DNA of 64,000 nt. Origin: Schmidtea polychroa (lineage: Eukaryota). Positions within the stretch are counted from its first letter, which is position 1. The number at the start of each line of letters is the position of its first letter. This document shows, piece by piece, positions 1 through 64,000 of the stretch. The notes under the pieces were generated by a model. That model did no database searches. It saw only the letters and a program-made list of their open reading frames with translations, and had not been told where the DNA came from. A program made the translations under genes and the position numbers. The stretch covers positions 215,636,001-215,700,000 of the forward strand of contig CM097885.1 in NCBI GenBank assembly GCA_044892525.1. Direction: 5' to 3'.

Positions 1-2152
1 GAGATGAAATATATTGATTGATCATCGATTCAGCCAATTATATAGCAATTATAACGTGATATATCTTTCAAAATCACAAATTTCAGTATATTTTACAATA
101 ATTTTCAAGTAGATTTCAAATATATCATCATGATAAAATTAGCTAGTTTCAACTTTAGATTTTCAATATTTAAAAGTTCATCAATATTCGTAGAAAATAT
201 ATGAAAATATTATTTTGTCAAATTCAATACAGAGTCATCATAAAAATTAAATAATAATCACTTGATTATTGTAAAAACTCTAATTATTAACCTAACTGTC
301 ATTAAAAATAATTTTTATTTAAAATTAAATTTAAAAACAAGTCAATAAAATGTAGCAAATTATCAAGAAATTAATTAAATTTGTCTTCGAATTAACACTA
401 AAACCTTAAATTTTTAAATATTCTTTCAATTATTCACAAAATAAATGTTAGTAAAATCCCGCTAACTCTAAAAATTACCAATGAATTTAATTCCAAATAA
501 TAACCAAAAATTTTCCTAAATAAAATCATTAAAACACATCAGTATCTTTACGACCAGTACCCTTACGACCAGTACCCTTACGACCAGTACCAATTGTGAA
601 CAGTACCCATAGAGGGAGAAAATATCTTGTCGGATAAACTAGGAGTATATATAATAAAACGAATTAACAATAACTCCATCAAATTGAATCAGTCAAATTA
701 ACACAAATTTTGATAAAAAATCTTATTCTAAAATGGTAAGAAGCGTAAAGTCGAAAGATAATTTTAATAACACCGAGATAAATTAACAATATTATTCTCA
801 GGTGGTAAGAATCTTCATTAAAGTTAGGAAATTATTTATTATTCTGTGATAAATTAATAATAAACTTCAAAGGGGTTAAAATAAGTGTTAGAATAATTCA
901 TTATTGGATTATGGAAGGTTAATGAAAATATACTGAGAAGTGGCATGGATATATATTAATTGTATTTATTTAAAATTATTTCATAAAATTCATAAATTTC
1001 ATAAAAATTCATAAAAAACGTTCACTTTAATAAAAAAAAAATATTTAATACAATTTTAAAAGAAATATTTGCCGGGAGAATATAAATGATAATAATTAGT
1101 AAGAAATCGAGAGTCGGCGGCTATAAGTGATGAGGATATATAAAATTATTTCTATTATATGAGCTACTAACGAATTAAAATATTTTAATAATGCGATAAA
1201 CTTTTATTTAATAAAGTATTTAATCCCCAAATGATTATTTTATTACATAAGAAACCGTGAATTGTATTTGACAGAGTAATTATGATAAATTCATATTTTA
1301 AATTATTCTTTAAGTCCTTTAATATTAACAATTTATTATTAAATTTACTATTTTACACTAATTATTTCATTTTCAAAAACAAATATTCCAAAAGATAATT
1401 TAAGATACGCTTCTTACCATTTTAGAATAAGATTTTTTATCAAAATTTGTGTTAATTTGACTGATTCAATTTGATGGAGTTATTGTTAATTCGTTTTATT
1501 ATATATACTCCTAGTTTATCCGACAAGATATTTTCTCCCTCTATGGGTACTGTTCACAATTGGTACTGGTCGTAAGGGTACTGGTCGTAAGGGTACTGGT
1601 CGTAAAGATACTGATGTGTTTTAATGATTTTATTTAGGAAAATTTTTGGTTATTATTTGGAATTAAATTCATTGGTAATTTTTAGAGTTAGCGGGATTTT
1701 ACTAACATTTATTTTGTGAATAATTGAAAGAATATTTAAAAATTTAAGGTTTTAGTGTTAATTCGAAGACAAATTTAATTAATTTCTTGATAATTTGCTA
1801 CATTTTATTGACTTGTTTTTAAATTTAATTTTAAATAAAAATTATTTTTAATGACAGTTAGGTTAATAATTAGAGTTTTTACAATAATCAAGTGATTATT
1901 ATTTAATTTTTATGATGACTCTGTATTGAATTTGACAAAATAATATTTTCATATATTTTCTACGAATATTGATGAACTTTTAAATATTGAAAATCTAAAG
2001 TTGAAACTAGCTAATTTTATCATGATGATATATTTGAAATCTACTTGAAAATTATTGTAAAATATACTGAAATTTGTGATTTTGAAAGATATATCACGTT
2101 ATAATTGCTATATAATTGGCTGAATCGATGATCAATCAATATATTTCATCTC
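1..2152. repeat. Long inverted repeat (fold-back): arms 1-747 and 1406-2152, 658-bp spacer
   Basis: 1-747 is the reverse complement of 1406-2152 (GAGATGAAAT... / ...ATTTCATCTC; inner ends ...AAGAAGCGTA / TACGCTTCTT...). No mismatch in the segments I checked. The left arm starts at base 1, so it may extend further. Confidence 0.92.
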
Positions 2153-2744
2153 TAATTAGGTATTTGATGGTAAATGTGGTGAAATATTTGTAGAAAATAT
2201 TGATTTTAGTGAATTTTGATCTTTTAGTGAGCTCTTTGAATTTAGATACTAAATTATTTCAATGGAAGAATGTCTGTAACAATTAAATACAATTCATATT
2301 TTGAAGAATTTTCTATGGATTTTAAGAGAATTGATATATTAAAGGGCTGATATATTATAGCCGGTTGGAATTAGTGAAGGTTCAGTTAAAATGGTAATAT
2401 ATGATTTTTAAGGGGGTGTTTAAAATGGTAGAAATATTTGGTGAGGAATCGGTTATGGTGGAAATGTTTGAAATCTCTATTTAAATCGACAATGTTCTTA
2501 TTGGTAAAATTTTAAAGGGAAATAGTCAGTATTTAGCTATGAATTAATAATAGTTCCTGTGAAATTATATCGTTTTAGAGGTTTATTAGGTTGTGATGAA
2601 TGTCATTGCACAGTAATTTAGATTTATGTTTTAGAACCAGTTTTTTATTAATTATCCACTGTTTTATTAAGTCTTTTAGGGTTAATGATCAATTTACTTG
2701 GTTTTGACAATGAAACCAATAATTTTTGTTTTAATTATCGATTA

Positions 2745-2972
2745 GTTCTAAAAATATGTGGCATCGTTCTAAAAATATTAGGCATCGATTACGTAATAGT
2801 TCTAAAAATATTAGGCATCGTTCTAAAATTATGACGTAATCGTTCTAAAAATAAGAGGCACCATTCTAAAAATATTTGGCATCGTTCTAAAATTATGACG
2901 TAATCATTCTAAAAATAAGAGGCATCGTTCTAAAATTATGACGTAATCATTCTAAAAATATTAGGCACCATT
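2745..2972. repeat. Imperfect tandem repeat built on (G)GCATCGTTCTAAAA(A)T units with TGACGTAAT inserts
   Basis: About 8 copies of GTTCTAAAA/ATTCTAAAA cores, three ATGACGTAAT and one ATTACGTAAT. The same GTTCTAAAAATATG core recurs at about 6397 and 6874. Confidence 0.8.
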
Positions 2973-3469
2973 CAAACCAACAACATGTATGGATGACCAC
3001 CCATTGTTAATTTATTTCCAGTGTCACGTCCCTCAAAAATACCGTGAGTGTTTTAACAAAGCTGAGCTAAAAGAAACTTTCCAGATAACAACTCACCTGA
3101 ATGTTTTGAACAAAAATGAGCGAAATTGAGAACAAACGATTAGATGGCGATTAAATTCTGGCCACAACCCTAACAACATGAAAATTAAGATTTTAATTAT
3201 TGAATTCGTTGTTTACTGCCTGGAAATACTAACAGAATATTTTTTAATTCAAAGAATCTTCATTATAAATTTTGAATTTAAAAAATTAAATGAAGGATAT
3301 ATAAGTGTACATAAAATTATAATATTATATAAAATTATACTATATAATAATGTTAATGTTTAAATATGCTTAAATAACTAAATTGTTTAAATATTTTTAA
3401 ATAACTAAATTAAATTATTTAAATTTAATTTATTTAAATATACTTTTGATATAACTTTATTTCTTTCGT

Positions 3470-4180
3470 TTTAGTATCCATAAAGTAAGTAAATAAAGAA
3501 TTTACTACAATATTTTAATTATTTTACTTAGTAATGAAGAAAATAAATTATATGATTATGAAGAAGATGAACCAGACAAAATGGTGAAACACTAAATGAC
3601 TTATGTTCTGGATTTAGAGATTTCTTATTAAAACATGAATTATAGAAGAAAATGAACCAGACAAAATGGTGAAACATTGCTATGTTCCGGATTTCTTAAA
3701 TGAATTAGCTGATTGGGGGTGTCCTTCAACATGAATTATCAGACTTAAATTATGTAAACTTTCAACAAATGTCAAGAAAAAATGGGAAAAATCGACGTTT
3801 TAGCAATTAAGTAAAGTACTCGTCATACCTGAAGAATATTATTATTAATGTAAGACATGAATTAATCTTTTAAAATATATATATTATATTTAGGTATCTG
3901 TGTTTTATGGTGGGAAATGACATTGAAAAAGTATACCACAAATAACAGTTGCCTAATAGTCAGACAGAATTTAATTTGTGACGATAAAATGCTAGATAAT
4001 GTAAGTTAATTGCTTTTAAATCAATATAAATTTTAGCAATGATAGTTGACACCGCATCAGAAACTAAGAAATACGTCCAATTTGCAAGATGTATTCCATG
4101 AAATCACTATCAAATGGCCCGATGGAGATGATAATTTTGAGATAGATTACCAGCAGAAGAGCGAGAAAAATTTGTAAATT
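3470..4180 (+). pseudogene. Decayed intron-containing gene remnant, product unknown
   Basis: GTAAG...TTAG micro-intron-like segments near 3485, 3851 and 3991 separate GC-richer blocks. There is an internal duplication of GAACCAGACAAAATGGTGAAACA, and no continuous frame survives. Confidence 0.3.
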
Positions 4181-5438
4181 AAATATAATAGGGTTGGGTG
4201 GGTCCTCTTTATCCCTTAATTAATATATATTTACAAGCTGATCGTCGTGGTGGGCGGTTGTAATCCAACTAGTGGGAGGCCTCTGTAAATATATATTTGT
4301 GTTAGTGAAAACATTAATTAATTTGGTTATAGTGCCAATGACGCATGTATTTTGAAATTATACGTTTCGAATGTGCTGGTAGTTGACTACCCATGTTAGG
4401 CGTAATGTTCCGTACGGAAAACTATAATGCCCAGGTTCTTTTGACCCCACTTGGGGAAGGCACAGACGACCCTTGTGGACGCGAACAAATATCCACCGTG
4501 TCTTTCAGGCACAGATATTTGGTCACTGCTCATTAGGCCTGGCAATACTAAATGCATAAACTTTGCCTTGTCCTCTCTTGTCTTGATTTTTATAGTTTAA
4601 ATAGTATGTGTGATAGGTTTTATTTACTAACCCTAATTAATATACCCTTGCGACATGTTGAGTGTGACCAGTACCCTTGCTAGCAATACCCATAGGGGGA
4701 CAGAATATTTTGTCTGATAAACTAGGAGTAAATACACCCATGTTAAACAAGGTATGTGTATATAGAATGTGTGTGTAAAATTATCGCTCCTTATTGACAA
4801 CTTCCTGTAAAGGCAAACACAGAATACTGCAAACATAATAATACTCTACCCCATAACTTAGTGTGTAAAAATTATTNNNNNNNNNNNNNNNNNNNNNNNN
4901 NNNNNNNNNNNNNNNNNNNNNNNNNNNNNNNNNNNNNNNNNNNNNNNNNNNNNNNNNNNNNNNNNNNNNNNNNNNNNNNNNNNNNNNNNNNNNNNNNNNN
5001 NNNNNNNNNNNGTATGTAAAAAATATTTGAGGTTTTCACGAATATTGATAATAATAATGGTTTATGAGTGTTTTTATGTTTTTGACTAATATTTGCAATA
5101 ATAATAATGGTTAATGGGTTGTGTGTGTGTGTGTGTAGAAAATATTTTAGGTTTTCACTAATATTGATAATAATAATTGTTAATGGGTTGTGTGAGTGTA
5201 AATAATATTTTAGGTTTTTGACTAATATTTGCAATAATAATAATAATAATAATAAGTTTAATGAGTTGTATGTGTGTGTGTAAAAATATTTTAGGTTTTT
5301 AATATTGATAATAATAATAATAATGGTTAATGGGTTGTGTGTGTGTGGGTAGAAAATATTTTAGGTTTTTAATATTGATAATAATAATAATGGTTGAGGG
5401 GTTGTGTGTGTAAACCATATTTTAGATTTTTCATTAAC

Positions 5439-5439
<1 letters not shown>

Positions 5440-5509
<70 letters not shown>

Positions 5510-5523
5510 TAATAATAATAATA
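5440..5523. repeat. (ATA)n microsatellite
   Basis: Near-pure ATA run; it produces the spurious poly-Ile ORF 5404..5604. Confidence 0.95.
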
Positions 5524-6197
5524 ACTCCCGCGCGTGTTAATACTTTAAAAGAAAATATTAAAAATTTAAAAAATAATAATATTTATGCAAAGCATGTGCA
5601 ATAATTATGTCTTTGTTAATTAAGTAAACTTTAGTGTCAAAATAAGTTTTTAAAATATTTTTAAATTTAAAATACCGCAACTTAATATATTTTTGTTCTA
5701 CCCCTTCATTGATTTAAGTTGGTCAGAATTTAATAATAATTATATTATACCCTTTGAGACATGTTGAATGTGAGAAGTACCCTTGTAACCATTACCTATG
5801 TAAGCAGTACACATAGGGGGGCAGAATATCTTGTCGGATAAACTCTGACTATATATGATAATAATAATAATAACTCCCGTGCGTGTTAAAATAAATAATA
5901 ATACTTTGAACTTGTATTTGAAAATAATTTACGACATGTTGAATGTGAGTAGTACCCTTGTGACAATTACCCATGTGAGTAGTGCCCTTGTGAGCAATAC
6001 CCTTAGGGGGACAAAATATCTTGTCNNNNNNNNNNNNNNNNNNNNNNNNNNNNNNNNNNNNNNNNNNNNNNNNNNNNNNNNNNNNNNNNNNNNNNNNNNN
6101 NNNNNNNNNNNNNNNNNNNNNNNNNNNNNNNNNNNNNNNNNNNNNNNNNNNNNNNNNNNNNNNNNNNNNNNNNNNNAGAAAATAATAATTATTTTAA

Positions 6198-7430
6198 TAA
6201 ATGACCTTGAAAAATTAAATGACCTTGAAAAAATAAATGACCTTGAAAAAATAAATGACCTTGAAAAAATAAATGACCTTGAAAAAATAAATGACCTTGA
6301 AAAAATAAATGACCTTGAAAATAATAAATGACCTTGAAAATAATAAATGACCTTGACCTTTTATTAAAAATTTGACCTTGACCTTGATGAGTCATCGTTC
6401 TAAAAATATGATGAGACAACGAATGAGTCATTGTCTTTGTTCTAAAAATGTGATGAGTCATTGTATGATAGAAATCTATATCTCATTAGAAAGGTCTTGG
6501 ACTGAGCTTTAAGATGAGGTATCGTCCAATAAAATCCGTTGGTGGAAACATCAATTTTTGGGATGAAAAAAAGTAGGGGCCCTCCCGGCCACTTAATAAT
6601 ATTTTGACAAATAATAATAATTTAACGTTGAAAAGATGGTGGTCATCAATTGTTAATAACTTTGTCAATAATAATGATGATGATACCTTCTATGAATCAA
6701 TCGAAAGGTCTTGCATTGGGCTTTAAAATGAGCTATCGTTGAATAATTATCGTTGTCGGGAACTCTGTACATTTAAATTTTAAAATATGACCTTGAAAAA
6801 ATAAATGACCTTGAAAATAATAAATGACCTTGACCTTTTATTAAAAATTTGACCTTGACCTTGATGAGTCATCGTTCTAAAAATATGATGAGACAACGAA
6901 TGAGTCATTGTCTTTGTTCTAAAAATGTGATGAGTCATTGTATGATAGAAATCTATATCTCATTAGAAAGGTCTTGGACTGAGCTTTAAGATGAGGTATC
7001 GTCCAATAAAATCCGTTGGTGGAAACATCAATTTTTGGGATGAAAAAAAGTAGGGGCCCTCCCGGCCACTTAATAATATTTTGACAAATAATAATAATTT
7101 AACTTTGAAAAGATGGTGGTCATCAATTGTTAATAACTTTGTCAATAATAATGATGATGATATCTTCTATGAATCAATCGAAAGGTCTTGCATTGGGCTT
7201 TAAAATGAGCTATCGTTGAATAATTATCGTTGTCGGGAACTCTGTACATTTAAATTTTAAAATATGACCTTGAAAAAATAAATGACCTTGAAAAAATAAA
7301 TGACCTTGAAAAAAAAATGACCTTGAAAAAATAAATGACCTTGAAAAAATAAATGACCTTGAAAAAAAATAAATGACCTTGACCTTGACCTTGAAAATAA
7401 TATTTTGAAAAATAAATGACCTTGAAAAAT
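6198..7430. repeat. Nested tandem repeats: 18-bp AAATGACCTTGAAAAAAT units inside 477-bp higher-order units
   Basis: 18-bp units cluster at about 6198-6385, 6786-6862 and 7265-7430. Two near-identical 477-bp copies are offset exactly 477 (6351 vs 6828; ORFs 6486..6668 vs 6963..7145). Diverged partial copies continue to about 7800. Confidence 0.93.
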
Positions 7431-7921
7431 GGTCTCGGTAAAACTTTAATAACTTTGCCGATGTTAATGATGATGATACCTTCTATGGCTCAATTGAAAG
7501 GTCTTAGACTACGCTTCAAAATAAGCTATCGATTAATAAATTCGGATAATGGGAACATTAATTTTTGGGATGAGAAAAAGTATGTCCCCGCTGGATCACT
7601 TAATAATATTTTGAATAATAATAATAATTTAACGTTGAAAAGATGGTGGTCATCAATTGTTAATAACTTTGTCAATATTAATGATGATGATACCTTCTAT
7701 GGATCAATCGAAAGGTCTTGGACTGAGCTTTAAGATGAGGTATCGTCCAATAAAATCCGTTGGTGGGAACATTAATTTTTGGGATGAAAAAAAGTGTGAG
7801 CCCGCCAGGCCAATTAATTAAAACAAAAAATTAAAAAAAAAATTTTTTTTTTCCCGGGGGGGGGGAGGGGGTATATGTGGCGCGGGGAGCTCCTGATCTG
7901 GATGGCCCACATCCTACTACT

Positions 7922-7987
7922 CACACAAGTGCATATCAAGATGCACAAAGGTGCATATCAGGATGCACACAAGTGCATATCAAGATG
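7922..7987. repeat. Three tandem 22-bp repeats (CACACAAGTGCATATCAAGATG)
   Basis: Read directly; the middle copy is diverged. Confidence 0.85.
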
Positions 7988-8002
7988 AATAACCCTGTAA
8001 CA

Positions 8003-8191
8003 CAGGGCCGGACTTTGCCATTTTAGTGCCACGATTGTACCAAACTTGAACGTGAATTTTTATTATAATGTATTTCTTCATTTTCATAGAATTTGTTCAA
8101 TTTTCAGTTGTTTGTTCAAAAAAATTTTTTCTTGAGAACTTGTGATGCCCTAGGCGCGAGCCTTGTTTGCCTAATGCTTAATCCAGGCCTG
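8003..8191. mobile_element. hAT-type MITE
   Basis: Termini CAGGGCCGGA ... TCCAGGCCTG. The flanks CTGTAACA/GTTTAACA are only a partial 8-bp TSD. Confidence 0.55.
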
Positions 8192-8637
8192 GTTTAACAA
8201 AATACTGAAACTTTCTGATTAATGAACGGTTATCGATTTTTCATCAGTCAATATCGACAGCAAGGAAACGATGAGTCAATAATATGGTTAAAATTAAGCT
8301 AGAACTGGTTATGAGATCATTCATCTGAAGTACAACGATCGATATTTGCAGTCAGAACCATGTGACAAATGTAAAATACAATCGATTCTATCTACATACA
8401 TTAAAATTACAAATTTGCATACAATTTTGAATTAATTGTTGTATTTTCTACATAATCACAAAAATTGCATGTGAATAAGAAGTACAAAATGCATGTTTAT
8501 AGCGGTCTCAACCTAGAAATGCGTATAATCTTGGATGCATTTTATCGATAAAATTCCATTTACACATATTTTAATGAAATTGCATACTAATTCGACATGT
8601 AGTACACGTGTAAAGTTAAATGATAGTGCAATATGTA

Positions 8638-8753
8638 CAGGTAACCCTCCTACAACGCGGTAGATAGGTTTCTAAAAAATGCCGCATTGTAGGAAAATTT
8701 CCGCATTTTAGGAATCGGGTTGTAACGAAACCGCGTTGTAGGTGGGTTACCTG
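8638..8753. mobile_element. Tc1/mariner-superfamily (Tigger-like) MITE, 116 bp
   Basis: 24-bp TIRs CAGGTAACCC(T/A)CCTACAACGCGGT with one mismatch; TA on both sides (8636-37, 8754-55). Confidence 0.9.
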
Positions 8754-9644
8754 TATTTAAATGTTGTGCAATTAAGGCATTGTAGTGACACAAGGTTTTA
8801 AAAATGTAAATCGAAGAAACCGCTTTCGTAGATGCAATATAAATATGTCACTCAATGTGTTAGTGAAAGAAATTATTATTTCATAAATACGCAAAATTAA
8901 AAAACTGATGTGTTTAAATAAAGTGAAAAGAAGATACTTTTTTAAATAAACACTAACAATAATATTGAAAAATCAACTACATTGTGTCTAAACTATGATT
9001 TTTTAGGGCCACATTAACAAAAATATTCTTTTAACGAAATTGAAATAAAAATCAACTCAATTTAGTTTTAAACTTCATATATCAGAAAAATTTTGCAAAC
9101 ATTTATTTTTTAAGGTCGTTTGAGTATTAGTCGGAAGTTGATTTTAATTAATTTTTAGCTTTCCAAATTTTCGGCTTGAGTTTAAAAAGACAAAGAGATT
9201 AAAAAGACAACCAGTAACAGCATTTTTTATATATTATTAGTTATTTAATTCAAAATATTTACTACAAAAAACAATGTTGGTTATAAAATAATAAAATTTG
9301 CCTATTCCTAAATAACAAGAAACTAAAAATATTCTTATAAAATAATTAAATCTACCTAAATAAAAGTCAACAAACAACGTAAAGTTTCTTATATTATTTT
9401 TATATTATCGTTCACATAAAGTTGTACAAAGATAGAATTTGAGTCACGTGACAACTAACTAGTACATACTAAAATCCATTAAAAACGAGGAGCTCATCGT
9501 CTGAGTCACCGAATAGTTTTTGGTTTAAGTATCTCATCACCAATGGTTAAAACACTAGGCATATTCACATAAAAATATGTAAAATAAAGATTTCATCATG
9601 CTTGATAATTAAAAAGTAAATATTTAGTAATAAAAATAATCATA

Positions 9645-9906
9645 TTAATAATAATAACCTGTAATTTTGGGAGATTCATCTAAAATTAGTGCTGAATTCA
9701 ATGGATGTCTGTTAGATGTGATTAGGGCTATAGATAAGGCACAAATTTTTTTGTTTGTTAAAAGAAGCTGTTCTCTGGGAAAATTTGATTTCCCATGTTT
9801 TAATTTCGACAATTTAAATGACATTCGTTTTGAGGATTTCTTTTCCTTAGTTGACAGTGTTTCACTTACTTCTGGAGATGTATCAAGCGAACATTCTTCG
9901 GATGAT
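9645..9906 (-). CDS. Putative 3'-terminal exon of the host RhoGAP gene (Ser/Lys-rich)
   Basis: Acceptor TTAATTTTAG at 9907, then an open frame SSEECSLDTSPEVSETLSTKEKKSSKRMSFKLSKLK on the same strand as the RhoGAP gene. The link to upstream exons was not resolved. Confidence 0.45.
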
Positions 9907-10490
9907 CTAAAATTAACATAATGTTTTAATGATGACTGAATCGCAAATATTTTCAATTATAGTTTACCAAGATATCGCGTGTTTTATTAAACGTTTAATT
10001 TATGATTTCTAATATAAATATTATAAATATAGATTTCATTGTAATTTATAATCGTGATATGCTAAATGTATAGCACTTTCTGTCAATTTTTAACGAAAAG
10101 CTATTTTTTTGTAACATTGTGTGTTTGTAATTATGTAGTTTATTATACTGAAACACAAGGCACTTATCTGAAAATTGATTTTTTTGAATCGAATGATGCC
10201 TAGTTTATCTAATTTAACTAGGAATTTACTTTAAAAGTTACAATATGTTAAATATTAGAGGTTTATTTAAAATAAATTTTGAACATCATCTCGTTTCAAA
10301 TGCACAGTGCTAAAGAGTTTTAAATTATTATTATTAAGAGTAGTTATATTAAATTACCATTATTATTATTTTTCTATTCCTCAATAAAACCACTTTATGG
10401 TCAGAGAATATGTTTAGCAATTTGTTTAAATCGTAGTATACACTAGTACATTATCTAGTCTGTATGCCAAAATAAAAATGAAATAATATT

Positions 10491-13400
10491 AAGAAATTAA
10501 TATTATTAGAATTGTTTTAATAAACGTATGTAATAGAAGAATAAAATTTTGAAATAGACTTATTATTCAATTCACTTCAATGGCGCCACGAGCAGGATTA
10601 CCACATATGGATCTCACAAATGCAGACCAATGCGAAACATGGCTACTCACATTCAATGCGATAATTAGGATAAACCAATGGACGGATTCTGAAATAAAAT
10701 TATCAATTACAGACAATTTTGGATTTATGTGGGTTTGAGGCACTTAAAAAAATCCGATCCATTCTATCCCCAAGAACAATCCAAACGAACAGATATGAAG
10801 AAATCGAATCAGCAATAAGGATATACTTACATCCGAAATCAAGGTTGGTTGTAGCAGAAAGTAGATATTTGAAGATAAAACAAGAAAAATCCGAAAATAT
10901 TTCAGATTTCATTGTACGACTTCGGAAAGTCGCACAATTCTCTGAGTTCGAGAAACTGAAAGAATATAAAAAGATCCAGTAGAATATATGATAAGAATGT
11001 CAGTAACACCCGGTCTTTACGACGACAAAGCGAAATTATACCTTCTTGAAAAAATAGGACACGGCAAAGTATCAGTGAAACATATTCAAGAGATCATACA
11101 AGACATGAAAAAGGTCAAGATAGTCACTGCAAATTTCGAGAAACCAAATGAAGATGAGCAAAATATGAATAAATTTTATTCACGCAAATAATTTATTCCA
11201 AGAGAGAAATGTAAGTATTGTGGTTCTGAACATAGACATGGCAAATGCCCTGCATTTGGGAAAAGTTGCACCAAGAAAGCATAAACTCGGATATTGGAAC
11301 AATCATCGCAATTGATTCGTGTAGGAAGATGCTATTAAATTGCCAAATAAACTCGCACGTGCTTATGCAAGTTGACACGGGTGCAGATGTGTCCATAATA
11401 TCGTCCAGGATGTGGGAGAATATAAGTAAACCTCAGTTAACCCATTCGCAAGTTATATTGTCAGCATACGATGGCCATACGATGATGTGCAGAGATCAGT
11501 TTCTTGCTGATGAAGAAACTAAAACCAAGCGTCAGGTCATAACATTAACGGTTATTGAATCAGATAAAAGATATCGTCTTTTAGGCAGAAATCTTTTAGA
11601 AGTGTCACGATGAAGAGTACATTTTCCCCACAATCAAAGGAATTCAAGCCATAATGATACCAATAAAAGAGGCCAGGAATGTATTCTGTAAAGCAAGAAC
11701 TGTACCGTTGGCAATGGAACAAGAATCACTGAGGAATTATCACGTCCTGAGGAAATGGGACTAATCTCACAATCCAAAGATCTAGTAATGAATTGTTCTC
11801 CTGTAGTATGGATAAAAAGAGAGAATAGAGATTTAAGGATGTGCGTGGATTTCAAAGTTCATATAAACCAGAAAATCAATACGGAATCATATCCTCTACC
11901 CAAGATAGAAACTATATTCGCATGCATGAAAAATGCAAAACGTCTTGCCAAAGTAGACCTGAAATCGGCCTATTGGCAAATTGAGCTTGATAAAGAGGCA
12001 CGACAACTATCAATTATAAATACATACTATGTAAATCGTATGCAGATGGGCATGAAAAATGCTTTGGCGATATTTCAAAAACCATGGAGAAAATTTTATA
12101 AGATATAAAAGGTATCCTTATATACCAAGATGACGTCCTGGATTTTGGAGAAAATGATGTTTCGTTAAAATACGGTTAGACGCAGTCAAGCAACACCAAA
12201 AAGAAAAGAAAATCACTGTAAACAAAGAAAAGTCAATTGAATACGTCGATGAAATTACGTTTTTCAGCCGGATAATAAGTTAGTAAGAAAATTACAAGAC
12301 ATCATTGTTACTACGAATAGGAAAGAAGCAGAAAACTTTACCGGACTAACAAATTATTTTGGTAACTCATTCCCAAATACTCGGACAAATTTGCATCTTT
12401 GAACAGCACGAGAATAGTATTTTTGTTTGGACGGAGAAATGTCAGGAAAGTTTCGACCAACTAAAGAAGGAATTATATGATCATCAGGTAAGGAAACCGT
12501 ACTCCCTTGAAAAATAAGTGACTCTGACGACAGACGAATCCTTAAGTGCTGTCGTAGCAGTTCTAACTCAAGAAGGTTACCCAGTGATTTATTTTTCCCG
12601 AACTCTGAGCCAAGTAGAACGTAATTATTCAAACATAGAAAGAGAAGCCTTAGCTGTTGTATGGTCTGTAACCAGGTTGAGTCATTTCCTTCTAGGAAGA
12701 AAATTCTTAGTTCAGACCGATCATTGTTCGTTGAAATATTTATTTGGAAGTGACAGGGCAATCCCAGATCAAGTCTCTGCACAGATAACAAAATGGGCAA
12801 TACAACTGATGAAATACGACTATGATATAACATATATTCCGGGAGCACAGATCCCACATGCAGATGCCATGTCAAGACTTAAATTCAAAGATGCAAGCAA
12901 GGAAAATGTTGATTTCGACACAATGAATGCGCCACAAATTTATAACGTCACATTTTGTAATGTTTTAAATCCAAAAGAAATTATAAATGAACTTGAGATT
13001 GATGAACGGTTGAAAGGAATTATGGAACGAGTGATAAGTGGAAAATGGTCCAAATGCAGTCAATTTGAAGCACAATTTTAAAAAGATTATAAGTCTCACA
13101 ATTGACAACAACATGCTGTATAATGGAAAAGCTTTCAATTTAATTCACAAGGAAACACACAATAGAGTGCAAACATCTTACAGAATGTTGAGCTCGGTGG
13201 CATGGTGGCCAGGTATGACAAACGACTTTGAGAAATTTGTAAAAACTTGTTCAATGTGCTCGAAAATCCGACCAAATCCAATCAAAACAGTTCATCGATG
13301 GCCCGATGCTAAGCCGTTCGAACGAATACATCTTGACTGGGCATACTCCAAGGAGGTGGGCAACATTTTAATTATTGTTGAGTCGGGTTCGGGTTGGATC

Positions 13401-14178
13401 GAAGCTTTTAGAACGGAAGAGTGGACCACATCCGGCATTATCGAATGTCTGAAAACAGTGTTTACGCGCTTCGGTATCCCTGAATATGTCGTAACAGATA
13501 AGACACCGGAGTTCACATCTAACGAATTGATGTCTTGGTTAGAGAACCAAGGAACCCGTAAAATGGAATCTGCACCATACTTTCCAATGGCAAATGGTAG
13601 AGCTGAACGAGCAGTTCAAACAATCAAGACGGGTATAAAATGTTGAAAGTTAAGTCAATGCTATACTGAATTTGACGAGTTTCTTCAAAAGATGCTATTC
13701 TATCAAAAGATATCTGCTGATTTTGAAGGTAAGCCCCCATCAGAAATGATTTTTGTGAGACTAATACGCAGACCGATAATACCTCCATTCCAACAAGGCG
13801 AAGTTGTGGACTACAAATCTGGCTTACTAATGACACCTCTTGTCAGACCTTTCTTATGCCAAAGGGCAGGAATTCATCATGGGTAATCTCAGAATATGAC
13901 TACAACCCGATCATGAAATTAGCAAGTAACAACCAACTATCTCCAAAGAGGCTAAATGAGAAAATGGAGAAGAAAATTCCGTTATCACTAGATGAAACGC
14001 CAGACATGAACGATCAGACAGAAGAAGTTATACCCATTGCCTCTCAAAACGAGCTTCAAAAGATCAATCAAATTTGTAGACTTCCGCAAAGAAATCAATA
14101 TTATTAAAATTGTTTTAATAAACTTATGTAATAGAAGAATAAAATTTTGAAATAGACTTATTATTCAATTCACTTCAA
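10491..14178 (+). mobile_element. Ty3/Gypsy LTR retrotransposon, frameshifted (non-functional)
   Basis: Gag fragments 10719-11191; protease DTGADVS (11245..11613); RT 11755-12140 with YQDD; RNase H 12518..13081; integrase 13038..13646 (PR-RT-RH-INT order). Direct repeats 10491-10580 and 14089-14178 with a TG...CA core, and PBS-like TGGCGCC at 10581. Confidence 0.93.
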
Positions 14179-14307
14179 AAATAATTGTCTAAACTGATTA
14201 TTTATAAGAATTTAATCAATATTAATAATAAGTCATTATTAATTTTCAACGCCCAAAGATGGCAAAAAAATCAATGCATTTTCGTAATGCAATGCTTTTT
14301 TGATTCC

Positions 14308-14623
14308 CGGTAAGTTTATCGAAAGCGAGTTTATCGAAAACGAGTTTATCGAAAAATATTATTTTTAAGGAACTTACGAATTGTGGATTTTATCTCAAAA
14401 AAGCATGTCTCTTTTTAAAAAATTAAAAACTTTTAAATATTTCATTCGATTTTATTCGCTTTCGATAAACTCGCTACCATTTTTTCAATATTTTTTACCT
14501 AAAACGAATTTTTTGCAACAAATGCTATTATAAACACATTTTAAGTTTCTGCATATAAAGAAAAAATTTAAAAGTTTTTAATTCCTTAAAAATAATATTT
14601 TTCGATAAACTCGTCGGCTACCG
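14308..14623. mobile_element. MITE-like element with GAGTTTATCGAAAA subterminal repeats
   Basis: CGGTA...TACCG ends; inverted GAGTTTATCGAAAAATATTATTTTTAAGGAA / TTCCTTAAAAATAATATTTTTCGATAAACTC. Confidence 0.6.
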
Positions 14624-14649
14624 CTTTTTACTATAAAAAACGGAAGAAT

Positions 14650-16060
14650 GCAACTGAAGCAACGAAAAAAATTGTAAATGTTTATGCAAAGGATGAAGTT
14701 AATGAATCTACACTGTAATATTTAAGAACGTGAATAATGATCTCATAATTATATAAAATCAAAATTCAAGCCTTAAAAGTTACTTAAATTTAAAAAACTT
14801 ACTTGAAAACCATTTATAAATTGAATAAATGAAGTAAACAACTTCACACTCATAAATGGCGAGTTATCCACTGATGTACACACTAATGTGTATTATAGAA
14901 ACTTATATTTTGGATTTAGGTGTAATATTATAACACAGTCACCCCTCAACAAATTTTAGACAAGACTGCACTCGCACGATTGCATGAATCAACCAAATAG
15001 CGCAGGGAAGTGTGCGTATCACGTACGCTAACCATAGATAAACAACAACCAACCACAAATATAATATGTGGCGCCAACGTTGAGCCAACCACCATCAGAC
15101 ATTAAACGGATTGCTGCTGTATTCAGCCAGGTTAAGTGAAGTTACGCAGACTAAATAGTACCTACTTTAAATTCACATTTTAATATTAATAATTATAATT
15201 TAGTAACATAAATTTATTCATAGTAAAATGTACTCGCCAGTTGGACAGCCTTGATCTACAATAATAAAATGGTTTGTTAAATTCAGAGCTAGGAATTTCA
15301 ATTTCGAAAATAATGATCGATCTGAACGAGCTTATGCAGTGGATGATAACTAGATCAAGACACAAATTGAGAACAATCTAAGGTTGACTACTCGTAAATT
15401 AACAGAGAAGATAGGAGTTTCAAAAACACGATATGCTATAATAGGGTCAAACTGGGGTATGTTTGTCTGAGAAAAATTATATGGATAGTTTTTTAATAAG
15501 GTCATAAAACTCAATGAAGACACCTTTTCTGAGACAAATGTTTACTGGAGATGAAAAATTGATAGTATATGACAACCGAGTTCGAAAAAGATCTGAGACA
15601 TTCATCCAATCCTCTACAATGCACTTCCAAGGCAAATATTCATAAAAAAGGTTTGTCTTGTGTTTTGTGGGGTTATTAAAAGGAATTGCTGCCACAGAAC
15701 TAAGTCATCGATTTTGATGCCTGTTAACACCAAAGCATTCCAAAGAAACGACCGGTATTGTCAAACAGAACGGGAATTTTTTTATCATGAAAACACAAGA
15801 CCTCATGTTTCTTTGAGAACTCGTGATAGCTATAAAAACTTGGTTGGAATATTTTGCCTCATCCATCATACTCACCAGACATTACATAATCAAAATACAA
15901 TTTATTTCGATCCTTACAGAACTCCTTGAATGGAATATCATTTACAAATTGTGATAGTGTTAAAAGGCACATTAAAGAATTGTTTGAGTAAACCAGTACA
16001 ATTCTATACTGATGGAATATTTATATTACCTGGAAGACAAAGGTGGTTGGACAAAACCAT
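14650..16060 (+). pseudogene. Mariner-family transposase remnant, interrupted
   Basis: Degenerate motifs WFVKFR, TGDEK, HENTRPH and HPSYSPD appear in order across several frames. Confidence 0.75.
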
Positions 16061-16741
16061 CAATATTTTGCTTAATAAAGATTTTTCCAACATACAAAAA
16101 GTAAAATCACGAGTAGAATTAAAGTACAATCCATATTTTTTATATTTTCAATTGAGTGTCCATAGTGCAGTGGTTTTCATTTGATGACCAACTGTTAACA
16201 TACGCTTTTGGATCGAAATAAGTAGTGGATTGCCAGAGGGTTTAAGAAACAACAAATTTGAAAAATCTCTCGTTAATAAAGATGAAAGTGTTGTTGTAAC
16301 AATTGAATTCATAGTTGAAAGTTCTGGTCCAGATCCAGTATCTACCATTTCTATTGAAGGTGTGTTGGATAAAAAGTTGTTTTTAATTTATGGAATTTCT
16401 ATGCCAACATTCTTGAATGAATATTAATAGCTAAACTTCTATAATTTTCTATAAATGTAAAAACAAAACCTTTGATGTTAAATAAAAACTGAAACATCGC
16501 CCGGTTGAAATATAAGTTTACAAAATTACTATGAGATTTAGTCAGGTTTATCGAAAGAAAATTCACCATATAATGTACTGTAAGACCGAAAAGGTTGTAA
16601 AAAAATTTTAATAATGAAAAGTGAAAATTGAATTCAAACTTGTTTTTCTCAAGTGTATGCTTAGTTTGATATTCATCGTGCCTTTCTTTAGAATCTTTAT
16701 TGGTGTTTAATTCAATTAGAGTATACGGAGTATTGTCTGAA

Positions 16742-19700
16742 TCATTTTTGGGGGAATTCGGAGACATTGTCTTTACATTTTCTATGATTTCTTTTATCAA
16801 AACTCTCGCATCGTCTGAAAAAAGTATCATAAATTACGACTAAAACATTTCTATGCTTCAGACCTTTATTATCCGATATTTTACTCTCTTCTATTTGTTC
16901 TTCAGTAAAACTTTCAAACTGCATTTCACTTAACAAAGAATTATCTTGGTCAACCTCAGAGGGAATATTACAGGCGCTTTCAAAACTGGGACTGAACATC
17001 CATTCATGATGATTAATAATACTTTCAACCACCTATTCGAAAAGACTTTCAAATATAGAGACTACTAAAAATACTTCAATTCGATAACGATAATCACTCA
17101 TCAGAATTTCATTGGTTTCCGTGGGAGGTCTGATTAAGGTTGGCGCGAAAACGACAGCTAGATTTTTTGATGTCATTTTATTTATTGAATTCTTACTCGA
17201 TACCAGAAATAGATGACTTGCTAAATATCTTAGCGTTTCTCTATGGTATCTGTATTCTGGATGATCGGGCACAGAATCTAGAATATTCAATAATCTCTGC
17301 ACAGACAATAACCTCTTTTCTCGATCTTTTTCGTACATTTTCCATGCAGAAATTATTTCAAAATAGTAATCTTTATACAATTTAACAATAATTCTCTTAG
17401 CCAAACATATTTCTAGTTATACCCTTTGGAAAAACTCCATCTGGTAAGTTTCTAAGAAAGGACTTCAGCACACCACTAATTGCATATATATCATTCCATA
17501 CTTCTGAGGATAAGTCTATCTCATTCAATGGCTGAAAAATAGTATATTGTTTAAAAACTAAAAATTATAATTTACGCATAAATAAATTTCTAGTGATGAA
17601 TAACAAAAAATAAAATATACAGATATATCCCAATTACTTATAGAATAGTACTTATAGATATATCCTAAGTACTCAATAATGTGAATTCTGTTCAAATGTT
17701 TCATAGACAGAATTCTTGTTAAATAAAAATTTTATAAATTTGGTTAAGTTGAATAAGACTTTATTCCAACCTGGAAAATACAGCTAAAGAAGTTGTTTCG
17801 ATCAAAAAAATTAAAAACAAAATCAATATGAAGCTGTGTCGCAATGAAAAATATTTATCATTTGTCATCATACTATCCTTTCATAGTGAATTTGGAGAAA
17901 TAGAATTCAAGAAAATAGGAAATCAGTATTTCAATATCAAAATTCATAGCTCAAAGGCAATTCCAATAATGTTTGTGTTGTCAATATGGATAATGGGTAA
18001 GGCTAGAATTGTATAAGGTTATAATCTTTTCAAAAAAAATATTTTTGTTTTTTGATTGTTTTTTTAATTTGNNNNNNNNNNNNNNNNNNNNNNNNNNNNN
18101 NNNNNNNNNNNNNNNNNNNNNNNNNNNNNNNNNNNNNNNNNNNNNNNNNNNNNNNNNNNNNNNNNNNNNNNNNNNNNNNNNNNNNNNNNNNNNNNNNNNN
18201 NNNNNNNAAACCATATTTATGTAAAGTAAAATAAATAAAACAGATAAAATTCGGTAAACATTAATATTTTCGTAAGAATTTTTATAAATAAAGATACGAA
18301 CATATAAGTTCATGTAAATTGAAAGATAATTACCAATGTATTAGTAAAATAGATTAATATTATTCAGACCATTTAGGGGTTTTTATTCTATTTTATGTTT
18401 ATAGTAAGTTCATATAAACAATAAAAATATCATGTATATAACTTTTTTTAATTTTTTATGAATATCTTGCAAGTAATATATTTTTGAAATCTGTGATTCA
18501 ATATCGCATTTTTAAAAGGTAAGAACTAATATAATAGTACAAGTAGTTTAATTTTGAATTTGAATGCGAATGTGGTTCTTATTGCGAATGCAAGCCTAAG
18601 TATGAAAGTGAGAATACAAGTAAGCGTGGAAGTAGTGTAAGTAGTGGTAGTAAACCGGGTAAGACCGACGATACTAAACGAGCATGACAACCAAATAGTA
18701 AAACCGAAAGCGAGCAGGAGTCAGGGAGCAATACTGCGAAAGAAGACGAATATTAATATTGCATTAAAAATTCATTTTATGAAATATGCCAAAGGTCAGT
18801 TATTGTGTCATTGACCTATGTGGTGAGTTCAATAAGTACCCCAACCAGGTGCTATAGGAAACCAACAGGAAGGGTATATTTTAAAATAAAAAACAACAAG
18901 TGTATGTACGATTTATTTTGTCAATATAAAACCTATTGTGGTCCACACACTTCATCCAGCGATTCACAAACCTTTTTCAGCGATGAGTTTTATTCACAGT
19001 AATGATGTTTTTGAGGAATTGGTAACCATGTTCATCAAAAATGAGAAGGTTTGCTATGCAGCATTCTATCCGATTTTCACACATTACTGGGCAAAGAAAA
19101 CGTGGGACGAACCTGGACGCCATTTTCTTAGACAAGGTTCAATCAGATACATGCAACAGCTGAGAGGTATTCTTGATAATAATTCAGTGTTTTTCCTCCG
19201 AAAATTACATGCATTACTCTTCATTGGTCAGAAATTTCAAAAGGACGACCAACCTCATCATTACTGACTAGTGACCATTTTTTAACTGAATAATAAACTC
19301 GTAGATTGTTGTACGAAAGGGATATATATTGCCATAAGTTGTTTGCAACTTATTCCGTATTTTCTGGCTGTTATCCCACGAAAAACAAAGAATGCAATCA
19401 CTCTTCGAGACTCGACAGAATGTAGCATGATTTGACAAATAAATTGAAAACGGGTTCTTCCGTGCTGCTAAGGTAAATATTAAATAAAACTATCTGTTTA
19501 TAACCATATTAAGATTTAACTAGATTTAACCCTTTCAATACGATTTTTTTATTTTAATAATTCATGTAATATTTATAGCACAAAATATTTATTGCTAATT
19601 CTTCTTCAAAATCAATGTTATCCACAATATCTGGGAGCTCTTTGTCTGACAAAGGTTTATCCATTCTAACACAAAAATTTTGAATATATAGGTAATTCAA

Positions 19701-22700
19701 TACTGATGGAACATAATATCCCAATAATTAACACTATTAGGACATATAGGTCCCATTTTTATTTTTGGAAATAAAACAACTCATAAAAACTATAGCTGCA
19801 CACTAAATAAGTAAAATAAAATTATAAATAGCTTATTTGGCAATTCCGAGCACAGCACATATAAAAACACAGTTAGTAATAAGCGTGACACGTGTCTACT
19901 GTTTGTTAGCAACATCTAGACTGACAAAATTTTATAGAAAAGAAAAAAAGCAGACAGCAAACAGCAATAAAGCAGACAGGTTTGGATTTGTTTACAAGCC
20001 TATGACGGTACAGTACTAAAATCCCAGATCCCAATGCATTTGTAAGCATTTAAATTATTTTAGTAATTATTAGAAATTCTCTGGGACAATATGTCCCTAC
20101 AGTATTGAAAGGGTTAAAGTACTATTATTTTTCATGGGATATTCCGGGTACTTATTGAACACACCACGTATTAAGTAATTAATACAAATACGACACTGCA
20201 TTGTATGAAAATTCAATCAATGGTAAAGAATTAACAAAATTGAAATTTATTTTTGATTTTATAAATTTGTGTAATTAGAAATTTGTTGTATTAAAATATT
20301 TATTTATAAATTTATTTTCAATTTTTTGATAAGTTCTCATAAAATAAGTTTCCTAAAATGCTCCGAAATGTATCCCGAGTACATTTGCTTGAAAGAACTA
20401 ATTCTTTAAAACTTATAACAGTCAGTTACAATTATAACGCAAATATTTTCTAAAAACTGATTTTTAAATAACTAAAGTTCAAATATAAAAGATTTTAAAT
20501 AATTGAACTTTAATAGCATAAATGTTGCACATAAAATAATTGTGAAACACCATTGATCATATCAATATAAATAGATTGGATATAACAATGTTTTAGTGTC
20601 AGATTTATAACTGATTATTCAATACGAACAAATTTTTCTTCGACTTTCTCACTATCAAGTATAACTAATACTGGAAATCATCGTGAAATATTTCAAATTA
20701 TTTATAATATCATGTATACATTTGAATGTCACAATTTCCTTCAAATAATATATTGCTGACGATCGGATCATTGGTAAAATCAGATAATGACACAAATTTG
20801 GATTTTTATTTGCTCGATTTATTCTGATGCGACGGCGACAATCAATAAACACAAAATTTTAATATTTTCCACCAGATTTAATTTGGATATATTTACATAT
20901 TTATACTTGTGGTTCAATGAGAAAATCTATCAAAAAATTAGAAGAGATTATTATCACGAATATAAACTATCTATCTAAGATAAATTCGTATAGAATTGAT
21001 ATAGAATTTGGTTAATTACATCCTAATTTTATATTTTAAGTACAATGACAAAAATATAAATTATAAAGTGAAAGATTGTTAAGTCAAATTTTAAATAGGA
21101 ATCTATTTGTATTATAGAAAGATAATTTGGATAAAAGTAAAATTAAAACAAAATAGATTAAAATTTTATTTAATTTGAAATTTAAACTATAGACCAAAAT
21201 TTTAGGGAAGATTTGATATTATCTGACAGATAGCTAGTCAGACCATGACTAGGTGAATTAAAATATTGTTACGTAACTATATTATCAAATGCAACAAGAA
21301 TCAAAATTATGTCTGAATTGCTGCATTAATAAAAAATATGTAATTCAAGACAAATTTTTGAATACATCTTATCAAATAACTTACAAATAGGGCGTATGAG
21401 CAACTCATATCGTCACTGTATCACCAAATATGTTCAAACATTACAATGACATCCGATTGCGATAAATAATTAAATAGAATCAAATGGTTTTTTGGTTTTC
21501 GGATGACTAACTGAATATAATAGTTAATTTTTGATCTCTATATATTGTATTGTATTGTCTGTATTGTACTGTAAATCAATCAGAAATTCAAAACGAACAA
21601 AATTATCTTTGAGTAAAATCATAAGACAAAAGAGACTACCAAATTTAACTGAAAGCCGAATCGGAAATTTTAATAAGTCTTGACTTTTAAGACATTGATT
21701 CCTTTCTAATAACATCCAATTTCGGGAGGCAATTTAGATTATTTTGGTTTCATATGAATAAAATAAAGTTTTGACAATCAATTTAAATATTTAATAATAA
21801 TGTAAACCAGATCCTATATTGGATAAGCTAAGTTTTGATACTTTACTTTTTACAATAAACAGAAAACCTTAGTATATGAATGTAATCATCATTACATATG
21901 AAAGCTGTCTGTCTTTCTGCCTTTTTGGCACTATGCATCTGCAAAAATATGCTAAGAAAGTTTTGACGGGTTAATCATAGTGATATTATATTTCGAAAAA
22001 CATCAACCCAAAATTTTAAAATTAAAATTCAATAATTGGTTGATAATCATAAAAGCAGCAATTGTTGGCTTCATACTTCTCCGATTGAATCGACGTTTGG
22101 AAGAACCATAAATTTTTCCACCACTTTGTTAACCCTTTCAACACTGAATTTTATTTCTTCAGAAATTGATTAATTTTTTATAATAAAACTATTTGTTACT
22201 GAACTATTTGTTAGAACTTTGTAGAAGACTTTCTTCCACCAATAAGGCGACCTTCTATTCAGGTCGTAAACGGCCACAAGTTGGTCACAGAGGTCTACAC
22301 CGCCCATTTTCTCATTATAAAAAAGATGACATAGAAACAATTTTTCAAAAATGTTTGGGATATAAAATATCCCAGGAATGTTGTAAGGGTTAAGGGAATC
22401 TTGGTATGTTAAGGAATCCTTTATCTTTGTCAACAGATAAGAGGCAGGTTCGTTCTGTTTGATACGACCAACACAGTAAAAACTCTGACTCCAAATAAAA
22501 ACGCAACAGCCCGACAAAGATGAAAGCTCAAAAATGTGGGTGGCTTCCTGAAATTTGACGCAATAATATTGACCCAGAAATGGACAATACTTTTCCATTT
22601 TAAGTACTGGCTTAGAAATTATAACCCAGAGTAACACAGGATCAAAAGATGATTACTGATACTCTGTAAAAAAAATAAAAAAAAACATTTTTGTACCCGC

Positions 22701-25700
22701 TCGGAAACTCCTTAAATTCCAAAATTGTCGAATTTCTGTTGATAAAATTTCCCACTTGGCTTCGCAAATAGCTAAAATCAAAATTGATTATATTAGCTAA
22801 TTTTCCATTTAAATCCATGTCTGAAATTGTGGACTTATTGCTTTTTTCGTGTTCATAAATACGAAAGCTTTGTGATCTGTTCGAGTCACGAATTCTTTCC
22901 CTTATAAATACTGTCTAAAATATAAAACATATTCATGCAATGCCAATAACTCTTTCCTGATTACGCAGTATCCCGTTTCATGGGCCGTCAGATTTCTTGA
23001 ACCGTATGCGATAACTATTTCTGATCCGTCTTCTTTTATTTGACTCATTACTGCTCCAATAGCTTCAAAACTGACATCAGTATCCAAAATAAATTTACAA
23101 TCTATACGAGGAAAATCAAGAATATGAGCTTGTGTTAAGGCTTTAAGTTGTCTAAAACTGTTTTCACAATTTTCTGACCATTCGATTGTTTTATCACAAC
23201 TTGACGCTGCTGCATGTAGGGGTGCTGCTATTTTAGCATAATCTTTGACAAATCGTCTATAGTAACTTGTCAAACCCAGAAATGATCGAAGTAGTTTTGT
23301 GGTTTCGTCGATTCTGTAATTGACTTGATCTTCTCTGAATTTGTCTGTATTCCATCTTCACTGACGGTGTGACCAAGGAATTTTAATTTGGTTTTGTAAA
23401 TTTCGCACTTCTCCGGATTTATTCTTAGTCTTGTTTTTTGTATTCTTTTAAAAACTTCTCGCAATCGCTCATCATGTTCAGACTGATCCTTGCTATATAT
23501 CAGAATATCGTCTAAATAAACAATTGCTCCATTAAAAATAACAGCGTGTGCATTAATCTCTGAAACGTTACTGGAGCCGTTGATAATCCAAATGGATGAA
23601 GATTGAAACAAAATTGACCTTCTTGGAACTAATAGCCGTTTTCTTTTTTGGTTTTTCTGCTAATGCGACCAGATAGTATGCTTGTCCAATATTTAAAGAA
23701 GAAAAAAAATTAGATCCTGATAGGTCATCGAATAATTGGGATATGTTTGGCATAGAGAAAAATTCTCTTTCTGTCATTTTATTCAACTCTCGATAATTTA
23801 CGCACACTCGTATTGAGCATCTTTCTTTCCTACTACAACCAATGGGGAGCTCCATGGACTTTTACAGCGTCTTATAACTCCAGCATCGGTTGTCGTCTTG
23901 GAAATTGAATTGTTGGATTCCCAGATGTATTAATTTCGTGCTCCGCGATTCTTGTGAATCCTAAATCAAATCTGGCTACCATAAATATTGACCAGAATTC
24001 ATCTAATAATTTTTTAATTGTTGGCAATTCATTTCTTCCCAATTCCTTTTATTTTTCTCTCGTCATCAGTATAATTACTAATCTTTGTCTCGGATTCAAT
24101 GTTGTTAATTTCCATTAACTGCACTCAAAATGCTTTCAAGGTATCTATCCCCCCCCAATAAAACCTGGAAATATATTTTTAATAACAAAAATTTTGATAG
24201 TCCTCAACTTATTGTGCCAATAAACTTTTGCTTCTGTACATCCCTATGATTTTTTAGTTCCTGGAAAAACTCCACATATCTTGATTTCACTGCTGCTTAA
24301 CCGTGGAATGCCAATTTTATTCCATTTTTCCTCATTCATCACTGTAATCGAAGCTCCAGCATCCCATAACATTTCGATCTCAACATCATTTATCATCATC
24401 TTGCTCCATTCTCTTCAATCTAATGTCGCACACCTCATTCCTTCTGTTCTGTCATTCCAATTTTCTTCCATTTCAACCCAATTGACGAAATGTATGCAAT
24501 AGAGTTCTTCGTGTTTTTTCCAGTTTCCACATCATCCGAGTAATTTCTTAGGTTTTCTTCGTCATGCACACAAGCTCTCATTTTCTTGTTCTCATAGTTA
24601 TGTTCTTCTTTCTTTCTTAATAAATAACAATCACGGAAATTATGTCCTCCCTTTACCACATATCAAACATCTATCTTTTAGTGGACATTCATATTTCCTA
24701 TGTCCATATTCTCCACAGCAAAAACATTGGCCTGACTGTAATTCGTTGTTTCATAGACCAGGAAGACCTGTAGATAAATTGTATAATCTCTTGGTGGTGT
24801 GTTTAAGCGAAACCGTTGATGCCCTTCTCTGTACATACCGCTCGACTGTATGATTCATTTCGTTATTTTTGTTATACGAATTATCTAGTAAATTCTGTCT
24901 TCTGTAATTTCCTTGGCTTCTTAATACATTGGCATTACTTCCATTTGTTTCTCTTGTAAAAGTTTCTGAATTCCTTCTCCTTGTTGCTTCCGCGTAACTA
25001 CTCTTCTTTATTACCATAATTTCTTCAGTCTTTTCTTTTAATTCCACTTTTTTATAAATTTTGGCCAGTTGATTTAATTCTTCTGATGTCATCGCTGGTT
25101 TCATTGTTAGTGCATCTTTTAATCTTCTGTTTCTGACTCGTCCAGTAATTATTTCATTGGGAATCTCCTCTACCCTCATTCCTGAATTAATAACTTCACC
25201 AACTAATTTTAATACCCTGATTTCGAAGGTTGCATATCACTCATTTTCCTCTTGTCTAATTGCAGCAAGTTCTTTAATCTTGTCTATAATAGTCAATTTA
25301 ATTGTAAATGTTTCGGAAAACCATTCTTTAGCTGCTTCATCTGTCGTCTTTTTTGTTTTGAAATTTTTCCACATCGTAGCCACTTCTTCGCAAAGGATAA
25401 AATCGAATGCTTCTGTCCTCTTCAAATCATTCCTAGCGATCCAATCATCCATCTAAAGATTTATTTAATTATTAACACAGAGCGATCACTTAAATATTCA
25501 TGTATATTGTGCAATAACTAACACATGGTATTGAATTACGCAATATACTCTGAACTGCTTCACATTTGGTCTTTGACTTCTAATGTAATATCATTACTAC
25601 AAATATTATGATTAGAGAAAGATCAAACTGTTAATTTATTCGTTCAATTATTTCAGATTTTAATTCATTTTATATAAATGACCATTCATCTCGCAAATTT

Positions 25701-27365
25701 AACTAGTTGGAATTAATTAATCTTGAGTGCCATACTCAAATTTTTGAAATTGTCATTTTTCGATTCGAAACAAAGGTATTTTCTTTAGACCTAATTTTGA
25801 GATTTTACTCAAAAAGATTATCCTTTTTGTGCTATTTTATCTCATTCTTAAACGTACAAGGTTTGACAATCTGAGTAGATTAATTTCTCATTTTTCATCA
25901 CTCATCTACAGTGCCGGATTAAACTTCTAAAGCCTCACAGAGTTTTTCCAGTATTTGAGTAAAAAGATAAAAAATGAAAAGTATATAGTAACAAAATACT
26001 TTCCATGTACTTGGTGAGTAGATATGCCATTATTCGGAAAAACAATTTTATGATGAAAAACAACTTCTTATCAGGTTATTGACGAACAGAACCTGATAAA
26101 TCATTAATATGTTGGCAAGTTTTGTTTCTCATGAAATATCCTCTAGTGCTGTCTAAAATGTTGTAGAATGTTGGATCTGCATTAAGTTCAAAATTCAAAA
26201 ATTCACAGCCTGAGTCCACTATCAACTCTGTCTTCAATATCTTCATCACTAACTTTCCTTCTACAATATTCACAAAGTCAAAGTCTTAGGCTTTTTCATT
26301 TCACGTTTCAAACTTTCCAAAACTTCTTATGCTTTTCAAAACCACTGGCATTTTCCATCCTCTTCTGATTATGAATTATGACGCAAACTAAAATTAAACA
26401 ATGTGGCAAATGGACTTCATTAAATAAATTTTATATTAACAAATTTTATATGCAATATTTGCATCTTTCACTATATAAGAGTAACACTTGTTTTCGATCT
26501 TAATATGGATAAATTTAATTATGAAATTGTAATCATTTAGTTGTTTTGGAAAAGATTCCGGAAATTTTCATCTTGAAATTTAGAAAATCTTAGTATTGAA
26601 TAAATGTTTTATATTTGTTATTTTATTTTTGAACAATTTTTGATTTAATTTCTCTTTATTTATGACTTTTGATATCCTATCATACAACCAGAGGAGAGAG
26701 TCAAAAATCATTTAATGCATAAACATAAATTTTAGGTTACACTTTTTCAAAAATTAATTGATTATTACAAATTAATTTTTAAATTAAGAAAAAAACCTTG
26801 TTTCAAAAAATTACATAGCATTTATTTACATAATTAAAACTATACCCTTCTCAATTCTCCATTAATAGCATCCAGTGACAGCTTATTGCCGGACACTCGA
26901 TATATCCCAACATAATGCATACCAAATTGTTCAATAACTTTCACACATATTTCTACAACTAATGGAATTAACTTTAGAAAGAAAAATTATAACTTAAATT
27001 AAAGTAAAGTCTTTACCGGAGATGTAACACTTCTTTGCCATTTATCAAGAGGCAAAGTAGCTAAATGTGGGATTTGAACTTTATCACCAAGATACCCTAA
27101 ATGATCTGTACATATATTTACAGCCATTTCCTTAGATTCTTCGGTCTCTGAAACTGTTAGAAAATGAGGTTCAGTTTTCATTAGCCATTCTTCTTGCTGT
27201 TTCTTGAAATCTGAACCTGAATCTAATAAATAATGATTTTAAATTAAAAAAAAAATTATTAATTTTCACCATTATTTAATCTCCTTTGAGTGAAATTTCT
27301 GACACGATTCAATGCATGATGGAGTTTGCCTTTATTGCACGTAGATTCGACTTTGGCTGTCGTAG
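16742..27365 (-). CDS. Host Rho GTPase-activating protein (ARHGAP21/23-like), core exons
   Basis: Exons 27365-27270, 27222-27017, 26971-26846, 17531-17423, 17370-17075 and 17032-16864 join in frame via GT-AG introns of 47, 45, 9314, 52 and 42 nt; a probable further 49-nt intron leads into 16814. The product contains IPLVVEICVKVIEQFGMHYVGIYRVSGN...DIYAISGVLKSFLRNLP...NKMTSKNLAVVFAPTLIR...HHEWMF, a complete RhoGAP domain with the arginine finger. Exons 3' of about 16640 were not resolved. Confidence 0.88.
19530..20113. mobile_element. Non-autonomous piggyBac element, 584 bp
   Basis: TTAA-CCCTTTCAATAC ... GTATTGAAAGGG-TTAA: perfect 12-bp TIRs and TTAA target duplication. Confidence 0.92.
22133..22640 (-). 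mobile_element. piggyBac 3' fragment with transposase C-terminal remnant
   Basis: TTAA-CCCTTTCAACAC terminus at 22129-22144; ORF 22170..22637 contains YNEKMGGVDLCDQ...RRSPYWWKKVFY. Confidence 0.85.
22902..25456 (-). mobile_element. Degraded Ty3/Gypsy retrotransposon (gag-PR-RT-RNase H; integrase missing)
   Basis: Gag fragments 24751-25452, a zinc-knuckle-like GHNFRDC, RT with YLDD (23270..23611) and RNase H FILDTDVSFEAIGAVMSQ (22902..23273). Many frameshifts; LTRs not identified. Confidence 0.88.
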
Positions 27366-27518
27366 CTGCAAATTTAAGTATAATCTCATTTAATCTTATT
27401 TATAATATATAGAATATTCAACTTCGTGTTAACAAAAGAGCACAAATAACTTTATCTCAAAAATTGAATAATAATTTTATTTGAAATATATTATGAAAAT
27501 TGAAATGTTACAAAAAAA

Positions 27519-30500
27519 CAGGCCCGTAGCCAGGGTTTACTGTACGATGGGGCTTATATTATGTACTTCATAAAAATTTTCTATCAATTTCTTACACCTT
27601 TTCCTTATTAACTACCACTTTCTTAAACATCTCTAAACCGATTTCATCATTTTCCCTTAATCGAATCTTACATTTCTTAACGACTTACTCGTACATTTCT
27701 AAATTGATTTTCTTAAACAAAACTTAAATAAATTGATCACCATCTTGCAACCATCTTTCGATACTCCATTAAAATTTTTATTTTTCAAAAAATTATAATC
27801 TGGAGCATTTCTGTAAAACCTTTTTAACAAATTTCATAATCTTCATTAGACTCAACCGTATCAACTCATTAAAAGAATTGGTGTTATATCATTATAATCA
27901 CCAAAGCATCAAACTACAACAGAGTAAACCTAAGATTATAAAACACAGTGTCACAATTGCAAAGGACGAGATTTGAAGCGAAATGCTGCCTAACGTTATT
28001 CGACGTAAATGTCACTGACAAGTTTTTCTTCAAAAAAATAATAGTGTAAGATTCCACAATAGTTTCTGCTACATGGACCACCTGAATGGGGTTGAAATTT
28101 ATAAAAGTGATGAAAAACGATTTCAAATACGCCTGGGAATGAACAAAAAGTCAAAGCAGAGCATAACAGTTTGTTAAACAAAGAGAATCATTCTCGTATT
28201 TGAAAATTTTAATTTTAGTTTCAGCTGTAGATTTTTCATTATTCTTAGTTGAGGTAATTCTTTCAGTAATAAAAGACATTGCGACTTTCATCTCGCACCT
28301 CAGTTGTTCCATGTCAACCTCGGGCAATGAAAGCAACTTAACAAATGGTTTGAAAAAGTTGAAATAAAAGAAATGTGTTGACAATACAGTATTGCATTAG
28401 GTGTTATAGAGTGTAAAGTTAGCATTAACTTGATTGACTTTTCATTGAAACGGTAATTAATTTTCTCGAGTACTGCCTCAATTAGTCAAGAGAAAATCTG
28501 CTTACAGGCTAATTTTAGTGCTGTCTTTATGGGACACTCGGCCAGTGTTGTCTATTAAGTAGTCTATAAACTATGCTAGGTTTTAAACGCTTAGCACATT
28601 AAATGAAACAGGAATCATTACTTTCAATATCGTTTTCTTAAATTCGGTCAAATGCTTCATCACAACACAAGTTTTCTAATGGTTCATTGGTATGTTTAAC
28701 ATGTCCAATACCATTCAATGATTCAATTCTCTTTGTTTGAAGCATTGTATTTGGAGGTTGAAGAATACTGAGAATATTTTTTGCAAGTGGAAGGAATTTG
28801 ACTTATCTTAACATCTTACTAATCCAGTTGTCATTGCAAGCACTTCCACGTTGAGACGAGATGACTTATTACATGATTCGAGCAATTCAGTAATATTGAA
28901 GTACGATAAGATGAATGCTTTTTATAGTTACAAGGTAGCACTCCAATCGCATCCAAAGCAAGCGCTTCATTTTTTACAATCATATACAGATGCAATGACA
29001 GCACAACGTGTGAAATTATAAAGTGTATCGCATGTATCAAAAAACTATTTCAGCCGATGTAGTTGGTGATTAAAGTAATGTACAAACTCGATGGTTTTAT
29101 CAACTTTGTTCTCAAGATGTCACTGAACATCGCCTTTGTCGCCGGATCATTACACTGTATCCGCGTCATAAGCCTGAGATATCATTTTTTCGGGGTTAAG
29201 TCCGATTTCCTTTAGACGATCAATAATTTTCGTTAAAATGTGATCCGCGTCAAGTCAATCTAATTGCACTAAGTCCATGAGACGTTCCACAGATTGACCA
29301 TTCTTTACATACCATATACCTCTTGTTAAATGTTATTTTTGTATGTCGTTCCATCACATTTGATAGTGAAACAGTTATTACTGTCATGTACTGCGTCAAT
29401 AATTATTTTCTGAAAAAAACTGCACAACAGGGAAATTATCTCGTTCTGAATATCAAATGATTTGTATTTCGCTTTTTCAGGAATTGTTGGTATTGCTTCT
29501 TTAAGTAGATTATATCTTCTTGCGGACAACTCAAGCAAATAAATAAGCTTACCCCAGATAGAAAGTCATTGCATTCAGAGATGTCAGTAGCAATTTATTT
29601 GTCACCATAAATGGAAGTTTCGTTGATGATCAAAAATTGCATAATCTCAAAAGTGGCGATCTCAGCTTTTAGTCACCAGTTGATATGTCTATATTTCTTT
29701 CTATTTTTTTACTCTACGTTGTCACTGCTCGCAAATGAATTTCAGCTTTTTTCTTTTTCTTTTTTCAGTTCTATCTTTTTTTCAGTATAAGGATTAGAAG
29801 TTACTGAAAGTTGATTAAGTTTGGAGTACAAAGATTGGAGGCACAAATCTAACTGGTGACACCAGATAATGAAGAATCATTGTCACCAGAAACAATGTAT
29901 GCACTTAAGGCGTAACAATCTTATTGGCAAAAACACATAATGTAGCAATGAATAATGATTTACCACAAAATGAATTATCAGTTAACAAAGATGGACTTTT
30001 AAATACACTGTTTGTAGATAGATCAATAAAAGCAGTAGGTGATAATAAGAGGTGTTGATGGATGAGTTTGGAGAAATAACTTCTGTAGAAAATGCCAATT
30101 TTGGGTGCATCATCTGTTTTCCTGATAACTAACTCATTCTAGTGAGTTCCATAATTAATGTCCGAATTGATAAATTCGTAAATTGAAATTAACAATAATA
30201 TATTTCCATAACACCCAACTTAGCATACCAAGCACAAATTTCTTTATGCAATTCTTTCTTAAAAATGTTATTTATCAAGTAAATTAAAACAAACTACCAA
30301 AAAGTAAAGTAAAAAAGATGATGATAATTGTTGGTTAATGTATATTTTTATATACGTAGTATACTTGTTTAGTATGTTTAGTATAACTTTAAGTTAAAAG
30401 GTTTGTAAGAGCTTATATAATCTCGTCAGAACAAATGTAGTGGGTGTGGATGTTGTGTAAGTGTGTATAAAGAGGTATATAATTAAAGTGACCATACGTC

Positions 30501-30988
30501 ATTTTTTAAAGTAGACAATCCTTTATTTAACTATGTCTATATGGATGAATTTAATAAGGTACTTTTTTGTTTTCTTCGATGTTTTTTATTTACCCCCAAA
30601 AAATATGGCGACAGTATATATAATACAAGTCATTAGATGACAGCACCAATAGGTTTCAACATAATCATAGGAGGTGTGTGAATGAAATTGTTATTGGTGT
30701 ATATGGGAAGAGTGATGTGTGTTGAATAATATGTAAGTAAACGATGTTTCTGTGGTAGACATATTCGCCGTTAGCACATCAACTCATCACTTGGACAAAA
30801 TGATGAGATGAAGAATCGAGTAAGAACGGAGAGAAAGCCAGTTTTAGCACACTGTCCGTTCAAATTTAGATTTAAATCAAGTACGTTTAGTTCCCCGAGA
30901 CCATATAATTATAATTTTTCACGATGGGGCTATAGGCTTGCAAGTTTGAAGGTTAACCCCGTTTAGTCCCAGGCTGGCTACGAGTCTG
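27519..30988 (-). mobile_element. Degraded hAT transposon, 3470 bp
   Basis: TIRs CAGGCCCGTAGCCAG / CAGACTCGTAGCCAG (13/15); 8-bp TSD CAAAAAAA/CAAAAAAT (7/8); transposase remnant QNEIISLLC...FTIKCDGTT at 29326..29538. Confidence 0.85.
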
Positions 30989-32403
30989 CAAAAAATAACG
31001 AAAAATCCTAGGTATAAAAATGTTAAAAGTTAATTTTAGAAAACTTTATTTCTGTAATAAGTAACGATTCACTGATTTTTTCACGCCCTAGAGTTTCATG
31101 GTTCTGATAAACAAATATTTGATACAAATAAAAATTAATATATTTTGCATTAAAATTCTATGTTTAAAATGCAATTACGCATAAGGCTTGTTTTGTTTCC
31201 TTTCGTTTTGCGCTGTTTCGAATTGCGTCATTCCTAAAAATACACCAACTTTCGCTCTGCGTCGTAGGTTTTTTGAAGTTGTGACGTAAATTTGTTTATT
31301 TTAAAATGTTTTTCTTTTTTTGTGTGAAATATTTTTGCGTCAGAACCATTTGACAATAATCCGAATTCACCATTTTCCTGAGGTTTGTTTCATTTAATGT
31401 AGATGTCTTCATTATTTTTCAGTTTTATTTATAATTTCTGTTTAGGATATTTATTTTATTAGGTTTTATTACAGTGACAGTTAAAAAAGAAGTTAAAAAC
31501 TTTAATGTAAATTTTCTTATAAATAAAGGTGACTTTTCTATAAATTTATTAATGAAATATTTTAATAGTAATTTATAATCTTTCAGACCACAAACACGAG
31601 TGGTCTATAATCACAAAATAAAGTTTTTTTTCTTTTATTTTTCTTTTTTAAAATTGAATTTTCATGTCATATTTTCTGTTTTTTATGAATTAATATAGTT
31701 TCTTTTATTATTATTCTTAAATTAATTTCATTAGGTTTCTTATGGAATTATTTTGGGAACAAATCTTCAATAATCACATGGTTTCTCATACAAAATGTTA
31801 ATTTACTTTGCGTTGTTTCAGACTGCATCGCAAAATGTTGGAACGTATCTACGACGCAAAGCGAGACCTAGGTGTAACTTTTTACGTCGCATATATGCGT
31901 CATTTTAAAAAGATAATTTTTTTATAATGTCGAGTATATGCGTTTTATGTTGAAAAAAATTTAAGTAAAAAATAAAAATATTCTTGTAAAATATTCACTC
32001 AAATACATGTCATCGCATAAAATAAATTAAGCACACACTTATAGATACTTATTTATTAAACAATGAAAGGAAGTTAATGACAGTGTAATTTCATTTTTAT
32101 TTTAATATCGTTTAAGAACTCGTTATAAGTAGTCAGAATAAATTATTTTCATACCCCTAATAAGAAATTTTTCTTATAATAAAACTTATGAATTATAATT
32201 AAACCATTTAGAGAATGAATTACTGATAAATTGTCAAATTATTGTAACGCTGTAAATCAACTTACATATTAATACAATACTTATACAAAACTTTATAATT
32301 TACAATCCTTTTTTAAATCCTTCACCAAATAGTTTTCATAGTGTCCGTATAAGTAAAATTTTATTTTCTGAAACCGAAAATCTATAAAGAAAATCTATAT
32401 ATA

Positions 32404-33079
32404 CATGGCCGGCCTTAAGCACAGGCAAAGAAGGCAGTTGCCTAGAGTGCCAAAATTTGGGGCGCATTTTAAACAAAAAAATGTGTTTCGTGTTTTTCAC
32501 TTTTTATACTTTATTTCAATGTAAGTTGTTGAATTTTCATTGATTTCGAATTAAAGACTGTTGCTTATAACTTATAATAAAATTAATAAAAACATACCTC
32601 CGAGCCCCTATGACACAGGAAAGACTTACTGCTCTAGCTATATTATCTATTGAGAAAGACGTAGCCAAAACCTTAGGTTCGGAAATATTATAAGCAATTT
32701 TGCCAGTGTTAAAGCAAGGAATGTATTTTTTATGTAAAAACATACTTCTAGAGACTAGAAACGATGAAGCATTTCAAAATTACATAAAAATTTGTAATAA
32801 AATTAGCAAAACAAAAAATTCGTCTTACTCCAGTAAATATTTTTAATAACTTTATTTCTTTTCACGGTAATGTAAGTGTTTTACGATTTCCTAACAAATT
32901 TATATTAACAAATGCTGACTGTACATATTAAAAAAATTATAATAATAAATAACTCAGTTGGGGTATAACACGGGTAATGTAGGTAATGTAGTTCATCTTT
33001 CAATTGTAACGTGTCAGACATGAGGCAGTGTGGAGGGCAGTCTGGTCAGAGGGCACCATTGTGGTTAGGGCCGGCCCTG
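32404..33079 (+). mobile_element. Non-autonomous hAT element with transposase C-terminal remnant
   Basis: Ends CATGGCCGGCC / GGCCGGCCCTG; internal TYLRAPMTQERLTALAILSIEKD (hAT dimerisation motif); degenerate TSD. Confidence 0.8.
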
Positions 33080-33097
33080 CATATACATATATTTATT

Positions 33098-33235
33098 AAA
33101 GAGAGTTTGAAGACTATAAATCAGTAATATATCGATGTTTGTTGATACTCATGAATTTTCGGCACTACTTTTTTCAAGTGAATTTGATGAACAAACATCG
33201 ATATATTACTGATTTATAGTCTTCAAACTCTCTTT
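33098..33235. repeat. Small fold-back element: 46-bp perfect inverted arms, 46-bp spacer
   Basis: 33098-33143 is the reverse complement of 33190-33235. TTTATTAAA occurs at 33092-33100 and 33235-33243 (possible 9-bp TSD, Mutator-like MITE). Confidence 0.8.
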
Positions 33236-33291
33236 TTATTAAATTCAATGGAAAAAATAATCAGTGGGGAAATTGAAAGAAATAAAAGTTC

Positions 33292-33296
<5 letters not shown>

Positions 33297-33340
<44 letters not shown>
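33297..33340. repeat. (AT)22 microsatellite
   Basis: Read directly. Confidence 0.97.
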
Positions 33341-33345
<5 letters not shown>

Positions 33346-34211
33346 TTTAATTCTTCTTATTGCTAATAATCATTAATAATCATAAATAATGATTTTAATA
33401 AAATTGCACCATGATTTTTTATTAGTTTTATTAATTTTTATTGAAATTATTCGTTTAATTTAATTAATGAAATAGTGTCTTTATTAAATTTAGCAGATAA
33501 TCAATAGCAACATAACTAGCAGTGAAATCATTAAAACAGTGATATTATTTTCATTGAAATCCTATAATGATTTCCAACAGAAACATTAATCAGACGACCG
33601 CTTATGGACAAATAATTGGGCGCTAATCAACACGCACAAGCATGCACAAACACACAAACACACACACACATGAACACGCGAATATCTCCTAGGCACACCG
33701 TGCACACACATACACACAACCATAACCAGGAAAAATTTTAACGGTTTTCACAATAATATTTAAATTTGCTTAATCGAAATTGAATAAAATTATTTATAGA
33801 TTTTTTATTTCTGAAATTCGATATGTGAATTGGATCAAAAATTGTACTTTGATGTAAATTGACTAACCGTGGATAATCTCTGTCATCGGATTGGTGTTTG
33901 TAGGATTCAGGATGTAAGATTGGAGAGTTTTGGAGTTTTTCCGAGGCTAAATTAGAAAACCAACCGTAAATTTTTAGCTCATTTATCGCAAATAAGACTA
34001 GAGATAAATCGTGATAGGAAACGTATGGAATATCTAGTAAATATTTTACCTGGCCAATTCTAGGATGTGTGCGTCTTTTTTAGATGAACTAGAAATGAAA
34101 TGATTTACATTTTATATTGCCGCCGACAGAACTTTCATCAGAATACATATTGCACCAAATCATGTATAGTAGGACCTTATATACATACATGCACACTCCC
34201 ACACATACTTT

Positions 34212-34738
34212 TCATATATTACTACTTGCCTCTTTTGGTTTCGGGCTGTCAAAAAAGTGCATCCATTTAACAGATGCATTCTGATCAGAAAATTCAACAA
34301 GGAATTCCCATTTTCTTTTGGAAGCATCAAAATAACTGAAATTGTAAATATATTTTGAAATTTCACAACATTTGTCGTCTTGATGAACTATGTCAACTGC
34401 ATTTCCCGCTTCATCTGGTTCAAATTGTACATCTTTGTCAATTCCGAATGAATTGGTTTCAGTTTCTTCATTTTCTTTCACTCTTAACATTCCATTTTCT
34501 ACAGAAATCGTACAAAGTTGCCAAGTTGCATTGAGAATTTCCTTTTCAAATTGATGAATAGAATTCTTACAATTACAATTTATACTGAATCGTTTGTGAA
34601 TTTCCACATAATCCTAACAGGGACAGGATCAATATTCATATTCTGCTTGCTAGTTTCAGGTGGCGGTTTGTTGTCAGAAATCCGTTTGCTTGAATCGTTA
34701 GGTCCATTATCCTTAATTACTTTACTTTCTGCTGATTC
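34212..34738 (-). CDS. Upstream exons of the RhoGAP gene encoding a PH-like domain
   Basis: Exon 34738-34586, a 44-nt GT-AG intron, then an exon from 34541 in frame: PVPVRIMWKFTNDS|EILNATWQLCTISVENGMLRV...WEFLVEFSDQNASVKWMHFF. PH followed by RhoGAP matches ARHGAP21/23 architecture. Confidence 0.65.
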
Positions 34739-36303
34739 CTGATATATAAAAATACAAATAATTGTCGAAGTGTAATTTTGGAAAAGGCATAATTTTCGAA
34801 TTTAAAATTTCATTATTTAGAAAAAAAGTAAAATATAAAAATTATCCATAATACAAATAATAAATTGTTAGAACGTTACTCGGTGATCAGACTAAGTTCG
34901 AAGAGTAGGCGACGTCGGTGACCACCGACATCAACACTTTTCTAGATACGCATTTCTTTTATTGTCAGTTACAAGAAAAATTAAAAGATTTAAAAATTTT
35001 TTCTTCAATTTTCTGTTAAGATTTTGCTAGTTCTGTGCCATTATAACTGAAAGTTATGGATTTGTTAGGCAATAATTATGTTTACTTGCCAGGTTATATA
35101 TACTTAACGCTGAAATTCCTTTTTTAAAAAAAAATTAATATTGGTACAACTCCAATTTAAAAATTATTGCATTTAGTATTTTTGCACTAGCATATTTGCA
35201 TCTTGCCTCTACACAGAAAACTACTAGAACCGGCCTATCAATGACCCAATATTTATAATAATCTATCTTATAGTCAAAAATATTTTCATTAAATACATTA
35301 TTCGTAGCAAAAGGCTTATATTATCACTTTATTGTTTTTAATTATTATTATTATTCTACAATAAAAACCCTATAAAGACAAGATCAAACAAAATTAAGAA
35401 TGCGTTTAATTATAACTAAGCACTTAAGCGGTGAACAGAATTCACGTTTATTCGTTAGATATAACTGTGTCACCTCAAAATTTGATTCAAAGAGTATTTG
35501 TATTTTTAAATATTTTCATAATTTTCACACTTTAGACAAGCTTGATTTAAGTCATGCGCGTCATGATCTTATTTCGATAAAGAACTATTACCGGTAGTAA
35601 CTACAAAGTAGTATACATATAAATTTTATATAGACAATTCCCGATTTCAAAATAATTATTTTCATTAAAATTATTAAAAAAGACCTTCAAAAGGGATATT
35701 TTAACTCTTTCGTAGGCAAAAATATTGTTTACATTTTTATATCAATTTTGTTTTGAAACGAATGCTGATTGCAAGTATTGAAATCTAGCTTTGTAGATAC
35801 AGAAAGATTCTCTTTGCAAATATTGCGTATACATCAAGCTGTGTGAACGTAGTCATCAAAGGTTTTTGAGAGATATGATTTTTAGACTTAAAAAATGTCA
35901 CTTAAGAATTAAGTCATTTTGATAAAATCTCAGACTAAATTTTGAATATTTAAAGATTATAAATTAAAATTTGAAAAAGTTTATGAAATCTGTTTAATAA
36001 CAACACCAACTTGTCCTGTTGATTAGATAGTGCGTACAGTACTAATTTCACTTTCATAATGTTATTTTAATTTCAACTGTAGAACATCAAGTTATATTAG
36101 AATTTGAATATTCATCACTTATTTATGTACTAAAATTATTTTTATAATATATATTATATCCCAACTATGTGAACGTTGACATCAAACTTAAATCTAAATA
36201 ATGAAATCTTCAGAACGATAATTGCCAATTTACAAAAAATGTTGAATATTATGAAGTCTTACAAATAAAAATGTTATGACATTACATGAGTTAACTGTTG
36301 GAG

Positions 36304-39257
36304 CAGTTGCGGATTTAAATTTTGGTGCGTGGGGGGCGAGGAAAATTTTCAGGGGGCGCCACAAATTATGAAGATGGTACTACTTATTTTCGCGAGTATT
36401 GAGTGAATACTAATATTATTAAAAAGCATTATATTCAGTAAATTTATTCTAGTAAATTTATTGATGTAACAAACATACAAGTTTTTTTATTATTTAAATT
36501 GCTTCCTGCGTGATTTCATTGAAGCAAAACGATTTATAGTCGATTCAAAGTCAATGTTCTCAGCCAGTTCGCGTTCTATTGAAATTAATGCTAATCCAGA
36601 CAGACGTTCGTTTGTCATTGTTGATCGCAAATAATTTTTGATGATTTTCAGTCTACTGAAACTTCTTTCAGCAGTAGCAGATGTAAGAGTCAAGTATATT
36701 TTATAAAGAATTGCCAAATTGAGAAGTCCTGGTGCCATCTGTTTTTCAACCAAGAAAGGCAGCACCTCTTTAAGTTGTAGTTCACAAGATAGTAATGGGC
36801 GTATTGATGCATACACGTATATGAAATTATCATATTCTAGGATTGCTTCTTCAATATTAATATCATTTTTGTAAATGTCGCATAAATTTTGAAAAGATTC
36901 TTTATTTTCTTCTGATATTTGTGATGGATCAAGACAGGAGAATAAAGCAACAGTGTTTTGAAAATCATTAAAACGTTCATCTAGTTGTGTTACAAGTGTA
37001 TCCAAGACAGTGAAATACGTTTCACATTTGAAGCGTGTAGTTGGATCATTAACCCTTTCATCTCTGTTAAGTTCACCTGCCATGCGTTTCCTTTTTGCAA
37101 TTCGCTGTTCTTTAAATTCTGTTTCAACATCTAGTAAGGAACAATTTTTGATAATAAATGATTTTACAGCAACATTTAGACTTTCAAAAGCTTTATCACT
37201 TCTCATATCAGCAAACTTATTTCTGGAAACATAAATCAATTGTTTTGCAAAAGCAATATCAATGTCCTTTCGTTGCAAACAGTTTGATAACACAAAGATA
37301 TATTCTAACAGCTTTTGTAGAAATAGCTTCAGAAAAACAAAAGAATATTTTGTTATCAAAATAGATAGTCCCATAGCTTCTGCTCTGACACTTCCTTTGT
37401 GTTCTTTTGATTCATTAAAATTTATATCTTCTAGAGTAGATATAATAGAGGAGAATGATCCAACAACTGCATCAACTGCATGCTTTAGGCTTGCCCATCT
37501 TGTATCAGAAAGTCGTTTTAGAGTATCTACTGTCGATTCATATCGAGACTTCTGATGTTCTTCGAGAATATGTAGTCATGGTAGACTTGATGTAAGGAAA
37601 GTATACAACTTTTCTGTTGTACCAAAAAACAACTGAACATCACTGTTAAGAGACATTGCTTCAATAGTCACCAAATTCAATGCATGAGAACAACAGTGAA
37701 CAAGATGGCATTTGGTGAAAGTGTCTTTATATTAGTTTGAAGACCATTTTTAATCCCAGACATCACAGAGGCACCATCATATGCCTGTCAAAGTGTAATG
37801 TCAATGTTTCGCTTTTGTAACTATGTTAATAATATATCAGAAAATGCTGCAGCATTACTGTTTTCCAACGTGTAGAAGCCTATAAATCGTTCAACAACTT
37901 GTCCTGATTTTAACACTAATCTTAAAGAAACTGACATCTGATCAACTCTGGATATATCAATTGTTGAATCAACAATTAGAGAAAAGAATTGTGCAGACCT
38001 AACTTCATTATCAATATTTGCGGATAATTCTGAGGGAAGTGATTGAATTAGGTCATTTTGTACATCATGACATAAATAAAGTTCATTTTTCTTTTCAAAC
38101 TTTAGATGATTGTCCAAAGTGGAATCATATTTAGCCAATAAAAATAGCAATTCACGAAAATTTCCAGTATTACTACACCTGTCAGAGCCAGAATGTTCTC
38201 TGTGTCCTCTAAATGGCAAACCTTGTTTTGCTAAAAACAACGTTGCATCTACCATTCGTTTCAAAACTTCTCTATTTTTTTCCCCTTGATAACGCTCCTG
38301 ACTGATCAAACCAAACATCACAGTTTTATCATTTGAAATGCGATAATTAGCCAGCAAATATTGACATATTGCACTTTGATGTTGATTGGAAGTTTCATGT
38401 TTAACGATTTTTTCCATGCCTTTTTTTCAGCTATAAACTCCAAAATTTGGGTCGGATCATTCCTTGTTATAATTTTCAATTTTACAATCAGTGAATAACC
38501 AGCAAACTTGGCAATGCATTTTTTGATTTGTTGGTGAATAGACAAGCCAATTTCTTTCCTCCTTCATACTACCTTTTCCAAAATATTTTGTGTACCAAGA
38601 AATTTGAAACTTGCGCCCCAATTCATCTGTCGGAAATTGAAATGGTTCATTGAGTCCAGGTTGACATGGTCCGATTTCAAACAATTTTCGTATCAGTTTC
38701 GAGCTTATGCTTGTATTAATGTAGAGTCCTGGATCTGTAGGAAAGTCGGATTGAGGAAGAAGTGGTTCTTGTAAAATATCTGAAGCAAGTTGTTTTTCCA
38801 CTGTATCAAATTCTGAATCACCCTGATTATGTTTCAAGCCCTGAGCAGGTAATGTTACCGTCTCAATATTCTCTGCACATGAATGTATAGCTGGGTGTTG
38901 TTCATCAACTACTTCAACAACTATCTTCAACAAGAACTTCAGATGATGTTTCTGTCTCAGCAGGCTCAGCATAGGAACTCGAATGCGTAGATGGGTGTTG
39001 ATCATCAAATACATGCTCATTTTTAGCAGAAACTTCAGTTGATTGAATTACTGGCAGTATACAAGCTTAAAAACTTCAAACAGTCGCTCTTCACTGGAGC
39101 TATGTAATATTATTAATATGATGCAGCATAACAGCTGGAGTTGCTTAAATCCAGTTGAACTTTGTACACAGACAAAACTTTAATAAGAGAAAAAATTCAT
39201 AAAATTATCTTGGGGGGGGGGCGACTCGCCCTCATGCCTATAGTAAATCCGCTACTG
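36304..39257 (-). mobile_element. Full-length hAT transposon, 2954 bp, with a frameshifted transposase
   Basis: 14-bp TIRs CAGT(T/A)GCGGATTTA and a perfect 8-bp TSD TGTTGGAG. Transposase pieces 38457..39020, 37821..38417 (FFSLIVDSTIDISRVDQMS) and 36490..37374 (SATAERSFSRLKIIKNYLRSTMTNERLSGLALISIE). Confidence 0.96.
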
Positions 39258-40249
39258 TGTTGGAGTATATATAAAGGCACCAAATTAAACGTAACCATAA
39301 TAAAAATCAATTAAAAACAAAAATGCAAATATTAATTAAAAAGTTATAAAATGTAAAAATTAATATCGATCGGAGAATTAAAATAATGTTTACCCAATAT
39401 CGGATAACGCCTTTCAGAAAAGTATAAAAGGAAAAGTTGAAAAGAGACGAGCGGCCAGTTGGTCGAAGAAAACATTATCAGAGAGCGTTTACCAAAATTC
39501 CAGAGACCTAAAGAAAGAAAAGAATTCAAGTAAAGCTAGGGAGAATTATTGATTATCGTATCAGAAAGGGTGATTACTCCTTGGACAACCTACCTTACGA
39601 TAACAAATATCAACTAAAGAAAGGTGAAAATCTAATGACTAATTGTAATTGTGATAAACTTTGAATAAAGTTGTTTTGTGTTGGGTTTGAGTTATTTGAT
39701 TGAAAAAGGACACGAGAAGTGAAATTAACTGACTTTTTAAATAATAACCCAACAGTACTGTGACAGACTTTCCTTACTGGTTTAATAAAAAAAATTCGAA
39801 AAAAAAAATTGAAAAATCAAAAGCTTTATTAGCAAATTTTTAAACTCATCGTCATTACATTAGACACAATAAATAATGCCAAATCAAGATCTACACTGAA
39901 CATTAGAATATTTTATAATTTTTGAGGCGATCGAAAGATTATTTTACCTTTTGAATATTAGAAAGAGTTAATGTTAAATTTTTCAATGCTTTTATAATGG
40001 TTAAAGCTATAAAAATCATAAAAAAATTAATATTTCCAAAATTTACAAATGTGTATTTTAAAAAAAGCACAAGATTATTAGAGATTTCGAACTATTTTAC
40101 ATTACACGAAGGAGAACACTTCGTGAAGGGGATATGCGGTAATATTTATAAATATCTTACTAAAACTCTGAAACATAAATTAGATACAGAAACAAGGATG
40201 TTTTTTTAATAATTCAATGCTGCGATAAATAAAGATGCAAAAATAATAT

Positions 40250-40870
40250 ACTCATTAGTCAATGAAAATAAGAATAGCGTTTTTGTCATCAATAGAGATT
40301 ATATGGCGATCCTGCTTGTTAACTAAATAGAATTAACTGAACTAATAATAAGAAGAATAGATGCAATTCATATGTTAATAAAATTTTCTATAATAGAAAA
40401 TGAAATGAATTCCTCAAACTATATGTCCAAATTAAAACCGAGGTTGTTGTCACAATAAAGGTAAATAATAAGGATACTTATCTTTATTATTTACCTTTAT
40501 TATGACAACAAAAAATTCTGCCCTTAAAGTTACACCTACACAGACTACATTATTGTCACCCAGCCTAACAGGATTAATATCAAAGCATCTGTTGATACAT
40601 AACCTTGAACATTCAAAAATGTTGTTTAATGTAGGTCTTGGAATAGTCAAAGATTTTAAAACCAAAACTATAGACTCCTTATTTGACCATTTATAGAGAA
40701 CATCTAACAAATTTCTCCAACTTATCAATGAAATGGTCAGTAAAGAACCTGTTCACATGGACAAGGTAGTCTTGTATTTAGAAGAAGTTTTTATTTGGCA
40801 TTTTCAAACATATTGGTCCAAGGACGTTTCCTTCTTAGTCCATACCATTTGTTGATGACAATGAGAACAC
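40250..40870 (-). pseudogene. Possible Merlin/IS1595-like transposase remnant
   Basis: KCSHCHQQM zinc-ribbon-like start; ORF 40450..40728 (LYKWS...INPVRLGDNNVV) resembles the Merlin region just before the catalytic Asp. Heavily degraded. Confidence 0.4.
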
Positions 40871-41798
40871 TTTAATTATAAGTTTTAATTTTATTAAATA
40901 ATTATACTCAATAAACATTTCCTTTCACATTTTAAAATTTCTTCTATTAAACTTTAATTATAAGATGTAATTTTATTTCCTTTTAAAATTACACTTGTAA
41001 AAGTCCCGCCCATTGTTACAAGATCCAAAGATAATAAAGGTAAATGGCTTAACGTTCTGGAAAAATAATCAATATGTAAAAAGTTATAAAAGAATAATGT
41101 GTTCCGGTGCAAGGAGTGTGAATAAATTTGAAAATGGAGAAGCAAATGTCAAAATGTGCAATGTACTTTGTTACAACAAACAGAATAGACCTTAGAACTA
41201 TTCAAACATTTGGTTTAAGAAATAAAGAGACCAGTAAAAAGAGGATTGTTAAGTTCCATTTATCAAATATATAAAACGCAATTAGAAAATTAAACATTTT
41301 TAAGAGAAAGCTGTAAAAAATTTAGAATAAAACAAGTAATAATGCTAGCAAAAGATAAAAAACATTTTGTTGTTATTGTAAGGATATTTAATCAAATTTA
41401 AATTAATTGTCACTAAATTGTCTGTTAATAAATTAAATAGATAAAATTCTGTGCCCTAGGCGGCAAAATCTCTTTCAAAAACAATTTTAATGATGTAAAG
41501 TTAAATATTTTTTTCGCATTTTTGATATATTTCTGTTCGTCAACTTTAGTTTAGAAAGCAGAACTAATGCAAATAGGATTTTAGAAAAGTAAAAAATACC
41601 ATACAGTCCTCTCCTACCATAACAAATTTTGTGCTTCCATATTAAAATTTATTTTTGTAGAATTTTCTGAAGTTTAAAAAATTATTTATACAGGGAATTG
41701 ACTGGAAATGGAAATAGTTATTTTGTAATCAACATTTAGAAATTTTTGGCAAGAACACTTCTAAGCTCTAAGCTACTCATTGTAGTTCTGTTGTATAA

Positions 41799-42083
41799 CT
41801 AACACGCATCCCATATTGTAATCCCCATTATATGACAGAAAAGTTCCTTGTACCAGCGTAACGACTTCCAATAGGATGAATAGTATGATATCATTTGATC
41901 TGCTCTGTCGATGCACGACATATTATAATTATAATCTGCAACTGTAGAAAGCTTATTAACTAAATTTACATTTTTAGACTTTACTTCTTTGAATGATGCA
42001 TTATGTTTAGTTGATATTGTCAAGACATTTCGTTTATCTTTCCATTTATGTATTAAAACATTATTATTCCTAGCAAAAATCAA
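41799..42083 (-). pseudogene. piggyBac transposase fragment
   Basis: KWKDKRNVLTIST...DYNYNMSCIDRADQMISYY...RWYKELF. Confidence 0.85.
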
Positions 42084-43049
42084 TTTTCCTTTTTCTTAGC
42101 TTTTTATCAATTACAAGTTTCGGATTACGTTTCAGATTTTAGCGAAGTGCTTCAAAAACGTGTCTCTTGTTTTCATAAAGTGAATCAGCTAATTGCATAC
42201 TGATATAATAATAGTCTATATAAATTGTGTGACCTTATCTCAAATAATTGAGTGAATTTGTTAAATTTTAATTGTATAACATTTTGTGTGGGTCTTATAT
42301 CCTCGAATAGTTTCGCCATATAACAACGAAAAATGTTCTTCACCATTAATGAATATAATGGAAAATACACATGACTAAATTATTTCAGAAAACATTTATC
42401 TTAAATTTTTAAAAATAACATACTTTTTTGTTAACTAATTTTTCTTCCAATATTTCTTTAATGATCTCTGGATTGTCTACTGACATTTGTTCATAGATAC
42501 TGATATAATAAAATATTTCGAATTATAACATTTCTAACTAACTTTTGTCTGATTGTTTGTTCTGGTAGTGACCTGCGTTCCTGAATGTCTGAAGAATCTA
42601 AAAATGTTTATCAAAAATAAATTGTAAAATAGAAAATTCAATTCAAATTTCAATAAATACATGAATGTTGTACAGAATGTATGCAAGTTAAAGTCATTTA
42701 ATTAAAGAATTTTGGATGATCTACTTTGTAATTTTTAATATTAAAGTAACAATAAAACTAGTAGTTGAAAATTTGTGACACCCTAAAAGTAGTAAGAAGC
42801 ACAAAATTAATGCCGATCTTCTGATTGCAGAAATTTTTATATTTTTATTTTACATTTATATTTGAGTTTTTGGTACGTTGTACGAAAAAATAAGTTAATC
42901 AGCACCAAACTTTTGTTCAAATTTTGAAAATTTCTGAAAAGAGAACGCGCAGTCCATCTTGATCCGGTACTATTACGCGAAATACGCAATAAATTTAATA
43001 TAATTGATATTAGGTCGTTCCATATTTTTATCGCTTTTTCAATCATCAA

Positions 43050-43330
43050 TCAAGTTAAAATTAATTTTATTAATCAAAGTAACTACTAATAATGGCAAGC
43101 AATTATATTTATTTCACAAACATAAAATCGATGAATTGTTTGAAGACATTTTCAATGTCATCTTGATTATTGAGAGATTTCCCTTGCAAAAAGTGATCCA
43201 GATATTTAAAAATGAAAGTAGGTTAACGACAGGTCCATAAGATGAATAAGAAAGACCTTCATAACCTAAATAATTCAATTCATGTTGCTTCAAATGTGAA
43301 ACATTGTCATGAAACAAAACTGAACGCTTT
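43050..43330 (-). pseudogene. Mariner transposase C-terminal remnant
   Basis: FHDNVSH...LGYEGLSYSSYGP, a degenerate form of HDNARPH...HPPYSP. Confidence 0.55.
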
Positions 43331-44021
43331 CGATTAACTATAAAGCCGGACGTTTCAAATTCACTTTATGGTGCATTTTATCGATTTCAGTGTAGTATTT
43401 CTCAACATCAATGGTTTCACTGGGATTTAAGAATTTACAATGAAATGCATTAATTGCTTGTTACTAAACAATCCTTGTTTTCATATATAAACATATTGTT
43501 TTCTTTGTGTAAATGTGGTTTAGGAAAATTATTTTTGCGCTTCACCTGCATCAAGTTACTGTGCTGATTGCCCATGATTATAGTTAAGTATCCATTTTTC
43601 ATCGCACTTAACTATTCGATGAAGTAATAGATCATTTTGAGAGCGAAAAACCAGAGAGGAAGAAATTTTAAATCTTTAATATTTCTGATTTTTGTTGAGT
43701 TCAGACGCAACTAATTTTATGAAACCATTTCAACATACACCAAGTTTAGTGGCAACTTCTCAAACCATTATTTCGAGGATTTTGATCCACTAAATGTCGT
43801 TGCTAAAATGTCATCGACTTACCACGGTCGTCATTTTCAATGTTTGTGTTAGCGTCTTTAATATTTCAAAAATATTGAGTCCAAGTTCAAAATAAACATT
43901 AAAAAGTTTTTGTGTGTCAATATTTTACAAATATTTTCAAATACAAATATCGTAAAAATTTTACTTGAGATTATATCACTTTCAAAATTTCGAAAAACCT
44001 ATTTGACGATCTCACAACTAT

Positions 44022-44905
44022 GTGGTCCCAAAGTCGTTGTTGATTTTTGATGCAATGGCTGCACACAAAGAGCCGTCTGTTCACAAACAGATCAATAAGA
44101 CCGGTGCGCACATTGCTGTCATTCCGGGTGGCTTAACATGTAAGCTTCAGCCACTTGACATCGCTGTTAATCATCCATTCAAGTGTTTTGTCCGCAACGA
44201 ATGGGAGAAATGGATGAGTGAAGGAGAACACACATTCACACCATCAGGAAAGCAGAGACGTGCTACGTACATTGAAGTATGCAAATGGGTTCTGGCAGCG
44301 TGGCAGCAAATCAGCACTGAAACTATTCGCAATGGTTTCAAGAAGGCTGGCCTGCTAAGAGTTAGTGAAGCTAATTCAGAGCCAGCAGTAGAGGGCAGCT
44401 TCATTTCGGCCGACAATGTGAACGCTGATACTGACGATGATTATAGTGATGAAGAGTCGATTTATGAAGAGTCCCTTATTTGAAGAAGACAGTGAATATG
44501 ATACGAGTTTCGATGGCTTCACTAACTATAGCGAGGACAGTGACATTAGTGAGACTGGCGATTGATTGCGGCTGTATTGCATGCATTGTAGTCTATACGT
44601 TTCGACACTACTGGTATCGGCAAATTAGTTTAGTTGCTTACCTACTTGTTACATTTGATTACTAGTATATTAAAGATTCTCTGCCGCATCGGTACTATTT
44701 GTTTTCTTGAGGTTTATAATGAGATGTTCATAAAGCTTTCCAATGTACATTTCACAACTACACAGCGAACTATAGGAGGTTTCCGTTATGCTATGTTTAT
44801 GAGTAAAATAAATTTTGTAAACCCCGCACCTTTGTATACCCCGCACTGCTGCCATTCGTTTGGAAAAACTTGTATAACCCGCGGGTTATATGCGCGAAAA
44901 TACGG
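44022..44905 (+). mobile_element. 5'-truncated pogo-family transposon
   Basis: LIFDAMAAH...IPGGLTCKLQPLDIAVNHPFK...WVLAAW...IRNGFKKAG (pogo DDE C-terminus); right TIR ...GCGCGAAAATACGG followed by TA. Confidence 0.88.
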
Positions 44906-45500
44906 TATATTAAAACAAATAAACATTATTTATCTATGTTTAATCTATACATAGTTAAAAAAATTCAAAACTGTTCATAGGTTGTTCATAGGGTGGTTGT
45001 ATCACGATAAAGAAAATAAAAAATAATTCATCATAAGTACCCGTTCTAAAACGACTACAGCCAACTAAAAATAACAAAAATCTTCATGCACTAACATATA
45101 CAACTATCCGATACCACATTATTTCCAAAATTCAATTTAGTAAAAATTTAAGTAAAAATTATATGTTGAAATTACAGGAAAATTAGATAAATAATACATT
45201 CGATAGAGAAAAGTAGATTTTCAGATAATATTGAAAAAAAAATCATGTTATCGATAAATATTGAAAGTTATTATTTTATTAAATTCTCTTTGTCGATTAA
45301 TAATAATTATGTAATGCAACTCACATCAAACACTTGAAAAAATGTCTGTGCCAAAAATTCGCGTCAAGTATAATACAAAAGATGTGGCCTGAAAATATTG
45401 AAAATTTTCAAATATTGATAATAATTCATTGAAATTAATCTGAGAATTAAGAGTTCAAAAAAGAAGAATTACGAAAGATATAAATTAATATAAATCTTAC

Positions 45501-45780
45501 CTACAATCCGACCACTTCGATACGGAATCGGAGAGCATGTTAAATATGTTAATTTGTTTTTTCTTCTTATGTCTGGTTTTTCCGGTTTAGCAATAAATAA
45601 ATTATTGGCAACAGCATTCGAAGGTAAGGGCTTTCGTAAAATTCCTCCAACACGATTAAGTTCCAACTGATTTGGTGGAGATTCGGAATTAGAAATTCCT
45701 GAAACATTTGGACGATTAATTTCAATGGTTTTTAAAGGTGACGAACTACGGCGATTTGAATCTTCTTTTATCACAGGATT
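45501..45780 (-). CDS. Putative upstream host exon (Ser/Pro-rich), probably of the RhoGAP gene
   Basis: Acceptor TTGTTTTCAG, a 280-nt open frame and donor G|GTAAGA. Connection to the PH exons was not resolved. Confidence 0.5.
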
Positions 45781-47780
45781 CTGAAAACAAATACCACAAA
45801 ATCAATCATAAAATAAAAATTTCATTCTCATACATAGTAAAATCGTGAATTCTGAGTTACATCTGACATGTTACGAGAATATTTCGAAAATTTTCTTTTA
45901 GTTAATTTTTCTGCATCTACAAAAAATTACAATAATTTAAAATTTCTTTAAAAATTTTAAAATATAATTTACAGATTCTGAGAAAAATAAGTTTCCTAGT
46001 ATTACTGAATTATTACCGAAAAATTTTAAATATCTTTCATGTTTACATTCCAATCAAAAGAAGAAAAATAAGATCATTAACTAATGTTTTTTCAAAAGAA
46101 TTTATATTGGATGCTTCTTTTCAACATCATTGTAACCGTATTGTCCCAAAAACTTTGTCCCAAATGGATGATTGAATGGCACTTTTTTATATTTATATGA
46201 CGAATAATATAAGTTTAAATTATAAGTGACCAAAATATTAGTTATATTCAATAATTTATCATAACATCAATATTTTAAAGTTTTTTTTTGAAATATTACT
46301 AAAAGAAAGAAGTTTTTGTTGAAGGTTGTGAGTCTTTTTTATTCAATATTTTGCATACCTTATTTTATTTGACAAGATTAATACATATCCCATAAAAATA
46401 GAAAAATGATAAGATAAGAATTTATATTGAAATTTGAAACAAACACTTAATGAAACCAAGTAAAAGAGTACCAATAAGACTTAAATCCATTAAATGAATA
46501 TAGCAGTTTGATTTACTTACATATTTCGTTAAGAATTTCAAACGGCATTTTACTCGGTTTACATTTTTGTGATTTTACAGAATAGATGCAATAATTACTT
46601 ACAGTACTGTATATATTTTACAACAAAAAATTAAAATTCGTGGCTTACCGTGGCTTAAATGTAGAAATATATTTTTTAGAGTAGATATTGCAGGATATAA
46701 AACTGCAAAACTTATATCAAGTGTTTATACTTTGACTGTTATAACTGTTAAATTTCCGAAGAAATTAAAAAAATTGAATATAGGACTATTAATATCATAA
46801 TTTGTCTAAAACAATTTATAGACTAACTTATTGGTTAGAAAAAGTCAATATATAAATTCTAATTTACTAATAGACATTTTTACATAATATTTTTCTTATA
46901 AAGGAATTTGTGGAAACCATTCAAAAATTTAATTGAAAATACTTTTATTTAAAGTGCACTGAAAAGGAAATTTATTCTTAAGCACAAAAGCAATGTAACA
47001 CGCCTACGTGGTTTACATCACATCCAAACATACAAGATAAAATAGTAACTTTTAATATACCTATATTAATTTCTACATATTTTCCATTGAAATTTCAATA
47101 GTGTAAGAAAATTGTGTTTTACTTGATAATATAAAAAACTTAAATAGAAAATTAAAAATATAGTTATAATATTAATCCAAATGAGATAAGCAAACTAAAT
47201 TAAATAGTGGGAAATCGGAAAGAGTTTAGTAAGGATATTTAAATAATATAATTCGTCGGATTAAAGGCTAGCAGATTTATAAATAAATTAATTAACAAAT
47301 AAATAATTGATCCCTTAATTTTTGAAATTATGAATATATATTTTGAGTAAAATGTGTGAATCTTCCTTTATAAATGAAATATTATTTATTATGCAAGAGT
47401 ATTTGTTTATAGTATTTTATAAAACAAAATAAATGAATTTTTTATTAACCTATAACAAGAAATATTAATTTTGTTGATAAAAAACTAATACCACACATAT
47501 TTATGTACCTGTTTTTAATTGATTTGAAATGAAAAGACAAAATCCCGGGGTTGAAAATTTTCGGGATTTTTTGCAAACCCTAATCAATAGTGAGACGGTT
47601 TAAATTTAAAAATAACGACTATCAAACTTTTATAACCTGAACATACAATTGGAATAACAAAGCTATTATAAGTTTATCAGTCAAATCTTTTATTTTGAAC
47701 ATTGATCTTCATTTTTTTTAATGACTAGATCATATCTTTCTAAACATGTTATTTATATTAGTAGGTACAAGTGCGCTGCA

Positions 47781-48077
47781 TGACTCATCGTTGAACAAAG
47801 ACATATGACTCATCGATGACTCATAACAAAGAACATGACTCATACCCCACCCCGGTGAGTCATAAATGACGTCATCAATGACTCATCATACATATGACTC
47901 ATCCTGGTGACTCATCGCGCATGACTCACCCGGGTGACTCATCGCGCATGACTCATCCGGGTGACTCGTCACACATGACTCGTCCTAATGAGTCATCGCG
48001 CATGACTCATCCGGGTGACTCGTCACACATGACTCGTCCTAATGAGTCATCGCGCATGACTCATTAAGGGTGACTCA
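47781..48077. promoter_or_regulatory. Array of about 16 AP-1 consensus sites TGA(C/G)TCA, plus one CRE (TGACGTCA) and four TGACTCG variants
   Basis: Motifs counted directly; partly organised as 54-bp tandem units. Regulatory function is inferred. Confidence 0.65.
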
Positions 48078-48583
48078 TTTCAAATTTAAATTTTAAATTC
48101 AAATTTTAAAAGGGTCAAATGATGTCAAACTTCATGGGTATCATTCGAAAGGTCTTGAAGAGCTCTATCTAATGGTCATACCCTTGAAGGTTTAAGATGT
48201 ATCCTTAACTTTCAAAAGGTCGAACACCTTCAACATTTTAAAAACTATATAATATAGGTATCATTCTAAAGGTAATTCAATATGTTGTTCAATAGTCTAA
48301 ACTACCGCAACGTAATAATATTGTTAACAAATTGAAAGTAATATTAACAAAGACAATGCAGTTTTAATGCAATATTAACAAAGACCCTTCAATCCATGTG
48401 CATAATCAAACAATTACTACTACTACTACTACTGCTCNNNNNNNNNNNNNNNNNNNNNNNNNNNNNNNNNNNNNNNNNNNNNNNNNNNNNNNNNNNNNNN
48501 NNNNNNNNNNNNNNNNNNNNNNNNNNNNNNNNNNNNNNNNNNNNNNNNNNNNNNNNNNNNNNNNNNNNNNNNNNNNNNATTTA

Positions 48584-49090
48584 TTAAACAATAAAATAAT
48601 TTAAAATTAACAATGGTAATCTAAATATTGATGTACTCATATTTGCACCAATATTGTTTGAAATTGGTAACGTTGAATTGTTTTTCAGATATTCTATCGA
48701 TCCTTTGATTGTTTGAATTTCGCTTAATAATAATTCAATCTTTATTAACAAATACACATGCTTATTATGAATAATTTCCATATTCTTTTTATTTTCAACA
48801 ATTGAGTTATTGAAAACTTCAATATGATCAATCAATTTAAATTTTATATTTTGTATATATTCAAATGATAGGTCATGGCTGTTTTCTAAACTCTCCAATC
48901 TTTCGGATATTCTTTTTCCTGGATGCTTTGCCCATTTTGGTTTGTCAATAATATATAAAATATCCATCAACTTGGCGGTATTTGGACAAACACATATTGA
49001 TTTGTTAAAAGACTCCACTGTTATTGTTGTATTGTGTGAGCACACACTCGTTATAATAATAATAATTAGCAATAGAAATATAGTTTTCAT
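48584..49090 (-). CDS. Predicted secreted or GPI-anchored glycoprotein, 168 aa
   Basis: Signal-peptide-like MKTIFLLLIIIIITSVCS, at least 5 N-x-S/T sequons, a helical core and a hydrophobic C-terminus IFRLPLLILNYFIV. TATAAA lies 40 nt upstream. Confidence 0.7.
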   Translation of the reverse strand: MKTIFLLLIIIIITSVCSHNTTITVESFNKSICVCPNTAKLMDILYIIDKPKWAKHPGKRISERLESLENSHDLSFEYIQNIKFKLIDHIEVFNNSIVENKKNMEIIHNKHVYLLIKIELLLSEIQTIKGSIEYLKNNSTLPISNNIGANMSTSIFRLPLLILNYFIV

Positions 49091-49211
49091 GTTGTATCAA
49101 ATCAAAACTCATATATATTTTACATTTATAGTCTATTAACCAATCAGAATCATATTGCACACACTTCTGTAGTAGTATAAATAAAACATCATATTTTAAA
49201 TTACTGTAGAA

Positions 49212-49738
49212 ATGTCGCAACCTAATTTTATCGAAAACTTGTTAAATGAGGTCGTCAATACAGGCATTACGGAAAGCCTCAGTTACCTAATTAATCGTAC
49301 TGAAGAAATCATCAAGGGGAATCATATTGATTACCAAAACATGCTGGATATGGAGTGTCTGGAGACGAAGAAGTTCTACTTCAATAGAATATTCAATTGT
49401 CTATTCGATGACGAAATGAAGTGGACCCGAATAATTGTAGGGTTCACTTATATGAAGATTATAATTGAAAAAAGTTCATGGGACTCACAACACTATTATC
49501 AATGGTCTCAAGAAGTAATACTTTTATAATCTATATTTTAATAATATTGATTTTTTAGATAATCAAATCTAAATTTACTCCATGGATAGAAGCCAATGGC
49601 GGATGGGGTACATTGAAAAAACTCGCCCGAAATGCTAAGGAAATCGATCAGTATAAAAGAAGATTTAAAAACTTTATTAAATTTTCAACAGGTGTCGCTA
49701 TTTTCTATGTAATTTCTAGATTTTTAAATAAAAATTGA
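49212..49738 (+). CDS. Bcl-2-family protein, 160 aa, two exons (49212-49514, 49559-49738)
   Basis: BH1-like FDDEMKWTRIIVGF in exon 1. A 44-nt phase-0 GTAATA...TTTTAG intron leads in frame to BH2 PWIEANGGWG and a C-terminal tail anchor FSTGVAIFYVISRFLNKN. Confidence 0.85.
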
Positions 49739-49817
49739 TATAGTTATGTTGTTTTATTTTTTAAATAAATATATAAGAAATATTAAGAAAGTATAAGAAA
49801 TAATTAACTAAAATTTA

Positions 49818-50177
49818 TTAATTAACACATTCACAATCGTCATCTCCACATTTCATTACATTTTCAACGACATGATCAATACAATCATTCGTAATATTTT
49901 CCGTATCTTTAGGTTCATCTATAGGTTCATATATTTCCTCATCAATTTCTTGAGTATCAGTTTCTTGAGTTTCTTCTTCCTGATCATCAAATCCTGAATC
50001 TTGACTCTCAACTACCCAGCCGATATTTAATGCATTTGTAACAGATAATATGTCCTCAATTTTTACACCAGCTATTTCTGCTAATTTTTCCAACAAAAAG
50101 TTGATTAAAAATTCTAAATAATAACAAATAATTCGGTAATTAATTAATTAATCATGTTAACCTTTTTCCGCAGTCAT
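49818..50177 (-). CDS. Acidic hypothetical protein, 103 aa, two exons (50177-50162, 50113-49818)
   Basis: A 48-nt phase-1 GT-AG intron supplies the ATG (MTAEK|EFLINFLLEK...). Asp/Glu-rich, with a Cys-rich C-terminus. Confidence 0.7.
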
Positions 50178-50362
50178 TTTTATCACTTTAAAACTATATT
50201 GTAAGTTTGTTTATAGATTTTCTTTGTTAAATTTGCATGTCATTTGCATTAATGTTGCAATTTCTTTGTTAATAAAGAGAAAAACAAATATGACTAATAC
50301 ATTTATTAAATACATTAAATAGAACATTAAAATAGCTGTGAAAGTCTAGCAGACATAATTTT

Positions 50363-50740
50363 CTAAATAGGAGAATACACATCATTATTATCAACTTTAT
50401 ATCCCTGGATTGCAATTGTTATATACCAATTTTCGTTTTCTTTGAAACTGATTTCATCAAAAGAATCATAAAATCTTGCATATCTATTGTTGAACCATGC
50501 ATGTTGATTACATGCTAGATTTGAATTTAACCGTTTGAAAACATCATCAATAGTTTTAACATCTATCATTGAAAGCGTGCCGGATAAGAATTGAAATTGA
50601 GTTGGAATTAGCTTGACCGGAGCAACCAATTTCATATTGATTTCTTCTTTTAAAAAATACATTTTGTAGTTGTGGAACATTTGAACCGGTTGTACAAGTT
50701 CTTCTTTCGGTTTTTCGGTGCCTGAAATATTCTTTGTCAT
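50363..50740 (-). CDS. Hypothetical protein, 125 aa (possibly OB-fold/SSB-like; may be truncated by a TAG)
   Basis: ATG-led ORF with TATAAA 41 nt upstream. The frame stays open 11 codons past the TAG (SPI*KIMSARLSQLF). The fold assignment is speculative. Confidence 0.55.
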   Translation of the reverse strand: MTKNISGTEKPKEELVQPVQMFHNYKMYFLKEEINMKLVAPVKLIPTQFQFLSGTLSMIDVKTIDDVFKRLNSNLACNQHAWFNNRYARFYDSFDEISFKENENWYITIAIQGYKVDNNDVYSPI

Positions 50741-51183
50741 CGTGAATAATGATTAAAATGAAATGGTACAGGGTTTTTATACCTTCGAATCGTGTCTATC
50801 ATCCAATCAGATTTCAATATGTCTTTGTTTAAATTGCATTCAAAATGCATTGATGTTGCATTGTCACATGTTTTGTTATATGTTCTATTTACAGATTTAT
50901 TATTTATGTGTTTTATTATTAATGTTTTTTTACTATTAATGTTTTAATTATTACATGTTTTGTTATANNNNNNNNNNNNNNNNNNNNNNNNNNNNNNNNN
51001 NNNNNNNNNNNNNNNNNNNNNNNNNNNNNNNNNNNNNNNNNNNNNNNNNNNNNNNNNNNNNNNNNNNNNNNNNNNNNNNNNNNNNNNNNNNNNNNNNNNN
51101 NNNNNNNNNNNNNNNNNNNNNNNNNNNNNNNNNNNNNNNNNNNNNNTAACAAAAACTAAATAACATTTATTTGTTGAAAACAT

Positions 51184-51598
51184 TTAATGCACAAAGTTCT
51201 TGATATAGTGGAAATCACGAAGAGTTTTAACCAAAACCCATTCTACATATCGCTGATATCTAGCTTTGCAGCAGGAACAGCTATTGTAACATAAATATTC
51301 TGGATCCATATGTTTAATTGTTCGATTTATCTTCACATCCCACATAAATTGATGGAAAATCTCGAACATCCATATCCCCGTCGCATTGAACACCAAATCG
51401 GGGATTAATTCTGCAGGCTTGTTGTATACTGCTGCATTGATTTCTGGATAATAGAATGCTAACTTCTTTAGCATGACTGCAGCATATTCTTCTGAAAAAT
51501 ATAATATTTAAATTTGTAAACAAAAAATAAAAAAAGAAAAATTTACCATAATCATCTATTTCTTTAATTAAACGAGCTGCACTTGGAATTTTGTACAT
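51184..51598 (-). CDS. Hypothetical Cys-containing protein, 119 aa, two exons (51598-51547, 51491-51184)
   Basis: A 55-nt GTAAAT...TTTCAG intron joins ORFs 51314..51598 and 51184..51474 in frame (IDDY|EEYAAVMLKK); contains a CYNSCSCC cluster. Confidence 0.75.
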
Positions 51599-51659
51599 TT
51601 TTTTTTGAATAAATGATTTCTAAACAATAAACAGTTTGTTTAAAACAATCATTAACCAA

Positions 51660-52097
51660 TTAGAAATCGACCAATAAAAATATCTCATTCCGAACATTGT
51701 TAACAAATTCCATATACTCCAAATTTCTCACCCCAAGCATGACAACCTTTCCACTAGCAAACACATTGACACATATAGGGTTATATTTTAATAGTCTTAG
51801 TGCCGGAAACAATTCCGGTTCAAACATACAATCACATTTTCTCGACATGTTATATAGATTGATACTATGTCCCATATCCATAGTGACGGTAATTGATTGG
51901 ATTTTTATATTATTGATTCGATATTGTAGTTTATTAATATCCAAGGGTTCCTTACATCCCATGATTCTGCATTTGCCAGTCTTGAAAAATATTATTGGAT
52001 ATTTCCCGCTTCTATCGACAATTTGCTGTGGTTTTCCTGATGGAAACCTCATTTTCGAAACATCTAAATCTCCTCGATAATTTATATTTGCTAACAT
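51660..52097 (-). CDS. Compact TATA-box-binding-protein-like protein, 145 aa
   Basis: Two TBP-like repeats: IIFFKTGKCRIMGCK, and IKIQSITVTMDMGHSINL...FEPELFPAL...VNVFASGKVVMLGVR (compare TBP YEPELFPGL and IFVSGKVVLTGAK). Confidence 0.85.
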   Translation of the reverse strand: MLANINYRGDLDVSKMRFPSGKPQQIVDRSGKYPIIFFKTGKCRIMGCKEPLDINKLQYRINNIKIQSITVTMDMGHSINLYNMSRKCDCMFEPELFPALRLLKYNPICVNVFASGKVVMLGVRNLEYMEFVNNVRNEIFLLVDF

Positions 52098-52204
52098 TAT
52101 TAATTCATTTATGAAAATTTCTCTTTATATACAATTTTAGCACGAGTTCATTAAATCACCGAATATAAACAAATATATGTATATATATATTTATAAAATT
52201 TGAA

Positions 52205-52828
52205 ATGGAATTAAGAAATGATGCAGTATACCAAATCGTTGGTCCGAGTGGTAGCGGGAAAACACTGTTTGTTTGTAAATTATTACAATCAAAATTATTT
52301 AAGTCAAAATTTAATAAAATTTATTGGCATAGGGGAGCAGATGATGAAAGCGGAATGACACAAGATCAGTTTTGTAAAATCAAAATGACAATCATAAAAG
52401 GTTTCGATAAAAACTGGTCATCTAGATTACGACAGGGTGATGTGATTATTATTGATGATTTGTATCAAGAAGCAAATAAAGAAAAGGATTTTAATAATTT
52501 ATTTACAAAAATTAGTAGACATAAAGGTGTCACTGTAATTTTTATCACTCAAAATCTTTTTCATCAAGGTGGATCTCATCGAACTCGTAATTTGAATGTT
52601 CAATATTTAGTTATTTTCAAGAACCCTAGAGATGCAACAGTGATTGATTTTCTTGCACGTCAAGCATACCCTAACAATCGAAATTTCTTAATGAATGCAT
52701 TTGCCGATGCAACAAAATCCCCACATGGATATATTTTTCTAGATTTTACACAACAATGTCTTGATGAATTACGAGTAAGAACAGATATATTTAACAAGGA
52801 AGGAGCTATAGTATATAAACAAAGTTAA
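52205..52828 (+). CDS. A32/FtsK-like genome-packaging ATPase, 207 aa
   Basis: Walker A GPSGSGKT, Walker B VIIIDD, SRH arginine motif and FITQN. Confidence 0.93.
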   Translation: MELRNDAVYQIVGPSGSGKTLFVCKLLQSKLFKSKFNKIYWHRGADDESGMTQDQFCKIKMTIIKGFDKNWSSRLRQGDVIIIDDLYQEANKEKDFNNLFTKISRHKGVTVIFITQNLFHQGGSHRTRNLNVQYLVIFKNPRDATVIDFLARQAYPNNRNFLMNAFADATKSPHGYIFLDFTQQCLDELRVRTDIFNKEGAIVYKQS

Positions 52829-52849
52829 AACCAAAATAAATTATCAATC

Positions 52850-53344
52850 ATGTTACTAAAAACTCGTGTAAAGACAACAAAAAGGAAACCTAAAAAATTG
52901 TCTAAAAAAGTTAAGATTCCACCAAAAACTAGTTTCACACCATCGAAAAAATTGCTTATTGATAATATTCCACCGAGTAATCGTATTCCACCGAGTAATC
53001 ATACTAATCGTAATAATTCTCATCGTAGTTTTCCGTTTTTCATTGCATTACTTAAGGCTCCCAGTATGAGAAGAATGAATATTTTGCAGTCTTTTCCAAA
53101 CTATGTTATTGATTATTTACTTGATATTTTAATTAAAGTTGTTAAAGGTAAATTCCGTATAAGTACATCAAATAAAACGATTTTGAACAGGCACAAGAAA
53201 CCATTATTATCACTAGTAAATACAAAAAATAAAAAACGTATGCGTAAAATCATATATAAACAACAAGGAGGTTTCATTGCAGCCTTGATACCAATAGCAT
53301 TATCTTTATTAGGAGGTGCAGGGTTATTAGGGAGATCATCATAA
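52850..53344 (+). CDS. Basic virion core / pX-like protein, 164 aa
   Basis: Lys/Arg-rich N-terminus; QQGG-F protease-site-like motif before a hydrophobic C-terminal helix IAALIPIALSLLGG; typical Polinton position next to the ATPase. Confidence 0.7.
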   Translation: MLLKTRVKTTKRKPKKLSKKVKIPPKTSFTPSKKLLIDNIPPSNRIPPSNHTNRNNSHRSFPFFIALLKAPSMRRMNILQSFPNYVIDYLLDILIKVVKGKFRISTSNKTILNRHKKPLLSLVNTKNKKRMRKIIYKQQGGFIAALIPIALSLLGGAGLLGRSS

Positions 53345-53399
53345 ACAATGGGCCAATCATTACCAAATCTTAATTTGAATTTTAAGTCTTCCTGTTGTA

Positions 53400-53787
53400 A
53401 TGGAGAAAATTTGGACGAACCCGGAAGACGAAGCAGGTTTCGGTGGAGTGGCAAAATTAAAGAAAAGAGTTCCGAATTCGAAAAAAGAAACCCAGAAGTG
53501 GTTATCAGATCAACTCGCGTACAGTTTGAACAAACCAATGCAGAAAATATTTCCAACAAGAGCGTATAAAACATATGGAATAAATGATTTATGGCAAATG
53601 GATTTGATGGAGATGATACCTTATTCAAAAATTAACAAAGGGTATAAATATATTTTAACATGTATTGATGTATTCAGCAGGTTTGCACGAGCAATACCAG
53701 TCAAGGCAAAATCTTCAGATGAAATGTCCAAAGCTATTAATATTTTATTTAAAAATGGACATCCTAATAATTTACAAACGGATTTAG

Positions 53788-53830
<43 letters not shown>

Positions 53831-54470
53831 GATTATTATTATTTTAGGTAAAGAATTCTACAACAGTAAAGTTAAGCAAATCCTCGATAAACTGAAAATA
53901 AATCACTATTCGGTACATTCTCAATACAAAGCTGCTCATGTTGAAAGATTTAACAGAACCTTGAGAGAGAGATTAACGAAATTGTTCGTGTATCAAGGTA
54001 ATAAGAAATGGGTATTGGTTTTACCAAAAATTATAACCAGTTATAATAATTCATCACATCGAGGACTTAATGGATTGAGACCAGTTGATGTAAAATCTAA
54101 AATATTTGCTCAACAAGATGTAACAAAAACCAAACCGAAATATAAAGTGGGTGATCATGTTAGAATTAGTAAAATTAGTGCATCACCATTTATTAAAAAT
54201 TTTGATACAAATTGGAGTGATGAAGTCTTTGTAATTTCGAAAATAAATACTAGCCAGAACCCCGTAATGTATGTCATCAAAGATTCTGATAATGACATTG
54301 TACAAGGGAAATTTTATGAGCAAGAATTACAAGTCATTCCTCCCCCAAAAGTATTTAGAATTCAAAAAATATTGAAAACTAAAATGGTAGGTAAGGATAA
54401 ACAATACTATGTCAAATGGCATGGATATAAAAACCCATCATGGATATCGTCTCGAGACCTCGTAAAATGA
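53400..54470 (+). CDS. Retroviral-type DDE integrase with C-terminal chromodomain-like region, 336 aa after removing intron 53788-53847
   Basis: WQMDL, IDVFSRF, LQTDLG|KEFYN and VERFNRTL, plus QYYVKWHGY. The poly-Ile insert in the ORF track is a 60-nt GT-AG intron. Confidence 0.93.
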
Positions 54471-55489
54471 ATTTTTATATTATTTTGCCGAGCAATAGTT
54501 GTCCGAATATACATCCAGAAAACACTGCCAGTAAATTTATGGTCAATTTCCAAAATCCGATTTATTTAAATGGTGAGTGGGAAGTGGCTCTCCTCGACTT
54601 TACATTTGTGTACAATCTCTTTCCAATTTATAGTAAAGCTAAAATTGAATATAAAAAGAAAGAGACGCAAAGAAATATCTCTTTTACCATTGATAATGTA
54701 GAAGATCGAATTGATATATCTAATCCATCAGATTCAATTGTCAAAATGTATATTGATCGTCAATATTTAATAGTTGAATGTAAATATCATCCCTTTACTA
54801 TAAAATTTGATAGTTTAGCAATGGCAAAACGATTGGAATTAACAAGTCAGAGTAATAGAAATCATACTAATATATTCCAAGTACTACGGCCGGGATTTAC
54901 CAAAGTAGCAGCGCGATTTGAAACAATTTCAATGAAAGTTGAGTTTGAAGGTGAAACTGAAAATACATATACGTTTAATGAGAATTTATATATATCTAAA
55001 TTGGAGGAATTACAGTCATATTTAATTCAAAATTGTGGATCAATATTTAAATCATTGGAATTAGTAGACAATACTTTGTTCAAATTCAGTTTGAATACTG
55101 ATATTACTGAAATCACTTTTGATAAAAATCTAATAAAAACATTAGGATTACCAAAAGAAACATATAGTCAAGATGGAAAATTAAATGTAGGTATGAATAA
55201 ACCGAAAATAATTAAACTTCATCATCAAATGTTCATCTATACTAATATTATTGAACCCATAATTGTTGGTGATTCCGCTGTTCCTCTATTGAAATCTATT
55301 TGGGTTGAGAAAAATGAACAAGATGATGTTGTACAAATCAATGTAGAAAATCCCATGTATTTGCATGTTTCAACATCATGTATAAACAATATAGAAATAA
55401 ATATAAGAGATGATTCTGGTCAATTAATCGAATTTGCAAAAGATTCAAAAACTCATTTGACACTACATTTTCGTAAAGTAGATGGCTAA
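54467..55489 (+). CDS. Minor capsid protein (penton-like), about 340 aa
   Basis: N-terminal FYIILPSNS...WEVAL and C-terminal IYTNIIEPIIVGD...PLL...INNIEINIRDDSG...LHFR match the Polinton minor capsid. The start at 54467 overlaps the integrase stop (ATGA). Confidence 0.88.
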   Translation: MNFYIILPSNSCPNIHPENTASKFMVNFQNPIYLNGEWEVALLDFTFVYNLFPIYSKAKIEYKKKETQRNISFTIDNVEDRIDISNPSDSIVKMYIDRQYLIVECKYHPFTIKFDSLAMAKRLELTSQSNRNHTNIFQVLRPGFTKVAARFETISMKVEFEGETENTYTFNENLYISKLEELQSYLIQNCGSIFKSLELVDNTLFKFSLNTDITEITFDKNLIKTLGLPKETYSQDGKLNVGMNKPKIIKLHHQMFIYTNIIEPIIVGDSAVPLLKSIWVEKNEQDDVVQINVENPMYLHVSTSCINNIEINIRDDSGQLIEFAKDSKTHLTLHFRKVDG

Positions 55490-55886
55490 TTCCGATATTA
55501 TTAGTATGTATAGTGGTAGCCAAAGTGGTGGCGAATTACCATATTTTATTGGTAAACAGTACGGAAGTGGGTGGTTGAGAACAATTGGTAGATTTGCGTT
55601 ACCAATTCTGAAACGTATTGGTAATTTCGGCATGAAAACTGCAAAAGATGTAATTATGAATGACAAGAAAATATTACCATCGTTAAAATCAAATGCAATT
55701 GCTGAAATAAGTAAAGTATTACCTGGTATGTTTAATAATAATAAAACTGAACCAGCACCGATACCAGTTGGACCTAAACGTAAATTTGAAAGTGAAATTA
55801 AAACAAGTATGGGAACTAAACGCAAGAGAGGGAGAAGGCATATAAACAAACGAATGAAAGGACACGGAACCATATTTGAAGAATGA
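55482..55886 (+). CDS. pVII-like core protein, 134 aa
   Basis: QSGG and QYGSG glycine motifs, an amphipathic helix and a basic C-terminus; lies immediately before the major capsid gene. Confidence 0.75.
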   Translation: MANSDIISMYSGSQSGGELPYFIGKQYGSGWLRTIGRFALPILKRIGNFGMKTAKDVIMNDKKILPSLKSNAIAEISKVLPGMFNNNKTEPAPIPVGPKRKFESEIKTSMGTKRKRGRRHINKRMKGHGTIFEE

Positions 55887-57109
55887 TTTGCGGTAAATCT
55901 GAATTATGTATATTTGATCGACCATCGCCTCAGGCGGTTATTGAATATGGAGCATTTGAAGATATATTTCCAATGAATTCTATTACCGATAGTAGAAATG
56001 ATGTGGAATTTTACATTAATGGTTCTCAACCAGAATATTTAGATTTGAACGATACTTTGTTGTATGTTCAAATAAAAGTTGTAGATAAAGACAATAAACC
56101 ATTAGCTGCAGATGATGCAACTGAACCTAATAATTTCTTATTTCATACTCTCTTTAAAGATGTTATTCTTGGATTTAATAATATTAAAATTGAGGGTGGA
56201 AACAATACATATGCTCACAAGGCGATTATCGAAACTATTTTAAATTATAATAATGATACTAAAGATACTTGTCTAACTCCAATGGGATATGGTGTATCTG
56301 ATGATCGAAAAAAGTGGATTAAAGGTTCAAAAGCTTTCAACATGTGTTCATCTCTACAATTGGATTTTATGGATCAACCCAAGTATTTACTACCAGGTGT
56401 TAATGTGCATATGAGATTGAAAAGATCTGACTCTGCATTGTCATTATCAACTGGAGTTGCAGGTGCAGCACCTAAATTAATATTACTCGATGCTAAATTA
56501 ATGGTTCGAAGAGTTCGATGTGAATCATCTGTATTAGCTGGACATCAAATTGGATTAAATACAAAACATGCAATTTATCCGATAAAGACAAAGGAAATTG
56601 TATCCTTTGCAATTGCTAAAGGAGCATCATCTTTTTACAAGGAGCAAATATTTGGAGATCGAAGAATGCCTAATTTCATCCTTGTAACGTTTCAAAGTGA
56701 AGCTCAATATAATGGATCTTATGATACATCTTCATCAAAATTCAAACATTTTAGTATAACTTCTCTATCATTATCGAAAAATACTGATTATCGAGAAACT
56801 TATACTCAAGATTTTGATAATGATAATTATTGTACATCATATATGCAAAGTCTTGTCAGAAATTTAGGATATTTAGATAAAAATCTTAATTGTGGTATAA
56901 GTTTGGAAGAATTCAAATCATTCTATCCATTTTTTACATTTGTTCTTGCTCCAGATTTTGATTTAAATCAAAGTCAATTACCTCAAAGTGGAAATTTAAG
57001 ATTGGACATCAAGTTTGGTAAAGCAATTACTGAACCAGTCCATGTAATAATCTATGGAGTTTTTGAAAATGAAATCCAAATTACTACAAATCGAACTGTA
57101 TTAGTATAA
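55883..57109 (+). CDS. Major capsid protein (double jelly-roll, hexon-like), 408 aa
   Basis: CGKSELCIF...VEFYING...YLDLNDTLLYVQIKV N-terminus and ...GNLRLDIKF...VIIYGVFEN C-terminus, characteristic of Polinton/adintovirus MCPs. Confidence 0.9.
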   Translation: MICGKSELCIFDRPSPQAVIEYGAFEDIFPMNSITDSRNDVEFYINGSQPEYLDLNDTLLYVQIKVVDKDNKPLAADDATEPNNFLFHTLFKDVILGFNNIKIEGGNNTYAHKAIIETILNYNNDTKDTCLTPMGYGVSDDRKKWIKGSKAFNMCSSLQLDFMDQPKYLLPGVNVHMRLKRSDSALSLSTGVAGAAPKLILLDAKLMVRRVRCESSVLAGHQIGLNTKHAIYPIKTKEIVSFAIAKGASSFYKEQIFGDRRMPNFILVTFQSEAQYNGSYDTSSSKFKHFSITSLSLSKNTDYRETYTQDFDNDNYCTSYMQSLVRNLGYLDKNLNCGISLEEFKSFYPFFTFVLAPDFDLNQSQLPQSGNLRLDIKFGKAITEPVHVIIYGVFENEIQITTNRTVLV

Positions 57110-57144
57110 ATGAACAAAAATAATAATTAAAGTATTTTATTTTT

Positions 57145-57529
57145 ATGGAGTAAGATTTTTATTTTATAATTTTATTTATTTATTAGTTCTATTCAGGTGT
57201 TTCGAATTGGTACTCAATTATTGGGAAACCAATTTCTTGGAGTTTATCCACTGAATAAAATCCCTTATTTAGATGTTAATCAAGCAATTATTGTCAATAC
57301 TCATACATCTAGTTTAGGAGGTGAACATTGGATTGCTGTTTACAATAAACCAAACCGAGTATATGCATTCGATCCCTTTGGATATTATTACCCAAATTTA
57401 TTAATTAGTAAATTGCAAACTATTGGTAAACCTATTGTATATAATCGAACTCGATATCAACATCCATTTTCAATTACTTGTGGCCAGCATTGTCTTGCAT
57501 GGTTGTTATCAATGTATAATTTTGTTTAA
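57145..57529 (+). CDS. Adenain-like cysteine (maturation) protease, 115 aa, two exons (57145-57149, 57187-57529)
   Basis: GEHW, FDPFG, YQ and TCGQHC catalytic motifs. The ORF has no ATG unless the 37-nt GTAAGA...TTAG intron is removed, which gives MDSIQVFRIG. Confidence 0.85.
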
Positions 57530-57915
57530 TATATATTATTGTAAAAATGTCGTCTTATTAATGAACAATTTTGATAATTAAATTTATTTTAATTTATTAT
57601 TATTATTTTATAAATATTCTTATTATTATTATTTGCAATTAATGTGCAAGTTATTTACAATGACTAGTCATGTTTTACCTTTTTGAAATAGTCACGTAGT
57701 GTCTTTGTTAAACGACAAAGACATCTCATTATTCATGCACATGGCGAGTAGTTGATATACATACCTACACGGTGAGTGCGTAAATGATACACAGTAGTAT
57801 GTATGTGTGTTGTATATATTCCTCGATTCTGATTGGATCGTGAATAAAGTTTGTAATAAACGTGATATATATTCTATGTTTTTCATTTTTTCGTCACTTT
57901 TAGACAAAACTTACA

Positions 57916-58507
57916 ATGAAGAACATTTCAAAAGATATCAAAAGAATGATACAAAGAAACCGAATTGGTAAATTTTGTTTTTTATAATATGTTAATTTAT
58001 AATATATTTTAGCAGATATGAATATTCGTATATCAGCACCTAATCATCCTAAAATTGAAAGCAACAAGAAAAATGGTAAATATTTAAAATATTAAAATAA
58101 TATGTTATGAAATTATTCAGGAACAACTGTAACAATAAATGAATATGACGCAGCTACTCGAAACGAGATGTTGAATGTTGACATCGATGGTAATATTTAT
58201 ATTTATTAATAATTAATTTAATTAATTAATTTAAAAAACAGATGAAATTTATGAAAATATTCAAAAAGAATTTCAAGAACCGAAAAATGTCGGAGAAAAT
58301 GAAAATATATCAAAAAATAATGAAATTATTGAAAACATTCAAAATGAATTTGAAGAAAATATTTTTGATGAAAATGTATCAAAAAATAATGAAATTATTT
58401 ACGATGAAAGATACAATGGAAAACAAAAATGTAAGATTTGATTTATTTATAAAATATTTATTTAAAGTATTTATTCATAAATTTGCTTTTAAGATTATAA
58501 GACTTGA
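57916..58507 (+). CDS. Multi-exon acidic hypothetical protein, about 128 aa (exons 57916-57967, 58013-58075, 58121-58189, 58242-58430, 58494-58507)
   Basis: Successive phase-1 GT-AG introns of 45, 45, 52 and 63 nt keep one frame open. The last intron is optional, since a stop follows 3 codons later if it is retained. Confidence 0.72.
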
Positions 58508-58649
58508 TTGACAATTATAATAAAAAAAAAATAATAATTATTTTTTTGTTAAAAAATAAATGATTTTACTTTTTATTCAATTTCATTTTTATATTTTTAT
58601 TAAAAATTTTTAATAAAAGTTAGTAATATTATTACTATTATTACTATTT

Positions 58650-58691
<42 letters not shown>

Positions 58692-59167
58692 TTATATTTT
58701 TTTTTGCTTAGTTTTATTTAGGATGATTTTATATTATAACTAATATTATAACTAAAAAGGGATTTTTTATCTAAAATATATTTTATTATTAAATGGTGAA
58801 TATAATATATTGAATTTTAGGAGATCATGAATAAATATGTATGATAATAATATTAGTTTAAATAATAATATTAATAATAATAATAATAATTATCATTATT
58901 ATTATTATTTATATTTTAGCTTAGTTTTTATTTAAGTTGATGTTATACATCCTACAATTAATTGTTTTTGATAATATTTGTTTTAAATTAAATATAGCTT
59001 TTTAAGATATGTAATTATTTATTTAAGATATATATATTTTAGAAATATTTTACGATTAAATATATGATATTAGAAATCGTAAAATATTATAACGAAAAAG
59101 ATATTTTATATCGAAAATATATTTTATTGTTAAATGGTAAATATAATATATTGAATTTTAGGAGAAC

Positions 59168-59186
59168 ATGAATAAATATGATGATG

Positions 59187-59239
<53 letters not shown>

Positions 59240-59494
59240 TTAAATTTTAGCTTAGTTTTTTATTTAGGTCGATTTTATACATCCTACTGTAATAATACTT
59301 TTCATAATAACTGTCATTGTCTTATGGAAAAGTATTATTCGCATAAATATAATGGTATCATCTACCAGATATGTCCTACATGCAAAACATTAGACACAAA
59401 AACATATTTCGAATTTTACAAAAAACATTGCAATCATTTAAGACAATTTACAGGTTCGAAAAAAGATTTATTCATCATATTAGTAGGTAGTTAG
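59168..59494 (+). CDS. Hypothetical Cys/His-rich protein with an (AAT)n insert; last of about 3 tandem decaying copies
   Basis: C-x4-H-x2-CHC, CPTC and CNH pattern. Flanking blocks (GAATTTTAGGAGA.CATGAATAAATATG; CTTAGTTTT) repeat at about 58700-58840. Confidence 0.4.
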
Positions 59495-59589
59495 TGGCTT
59501 ACGGCAACAATTACCCCCCCCGGGGGGGGGTTGTTGCAACTTTTTTTTGTTGCCGTAATTTTTTTGTTGCAACTTTTGATTACGCAATT

Positions 59590-60060
59590 TTTCACACTAT
59601 AGTGAGGGGGTCTCGATGGTCCTGGGATTTTCAATACAAAAAAAATTTTTCTATACAAAAATCCGACTACCACTAAAAAAGCATGGAATTTTCAGACTAT
59701 AGTGAGGGGGTCTCGATGGTCCTGGGATTTTCAATACAAATAAAATTTTTTCTATACAAAAACGATGGTCCTGGGATTTTCAATACAAATAAAATTTTTT
59801 CAATACAAAAAGGCGGTCTCACTAAAAAAGCATGGAATTTTCAGACTATAGTGAGGGGGTCTCGATGGTCCTGGGATTTTCAATACAAAAATATTTTTTC
59901 AATACAAAAAGGCGGTCTTCAATAAAAAAGCATGGTAATTTAAGGTCTCAGGATATTTTCAATACAAATAGGCGGTCTACACTAAAAAAGCCAAGGATTT
60001 TTCAGACTATAGTGAGGTGAGTCTCCTTGGACCTGAGAAAAAGGTGGTCTACACTAAAAA
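59590..60060. repeat. Imperfect tandem repeats containing CTATAGTGAGGGGGTCTCGATGGTCCTGGGATTTTCAATACAAA
   Basis: Three full copies plus partial ones, preceded by a GCAACAA-C8/G9-TTGTTGC hairpin at 59504-59537. Confidence 0.88.
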
Positions 60061-60065
60061 CGTGG

Positions 60066-60540
60066 TAAATTTTTCAATTAAAGTAAATAATGGTCCAAAT
60101 TTTAAAATTAAAGTAAATTATGGTTCTAAAAATTAAATTAAAGTAAATTATGGTCCTAAAAATTAAATTAAAGTAAATTAAGGTCCTAAAAATTAAATTA
60201 CAGTAAATAATGGTTCTAAAAAATTAAATTACAGTAAATAATGGTTCTAAAAAATTAAATTACAGTAAATTATGGTCCAAATTTTTCTATTACAGTTAAT
60301 TATGGTCCTAAAAAATTAAATTAAAGTAAATTATGGCTCAAATTTTTCAATTACAGTAAATAATGGTCCTAAAAAATTAAATTACAGTAAATTATGGTCT
60401 AAATTTTTAAATTAAAGTAAATTATGGTCCTAAAAATTAAATTAAAGTAAATTATGGTCCTAAAAAATTAAATTACAGTAAATTATGGCTCAAATTTTTC
60501 AATTAAAGTAAATAATGGTCTAAATTTAAAATTAAGTAAT
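60066..60540. repeat. About 30-bp AT-rich minisatellite (AAATTAAAGTAAATTATGGTCCTAAA), about 15 copies
   Basis: Read directly. Confidence 0.9.
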
Positions 60541-60802
60541 CAATGGTAAAAAATTTTAAATAAGTAAATTAAAGTATTAATTTTTAAATTAAGTAATCAA
60601 TGGTAAAAAATTTTAAATAAGTAAATTAAAGTAATGTAATAAGTAAATTAAAGTAAGATTTTTAAATTTATTAACAAAAAGTTGAAGGTGTTTGAGAATT
60701 GAAATTTTTTAATGGAAATTTTTATGAAATATTTTTTAAGTAATTTTTAATGGAAATTTTTATGAAATAATTTTTCAAAGTCAAATGAAAATTTTAACGA
60801 AA

Positions 60803-60833
<31 letters not shown>

Positions 60834-60930
60834 AATAAAAATAATATATCAACCAAATACATAAAAATGAACTAGACACATAAAACACAAACAATTAACA
60901 AATGTAAAGATATAAAATTTATTCAATAAA

Positions 60931-63900
60931 TTAGTCCTCATCGGACAAAATAACGTCATCGATATCGATGTCATCTTCTTCATTAAATTCTTCCTCATCT
61001 TCTCCATCATTTTCTCCATCATTTTCTGAAACATCTTCTCCATCATTTTCTGAAACATTTTCTGCGACAATTTCTCCAACATTTTCTCCAATATTTAATT
61101 CACTTAATCTTACATGCCCATATGCAAGACTAGCGTTTTTCCCCACCCAAACCCTTTTGTCATCTTTGTTTGTTAGTGCTATTTTTGTGTTTTTAATTGT
61201 AAAAATTTGATGATTTTTGCTTGTTATTTTAGTCTGAGGAACCGAAAAAATCTGGTTAGTGTTATAACAATCCAGGTATGACTGATGTTTTATGTCACTA
61301 CCTTTCAATGTTACACCTTTAGCCTTTTTTGTTTCCTCATCACCCAACAAGCTATAACATTTAGGTCTAAGAAAAACCCACTCCTTATATTTAAGACCTT
61401 TATTCTCGTCTTTGAACTTTCCAATGACTGAATCAAGGTTCTTACTATATAAGGAATGACAACTATTGTAATTGGAAGTATCTAATAAATTATCTCGAAT
61501 CATTGCAGGTAAAAGAACCTCAAGTTTGCAGTTAATGACTTCGAGGAAAAAAGAATCTGTATCACCTGCAACGATATTAATTTTACAATTAAACTCATTG
61601 CGAAATGATTCCAGATCCTTATATTGCAATTCATACATTCTAAGTTTAGATAGATCAAGTACAGATTGACCAATGTAACTCGGTCTATCTAAACATATAG
61701 AATCTGAATTCAATAGTGTTGCAATTAAATTATCAGCTATTTTAATAGATTTTTTAAAAGTCGGTTTTGACGAATATTTAACTAATTTACCTGCAGTTGT
61801 ACAAAGACGAAGATTCATTCTTCTCTTTAAATTTTCAACTGTTTTGCCGTATAAACTGTTATTTAGCAATTTATAATAATTTTTATCTAAGTTATTTACG
61901 CTTTTTGATCTTAATTCGGTATTTGTATCTATATATTTTTTAAAAATTGGTGATTGCTTAAATCTTACACCTCTATTTACACGTGTTACTTTAACACCAA
62001 GTTCTAAATATAATTTTAATAATCTCCAATGAATAACATAATTAGATTTTGGAAGATGAGTTAATAATAATTTTTCAACCTTAGACCCAGCAGGTTTCAT
62101 TTTTTCAGCAGCTACAGGGAAATCATCCAACTTATCATGAAGCTCAGAAGGAATTACAAGATCAACTTCAAGTGTGTATCCATAAGACAAAGATTCAAGA
62201 TTTAAATTCCTACATTCATCCATTATTTTATCAAATCCATTAAGAACCCAACAAAATTCTCCACAAGGTAATGATTGACTTAAAGCCCACCCATAAAGAT
62301 TATTAATATCTATATAAAGTAACTCGGTGTTCTCGTCGGTATTTACGTAATGCTTATTCACAAAAGTAAGACCGCCTCTTATTCCACCCTCATAAAAGCT
62401 AAACATTTCGTTTTCAGTTATGAGTTCAATTGGTTCATTTAAAGACATTAATGCAGAAGACCACGACATGCCTGGAATTCCGAAATAATTCAAAGGCTCT
62501 AATCTATTGTGAGCAATTGATTTCAACCTAAACTGATGAAAGAAATCAGCCAAAAGAAAACAATCAAGTTTTAGGTAGATCATCATATAATCTAATAAAG
62601 TTCTGCAATTAGATTCTACCCAAATCTCCTGAGCTTTTTCATACTCAAGCTCAGTGACACCCTCCCAGATTGGTGGTAATTCATACGTAGTTTGTAGAAC
62701 ATCTAAAGAAGTGGCGAAATTATAAGGGAAGATTCCTTTTTCACATACTATGGTGCCAGAAAAAGCAGAATTAGTAAAAGGCAAAGAATTCAAAGTTTTG
62801 ACTGCTTTAGCCAAAGAATCATTGACAAATTGATATGAATCAATGAATCTTAGGCTAATTTTGCCTAAATGAGCAATCAAAGATATAAATTTTTCCGTAG
62901 TTATTGGGATGCACCCTAAATTCCAATTTTTAAATTTATTTAATCCATATTTAAGTATATGATGCATATCGTATCCCTTCAAGTTGTGAAATACGATGGG
63001 CAAAATTTTATTTATTTTTCTATTTACGTTACATGTGCTACAAGCTGCACCCAAGTATTTGCCCGTAAAATGATCGTGATCTCTAACAGGATCCACGATA
63101 GATTTCAAACAAAGATAACAAACCGTTGAATTAATGAATTGTTGTTGCTCATTTTTAGTTAATTTAATCATTGGTTTCCTACCCATTTTATAATAAAAAG
63201 GAAGAACCTTATTTAATGCTATATCCTCTATAGCACTTAAAAAACTCTCGACGCAATCTAAACCTATGAACTGCTGATAAGATTTAGATCCGTCAAAGTT
63301 ATTTACTAGTAAAAGACCAGCAGATATTGGCATGTGTCGCTGAAAATGATCATTATCACAAGGTAAAATAGCCTCAAAATCGGCATAAACTACGAAAGGA
63401 GGAGTTACTGTTTTCGACCAGTCAGTAAACTGTAAGAATTTATTTTGAGGGAAAGTATAAAGAGTAGTTCCTAATTGCTTGCGTTTGCATAATATTTCAT
63501 GTTTTTCTAGTGCGTTTCTATTGTTAAAACCATTCAAACAACGATGACACCATATTGATCGTATGCGTGTAGGACAACTAGTGTTTATGCTGCAATTCAG
63601 TAACCTATTTAAATTGCTTATAGCAATGTAATGGAAATTGTTCCCTTTATTTAATAAAAGTAAATTAATTACTGTTCCATTTAAAACTTTTGAACGATGT
63701 ATAATGTCTAAATGGGGGTGTTTTAAAACGTAATTATCTATTAATTGTTTGTTATGGTCATAAGTAAAAACATTAATTATTAAACCAGGATTTTTGGCCT
63801 CGAATTTTCTAATATCTTTTAATTTCATTGGTAAGTCTAATGGATTATATATTAACTCAGATAAATTATAACTGGATGTTCTATTTCTATATTGGCTAAT

Positions 63901-64000
63901 AACCTCATCATATTTTAAAATAGCTAAAATGCTATATAAAAAACATGAATCGTCGGTGTTTTTTACATTAATTAAACAATATTTATTTTTTAGACAAGTA
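60931..64000 (-). CDS. Protein-primed family B DNA polymerase (5' end outside the window, more than 1020 aa)
   Basis: Exo I YADFE, Exo II HNLKGYD, Exo III YLKLD, Pol A DINNLY, Pol B KLLNNSLYGK and Pol C GDTDS. The frame is open from 63999 to the stop at 60931, so the ORF-track start at 63828 is internal. Confidence 0.96.
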   Translation of the reverse strand, partial: TCLKNKYCLINVKNTDDSCFLYSILAILKYDEVISQYRNRTSSYNLSELIYNPLDLPMKLKDIRKFEAKNPGLIINVFTYDHNKQLIDNYVLKHPHLDIIHRSKVLNGTVINLLLLNKGNNFHYIAISNLNRLLNCSINTSCPTRIRSIWCHRCLNGFNNRNALEKHEILCKRKQLGTTLYTFPQNKFLQFTDWSKTVTPPFVVYADFEAILPCDNDHFQRHMPISAGLLLVNNFDGSKSYQQFIGLDCVESFLSAIEDIALNKVLPFYYKMGRKPMIKLTKNEQQQFINSTVCYLCLKSIVDPVRDHDHFTGKYLGAACSTCNVNRKINKILPIVFHNLKGYDMHHILKYGLNKFKNWNLGCIPITTEKFISLIAHLGKISLRFIDSYQFVNDSLAKAVKTLNSLPFTNSAFSGTIVCEKGIFPYNFATSLDVLQTTYELPPIWEGVTELEYEKAQEIWVESNCRTLLDYMMIYLKLDCFLLADFFHQFRLKSIAHNRLEPLNYFGIPGMSWSSALMSLNEPIELITENEMFSFYEGGIRGGLTFVNKHYVNTDENTELLYIDINNLYGWALSQSLPCGEFCWVLNGFDKIMDECRNLNLESLSYGYTLEVDLVIPSELHDKLDDFPVAAEKMKPAGSKVEKLLLTHLPKSNYVIHWRLLKLYLELGVKVTRVNRGVRFKQSPIFKKYIDTNTELRSKSVNNLDKNYYKLLNNSLYGKTVENLKRRMNLRLCTTAGKLVKYSSKPTFKKSIKIADNLIATLLNSDSICLDRPSYIGQSVLDLSKLRMYELQYKDLESFRNEFNCKINIVAGDTDSFFLEVINCKLEVLLPAMIRDNLLDTSNYNSCHSLYSKNLDSVIGKFKDENKGLKYKEWVFLRPKCYSLLGDEETKKAKGVTLKGSDIKHQSYLDCYNTNQIFSVPQTKITSKNHQIFTIKNTKIALTNKDDKRVWVGKNASLAYGHVRLSELNIGENVGEIVAENVSENDGEDVSENDGENDGEDEEEFNEEDDIDIDDVILSDED

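Follow-up and report, generated by a model that had tools for sequence, protein, structure and literature searches.

Animal Polintons/Mavericks, including the adintoviruses, carry terminal inverted repeats, a 6-bp target-site duplication, a protein-primed DNA polymerase B (pPolB), an RVE integrase, a packaging ATPase, an adenain-type protease and a double-jelly-roll capsid protein, and their core genes are described as intronless (PMC8097293; bioRxiv 10.1101/2022.07.12.499685; PMC8502044); such statements, here and below, follow excerpts of the papers cited. For nematode Mavericks, introns are mentioned in the relevant excerpt only in cargo genes (bioRxiv 10.1101/2022.07.12.499685), and Bcl-2 homologs are already known in adintoviruses (PMC8502044). 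Intron-type inserts within full-length virus-like elements have also been described for Maverick-Polinton-like proviruses of dinoflagellates, where they were mostly judged to be gains after integration from active host introners (PMC11957031), and Polinton-like viruses of cryptophytes contain self-splicing group I introns of 309–376 nt (PMC12220804). Surveys use the intronless state of the core genes for gene calling and for labelling elements as intact or degraded (PMC8097293; PMC10120064).

The window (the whole stretch of 64,000 nt of Schmidtea polychroa DNA that was analysed) contains two related Polintons, of which B lies inside A on the opposite strand, both with terminal repeats and a 6-bp target-site duplication. 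The initial annotation had taken 47760..64000 as one near-intact Polinton; A does start at 47760 and extends beyond the window, but B begins at 59482, and a single element with a head-on PolB is ruled out by the two pairs of terminal repeats and the two duplications. The terminal repeats match exactly over 30 nt at the ends of A and over 39 nt at those of B, the far end of which lies 12,127 bases past the window, within A's polymerase gene. Exon differences between A and B are mostly at third codon positions (0.53–0.60 vs 0.72–0.94). The features are as follows.

47754..47759, 6-bp target-site duplication of A, TATATT; the second copy adjoins the right end of A, 18,858 bases beyond the window
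47760..48437, plus strand, left terminal inverted repeat of A, starting AGTAGG; ~680 bp, 93–97% like the right repeat
48584..49090, minus strand, ORF with hydrophobic N-terminus, intronless; no Pfam match over cut-off
49212..49738, plus strand, Bcl-2-like gene with two exons; predicted phase-0 intron 49515–49558 (44 nt)
49818..50177, minus strand, acidic protein gene; predicted phase-1 intron 50114–50161 (48 nt), after codon 5
50363..50740, minus strand, 50.4-kb conserved gene; stop 12 codons early in this copy
51184..51598, minus strand, 51.2-kb gene; predicted phase-1 intron 51492–51546 (55 nt)
51660..52097, minus strand, TBP-like gene, intronless; Pfam TBP, E 1.6e-15
52205..52828, plus strand, packaging ATPase, intronless; Pfam Pox_A32, E 1.3e-6
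52850..53344, plus strand, basic protein gene, intronless
53348..53569, plus strand, small Met-Gly...Cys-Cys ORF, overlapping the integrase start in a different frame
53400..54470, plus strand, RVE integrase with chromodomain; Pfam rve, E 1e-7
53788..53847, plus strand, predicted phase-1 intron of the integrase, 60 nt, an ATT repeat; splits the Gly codon of QTDLG-KEF
54467..55489, plus strand, putative minor capsid protein, intronless; labelled from size and position, no Pfam match
55482..55886, plus strand, putative small basic core-like protein, intronless
55883..57109, plus strand, double-jelly-roll major capsid protein (MCP), intronless; model pLDDT 87.4
57145..57529, plus strand, adenain-type cysteine protease; Pfam Peptidase_C5, E 6.7e-8
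57150..57186, plus strand, predicted phase-2 intron of the protease, 37 nt, in codon 2; if it is not removed, the frame ends at codon 3
57916..58430, plus strand, putative 5' leader of A's polymerase; exons 57916–57967, 58013–58075, 58121–58189 and 58242–58430
57968–58012 (45 nt), 58076–58120 (45 nt) and 58190–58241 (52 nt), plus strand, predicted leader introns, all phase 1
58431..59267, plus strand, predicted 837-nt phase-1 intron from leader to polymerase main exon
59268..59481, plus strand, start of the main exon of A's polymerase, truncated where B has inserted; the remainder of the gene is on the far side of B, past the window's end
59476..59481, 6-bp target-site duplication of B, CATATT
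59482..64000, minus strand, terminal part of B, the nested element, which measures 16,646 bp overall: terminal repeat with tandem arrays, then polymerase
60931..64000, minus strand, protein-primed PolB of B, 3' part of a 1374-codon frame; Pfam DNA_pol_B_2, E 1.4e-31

All the traits named above for animal Polintons/Mavericks are found at this locus, and the MCP model resembles the capsid proteins of iridovirus, PBCV-1 and mavirus (Foldseek, E 2e-16 to 5e-14). The locus differs from the described elements in its ends (AGTAGG, as against (AGT)2 or (AG)3 in vertebrate elements), in the TBP-like protein that A additionally encodes, and in the predicted introns of the integrase, the protease and probably the pPolB. 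Intronless core ORFs, which an excerpt of PMC8097293 gives as a trait of an "intact" vertebrate Maverick but which are not part of the family definition, are not found here. IMG/VR scans yielded no relative. The earlier view that all virion and replication genes are open holds for the ATPase, minor capsid, core-like and major capsid genes, but not for A's polymerase, which is interrupted by B, nor for the 50.4-kb gene, which stops 12 codons earlier than in all 24 other copies in which the gene end was found (an Atlas search with its protein gave only matches under 0.9, none usable). The suggestion of continued particle production does not hold for the present copy of A, the polymerase of which is interrupted. 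The ATPase and capsid frames are uninterrupted, as had been noted; the visible PolB, which had been counted as intronless and as part of the single element, belongs to B and is probably not intronless. Overlapping stop and start codons are indeed present from the integrase through the MCP gene; translational coupling was rejected as their meaning, most of these genes having their own TATAAA box.

Eight short inserts, all with GT..AG ends, occur in A at 47760–59481. The initial annotation had called for GT-AG introns of 37–63 nt in at least six genes; the inserts are present, but their range is 37–60 nt. Among 30 predicted host myosin introns, 20 measure 41–58 nt, and the 37-nt intron of the protease lies below all 20 of these short host introns. 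At the integrase, protease and Bcl-2-like genes the flanks match uninterrupted homologs whatever the length or sequence of the insert, as for U2-type introns; this match is weaker for the introns of the acidic gene and the leader. The interiors vary freely from family to family, and conserved insert ends among young copies are in themselves weak evidence; some copies may, moreover, be duplicates. The insert sites are common to whole families, and the presence of host-sized spliceosomal introns in core genes is strongly supported when copies, families and metagenomic relatives are compared. Introns are found in genes with and without a TATAAA box (that of the protease was read by eye). These AT-rich GT-AG inserts are unlike the group I introns of the cryptophyte viruses, although both would be introns within Polinton-like genomes.

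The integrase insert is present in all 27 copies of A, always with GT..AG ends and with a length of 30–168 nt. It shifts the frame in 12 copies and is a multiple of three in 15, including the copy in the window, the frame of which reads through; both exons are open in 11 of the 12 frameshifting copies vs 7 of the 15 in-frame ones. The integrase of B, a family in which the best 40 integrase matches are ~100% identical, has, at exactly this base, an insert of 42 nt that is unrelated to that of A and contains an in-frame stop. Across the genome 448 sites have an insert of 23–53 nt at this position (control: 0), with at least four insert sequence types among the 100 sites listed, and xDxG-xEF is read without a gap in all 120 integrase homologs among those listed. 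Among the top 60 database proteins matching the integrase, which were inspected for spliced products, none exceeds 80% identity to an intron-bearing genomic copy compared. Intronless integrase sites also occur in this genome (17 of 23 short-spacer matches), the main family of these being ~73–80% identical to A and B; no full-length flank of such sites is close to A or B, and single-flank scores of 100 (L179, L181, L184) are regarded as spurious, stemming from alignments that were short and end-free. A sister family that lacks the integrase intron (eight copies compared, 90–100% alike) nests among intron-bearing families by MCP, and the intron is also absent in all 13 metagenomic relatives showing the site. 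Integrase trees did not resolve a single gain.

It might be argued that the inserts are not spliced at all but represent expanded microsatellites and AT-rich indels that arose as copies decayed, these copies being mobilised in trans by intronless masters. The A insert in the window is an in-frame ATT repeat, intronless sites do exist in the genome, and no RNA junction was seen among contigs of four runs (three guessed to be RNA, one of unknown kind) on 51150–57100, a stretch that excludes the Bcl-2-like, acidic, protease and leader junctions and on which the contigs were cut at the integrase repeat; the joints listed (at least 15) all come from the run of unknown kind, and these contigs speak neither for nor against splicing. 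However, the intronless sites belong to other families, decay would not produce, in four families, GT-AG inserts of unrelated sequence at an identical base, frameshifted copies keep their exons open, and in 15 metagenomic protease loci (see below) a single codon is hit, mutually exclusively with a direct ATG. We consider this explanation very improbable.

Short direct repeats flank the integrase intron on both sides (TTAG-GTA in A, GATTTAG-GTAA in B), which would fit introners, i.e., intron-generating transposons of the host that added introns copy by copy after integration and for which the dinoflagellate elements provide a precedent (excerpt of PMC11957031). In contrast to those proviruses, the insert positions here are common to whole families and to metagenomic relatives and, therefore, the introns are older than the present insertions. 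Moreover, the eight introns of the one element do not look by eye like one sequence family, and intron positions so far follow the virus tree; we attach hardly any credence to an introner origin.

The protease provides the widest comparison. The pattern of ATG plus 2 nt, GT, 37–47 nt and AG occurs in 15 of 33 metagenomic loci, vs 0.106 expected from shuffles, while 16 loci have a direct ATG, none has both and two have neither; the 15 loci represent ~11 distinct lineages with proteases 41–57% identical. In the genome the pattern is found in 20 of 21 loci. All intron-bearing protease rows fall into one MCP clade (SH-aLRT 100) in a quick tree built without 12 near-identical rows from the genome, two metagenomic duplicates, matches shorter than 300 residues and rows lacking an intron status. 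The intron is kept across this clade with MCP identity down to 44%, but is missing in L068 and L115 despite similar capsid identity, L068 lying inside the intron-bearing clade. Several database proteases look, by eye, like intron read-through.

The initial annotation had proposed that splicing gates integrase and protease. In a fuller form of this idea, retention of real introns would be controlled, which would restrict the production of integrase, protease and polymerase to certain cells or stages, the capsid staying free of splicing. Retention of the protease intron would act as a hard off-switch, the frame stopping at codon 3 in the intron-bearing rows shown, and the intron's persistence across the clade and the distribution of introns, which occur in three enzymes and not in the capsid, core and ATPase genes, are consistent with such a gate. 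However, a phase-2 intron starting GTAA or GTGA yields the codon-3 stop automatically, the protease intron is absent in L068 and L115, introns occur irrespective of the TATAAA box, and their interiors are free to differ among families. The integrase intron is, furthermore, absent in the 13 metagenomic relatives and in the eight-copy family nested among intron-bearing ones; because this sister family in the same genome lacks it, gating is unsupported, and we found no positive evidence for it. A regulated gate seems unlikely. The broader idea of clade-wide spliced nuclear viruses, in which integration, maturation of the virion and replication of the DNA, but not the capsid proteins, would each depend on an intron and the splicing state of the host would decide when an element copies, matures and inserts, appears doubtful to a similar degree.

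The remaining small introns lie outside these two enzymes. In 23 of 27 copies the Bcl-2-like gene contains an insert of 35–74 nt, with all three phases represented; exon 1 is open in 22 copies and exon 2 in 23. In copy L025 the Pfam Bcl-2 domain scores 33.1 bits over both exons (cut-off 31.4) vs 21.4 for exon 1 alone; it exceeds the cut-off only when the exons are joined, which counts for the intron reading. Three Bcl-2 database matches end in intron read-through, and a PDB sequence search with this protein was empty. The acidic gene would, if unspliced, stop immediately; its insert has GT..AG ends in 24 of the 25 copies extracted (41–48 nt), and its length is divisible by three in 24 of the 25. 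The intron of the 51.2-kb gene occupies the same site in subfamilies that are ~57% identical and have differing intron sequences of 41 nt and ~49 nt.

The 57.9-kb gene, previously listed among the genes with introns, is probably the spliced leader of A's polymerase; that this ORF is surely a separate gene was rejected. A's polymerase comprises 59268–59481 and a 1321-codon frame beyond B, homologous by comparison of copies. Donor and acceptor of the 837-nt intron were found in 25 of 27 A copies and four of five B copies in a test with motifs picked by eye; extraction of the three small introns of the leader succeeded in no more than three of 27 copies. An in-frame ATG directly precedes the main exon in both A and B, so that both polymerases could begin there unspliced. 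In adenoviruses, related nuclear viruses with linear DNA, the polymerase N-terminus likewise stems from a short upstream exon and the mRNAs of polymerase and terminal protein are spliced; however, adenoviruses are non-integrating and splice their polycistronic units alternatively over long distances, whereas the introns here are mostly host-sized and in single genes.

We consider it likely that these are nested, related Polintons of which the integrase, the protease and probably the polymerase carry ordinary introns, spliced constitutively by the host from separate nuclear mRNAs. To the observed nesting, gene set, inserts and their sizes, conservation and losses, this explanation adds that host RNA polymerase II would transcribe each gene, most late-type genes probably using their own TATAAA(C/T) box ~40 nt upstream, and that the U2 spliceosome would take out the inserts. 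Without splicing, the protease message would end at codon 3, the integrase of B and of the 12 frameshifted A copies would be cut just past the QTD motif, and that of the other A copies would have its catalytic core interrupted by a poly-Ile insert. It is likely that the introns were acquired one after the other and then passed down with the viruses: that of the protease would have arisen early, at the root of a broad clade, and that of the integrase afterwards, within the clade of this genome, at an AG-GT site between short direct repeats. In some branches both were subsequently lost, and precisely so. Such introns would bind the elements to the host nucleus; a regulated switch is not required.

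If so, a young family with hundreds of copies and a stop-bearing integrase insert would be misread as dead, and the protease and polymerase of such elements would be given false N-termini. Splice junctions would make the expression of these repetitive elements directly measurable, and these many families, with dated gains of single introns and losses that are precise, would offer a compact system for the study of intron birth. Inherited introns would, furthermore, show that transcription of this lineage takes place in the nucleus of the host, a finding relevant to the choice between two views of animal Polintons, as autonomous viruses of the nucleus or as dependants of giant viruses in the cytoplasm.

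The genome of Schmidtea polychroa is AT-rich and comprises 781 Mb in four large contigs, the window lying on the largest one. Comparison of the window with the 20 kb that follow it on the contig revealed the termini of two Polintons. Element A has a terminus at 47760, inversely matched at 18,858 bases beyond the window end, and TATATT at both sides; element B has one at 59482, matched at 12,127 bases beyond the window end, and CATATT at both sides. B (16,646 bp) lies on the strand opposite to A and carries a gene set of its own (ATPase, integrase, two minor-capsid-like genes, MCP, protease and a TBP-like gene) plus a polymerase frame of 1374 codons. It is inserted within the polymerase of A, which starts its frame in 59268-59481 and resumes beyond B; in an uninterrupted copy (L003) this frame is continuous over 1395 codons. 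What the initial annotation regarded as one near-intact element is, with two terminal pairs and two duplications, a nest of two Polintons and, because B lies inside A's polymerase, the PolB visible in the window, which had been taken as the element's own, belongs to B and the window copy of A is interrupted. The 50.4-kb gene of this copy also ends early, 12 codons before the stop in all 24 other copies with the end found. Both families are abundant: of 40 candidates scored for A, 33 match the integrase in full or nearly so, and for B 150 out of 150 scored MCP matches are 99-100% identical. The proteins of A and B are 67-85% identical, the value for third codon positions being 0.53-0.60.

A Pfam scan of 19 frames recovered Bcl-2 (weak), TBP, the Pox_A32 ATPase, RVE integrase with chromodomain, Peptidase_C5 and DNA_pol_B_2. 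The MCP frame at 55883 (408 residues) gave a predicted fold with a pLDDT of 87.4 (58-row alignment) that, by structure comparison, resembles capsids of double-jelly-roll type from iridovirus, PBCV-1 and mavirus. Further features of the window and of loci in B (L001) and A (L002) are:

51660-52097, minus strand: TBP-like protein of A (Pfam TBP, E 1.6e-15)
L001:9328-9843: TBP-like homolog in B
53348-53569, plus strand: small Met-Gly ORF with (S)LP...SSCCN motif, in another frame, overlapping the integrase start
L002:6920-7741, plus strand: 273-codon frame inside A between polymerase and right repeat, which we take to resemble an IS630/Tc1-type transposase
L001:1190-1619, plus strand: gene of B like A's 50.4-kb gene, antisense within the predicted 1251-nt polymerase intron, with its own 40-nt GT..AG insert
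47790-48070 (A) and 59590-60660 (B): terminal repeats, both tandem arrays, that of A with many TGA(C/G)TCA-type palindromes
11236-14107, 22902-25236, 36490-39047 and 44007-44483: decayed LTR-retrotransposon-like and hAT-like frames (labelled by eye) and a DDE_1 transposase fragment (Pfam)
near 17033-17416: RhoGAP-like host gene exons (by eye)

The TBP-like gene is also present in several metagenomic relatives, and a TATAAA(C/T)A box lies ahead of several genes. The Met-Gly ORF, whose product could be a lipid-modified virion protein, has a comparable start in L061, L071, L077, L078, L081, L131, L137 and L138; its counterpart in B is out of frame, or carries a 35-nt GT..AG insert.

GT-AG inserts are indeed present in the genes of A where the initial annotation had placed them, eight in the window (44, 48, 55, 60, 37, 45, 45 and 52 nt). 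Seven out of nine predicted introns of A are in phase 1 and most are close to 5' ends. No intron is seen in the capsid, core or ATPase genes. Host intron size was gauged from ten myosin loci aligned with one another, eight of which yielded 30 predicted introns; 20 of these measure 41-58 nt and the other 10 measure 216-3234 nt. In size the viral inserts agree with the shorter group, the 37-nt protease insert being just under it.

Our strongest result concerns the protease, where a single intron position has been retained through turnover of the intron sequence. No start codon opens the frame at 57187; an ATG plus two bases occurs 37 nt upstream, followed by GTAAGA. Among 70 metagenomic loci gathered by MCP alignment, 33 had a protease start and enough flank, and 15 of these carry, in register, an ATG with two more bases, then GT(A/G)A, 37-47 nt and AG (0.106 expected by shuffles); 16 have a direct in-frame ATG, two neither pattern and none both. 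The 15 loci represent approximately 11 lineages with 41-57% protease identity, and the pattern recurs in 20 out of 21 genomic loci. A quick MCP tree (40 rows) placed every intron-bearing row inside one clade of 23 (SH-aLRT 100), with L068 as an intronless member; rows outside are intronless or of undetermined intron status.

For the integrase we compared the window copy and 26 of 32 other A-family matches. All 27 copies carry an insert starting with GT and ending with AG that splits the Gly codon of QTDLG-KEF. Its length (30-168 nt) is a multiple of three in 15 copies and not in 12, and both exons are open in 11 of the 12 frameshifted copies vs. 7 of the 15 in-frame ones, opposite to what decay predicts. 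At the same base, an unrelated insert of 42 nt containing an in-frame stop occurs in B, and a third type (40 nt) in L137. A pattern search of the genome found 448 sites with a 23-53 nt insert (reversed control: 0), with at least four sequence types among the 100 sites listed. All 120 listed protein homologs read through the motif without a gap, so that the insert is not protein, but this says nothing on the rarity of introns because such a search would mostly leave out split genes. At six further sites (G000 C1:114483857, C1:187228189, C2:89961269, C3:136683958, C3:136743198 and C4:58215331) the insert is down to 18-21 nt, which is probably below the length needed for splicing.

It had been proposed that splicing gates integrase and protease. 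Such a regulated gate is possible, gene anatomy being the sole pointer to it; the integrase insert is absent in all 13 metagenomic relatives showing the site and at 17 genomic sites, which counts against a required role. Eight of the latter form one family (90-100% alike, ca. 73-80% like A and B) that retains the protease intron and that the MCP tree places within intron-bearing families (supports 100 and 92). The simplest reading is a single gain and a single precise loss of the integrase intron, but gene swapping between families could yield the same distribution, and the integrase trees lacked the resolution to show one gain.

Among the accessory genes, the Bcl-2-like gene carries an insert of 35-74 nt in 23 out of 27 A copies, with all three phases and two different sequences represented; it is GT..AG in 19/19 by anchored extraction. 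Read across the insert, copy L025 matches Pfam Bcl-2 over positions 6-100 with 33.1 bits (cut-off 31.4), vs. 21.4 bits for exon 1 by itself. The 51.2-kb gene has differing inserts of 55, 41 and ca. 49 nt at one site in subfamilies ca. 57% identical, and that of the acidic gene, which varies little in length, is GT..AG in 24 out of 25 copies. A loose poly-T end at 51152, ca. 15-20 nt past a minus-strand AATAAA (contig of run X7; RNA origin guessed), weakly suggests that a related subfamily makes a polyadenylated 51.2-kb transcript.

The 57.9-kb gene, probably a polymerase leader, has four exons in phase 1 and continues in frame to 59268 across an 837-nt predicted intron. Donor (Lys-x-Lys or Asn-Asp-Lys, then T-GT) and acceptor (AG-GT) motifs, picked by eye, occur in 25 out of 27 A and 4 out of 5 B copies, with predicted intron lengths of 315-1251 nt. 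The polymerase frame of the main A subfamily lacks a Met ahead of its Cys/His motif; an in-frame ATG is present there in the window's subfamily and in B, and for these an unspliced polymerase start is possible. The long predicted intron of the window's subfamily contains, at 58600-59260, degenerate acceptor-region repeats and AAT runs, the last repeat having an in-frame ATG and then a poly-Asn run. Metagenomic L062 has more candidate polymerase introns (by eye).

Literature searches, mostly at listing level, found no publication that reports spliceosomal introns as an inherited feature of Polinton core genes, although mentions may exist in Repbase entries, subscription papers, supplements or Kapitonov and Jurka (2006). 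Passages of a Maverick preprint (10.1101/2022.07.12.499685) describe intronless core genes and cargo genes with introns, and in PMC10120064 prokaryotic gene callers were chosen since endogenous viruses “do not contain introns.” Passages of other papers treat introners in dinoflagellate elements (PMC11957031), group I introns (PMC12220804), Bcl-2 homologs (PMC8502044) and, with no mention of introns there, silencing of planarian Polintons by piRNA (PMC8532177).

Nuclear transcription of the elements into separate mRNAs is most likely; the starts of the Bcl-2, acidic, ATPase, 52.8-kb and MCP genes are each preceded, at a distance of 36-42 nt, by a TATAAA(C/T)A box. From the sequences we infer that the inserts are spliced, the host spliceosome presumably taking them out constitutively, and high output perhaps selects against introns in the capsid, core and ATPase genes. 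These are real Polintons, one nested in the other, whose core genes very likely contain real, inherited introns.

Follow-up and report, generated by a model that had tools for sequence, protein, structure and literature searches.

A 145-residue TATA-binding protein encoded by a Polinton/Maverick element of Schmidtea polychroa, and a candidate late promoter box on its packaging and putative capsid genes

The element and its genes

The stretch of DNA analysed here, referred to as the window, comprises 64,000 nucleotides of the Schmidtea polychroa genome (GCA_044892525.1, contig CM097885.1, positions 215,636,001 to 215,700,000 of the forward strand), and it holds an element that is a Polinton/Maverick, with a core of protein-primed family B DNA polymerase (pPolB), rve integrase and A32-type packaging ATPase, and with a small gene for a TATA-binding protein (TBP) fold, hereafter mini-TBP (Table 1). 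A preliminary description had pointed to TBP homologues of large DNA viruses, a class to which this element does not belong. It had also seen no polymerase in the part of the element within the window, which holds for RNA polymerase and fails for DNA polymerase: apart from pPolB (60931-64000, E 1.3e-31), no large ORF that might encode an RNA polymerase is present in the ORF lists of the window element or of the elements L146 and L131.

Table 1. Features of the element and candidate promoter boxes in the window
Feature	Position	Strand	Basis and remarks
Left terminal repeat	47759..48100	+	starts near AGTAG; rich in TGACTCA words; matches repeat pairs elsewhere
Bcl-2-like gene	49212..49529	+	Pfam E 2.4e-4, below cut-off; relative in L146 E 1.1e-7, above cut-off
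T7 gp2.5-like OB-fold ssDNA-binding protein (SSB)	50363..50740	-	model of relative L104, pLDDT 89.5
Accessory gene, probably two exons (ORFs 51314-51598, 51184-51474)	51184..51598	-	ORF list, sequence
Element-encoded TBP-fold protein (mini-TBP), 145 aa, R44/M46/N111 type	51660..52097	-	Pfam, structure match, model, alignment
Canonical TATA box TATATAAA, putative early promoter	52124..52131	-	class statistics; 34 nt before ATG of TBP-like gene
TATAAACA box, non-coding, putative late promoter	52164..52171	+	motif statistics; about 40 nt before ATPase ATG
A32-type packaging ATPase	52205..52828	+	Pfam Pox_A32 E 1.4e-6; head-to-head with TBP-like gene, 107-bp gap
ATAAACA box inside 3' end of ATPase	52815..52821	+	35 nt before ORF 52850
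Conserved basic ORF, putative virion core protein	52850..53344	+	label by position; no Pfam match
ATAAACA box	53256..53262	+	92 nt before small ORF 53348
ATAAACA box	53341..53347	+	59 nt before integrase ATG
rve integrase with chromodomain	53400..54470	+	Pfam rve E 9.7e-8
ATAAACA box in 3' end of integrase	54397..54403	+	ahead of putative minor capsid gene
Putative minor capsid protein, 349 aa	54440..55489	+	position, size, conservation; no Pfam match
ATAAACA box	55382..55388	+	100 nt before ORF 55482
Conserved small ORF	55482..55886	+	3' end holds box of next gene
ATAAACA box, encoded ATA AAC	55842..55848	+	41 nt before putative major capsid gene
Putative major capsid protein, 408 aa	55883..57109	+	position, size, conservation; no Pfam match
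Protein-primed family B DNA polymerase	60931..64000	-	Pfam DNA_pol_B_2 E 1.3e-31; 1374-aa frame starts about 1 kb beyond window

Elsewhere in the same genome, six oppositely oriented pairs of terminal repeats lie 15-17 kb apart, and a 1.5-kb terminal repeat is present in L146/L131; the right terminal repeat of the window copy was not found up to 3.4 kb beyond the window. The left repeat contains, besides its many TGACTCA words, one TGACGTCA, which we take to be AP-1-like and CRE-like sites, and it may act as a stress-responsive enhancer. The ORF at 50363 was considered as a transcription partner of mini-TBP and rejected on account of its T7 gp2.5-like SSB fold, the top four rows for the model of its relative being SSB-type chains of viruses or phages at Z 6.5-7.4; the window copy is 14 residues shorter at its end than its relatives. 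The ORF that follows the putative major capsid counterpart in the related element L110 matches Peptidase_C5 (E 1.3e-7), its window counterpart being assigned by eye.

Several further observations concern the element and its surroundings. In the integrase, an (ATT)n run at 53786-53850 that keeps the frame and is bounded by GT..AG is probably an intron, and short AT-rich GT..AG introns are likewise apparent in the protease-like gene (about 57150-57200), in the gene at 51184-51598 (51480-51550) and in the SSB-like gene of L031 (about 1310-1350). A 108-aa ORF (59168-59494, plus strand) is 49% identical over 72 residues to the Cys-rich N-terminus of PolB and is apparently a duplicated fragment. Directly to the right of the window lies a second Polinton of another family in opposite orientation (L031, L032). 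This neighbour has a TBP-like gene of its own, 60% identical, and, judging by the sequence, carries the minor-capsid-like gene in a second copy. A related element carries a gene for a ubiquitin-conjugating enzyme (L049:225-719, Pfam UQ_con E 1.6e-12). The host part of the window (11245-13646, 22170-22598, 36490-39020, 44055-44483) holds ordinary transposon remains, namely LTR retroelement protease, reverse transcriptase and integrase pieces, an IS4/piggyBac-type piece, a hAT element and a DDE_1 piece. Contigs of run X2 carry A21 and T17 tails at 49746 and 51152, 14 nt past AATAAA signals at 49727 (+) and 51171 (-), the pattern that polyadenylated transcripts of the Bcl-2-like gene and of the gene at 51184-51598 would give, whichever copy of the element they came from. 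The mini-TBP ORF is covered by contigs of runs X1 and X3, whose RNA origin is a guess and which were not counted as evidence; none of the runs recorded as RNA contained the mini-TBP stretch.

A minimal TBP saddle

The protein had been described beforehand, from its letters alone, as a minimal TBP of 145 aa, and this identification has stood up. Residues 63-127 match Pfam TBP (PF00352) at E 1.4e-15 and 57.3 bits (cut-off 22.9), and each of the 35 solved structures matched by sequence is a TBP or a TBP fusion. An AlphaFold model built with a 70-sequence alignment as input reached pLDDT 96.2, and a Foldseek search with it gave 44 matches at E <= 0.001, those listed all being TBP chains. When the model was compared with yeast TBP 66-240 by VIA-align, 145 of 145 residues were aligned at Z 13.3 and rmsd 2.4, while the best non-TBP row reached only Z 6.3. 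Since the alignment to yeast TBP runs over the full length, both lobes are present, and the model confirms the predicted fold as a two-lobed TBP saddle with a continuous beta-sheet.

Only the N-lobe is shortened. Its strands are kept, but no helix of at least four residues appears in the model at 1-61, and helices H1 and H2 of canonical TBP are absent. In 11 of 11 canonical-type rows the N4-F38 spacing is 46-47 residues, as opposed to 34 in mini-TBP, and the G47-Q67 spacing is 33-34 residues (11 rows), as opposed to 20, so that 13 residues are missing at each of two sites. Hidden upstream coding for helix H1 was ruled out, because the frame is closed by a stop 10 codons ahead of the ATG, which makes an N-terminal extension impossible in this exon, and because relatives start at the same place.

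The arrangement of the intercalating phenylalanines was also read correctly at first sight. With yeast numbering anchored by mini-TBP 60-127 on yeast 151-221 and mapped via a plant TBP, the ELFP and VFASG motifs of the C-terminal repeat keep both of their residues (F97 = F190, F113 = F207), and the shortened N-terminal repeat keeps the Phe of FFKTG (F38 = F116). Three of the four canonical residues are thus retained, the F99 position being occupied by Pro or Lys according to a register that is uncertain by a few residues. With one of the four gone, DNA bending by mini-TBP may be weak.

Family, selection and phylogeny

TBP-like genes of this kind are numerous in the genome. The 150 best of 4162 candidates are 91-100% identical to mini-TBP and all have open frames, giving at least 150 intact copies, although this estimate of intactness is biased upward because the 150 are the best-scoring matches; there are at least five families of the gene, at 52-62% identity to mini-TBP. 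When 20 loci were chosen from the 97 found by a capsid query of the same genome, 18 carried a TBP-like gene, 15 of them beside the ATPase and 3, of a rearranged family, on the opposite arm beyond PolB, while the remaining 2 are disrupted copies; in 16 of these 18 TBP matches a single frame spans 90% or more of the profile. A word search gave 78 relatives, and a profile search gave 62 clusters at E 1e-30 and 697 at E 1e-10, the latter including canonical TBPs. A Polinton core gene was found in 22 of 59 metagenome loci with a TBP-like gene (core gene or SSB in 31), and in 15 of the 20 loci of at least 3 kb (core gene or SSB in 18). The plasmid search for relatives of mini-TBP returned haloarchaeal TBPs only, and the viral contig scans found no relative of mini-TBP, ATPase or capsid. 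In the search for elements lacking this TBP type, the S. polychroa genome, queried with divergent ATPase and capsid sequences as well as with the PolB family, revealed no clearly separate family, and genome contigs contributed only L110-L113.

It had been proposed beforehand that a neutrally decaying host pseudogene would show itself by a dN/dS near 1 across copies. Over four dS bins the pairwise dN/dS was 0.28, 0.24, 0.39 and 0.23 for 30 unique coding sequences of the genome, and 0.49 (3 pairs), 0.27, 0.23 and 0.33 for 43 others, with pairs that are not independent and with those of dS 0, above 2 or undefined left out. At 0.23-0.39 in the genome itself, these ratios are well below 1, and by this measure the TBP-like gene is under purifying selection. 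In a 25-row tree, for which the tool warns of long branches that bear on the origin of the family, the element TBPs form one clade (100/99) distinct from host TBPs, with the short forms nested (98/99) among forms of 170-190 aa that have longer N-lobe spacings. A tree joining the host paralogues and the element proteins of the same genome in one clade was rejected (p-AU 6e-41), which sets the element proteins apart in the comparison with host paralogues that had been called for. The candidate of a decaying host pseudogene was rejected on the dN/dS values, the intact frames (150 of the 150 best matches; 16 of 18 in the capsid-picked set) and this tree test.

The host itself has at least six TBP-type loci (L092-L097), two of them apparently intronless and divergent. 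Signs of module swapping were also noted: measured by dS, the TBP gene of the window is near that of the commonest family (about 0.19) and the ATPase of the window remote (about 0.84), and other families have an ATPase similar to that of the window, yet TBP alleles just 53-62% identical (L009-L030, L098-L109). A distant Polinton, L112, carries a canonical-type TBP of 184 aa (11568-12122, Pfam E 1.2e-36, both repeats) in which V122, T124 and N159 are kept; this protein falls outside the R/M/N clade and its element counts as one without the ATAAACA box described below, which suggests independent capture of TBP by Polintons.

A remodelled DNA face and conserved TFIIB-contact glutamates

Compared with cellular TBP, mini-TBP carries the changes V71N, V122R, T124M, N159S, V161T, I194R, V203C, L205N and T215L, and among the canonical base-contacting residues (N69, T124, N159 and T215, together with V71, V122, V161 and L205) only N69 is kept. 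In 125 family rows, which were found with a profile rewarding the residues counted and mostly come without known genomic context, the intercalating Phe are present in 118 (F38), 124 (F97) and 123 (F113), R44 (V122) in 118, M46 (T124) in 122, S/T68 (N159) in 124, T/S70 (V161) in 122 and N111 (L205) in 123; canonical rows have mostly V/I, T, N, V and L at the positions of R44, M46, S/T68, T/S70 and N111. R101 (I194) and C109 (V203) occur in 86 and 88 of these same profile-selected rows, and both are commoner in the short members. The acidic stirrup of the C-lobe is kept, with E93 (E186) in 112 and E95 (E188) in 123 of the 125 rows. In cellular TBP, the two stirrup glutamates contact TFIIB, and helix H2 forms most of a basic patch common to TFIIA, TAF1, Brf1/2 and Mot1 (PMC7221094).

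These changes bear on which sequence such a protein might read. The box found ahead of the packaging ATPase, TATAAACA, differs from consensus TATA at one position. Among the Foldseek matches of mini-TBP is 1qn3, a TBP crystallised on a TATA variant of the TATAAACA kind, the C(-25) of which we take to be position 7 of the box. In cellular TBP, a C-G pair in the TATA box clashes with a leucine and flips to the Hoogsteen form (PMC4402545), and the C-lobe has been reported to read the 5' half of the box and the N-lobe the 3' half (PMC1636458). The C of the box sits in the 3' half, the half read by the N-lobe, and the N-lobe is the most remodelled part of mini-TBP; the arginine R44 in place of V122 could favour a C-G pair there.

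Two classes of promoter

There are two promoter classes in the element, one host-type and the other marked by the ATAAACA box. The first is found upstream of the TBP-like genes, where a canonical TATA box occurs in 18 of 42 rows (shuffle 3.9, max 11) and an initiator-like TCA[CT][TA] in 33 of 42 (shuffle 10.3, max 20), with a TATA-to-initiator spacing of 29-32 in 11 of 19; the initiator-like word is found in just 2 of 14 ATPase and 0 of 11 capsid genes. The SSB gene, the Bcl-2-like gene and the gene at 48584 in the window have CCAAT and TATA promoters, while the accessory genes of family L146 gave no match to the TATA pattern used. A second, TATA-less class of TBP-gene promoter was also observed: TTGTTTTA is present in 11 of 42 rows (shuffle mean 0.44, max 3), mostly 43-64 nt before the ATG, and it hardly overlaps with the TATA class (L035, L040, L041, L063, L068, L072, L074, L080 and L083 are among its members). 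It looks much like the candidate late box in inverted orientation, and may be an autoregulatory site or a site for a host factor.

The second class is found on the packaging and putative capsid genes. ATAAACA lies 15-70 nt upstream of the ATG in 13 of 18 non-redundant ATPase rows (shuffle mean 0.5, max 3) and in 9 of 12 capsid rows (shuffle mean 0.4, max 4), and it is found upstream of none of the 42 TBP-like genes. It is the top 7-mer upstream of ATPase and capsid genes, at 22 of 25 vs 0 of 42 TBP genes (Fisher p 8e-15), in a set from which L111 and L112, with another TBP status, and the mis-assigned ATPase rows L113 and L025 were dropped. In the window, seven sense boxes lie each 35-100 nt upstream of ORFs of the cluster. 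Nine long elements with a TBP of the R44/M46/N111 type, four of them from the S. polychroa genome, were scored in the same way, and in 9 of 9 the ATPase-to-capsid cluster has 7-9 sense boxes (expected 1.1-2.3) and 0-2 antisense ones. Two elements with this TBP type have nothing but variant words before the ATPase, L110 (TATAACAC) and L053 (TATAAACG). Where the box falls inside the gene upstream of the capsid, it is encoded ATA AAC in 10 of 10 Ile-Asn cases (codon shares 0.34, 0.22) and once lies in another frame, which indicates that the constraint acts on the DNA.

The link between the box and the TBP type rests in part on a small set of controls. L112, whose TBP is of the canonical type, has a single sense box in the cluster, and L111, an incomplete element without a TBP gene in the part covered, has none; these are two contigs of one bin on a distant ATPase branch, and shared ancestry could therefore explain their lack of the box. 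L084, whose ATPase is about 40% identical and sits on a long branch and which has the box, is the sole element that speaks against this confounding.

An unlikely but not negligible reading of these data is that the box is read by a host factor, either TBP or one of its paralogues taking it as a weak TATA or a forkhead protein, and that the viral TBP is a general, regulator-proof booster at TATA-like promoters. The forkhead consensus RYAAAYA includes ATAAACA, the TATA variant with C(-25) can be bound by wild-type TBP through Hoogsteen pairs, the host has its six or more TBP-type loci with several divergent paralogues, and the control set without this TBP type is tiny (L111, L112). Against this reading, the other forkhead word, GTAAACA, was found in 0 of 18 ATPase and 0 of 12 capsid rows, as was the box in reverse orientation, and the box stands at TATA distance, 30-47 nt before the ATPase ATG, with a T at position -1 in 20 of 23. 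A general booster would need no fixed polar substitutions across its base-reading face, nor would the exclusion of the box from its own promoter (0 of 42) be expected.

A proposed early-to-late switch

As the box stands before the packaging and putative capsid genes but not before the TBP gene, mini-TBP likely switches host Pol II to late genes. The account that we consider probable, though well short of certain, is that mini-TBP is made early from a host-type promoter, binds (T)ATAAACA and recruits host TFIIB and Pol II to the late genes. Redirection of host Pol II to viral promoters was one of two roles suggested in the preliminary description and is the best-supported option, with the amendment that its candidate target is the variant (T)ATAAACA on packaging and putative virion genes instead of an ordinary TATA box. 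Host TFIID would transcribe the TBP, SSB and Bcl-2-like genes at what is presumably an early time; the viral TBP would then bind TATAAACA rather than TATAAAAG, and through its retained glutamates it would bring in host TFIIB and, with it, Pol II. Loss of helix H2 may free the protein from TFIIA, TAF1, Brf1 and Mot1/BTAF1, so that it would be neither evicted nor drawn into TFIID or TFIIIB. Such an escape from TAF1, Brf1 and Mot1 would fit the missing initiator at late promoters.

Host TFIIB is the candidate partner, and no recognisable viral one appears to travel with the elements: a PF00382 scan of the genome gave 32 candidates and 25 matches, vs 2998 candidates for PF00352, and those examined are host BRF1, TFIIB and paralogues. 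The scan covers Pfam-detectable homologues, and several ORFs of the element have no Pfam match. The host also has about 13 clustered, intronless, full-length, divergent TFIIB paralogues of about 301 aa with zinc ribbon and core (C3:38.2-39.1 Mb and C1:23.8-24.2 Mb; L122-L124); three of them were examined and lie outside recognisable Polintons, with PolB fragments 2-4 kb from two.

The same surface features have been weighed for two other roles. The second suggestion of the preliminary description, a dominant-negative for host shut-off, has found no positive support and leaves the box unexplained. As a decoy, the viral TBP would occupy host TATA boxes or titrate TFIIB and be unproductive for want of a TFIIA/TAF surface, and the retained TFIIB-contact glutamates together with the lost helix H2, the site of TFIIA, TAF1, Brf1 and Mot1, would suit such a protein. 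It is nevertheless a doubtful candidate, with little chance of being right: the element-specific box and its link to this TBP type would have no explanation, tight binding to host TATA boxes is at odds with the altered DNA face, shut-off would also strike the accessory genes of the element, whose promoters are of the host TATA type, and the gene is intact in very many chromosomal copies. An architectural role, in which the protein bends DNA for replication, integration or packaging and not for transcription, is highly improbable. In its favour are the frequent placement of the gene next to that of SSB or of the packaging ATPase and the loss of one Phe and of both N-lobe helices, but the TFIIB-contact glutamates are among the most conserved residues, and the candidate sites, instead of lying at the termini, stand on the coding strand just upstream of start codons.

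Returning to the switch of host Pol II by mini-TBP, a broader proposal can be made, on which we are evenly divided. According to it, a widespread Polinton lineage would use a single regulator-proof TBP of 145 aa, much as phages use sigma factors, to read TATAAACA and to load host TFIIB and Pol II with no need of TFIID, TFIIA or another viral activator, which would amount to a true early-to-late programme; the DNA face would have changed first, in members of 170-190 aa, and the N-lobe helices would have been lost later, TBP having been acquired at least twice by Polintons.

Comparison with known systems

Viral TBPs are known from Nucleocytoviricota, herpesviruses and mirusviruses. A switch of the kind proposed here would let Polintons, which lack their own RNA polymerase, control when virion genes are expressed. 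In the literature covered on Polintons/Mavericks together with TBP, TATA or late promoters, which leaves aside most subscription journals and Repbase, neither this TBP family nor the box is described. The element shares pPolB, rve integrase, packaging ATPase, terminal inverted repeats and a Bcl-2 accessory gene with Polintons/Mavericks/adintoviruses and MELD viruses (PMC8502044). In that paper (Starrett et al., 2021; PMC8502044), the label 'TBP' appears in one figure legend and the text offers no analysis, family, structure or promoter motif for it; the supplement searched gave 0 matches to TBP or TATA.

With cellular TBPs, namely eukaryotic TBP/TRF and archaeal TBP, mini-TBP shares the equivalents of F116, F190, F207, N69, P191, E186 and E188, whereas it is only 21-26% identical to them and is without F99, H1 and H2. 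As a natural minimal TBP, it offers a case for DNA bending and TFIIB loading with three Phe and no N-lobe helices. Fold matches among viral proteins (BFVD) are weaker than those to cellular TBP, the best at E 3e-8 and with 12-18% identity in the top rows. Nucleocytoviricota have their own RNA polymerase, unlike the Polintons here, which are 15-17 kb long and without RNA polymerase and Pfam-detectable TFIIB. Their TBPs are likewise virus-encoded and two-lobed, with the Phe signature and no N-lobe basic patch, the absence of which has been proposed to evade Mot1/BTAF1 (PMC7221094). They differ in having diverged at TFIIB-contact positions and in co-evolving with a viral TFIIB (PMC7221094), as opposed to the host-type acidic stirrup kept in mini-TBP.

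An engineered parallel is yeast TBPm3, where changes at I194, V203 and L205 extend the specificity of TBP to TGTA (PMC1636458). All three positions are changed in mini-TBP (R101, C109, N111), but to other residues, and the altered base in the TBPm3 box is the second (PMC1636458), while the candidate box here differs at the seventh. If mini-TBP does read its box, the two would form a compact orthogonal TBP-promoter pair.

A natural counterpart in its DNA face is found among the TBP mimics of beta- and gammaherpesviruses (ORF24/UL87/BcRF1), namely ORF24 of KSHV, in which V122, T124, V161, L205 and L114 are made polar and which reads the variant late box TATTWAA (PMC12529657, Table 1). Both proteins thus have a polar DNA face with V122, V161 and L205 changed and a variant late box, TATTWAA in the one case and TATAAACA in the other, and both would work with host Pol II while early genes have host-type promoters (PMC12529657), a scheme to which genome correlation points in the Polinton. 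There are also clear differences. ORF24, at 752 aa, has an N-terminal domain that binds Rpb1 and a C-terminal one that binds DNA, and it needs five other viral activators (PMC12529657), whereas mini-TBP is a bare 145-aa domain with no recognised viral partner; ORF24 keeps all four Phe and has lost the TFIIB-contact acids (PMC12529657), whereas mini-TBP has three Phe and has kept the acids. A dedicated late box with a matching factor, if true, would be genomic evidence of a viral life cycle of Polintons, and it would represent a third route to the viral use of TBP, beside that of giant viruses with their own TFIIB and that of herpesviruses with their six-protein complex.

Follow-up and report, generated by a model that had tools for sequence, protein, structure and literature searches.

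How does a transposable element keep an integrase whose catalytic core is broken by a run of almost pure ATT repeat? We analysed a 64,000-nucleotide stretch of Schmidtea polychroa DNA (hereafter the window), from an AT-rich genome of 781 Mb, and followed the interrupted integrase site through copies across that genome.

An ATT-repeat insert in the integrase catalytic core

Read directly from the sequence, the integrase insert (53788-53847) is 60 nt long, starts with GT and ends in TTTTAG. The order at the site is GAT TTA G/GT (ATT)13 ATG (ATT)4 TTA G/GT AAA GAA (slashes mark the junctions), and the 8-nt sequence TTTAGGTA is found at both junctions (53783-53790 and 53843-53850). TRF called a TAT repeat of 18.3 units (96%) in the insert, and ATT/AAT arrays are frequent within the window. 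The insert lies two codons past the second catalytic Asp, within the Gly codon of QTDLG; aligned through the intron-less homologue P0001, the QTD Asp falls on LQTDNG, the motif of the second catalytic Asp in retroviral integrase cores. Both flanks are open. Exon 1 (53400-53787, forward strand, 388 nt, from ATG to QTDL G) holds the first two acidic catalytic motifs (PF00665, E 6e-08), and exon 2 (53848-54470, forward strand, 623 nt) runs from KEFYN through VERFN and a chromodomain (PF00385, below the Pfam cut-off) to the stop.

Reading through the insert leaves the frame open and lengthens the protein by 20 residues, of which 17 are Ile. The sequence thus agrees with an earlier, sequence-only reading of this locus, which described a 60-nt, near-pure (ATT)n insert two codons after a catalytic Asp, in frame, stop-free and adding about 20 mostly Ile residues if retained. 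The motif Q-T/S-D-x-G-K/R-E-F-Y is unbroken in 110 of 120 homologues, a set biased toward unbroken ORFs, the other 10 being missed by the search pattern. At the DNA level, all seven metagenome loci spanning the site are uninterrupted (7 of 12 loci; the other five did not cover the site or were not read).

The integrase belongs to a Maverick/Polinton

The element that bears this integrase is a Maverick/Polinton with terminal inverted repeats (TIRs) and a 6-bp target-site duplication, TATATT, on either side. Its left TIR (47760-48437) starts with AGTAG and matches locus L114 in inverted orientation at 93-97%; the right TIR lies past the window end, at about G000:C1:215718262-215718858. On the forward strand, an A32-like packaging ATPase (52205-52828; PF04665, E 1e-06, above cut-off) precedes the integrase, which is followed by an ORF for a probable minor capsid protein (54467-55489; assigned by position only, with no Pfam match), a probable double-jelly-roll major capsid protein (55883-57109) and an adenain-type C5 cysteine protease (57145-57529, ATG at 57145; PF00770, E 7e-08, above cut-off) broken by a likely 37-nt intron. 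The major capsid assignment is a lead: a Pfam search of the ORF gave no match, and its feature score of 0.98 is to a cluster in which 30% of members carry PF21738, with a recognition value under the tool's threshold.

The window element's polymerase ORF has 1321 open codons beyond a nested element and carries the motifs DINNLYG and KLLNNSLYGK (family-B motifs A and B); the YxDTDS pattern was unmatched, and the only Pfam match was a weak one to endonuclease VII. That weak match is common to the polymerases of the window element and the nested element, and tandem NVDCVPNQLNT-type peptide repeats lie near the start of the window element's polymerase ORF (L113:4111-4420). The nested element, seen at 59477-64000 together with stretches L031 and L113, is a complete Maverick of about 16.6 kb with TIRs and a CATATT duplication. 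It belongs to a family that we call B42, sits within the 5' portion of the polymerase ORF of the window element and ends within the window (59483-64000, reverse strand), where the minus-strand polymerase ORF belongs to it. Because this second Maverick interrupts its polymerase ORF, the window copy has probably lost its autonomy. A search of viral contigs found no relative.

Further features of the window are a TBP-like gene (51660-52121, reverse strand; PF00352, E 1.5e-15), a Bcl-2-like ORF (49200-49529, forward strand; PF00452, E 2e-04, below cut-off) and, at 1-2152, a perfect 747-nt inverted repeat with a 658-nt spacer.

Presence of the insert across related copies

Comparison of related copies for presence and length answered the worry that others might lack the insert: all 30 of the best genome copies carry one at the same base, 30-168 nt long. 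Its length is a multiple of three (3n) in 20 of these closest copies and 3n+2, with stops, in 10. A genome-wide pattern search of the integrase site returned 121 matches with a gap of 0-27 nt, 859 with 28-58 nt and 564 with 59-89 nt, and reversed-pattern controls returned 0, 1 and 0; 1,423 matches therefore carry an insert of 28-89 nt. Chance and misassembly are thereby rejected, and the insert is a trait of the family.

Many of these inserts are not ATT repeats. Hand counts among the matches listed gave 45 of 100 ordinary AT-rich introns in the 28-58 nt class and about 92 of 100 inserts of 3n length in the 59-89 nt class. Three families hold non-ATT introns, namely B42 (42 nt, with an in-frame stop), C43 (43 nt) and D40 (40 nt). 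The integrase site is present in 130 fetched loci, a non-random set made up of best BLAST matches, the first 30 pattern matches and 55 stretches picked for odd length or family; 95 carry an insert (76 in the ATT clade, 11 B42, 5 D40 and 3 C43). Across the copy series, insert lengths span 18 to 168 nt.

The insert is likely a spliced intron

Among the 95 insert-bearing fetched loci, GT starts the insert in all 95 and AG ends it in 91 while the body varies; in pattern-derived loci the first G was imposed by the search pattern, the T and the AG being free. Read-through is blocked, by a stop or by frame, in every B42 (11), C43 (3) and D40 (5) intron. The flanking exon frames are nonetheless colinear with those of intron-less homologues and under purifying selection: in single pairs, exon dN/dS is 0.12 between B42 and C43 (dS 0.93), 0.16 and 0.105 between D40 and the ATT clade (dS 0.68 and 0.79) and 0.10-0.31 inside the ATT clade. 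Because read-through is blocked in these sister families while their exons are under purifying selection, splicing is likely. The insert, comprising a GT, an almost pure (ATT)n body and an AG on the forward strand, is thus very likely the spliceosomal intron, in phase 1, that the sequence-only reading proposed for the catalytic core; copy comparison and the junctions, with GT and AG kept across copies as in a U2-type intron, point the same way.

Splicing length may have a lower limit. Both flanks are open in 1 of 11 loci with an insert under 40 nt (that one has a late stop) versus 49 of 84 at 40 nt or more, which fits a size floor and fits the decay of old copies too. To our knowledge, the pure ATT body contains no consensus branch point. 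In aggregate, the comparisons make it likely that the family-wide Maverick integrase insert is a constitutively spliced intron whose microsatellite body arose secondarily from an older AT-rich intron.

Other likely introns in the element

The protease carries the second likely intron, 37 nt long (3n+1), directly after ATG GA (57150-57186, forward strand), at a position common to every family for which a protease was found. All 12 proteases found (L031, L112, L135, L136, L139, L140, L142-L145, L147 and L148) have a GTAAG...TAG insert here, a count that leaves out L099, L053 and D40, and the insert varies in length and frame; no protease was found in 5 of the 16 longer stretches (L137, L138, L141, L146 and L149). 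Because the protease intron also occurs in families whose integrase is intron-less, introns in these elements appear to be older than the integrase intron.

By eye, a small gene after the protease (57850-58500) apparently contains three more short GT-AG introns, at about 57968-58012, 58078-58121 and 58191-58241. Upstream of the polymerase ORF, the intron-like sequence at 58560-59280 contains duplicated units that include (AAT)n arrays. Microsatellite growth thus extends beyond the integrase intron.

One gain or two

The intron-bearing families form two clades, D40 with the ATT families and B42 with C43, each beside intron-less families. D40 is the sister group of the ATT clade, the intron-less L099 comes next, and outside relatives lack the integrase intron. 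The trees were built from loci with open flanks (29 genome loci in the first, 14 in later ones) plus outside homologues, and the exon-1 tree (68 rows) was read as a quick tree. On both exon trees the fewest intron state changes is two.

Whether these are two gains or one gain followed by losses is about evenly balanced. A single gain in the families' common ancestor, with later loss in L099, L053 and the L036 group, is compatible with splicing and comes just short of an even chance in our judgement. The two clades share the same base, the same phase and a near-equal length (40-43 nt), and exon 1 does not reject a single intron-bearing clade (p-AU 0.125). Exon 2 does reject it (p-AU 0.019 under LG+G4 and 0.029 under a mixture model), in an AU test chosen after the first tree had been seen. 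The exon-1 and exon-2 trees place L053 differently, so recombination between families may have blurred the history, to the benefit of a single gain, and the protease intron shows that these elements can keep an intron for long. A single gain would nevertheless require a minimum of two precise intron removals, and a DNA element of this kind does no reverse transcription itself.

Compared with shuffled sequences, the intron bodies of D40, ATT, B42 and C43 show no excess similarity to one another (p 0.31-0.99), and it is therefore parsimony that argues for descent of the ATT intron from a D40-like one. On that footing, the ATT body probably replaced an older, ordinary AT-rich intron body in the window lineage. 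We hold only tentatively, at rather less than an even chance, the combined reading that the intron was gained twice at the same integrase codon and that one lineage now runs on a minimal GT-(ATT)n-TTAG intron spliced without a recognisable branch point.

Age of the intron, the junction repeat and retention

The sequence-only reading saw in this locus a snapshot of intron birth: a recent tandem duplication of a TTAGGTA proto-splice site followed by ATT expansion, with in-frame retention acting as a regulated off-switch for integration. We judge this account unlikely. The ATT-type intron is common to copies whose divergence reaches dS 0.36, and at the same base D40, the sister family (dS 0.68-0.79), carries a 40-nt intron that is not a repeat; pure ATT lies on both deep branches of the ATT clade, with an interrupted 42-nt form nested inside. 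By these distances the integrase intron would be older than newborn, with an age of at least dS 0.36, and the insert does not show intron birth in progress. The ATT body has no similarity to the D40 intron and may for that reason represent an independent gain on the ATT stem, a point in favour of birth by duplication.

The duplicated motif is indeed at both junctions, and the 8-nt repeat recurs in 62 of 76 ATT-clade loci and in all 11 B42 loci; as a signature of duplication it is weak, being absent from 14 of the 76 ATT-clade loci and from all D40 (0 of 5) and C43 (0 of 3) loci. The repeat is accounted for by the TTA-Gly-Lys codons and the GTA and TTTAG splice ends by themselves. The site reads TTG G/GT in L099, which is intron-less, in D40 and in nine ATT-type loci, all of which consequently lack the 8-nt repeat; with TTG G/GT in the nearest outgroups, there was no AG there to duplicate. 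Likeness to the flanks also ends at the junction, as the window intron matches its flanks beyond it at 4 of 15 positions per side. The best candidate for a duplication-born intron is B42, with an 11-nt repeat and 7 of 15 further matches per side. That a functional intron can arise when a splice-like site is duplicated is described in the available part of one report (PMC3265369).

The proposed retention switch fares no better. Most ATT-type inserts are 3n long, as the counts above attest, which would suit a switch. Both flanks are open in 9 of the 10 out-of-frame close copies, four of which have identical exon-2 DNA at dispersed places in the genome; such variants have spread with intact flanks, which led us to reject selection for in-frame retention. 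The introns of the three other families block read-through altogether. ATT, TTA and TAT are all sense codons. None of the sense frames of an ATT repeat thus contains a stop, and its slippage goes in steps of three, so an in-frame, stop-free insert follows mechanically from the triplet repeat.

Dead integrases and chance insertion as unlikely alternatives

It is highly unlikely that the insert is never spliced, the integrase genes being dead and the families moved in trans by intron-less Mavericks. Such Mavericks do share the genome (93 of 100 matches listed with a 0-27 nt gap are intron-less). Putative RNA runs (four each over L008:1300-2420 and L112:5850-9680, none on record as RNA) showed no GT-AG joint among those listed, the junction zone having been skipped as repeat and the listing for L112:5850-9680 covering only some joints. 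Against dead integrases stand the purifying selection that both exons show when families with read-through-blocking inserts are compared, the conservation of GT and AG around unrelated bodies and the more than tenfold excess of insert-bearing over intron-less matches.

One X2 contig has 38 unplaced letters beyond exon 1, for which k-mer logic makes an unspliced molecule the best fit; its source may be DNA or pre-mRNA. X3 contigs end in poly-A or poly-T within the minor-capsid-like and integrase genes (L112:8626-8733 and L008:2017). These ends may hint at element transcripts, with early polyadenylation or internal priming as possible causes.

A private accident is scarcely credible, whether through misassembly or through insertion of a truncated retroposon that left its (TAA)n tail and duplicated 8 bp of target. 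It would suit the 8-nt direct repeat that brackets the ATT array and the many ATT/AAT arrays of the window. Both versions are rejected by the same-base insert in all 30 close copies and hundreds more and by the sister families, whose introns at that base are not repeats. Individual ATT repeat lengths may still include assembly noise.

A proposed course of events and its consequences

We propose the following course for the likely spliced intron. The starting point would be the sequence TTGG or TTAG followed by GTAAAG, which is seen unbroken in outside relatives and in several families of this genome and already resembles a splice junction. At this site an intron of 40-43 nt would have been gained, once or twice, in the Mavericks of this host. 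In the window clade its body would then have become (ATT)n, which now grows and shrinks in threes, with nothing kept but the GT, the T-rich stretch ending in AG and a minimum length of about 40 nt. Host spliceosomes would excise the intron from the integrase mRNA, as they would the protease intron, and integrase transcripts that retain it would simply be non-functional.

If introns in integrase and protease are indeed family-wide, the spread of these Mavericks would need nuclear transcription and host splicing, and ORF-based surveys would misclassify such intact elements as broken. With the copy series of 18 to 168 nt, the minimum size of an intron and its branch-point needs can be tested directly, and parallel gain at a splice-like site can be tested on the two intron-bearing clades. 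Should both two gains and a minimal ATT intron prove true, more than 1,400 copies would form a natural series for intron gain, length limits and microsatellite takeover, in an element that depends on the host spliceosome for integration and for particle maturation.

Comparison with known systems

The window element resembles animal Mavericks/Polintons (polintoviruses, adintoviruses) in its TIRs, 6-bp duplication, chromodomain integrase, A32-like ATPase, C5 protease, probable jelly-roll capsids and polymerase ORF with family-B motifs A and B. Intact vertebrate Mavericks have intronless ORFs, according to the available part of a study that states this in agreement with Kapitonov and Jurka 2006 (PMC8097293); the families described here differ in having likely spliceosomal introns in integrase and protease throughout. 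Intronless core genes are a described trait of vertebrate Mavericks, not a defining one. In the available parts of their sources, no spliceosomal intron in core genes is reported for a nematode Polinton (PMC10748475), an adintovirus (PMC8502044), cryptophyte elements, which have group I introns (PMC12220804), or Tetraselmis (10.1101/2022.05.02.489867). Our literature search found no intron-bearing animal Maverick, and Repbase or subscription papers may already annotate such introns.

Tandem duplication of a splice-like site is one known route to an intron, in the available part of the report cited above (PMC3265369). The empty integrase site fits that route in resembling a splice junction. Introns born in this way should resemble their flanking exons, whereas the window intron matches them over only 8 nt. 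In Daphnia pulex, the available text describes parallel intron gains as common, in host alleles with ages from tens to hundreds of thousands of years (PMC4202315). As here, related lineages have AT-rich introns of unrelated sequence at a single position, some junctions carrying short direct repeats, and the Daphnia criteria, as given there, would score the D40/ATT and B42/C43 introns as parallel gains. The difference is that ours are virus-like element families at dS 0.7-1.5, by which point similarity would have eroded anyway.

A parallel for spliceosomal introns within Maverick-like elements comes from maverick-polinton-like proviruses of dinoflagellates, which, in the available part of that report, bear introners that are made by transposons and mostly acquired after integration (PMC11957031). 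The bodies seen here are instead unrelated low-complexity sequences that would not make up an introner family, and the intron is inherited by a replicating family at a fixed site.
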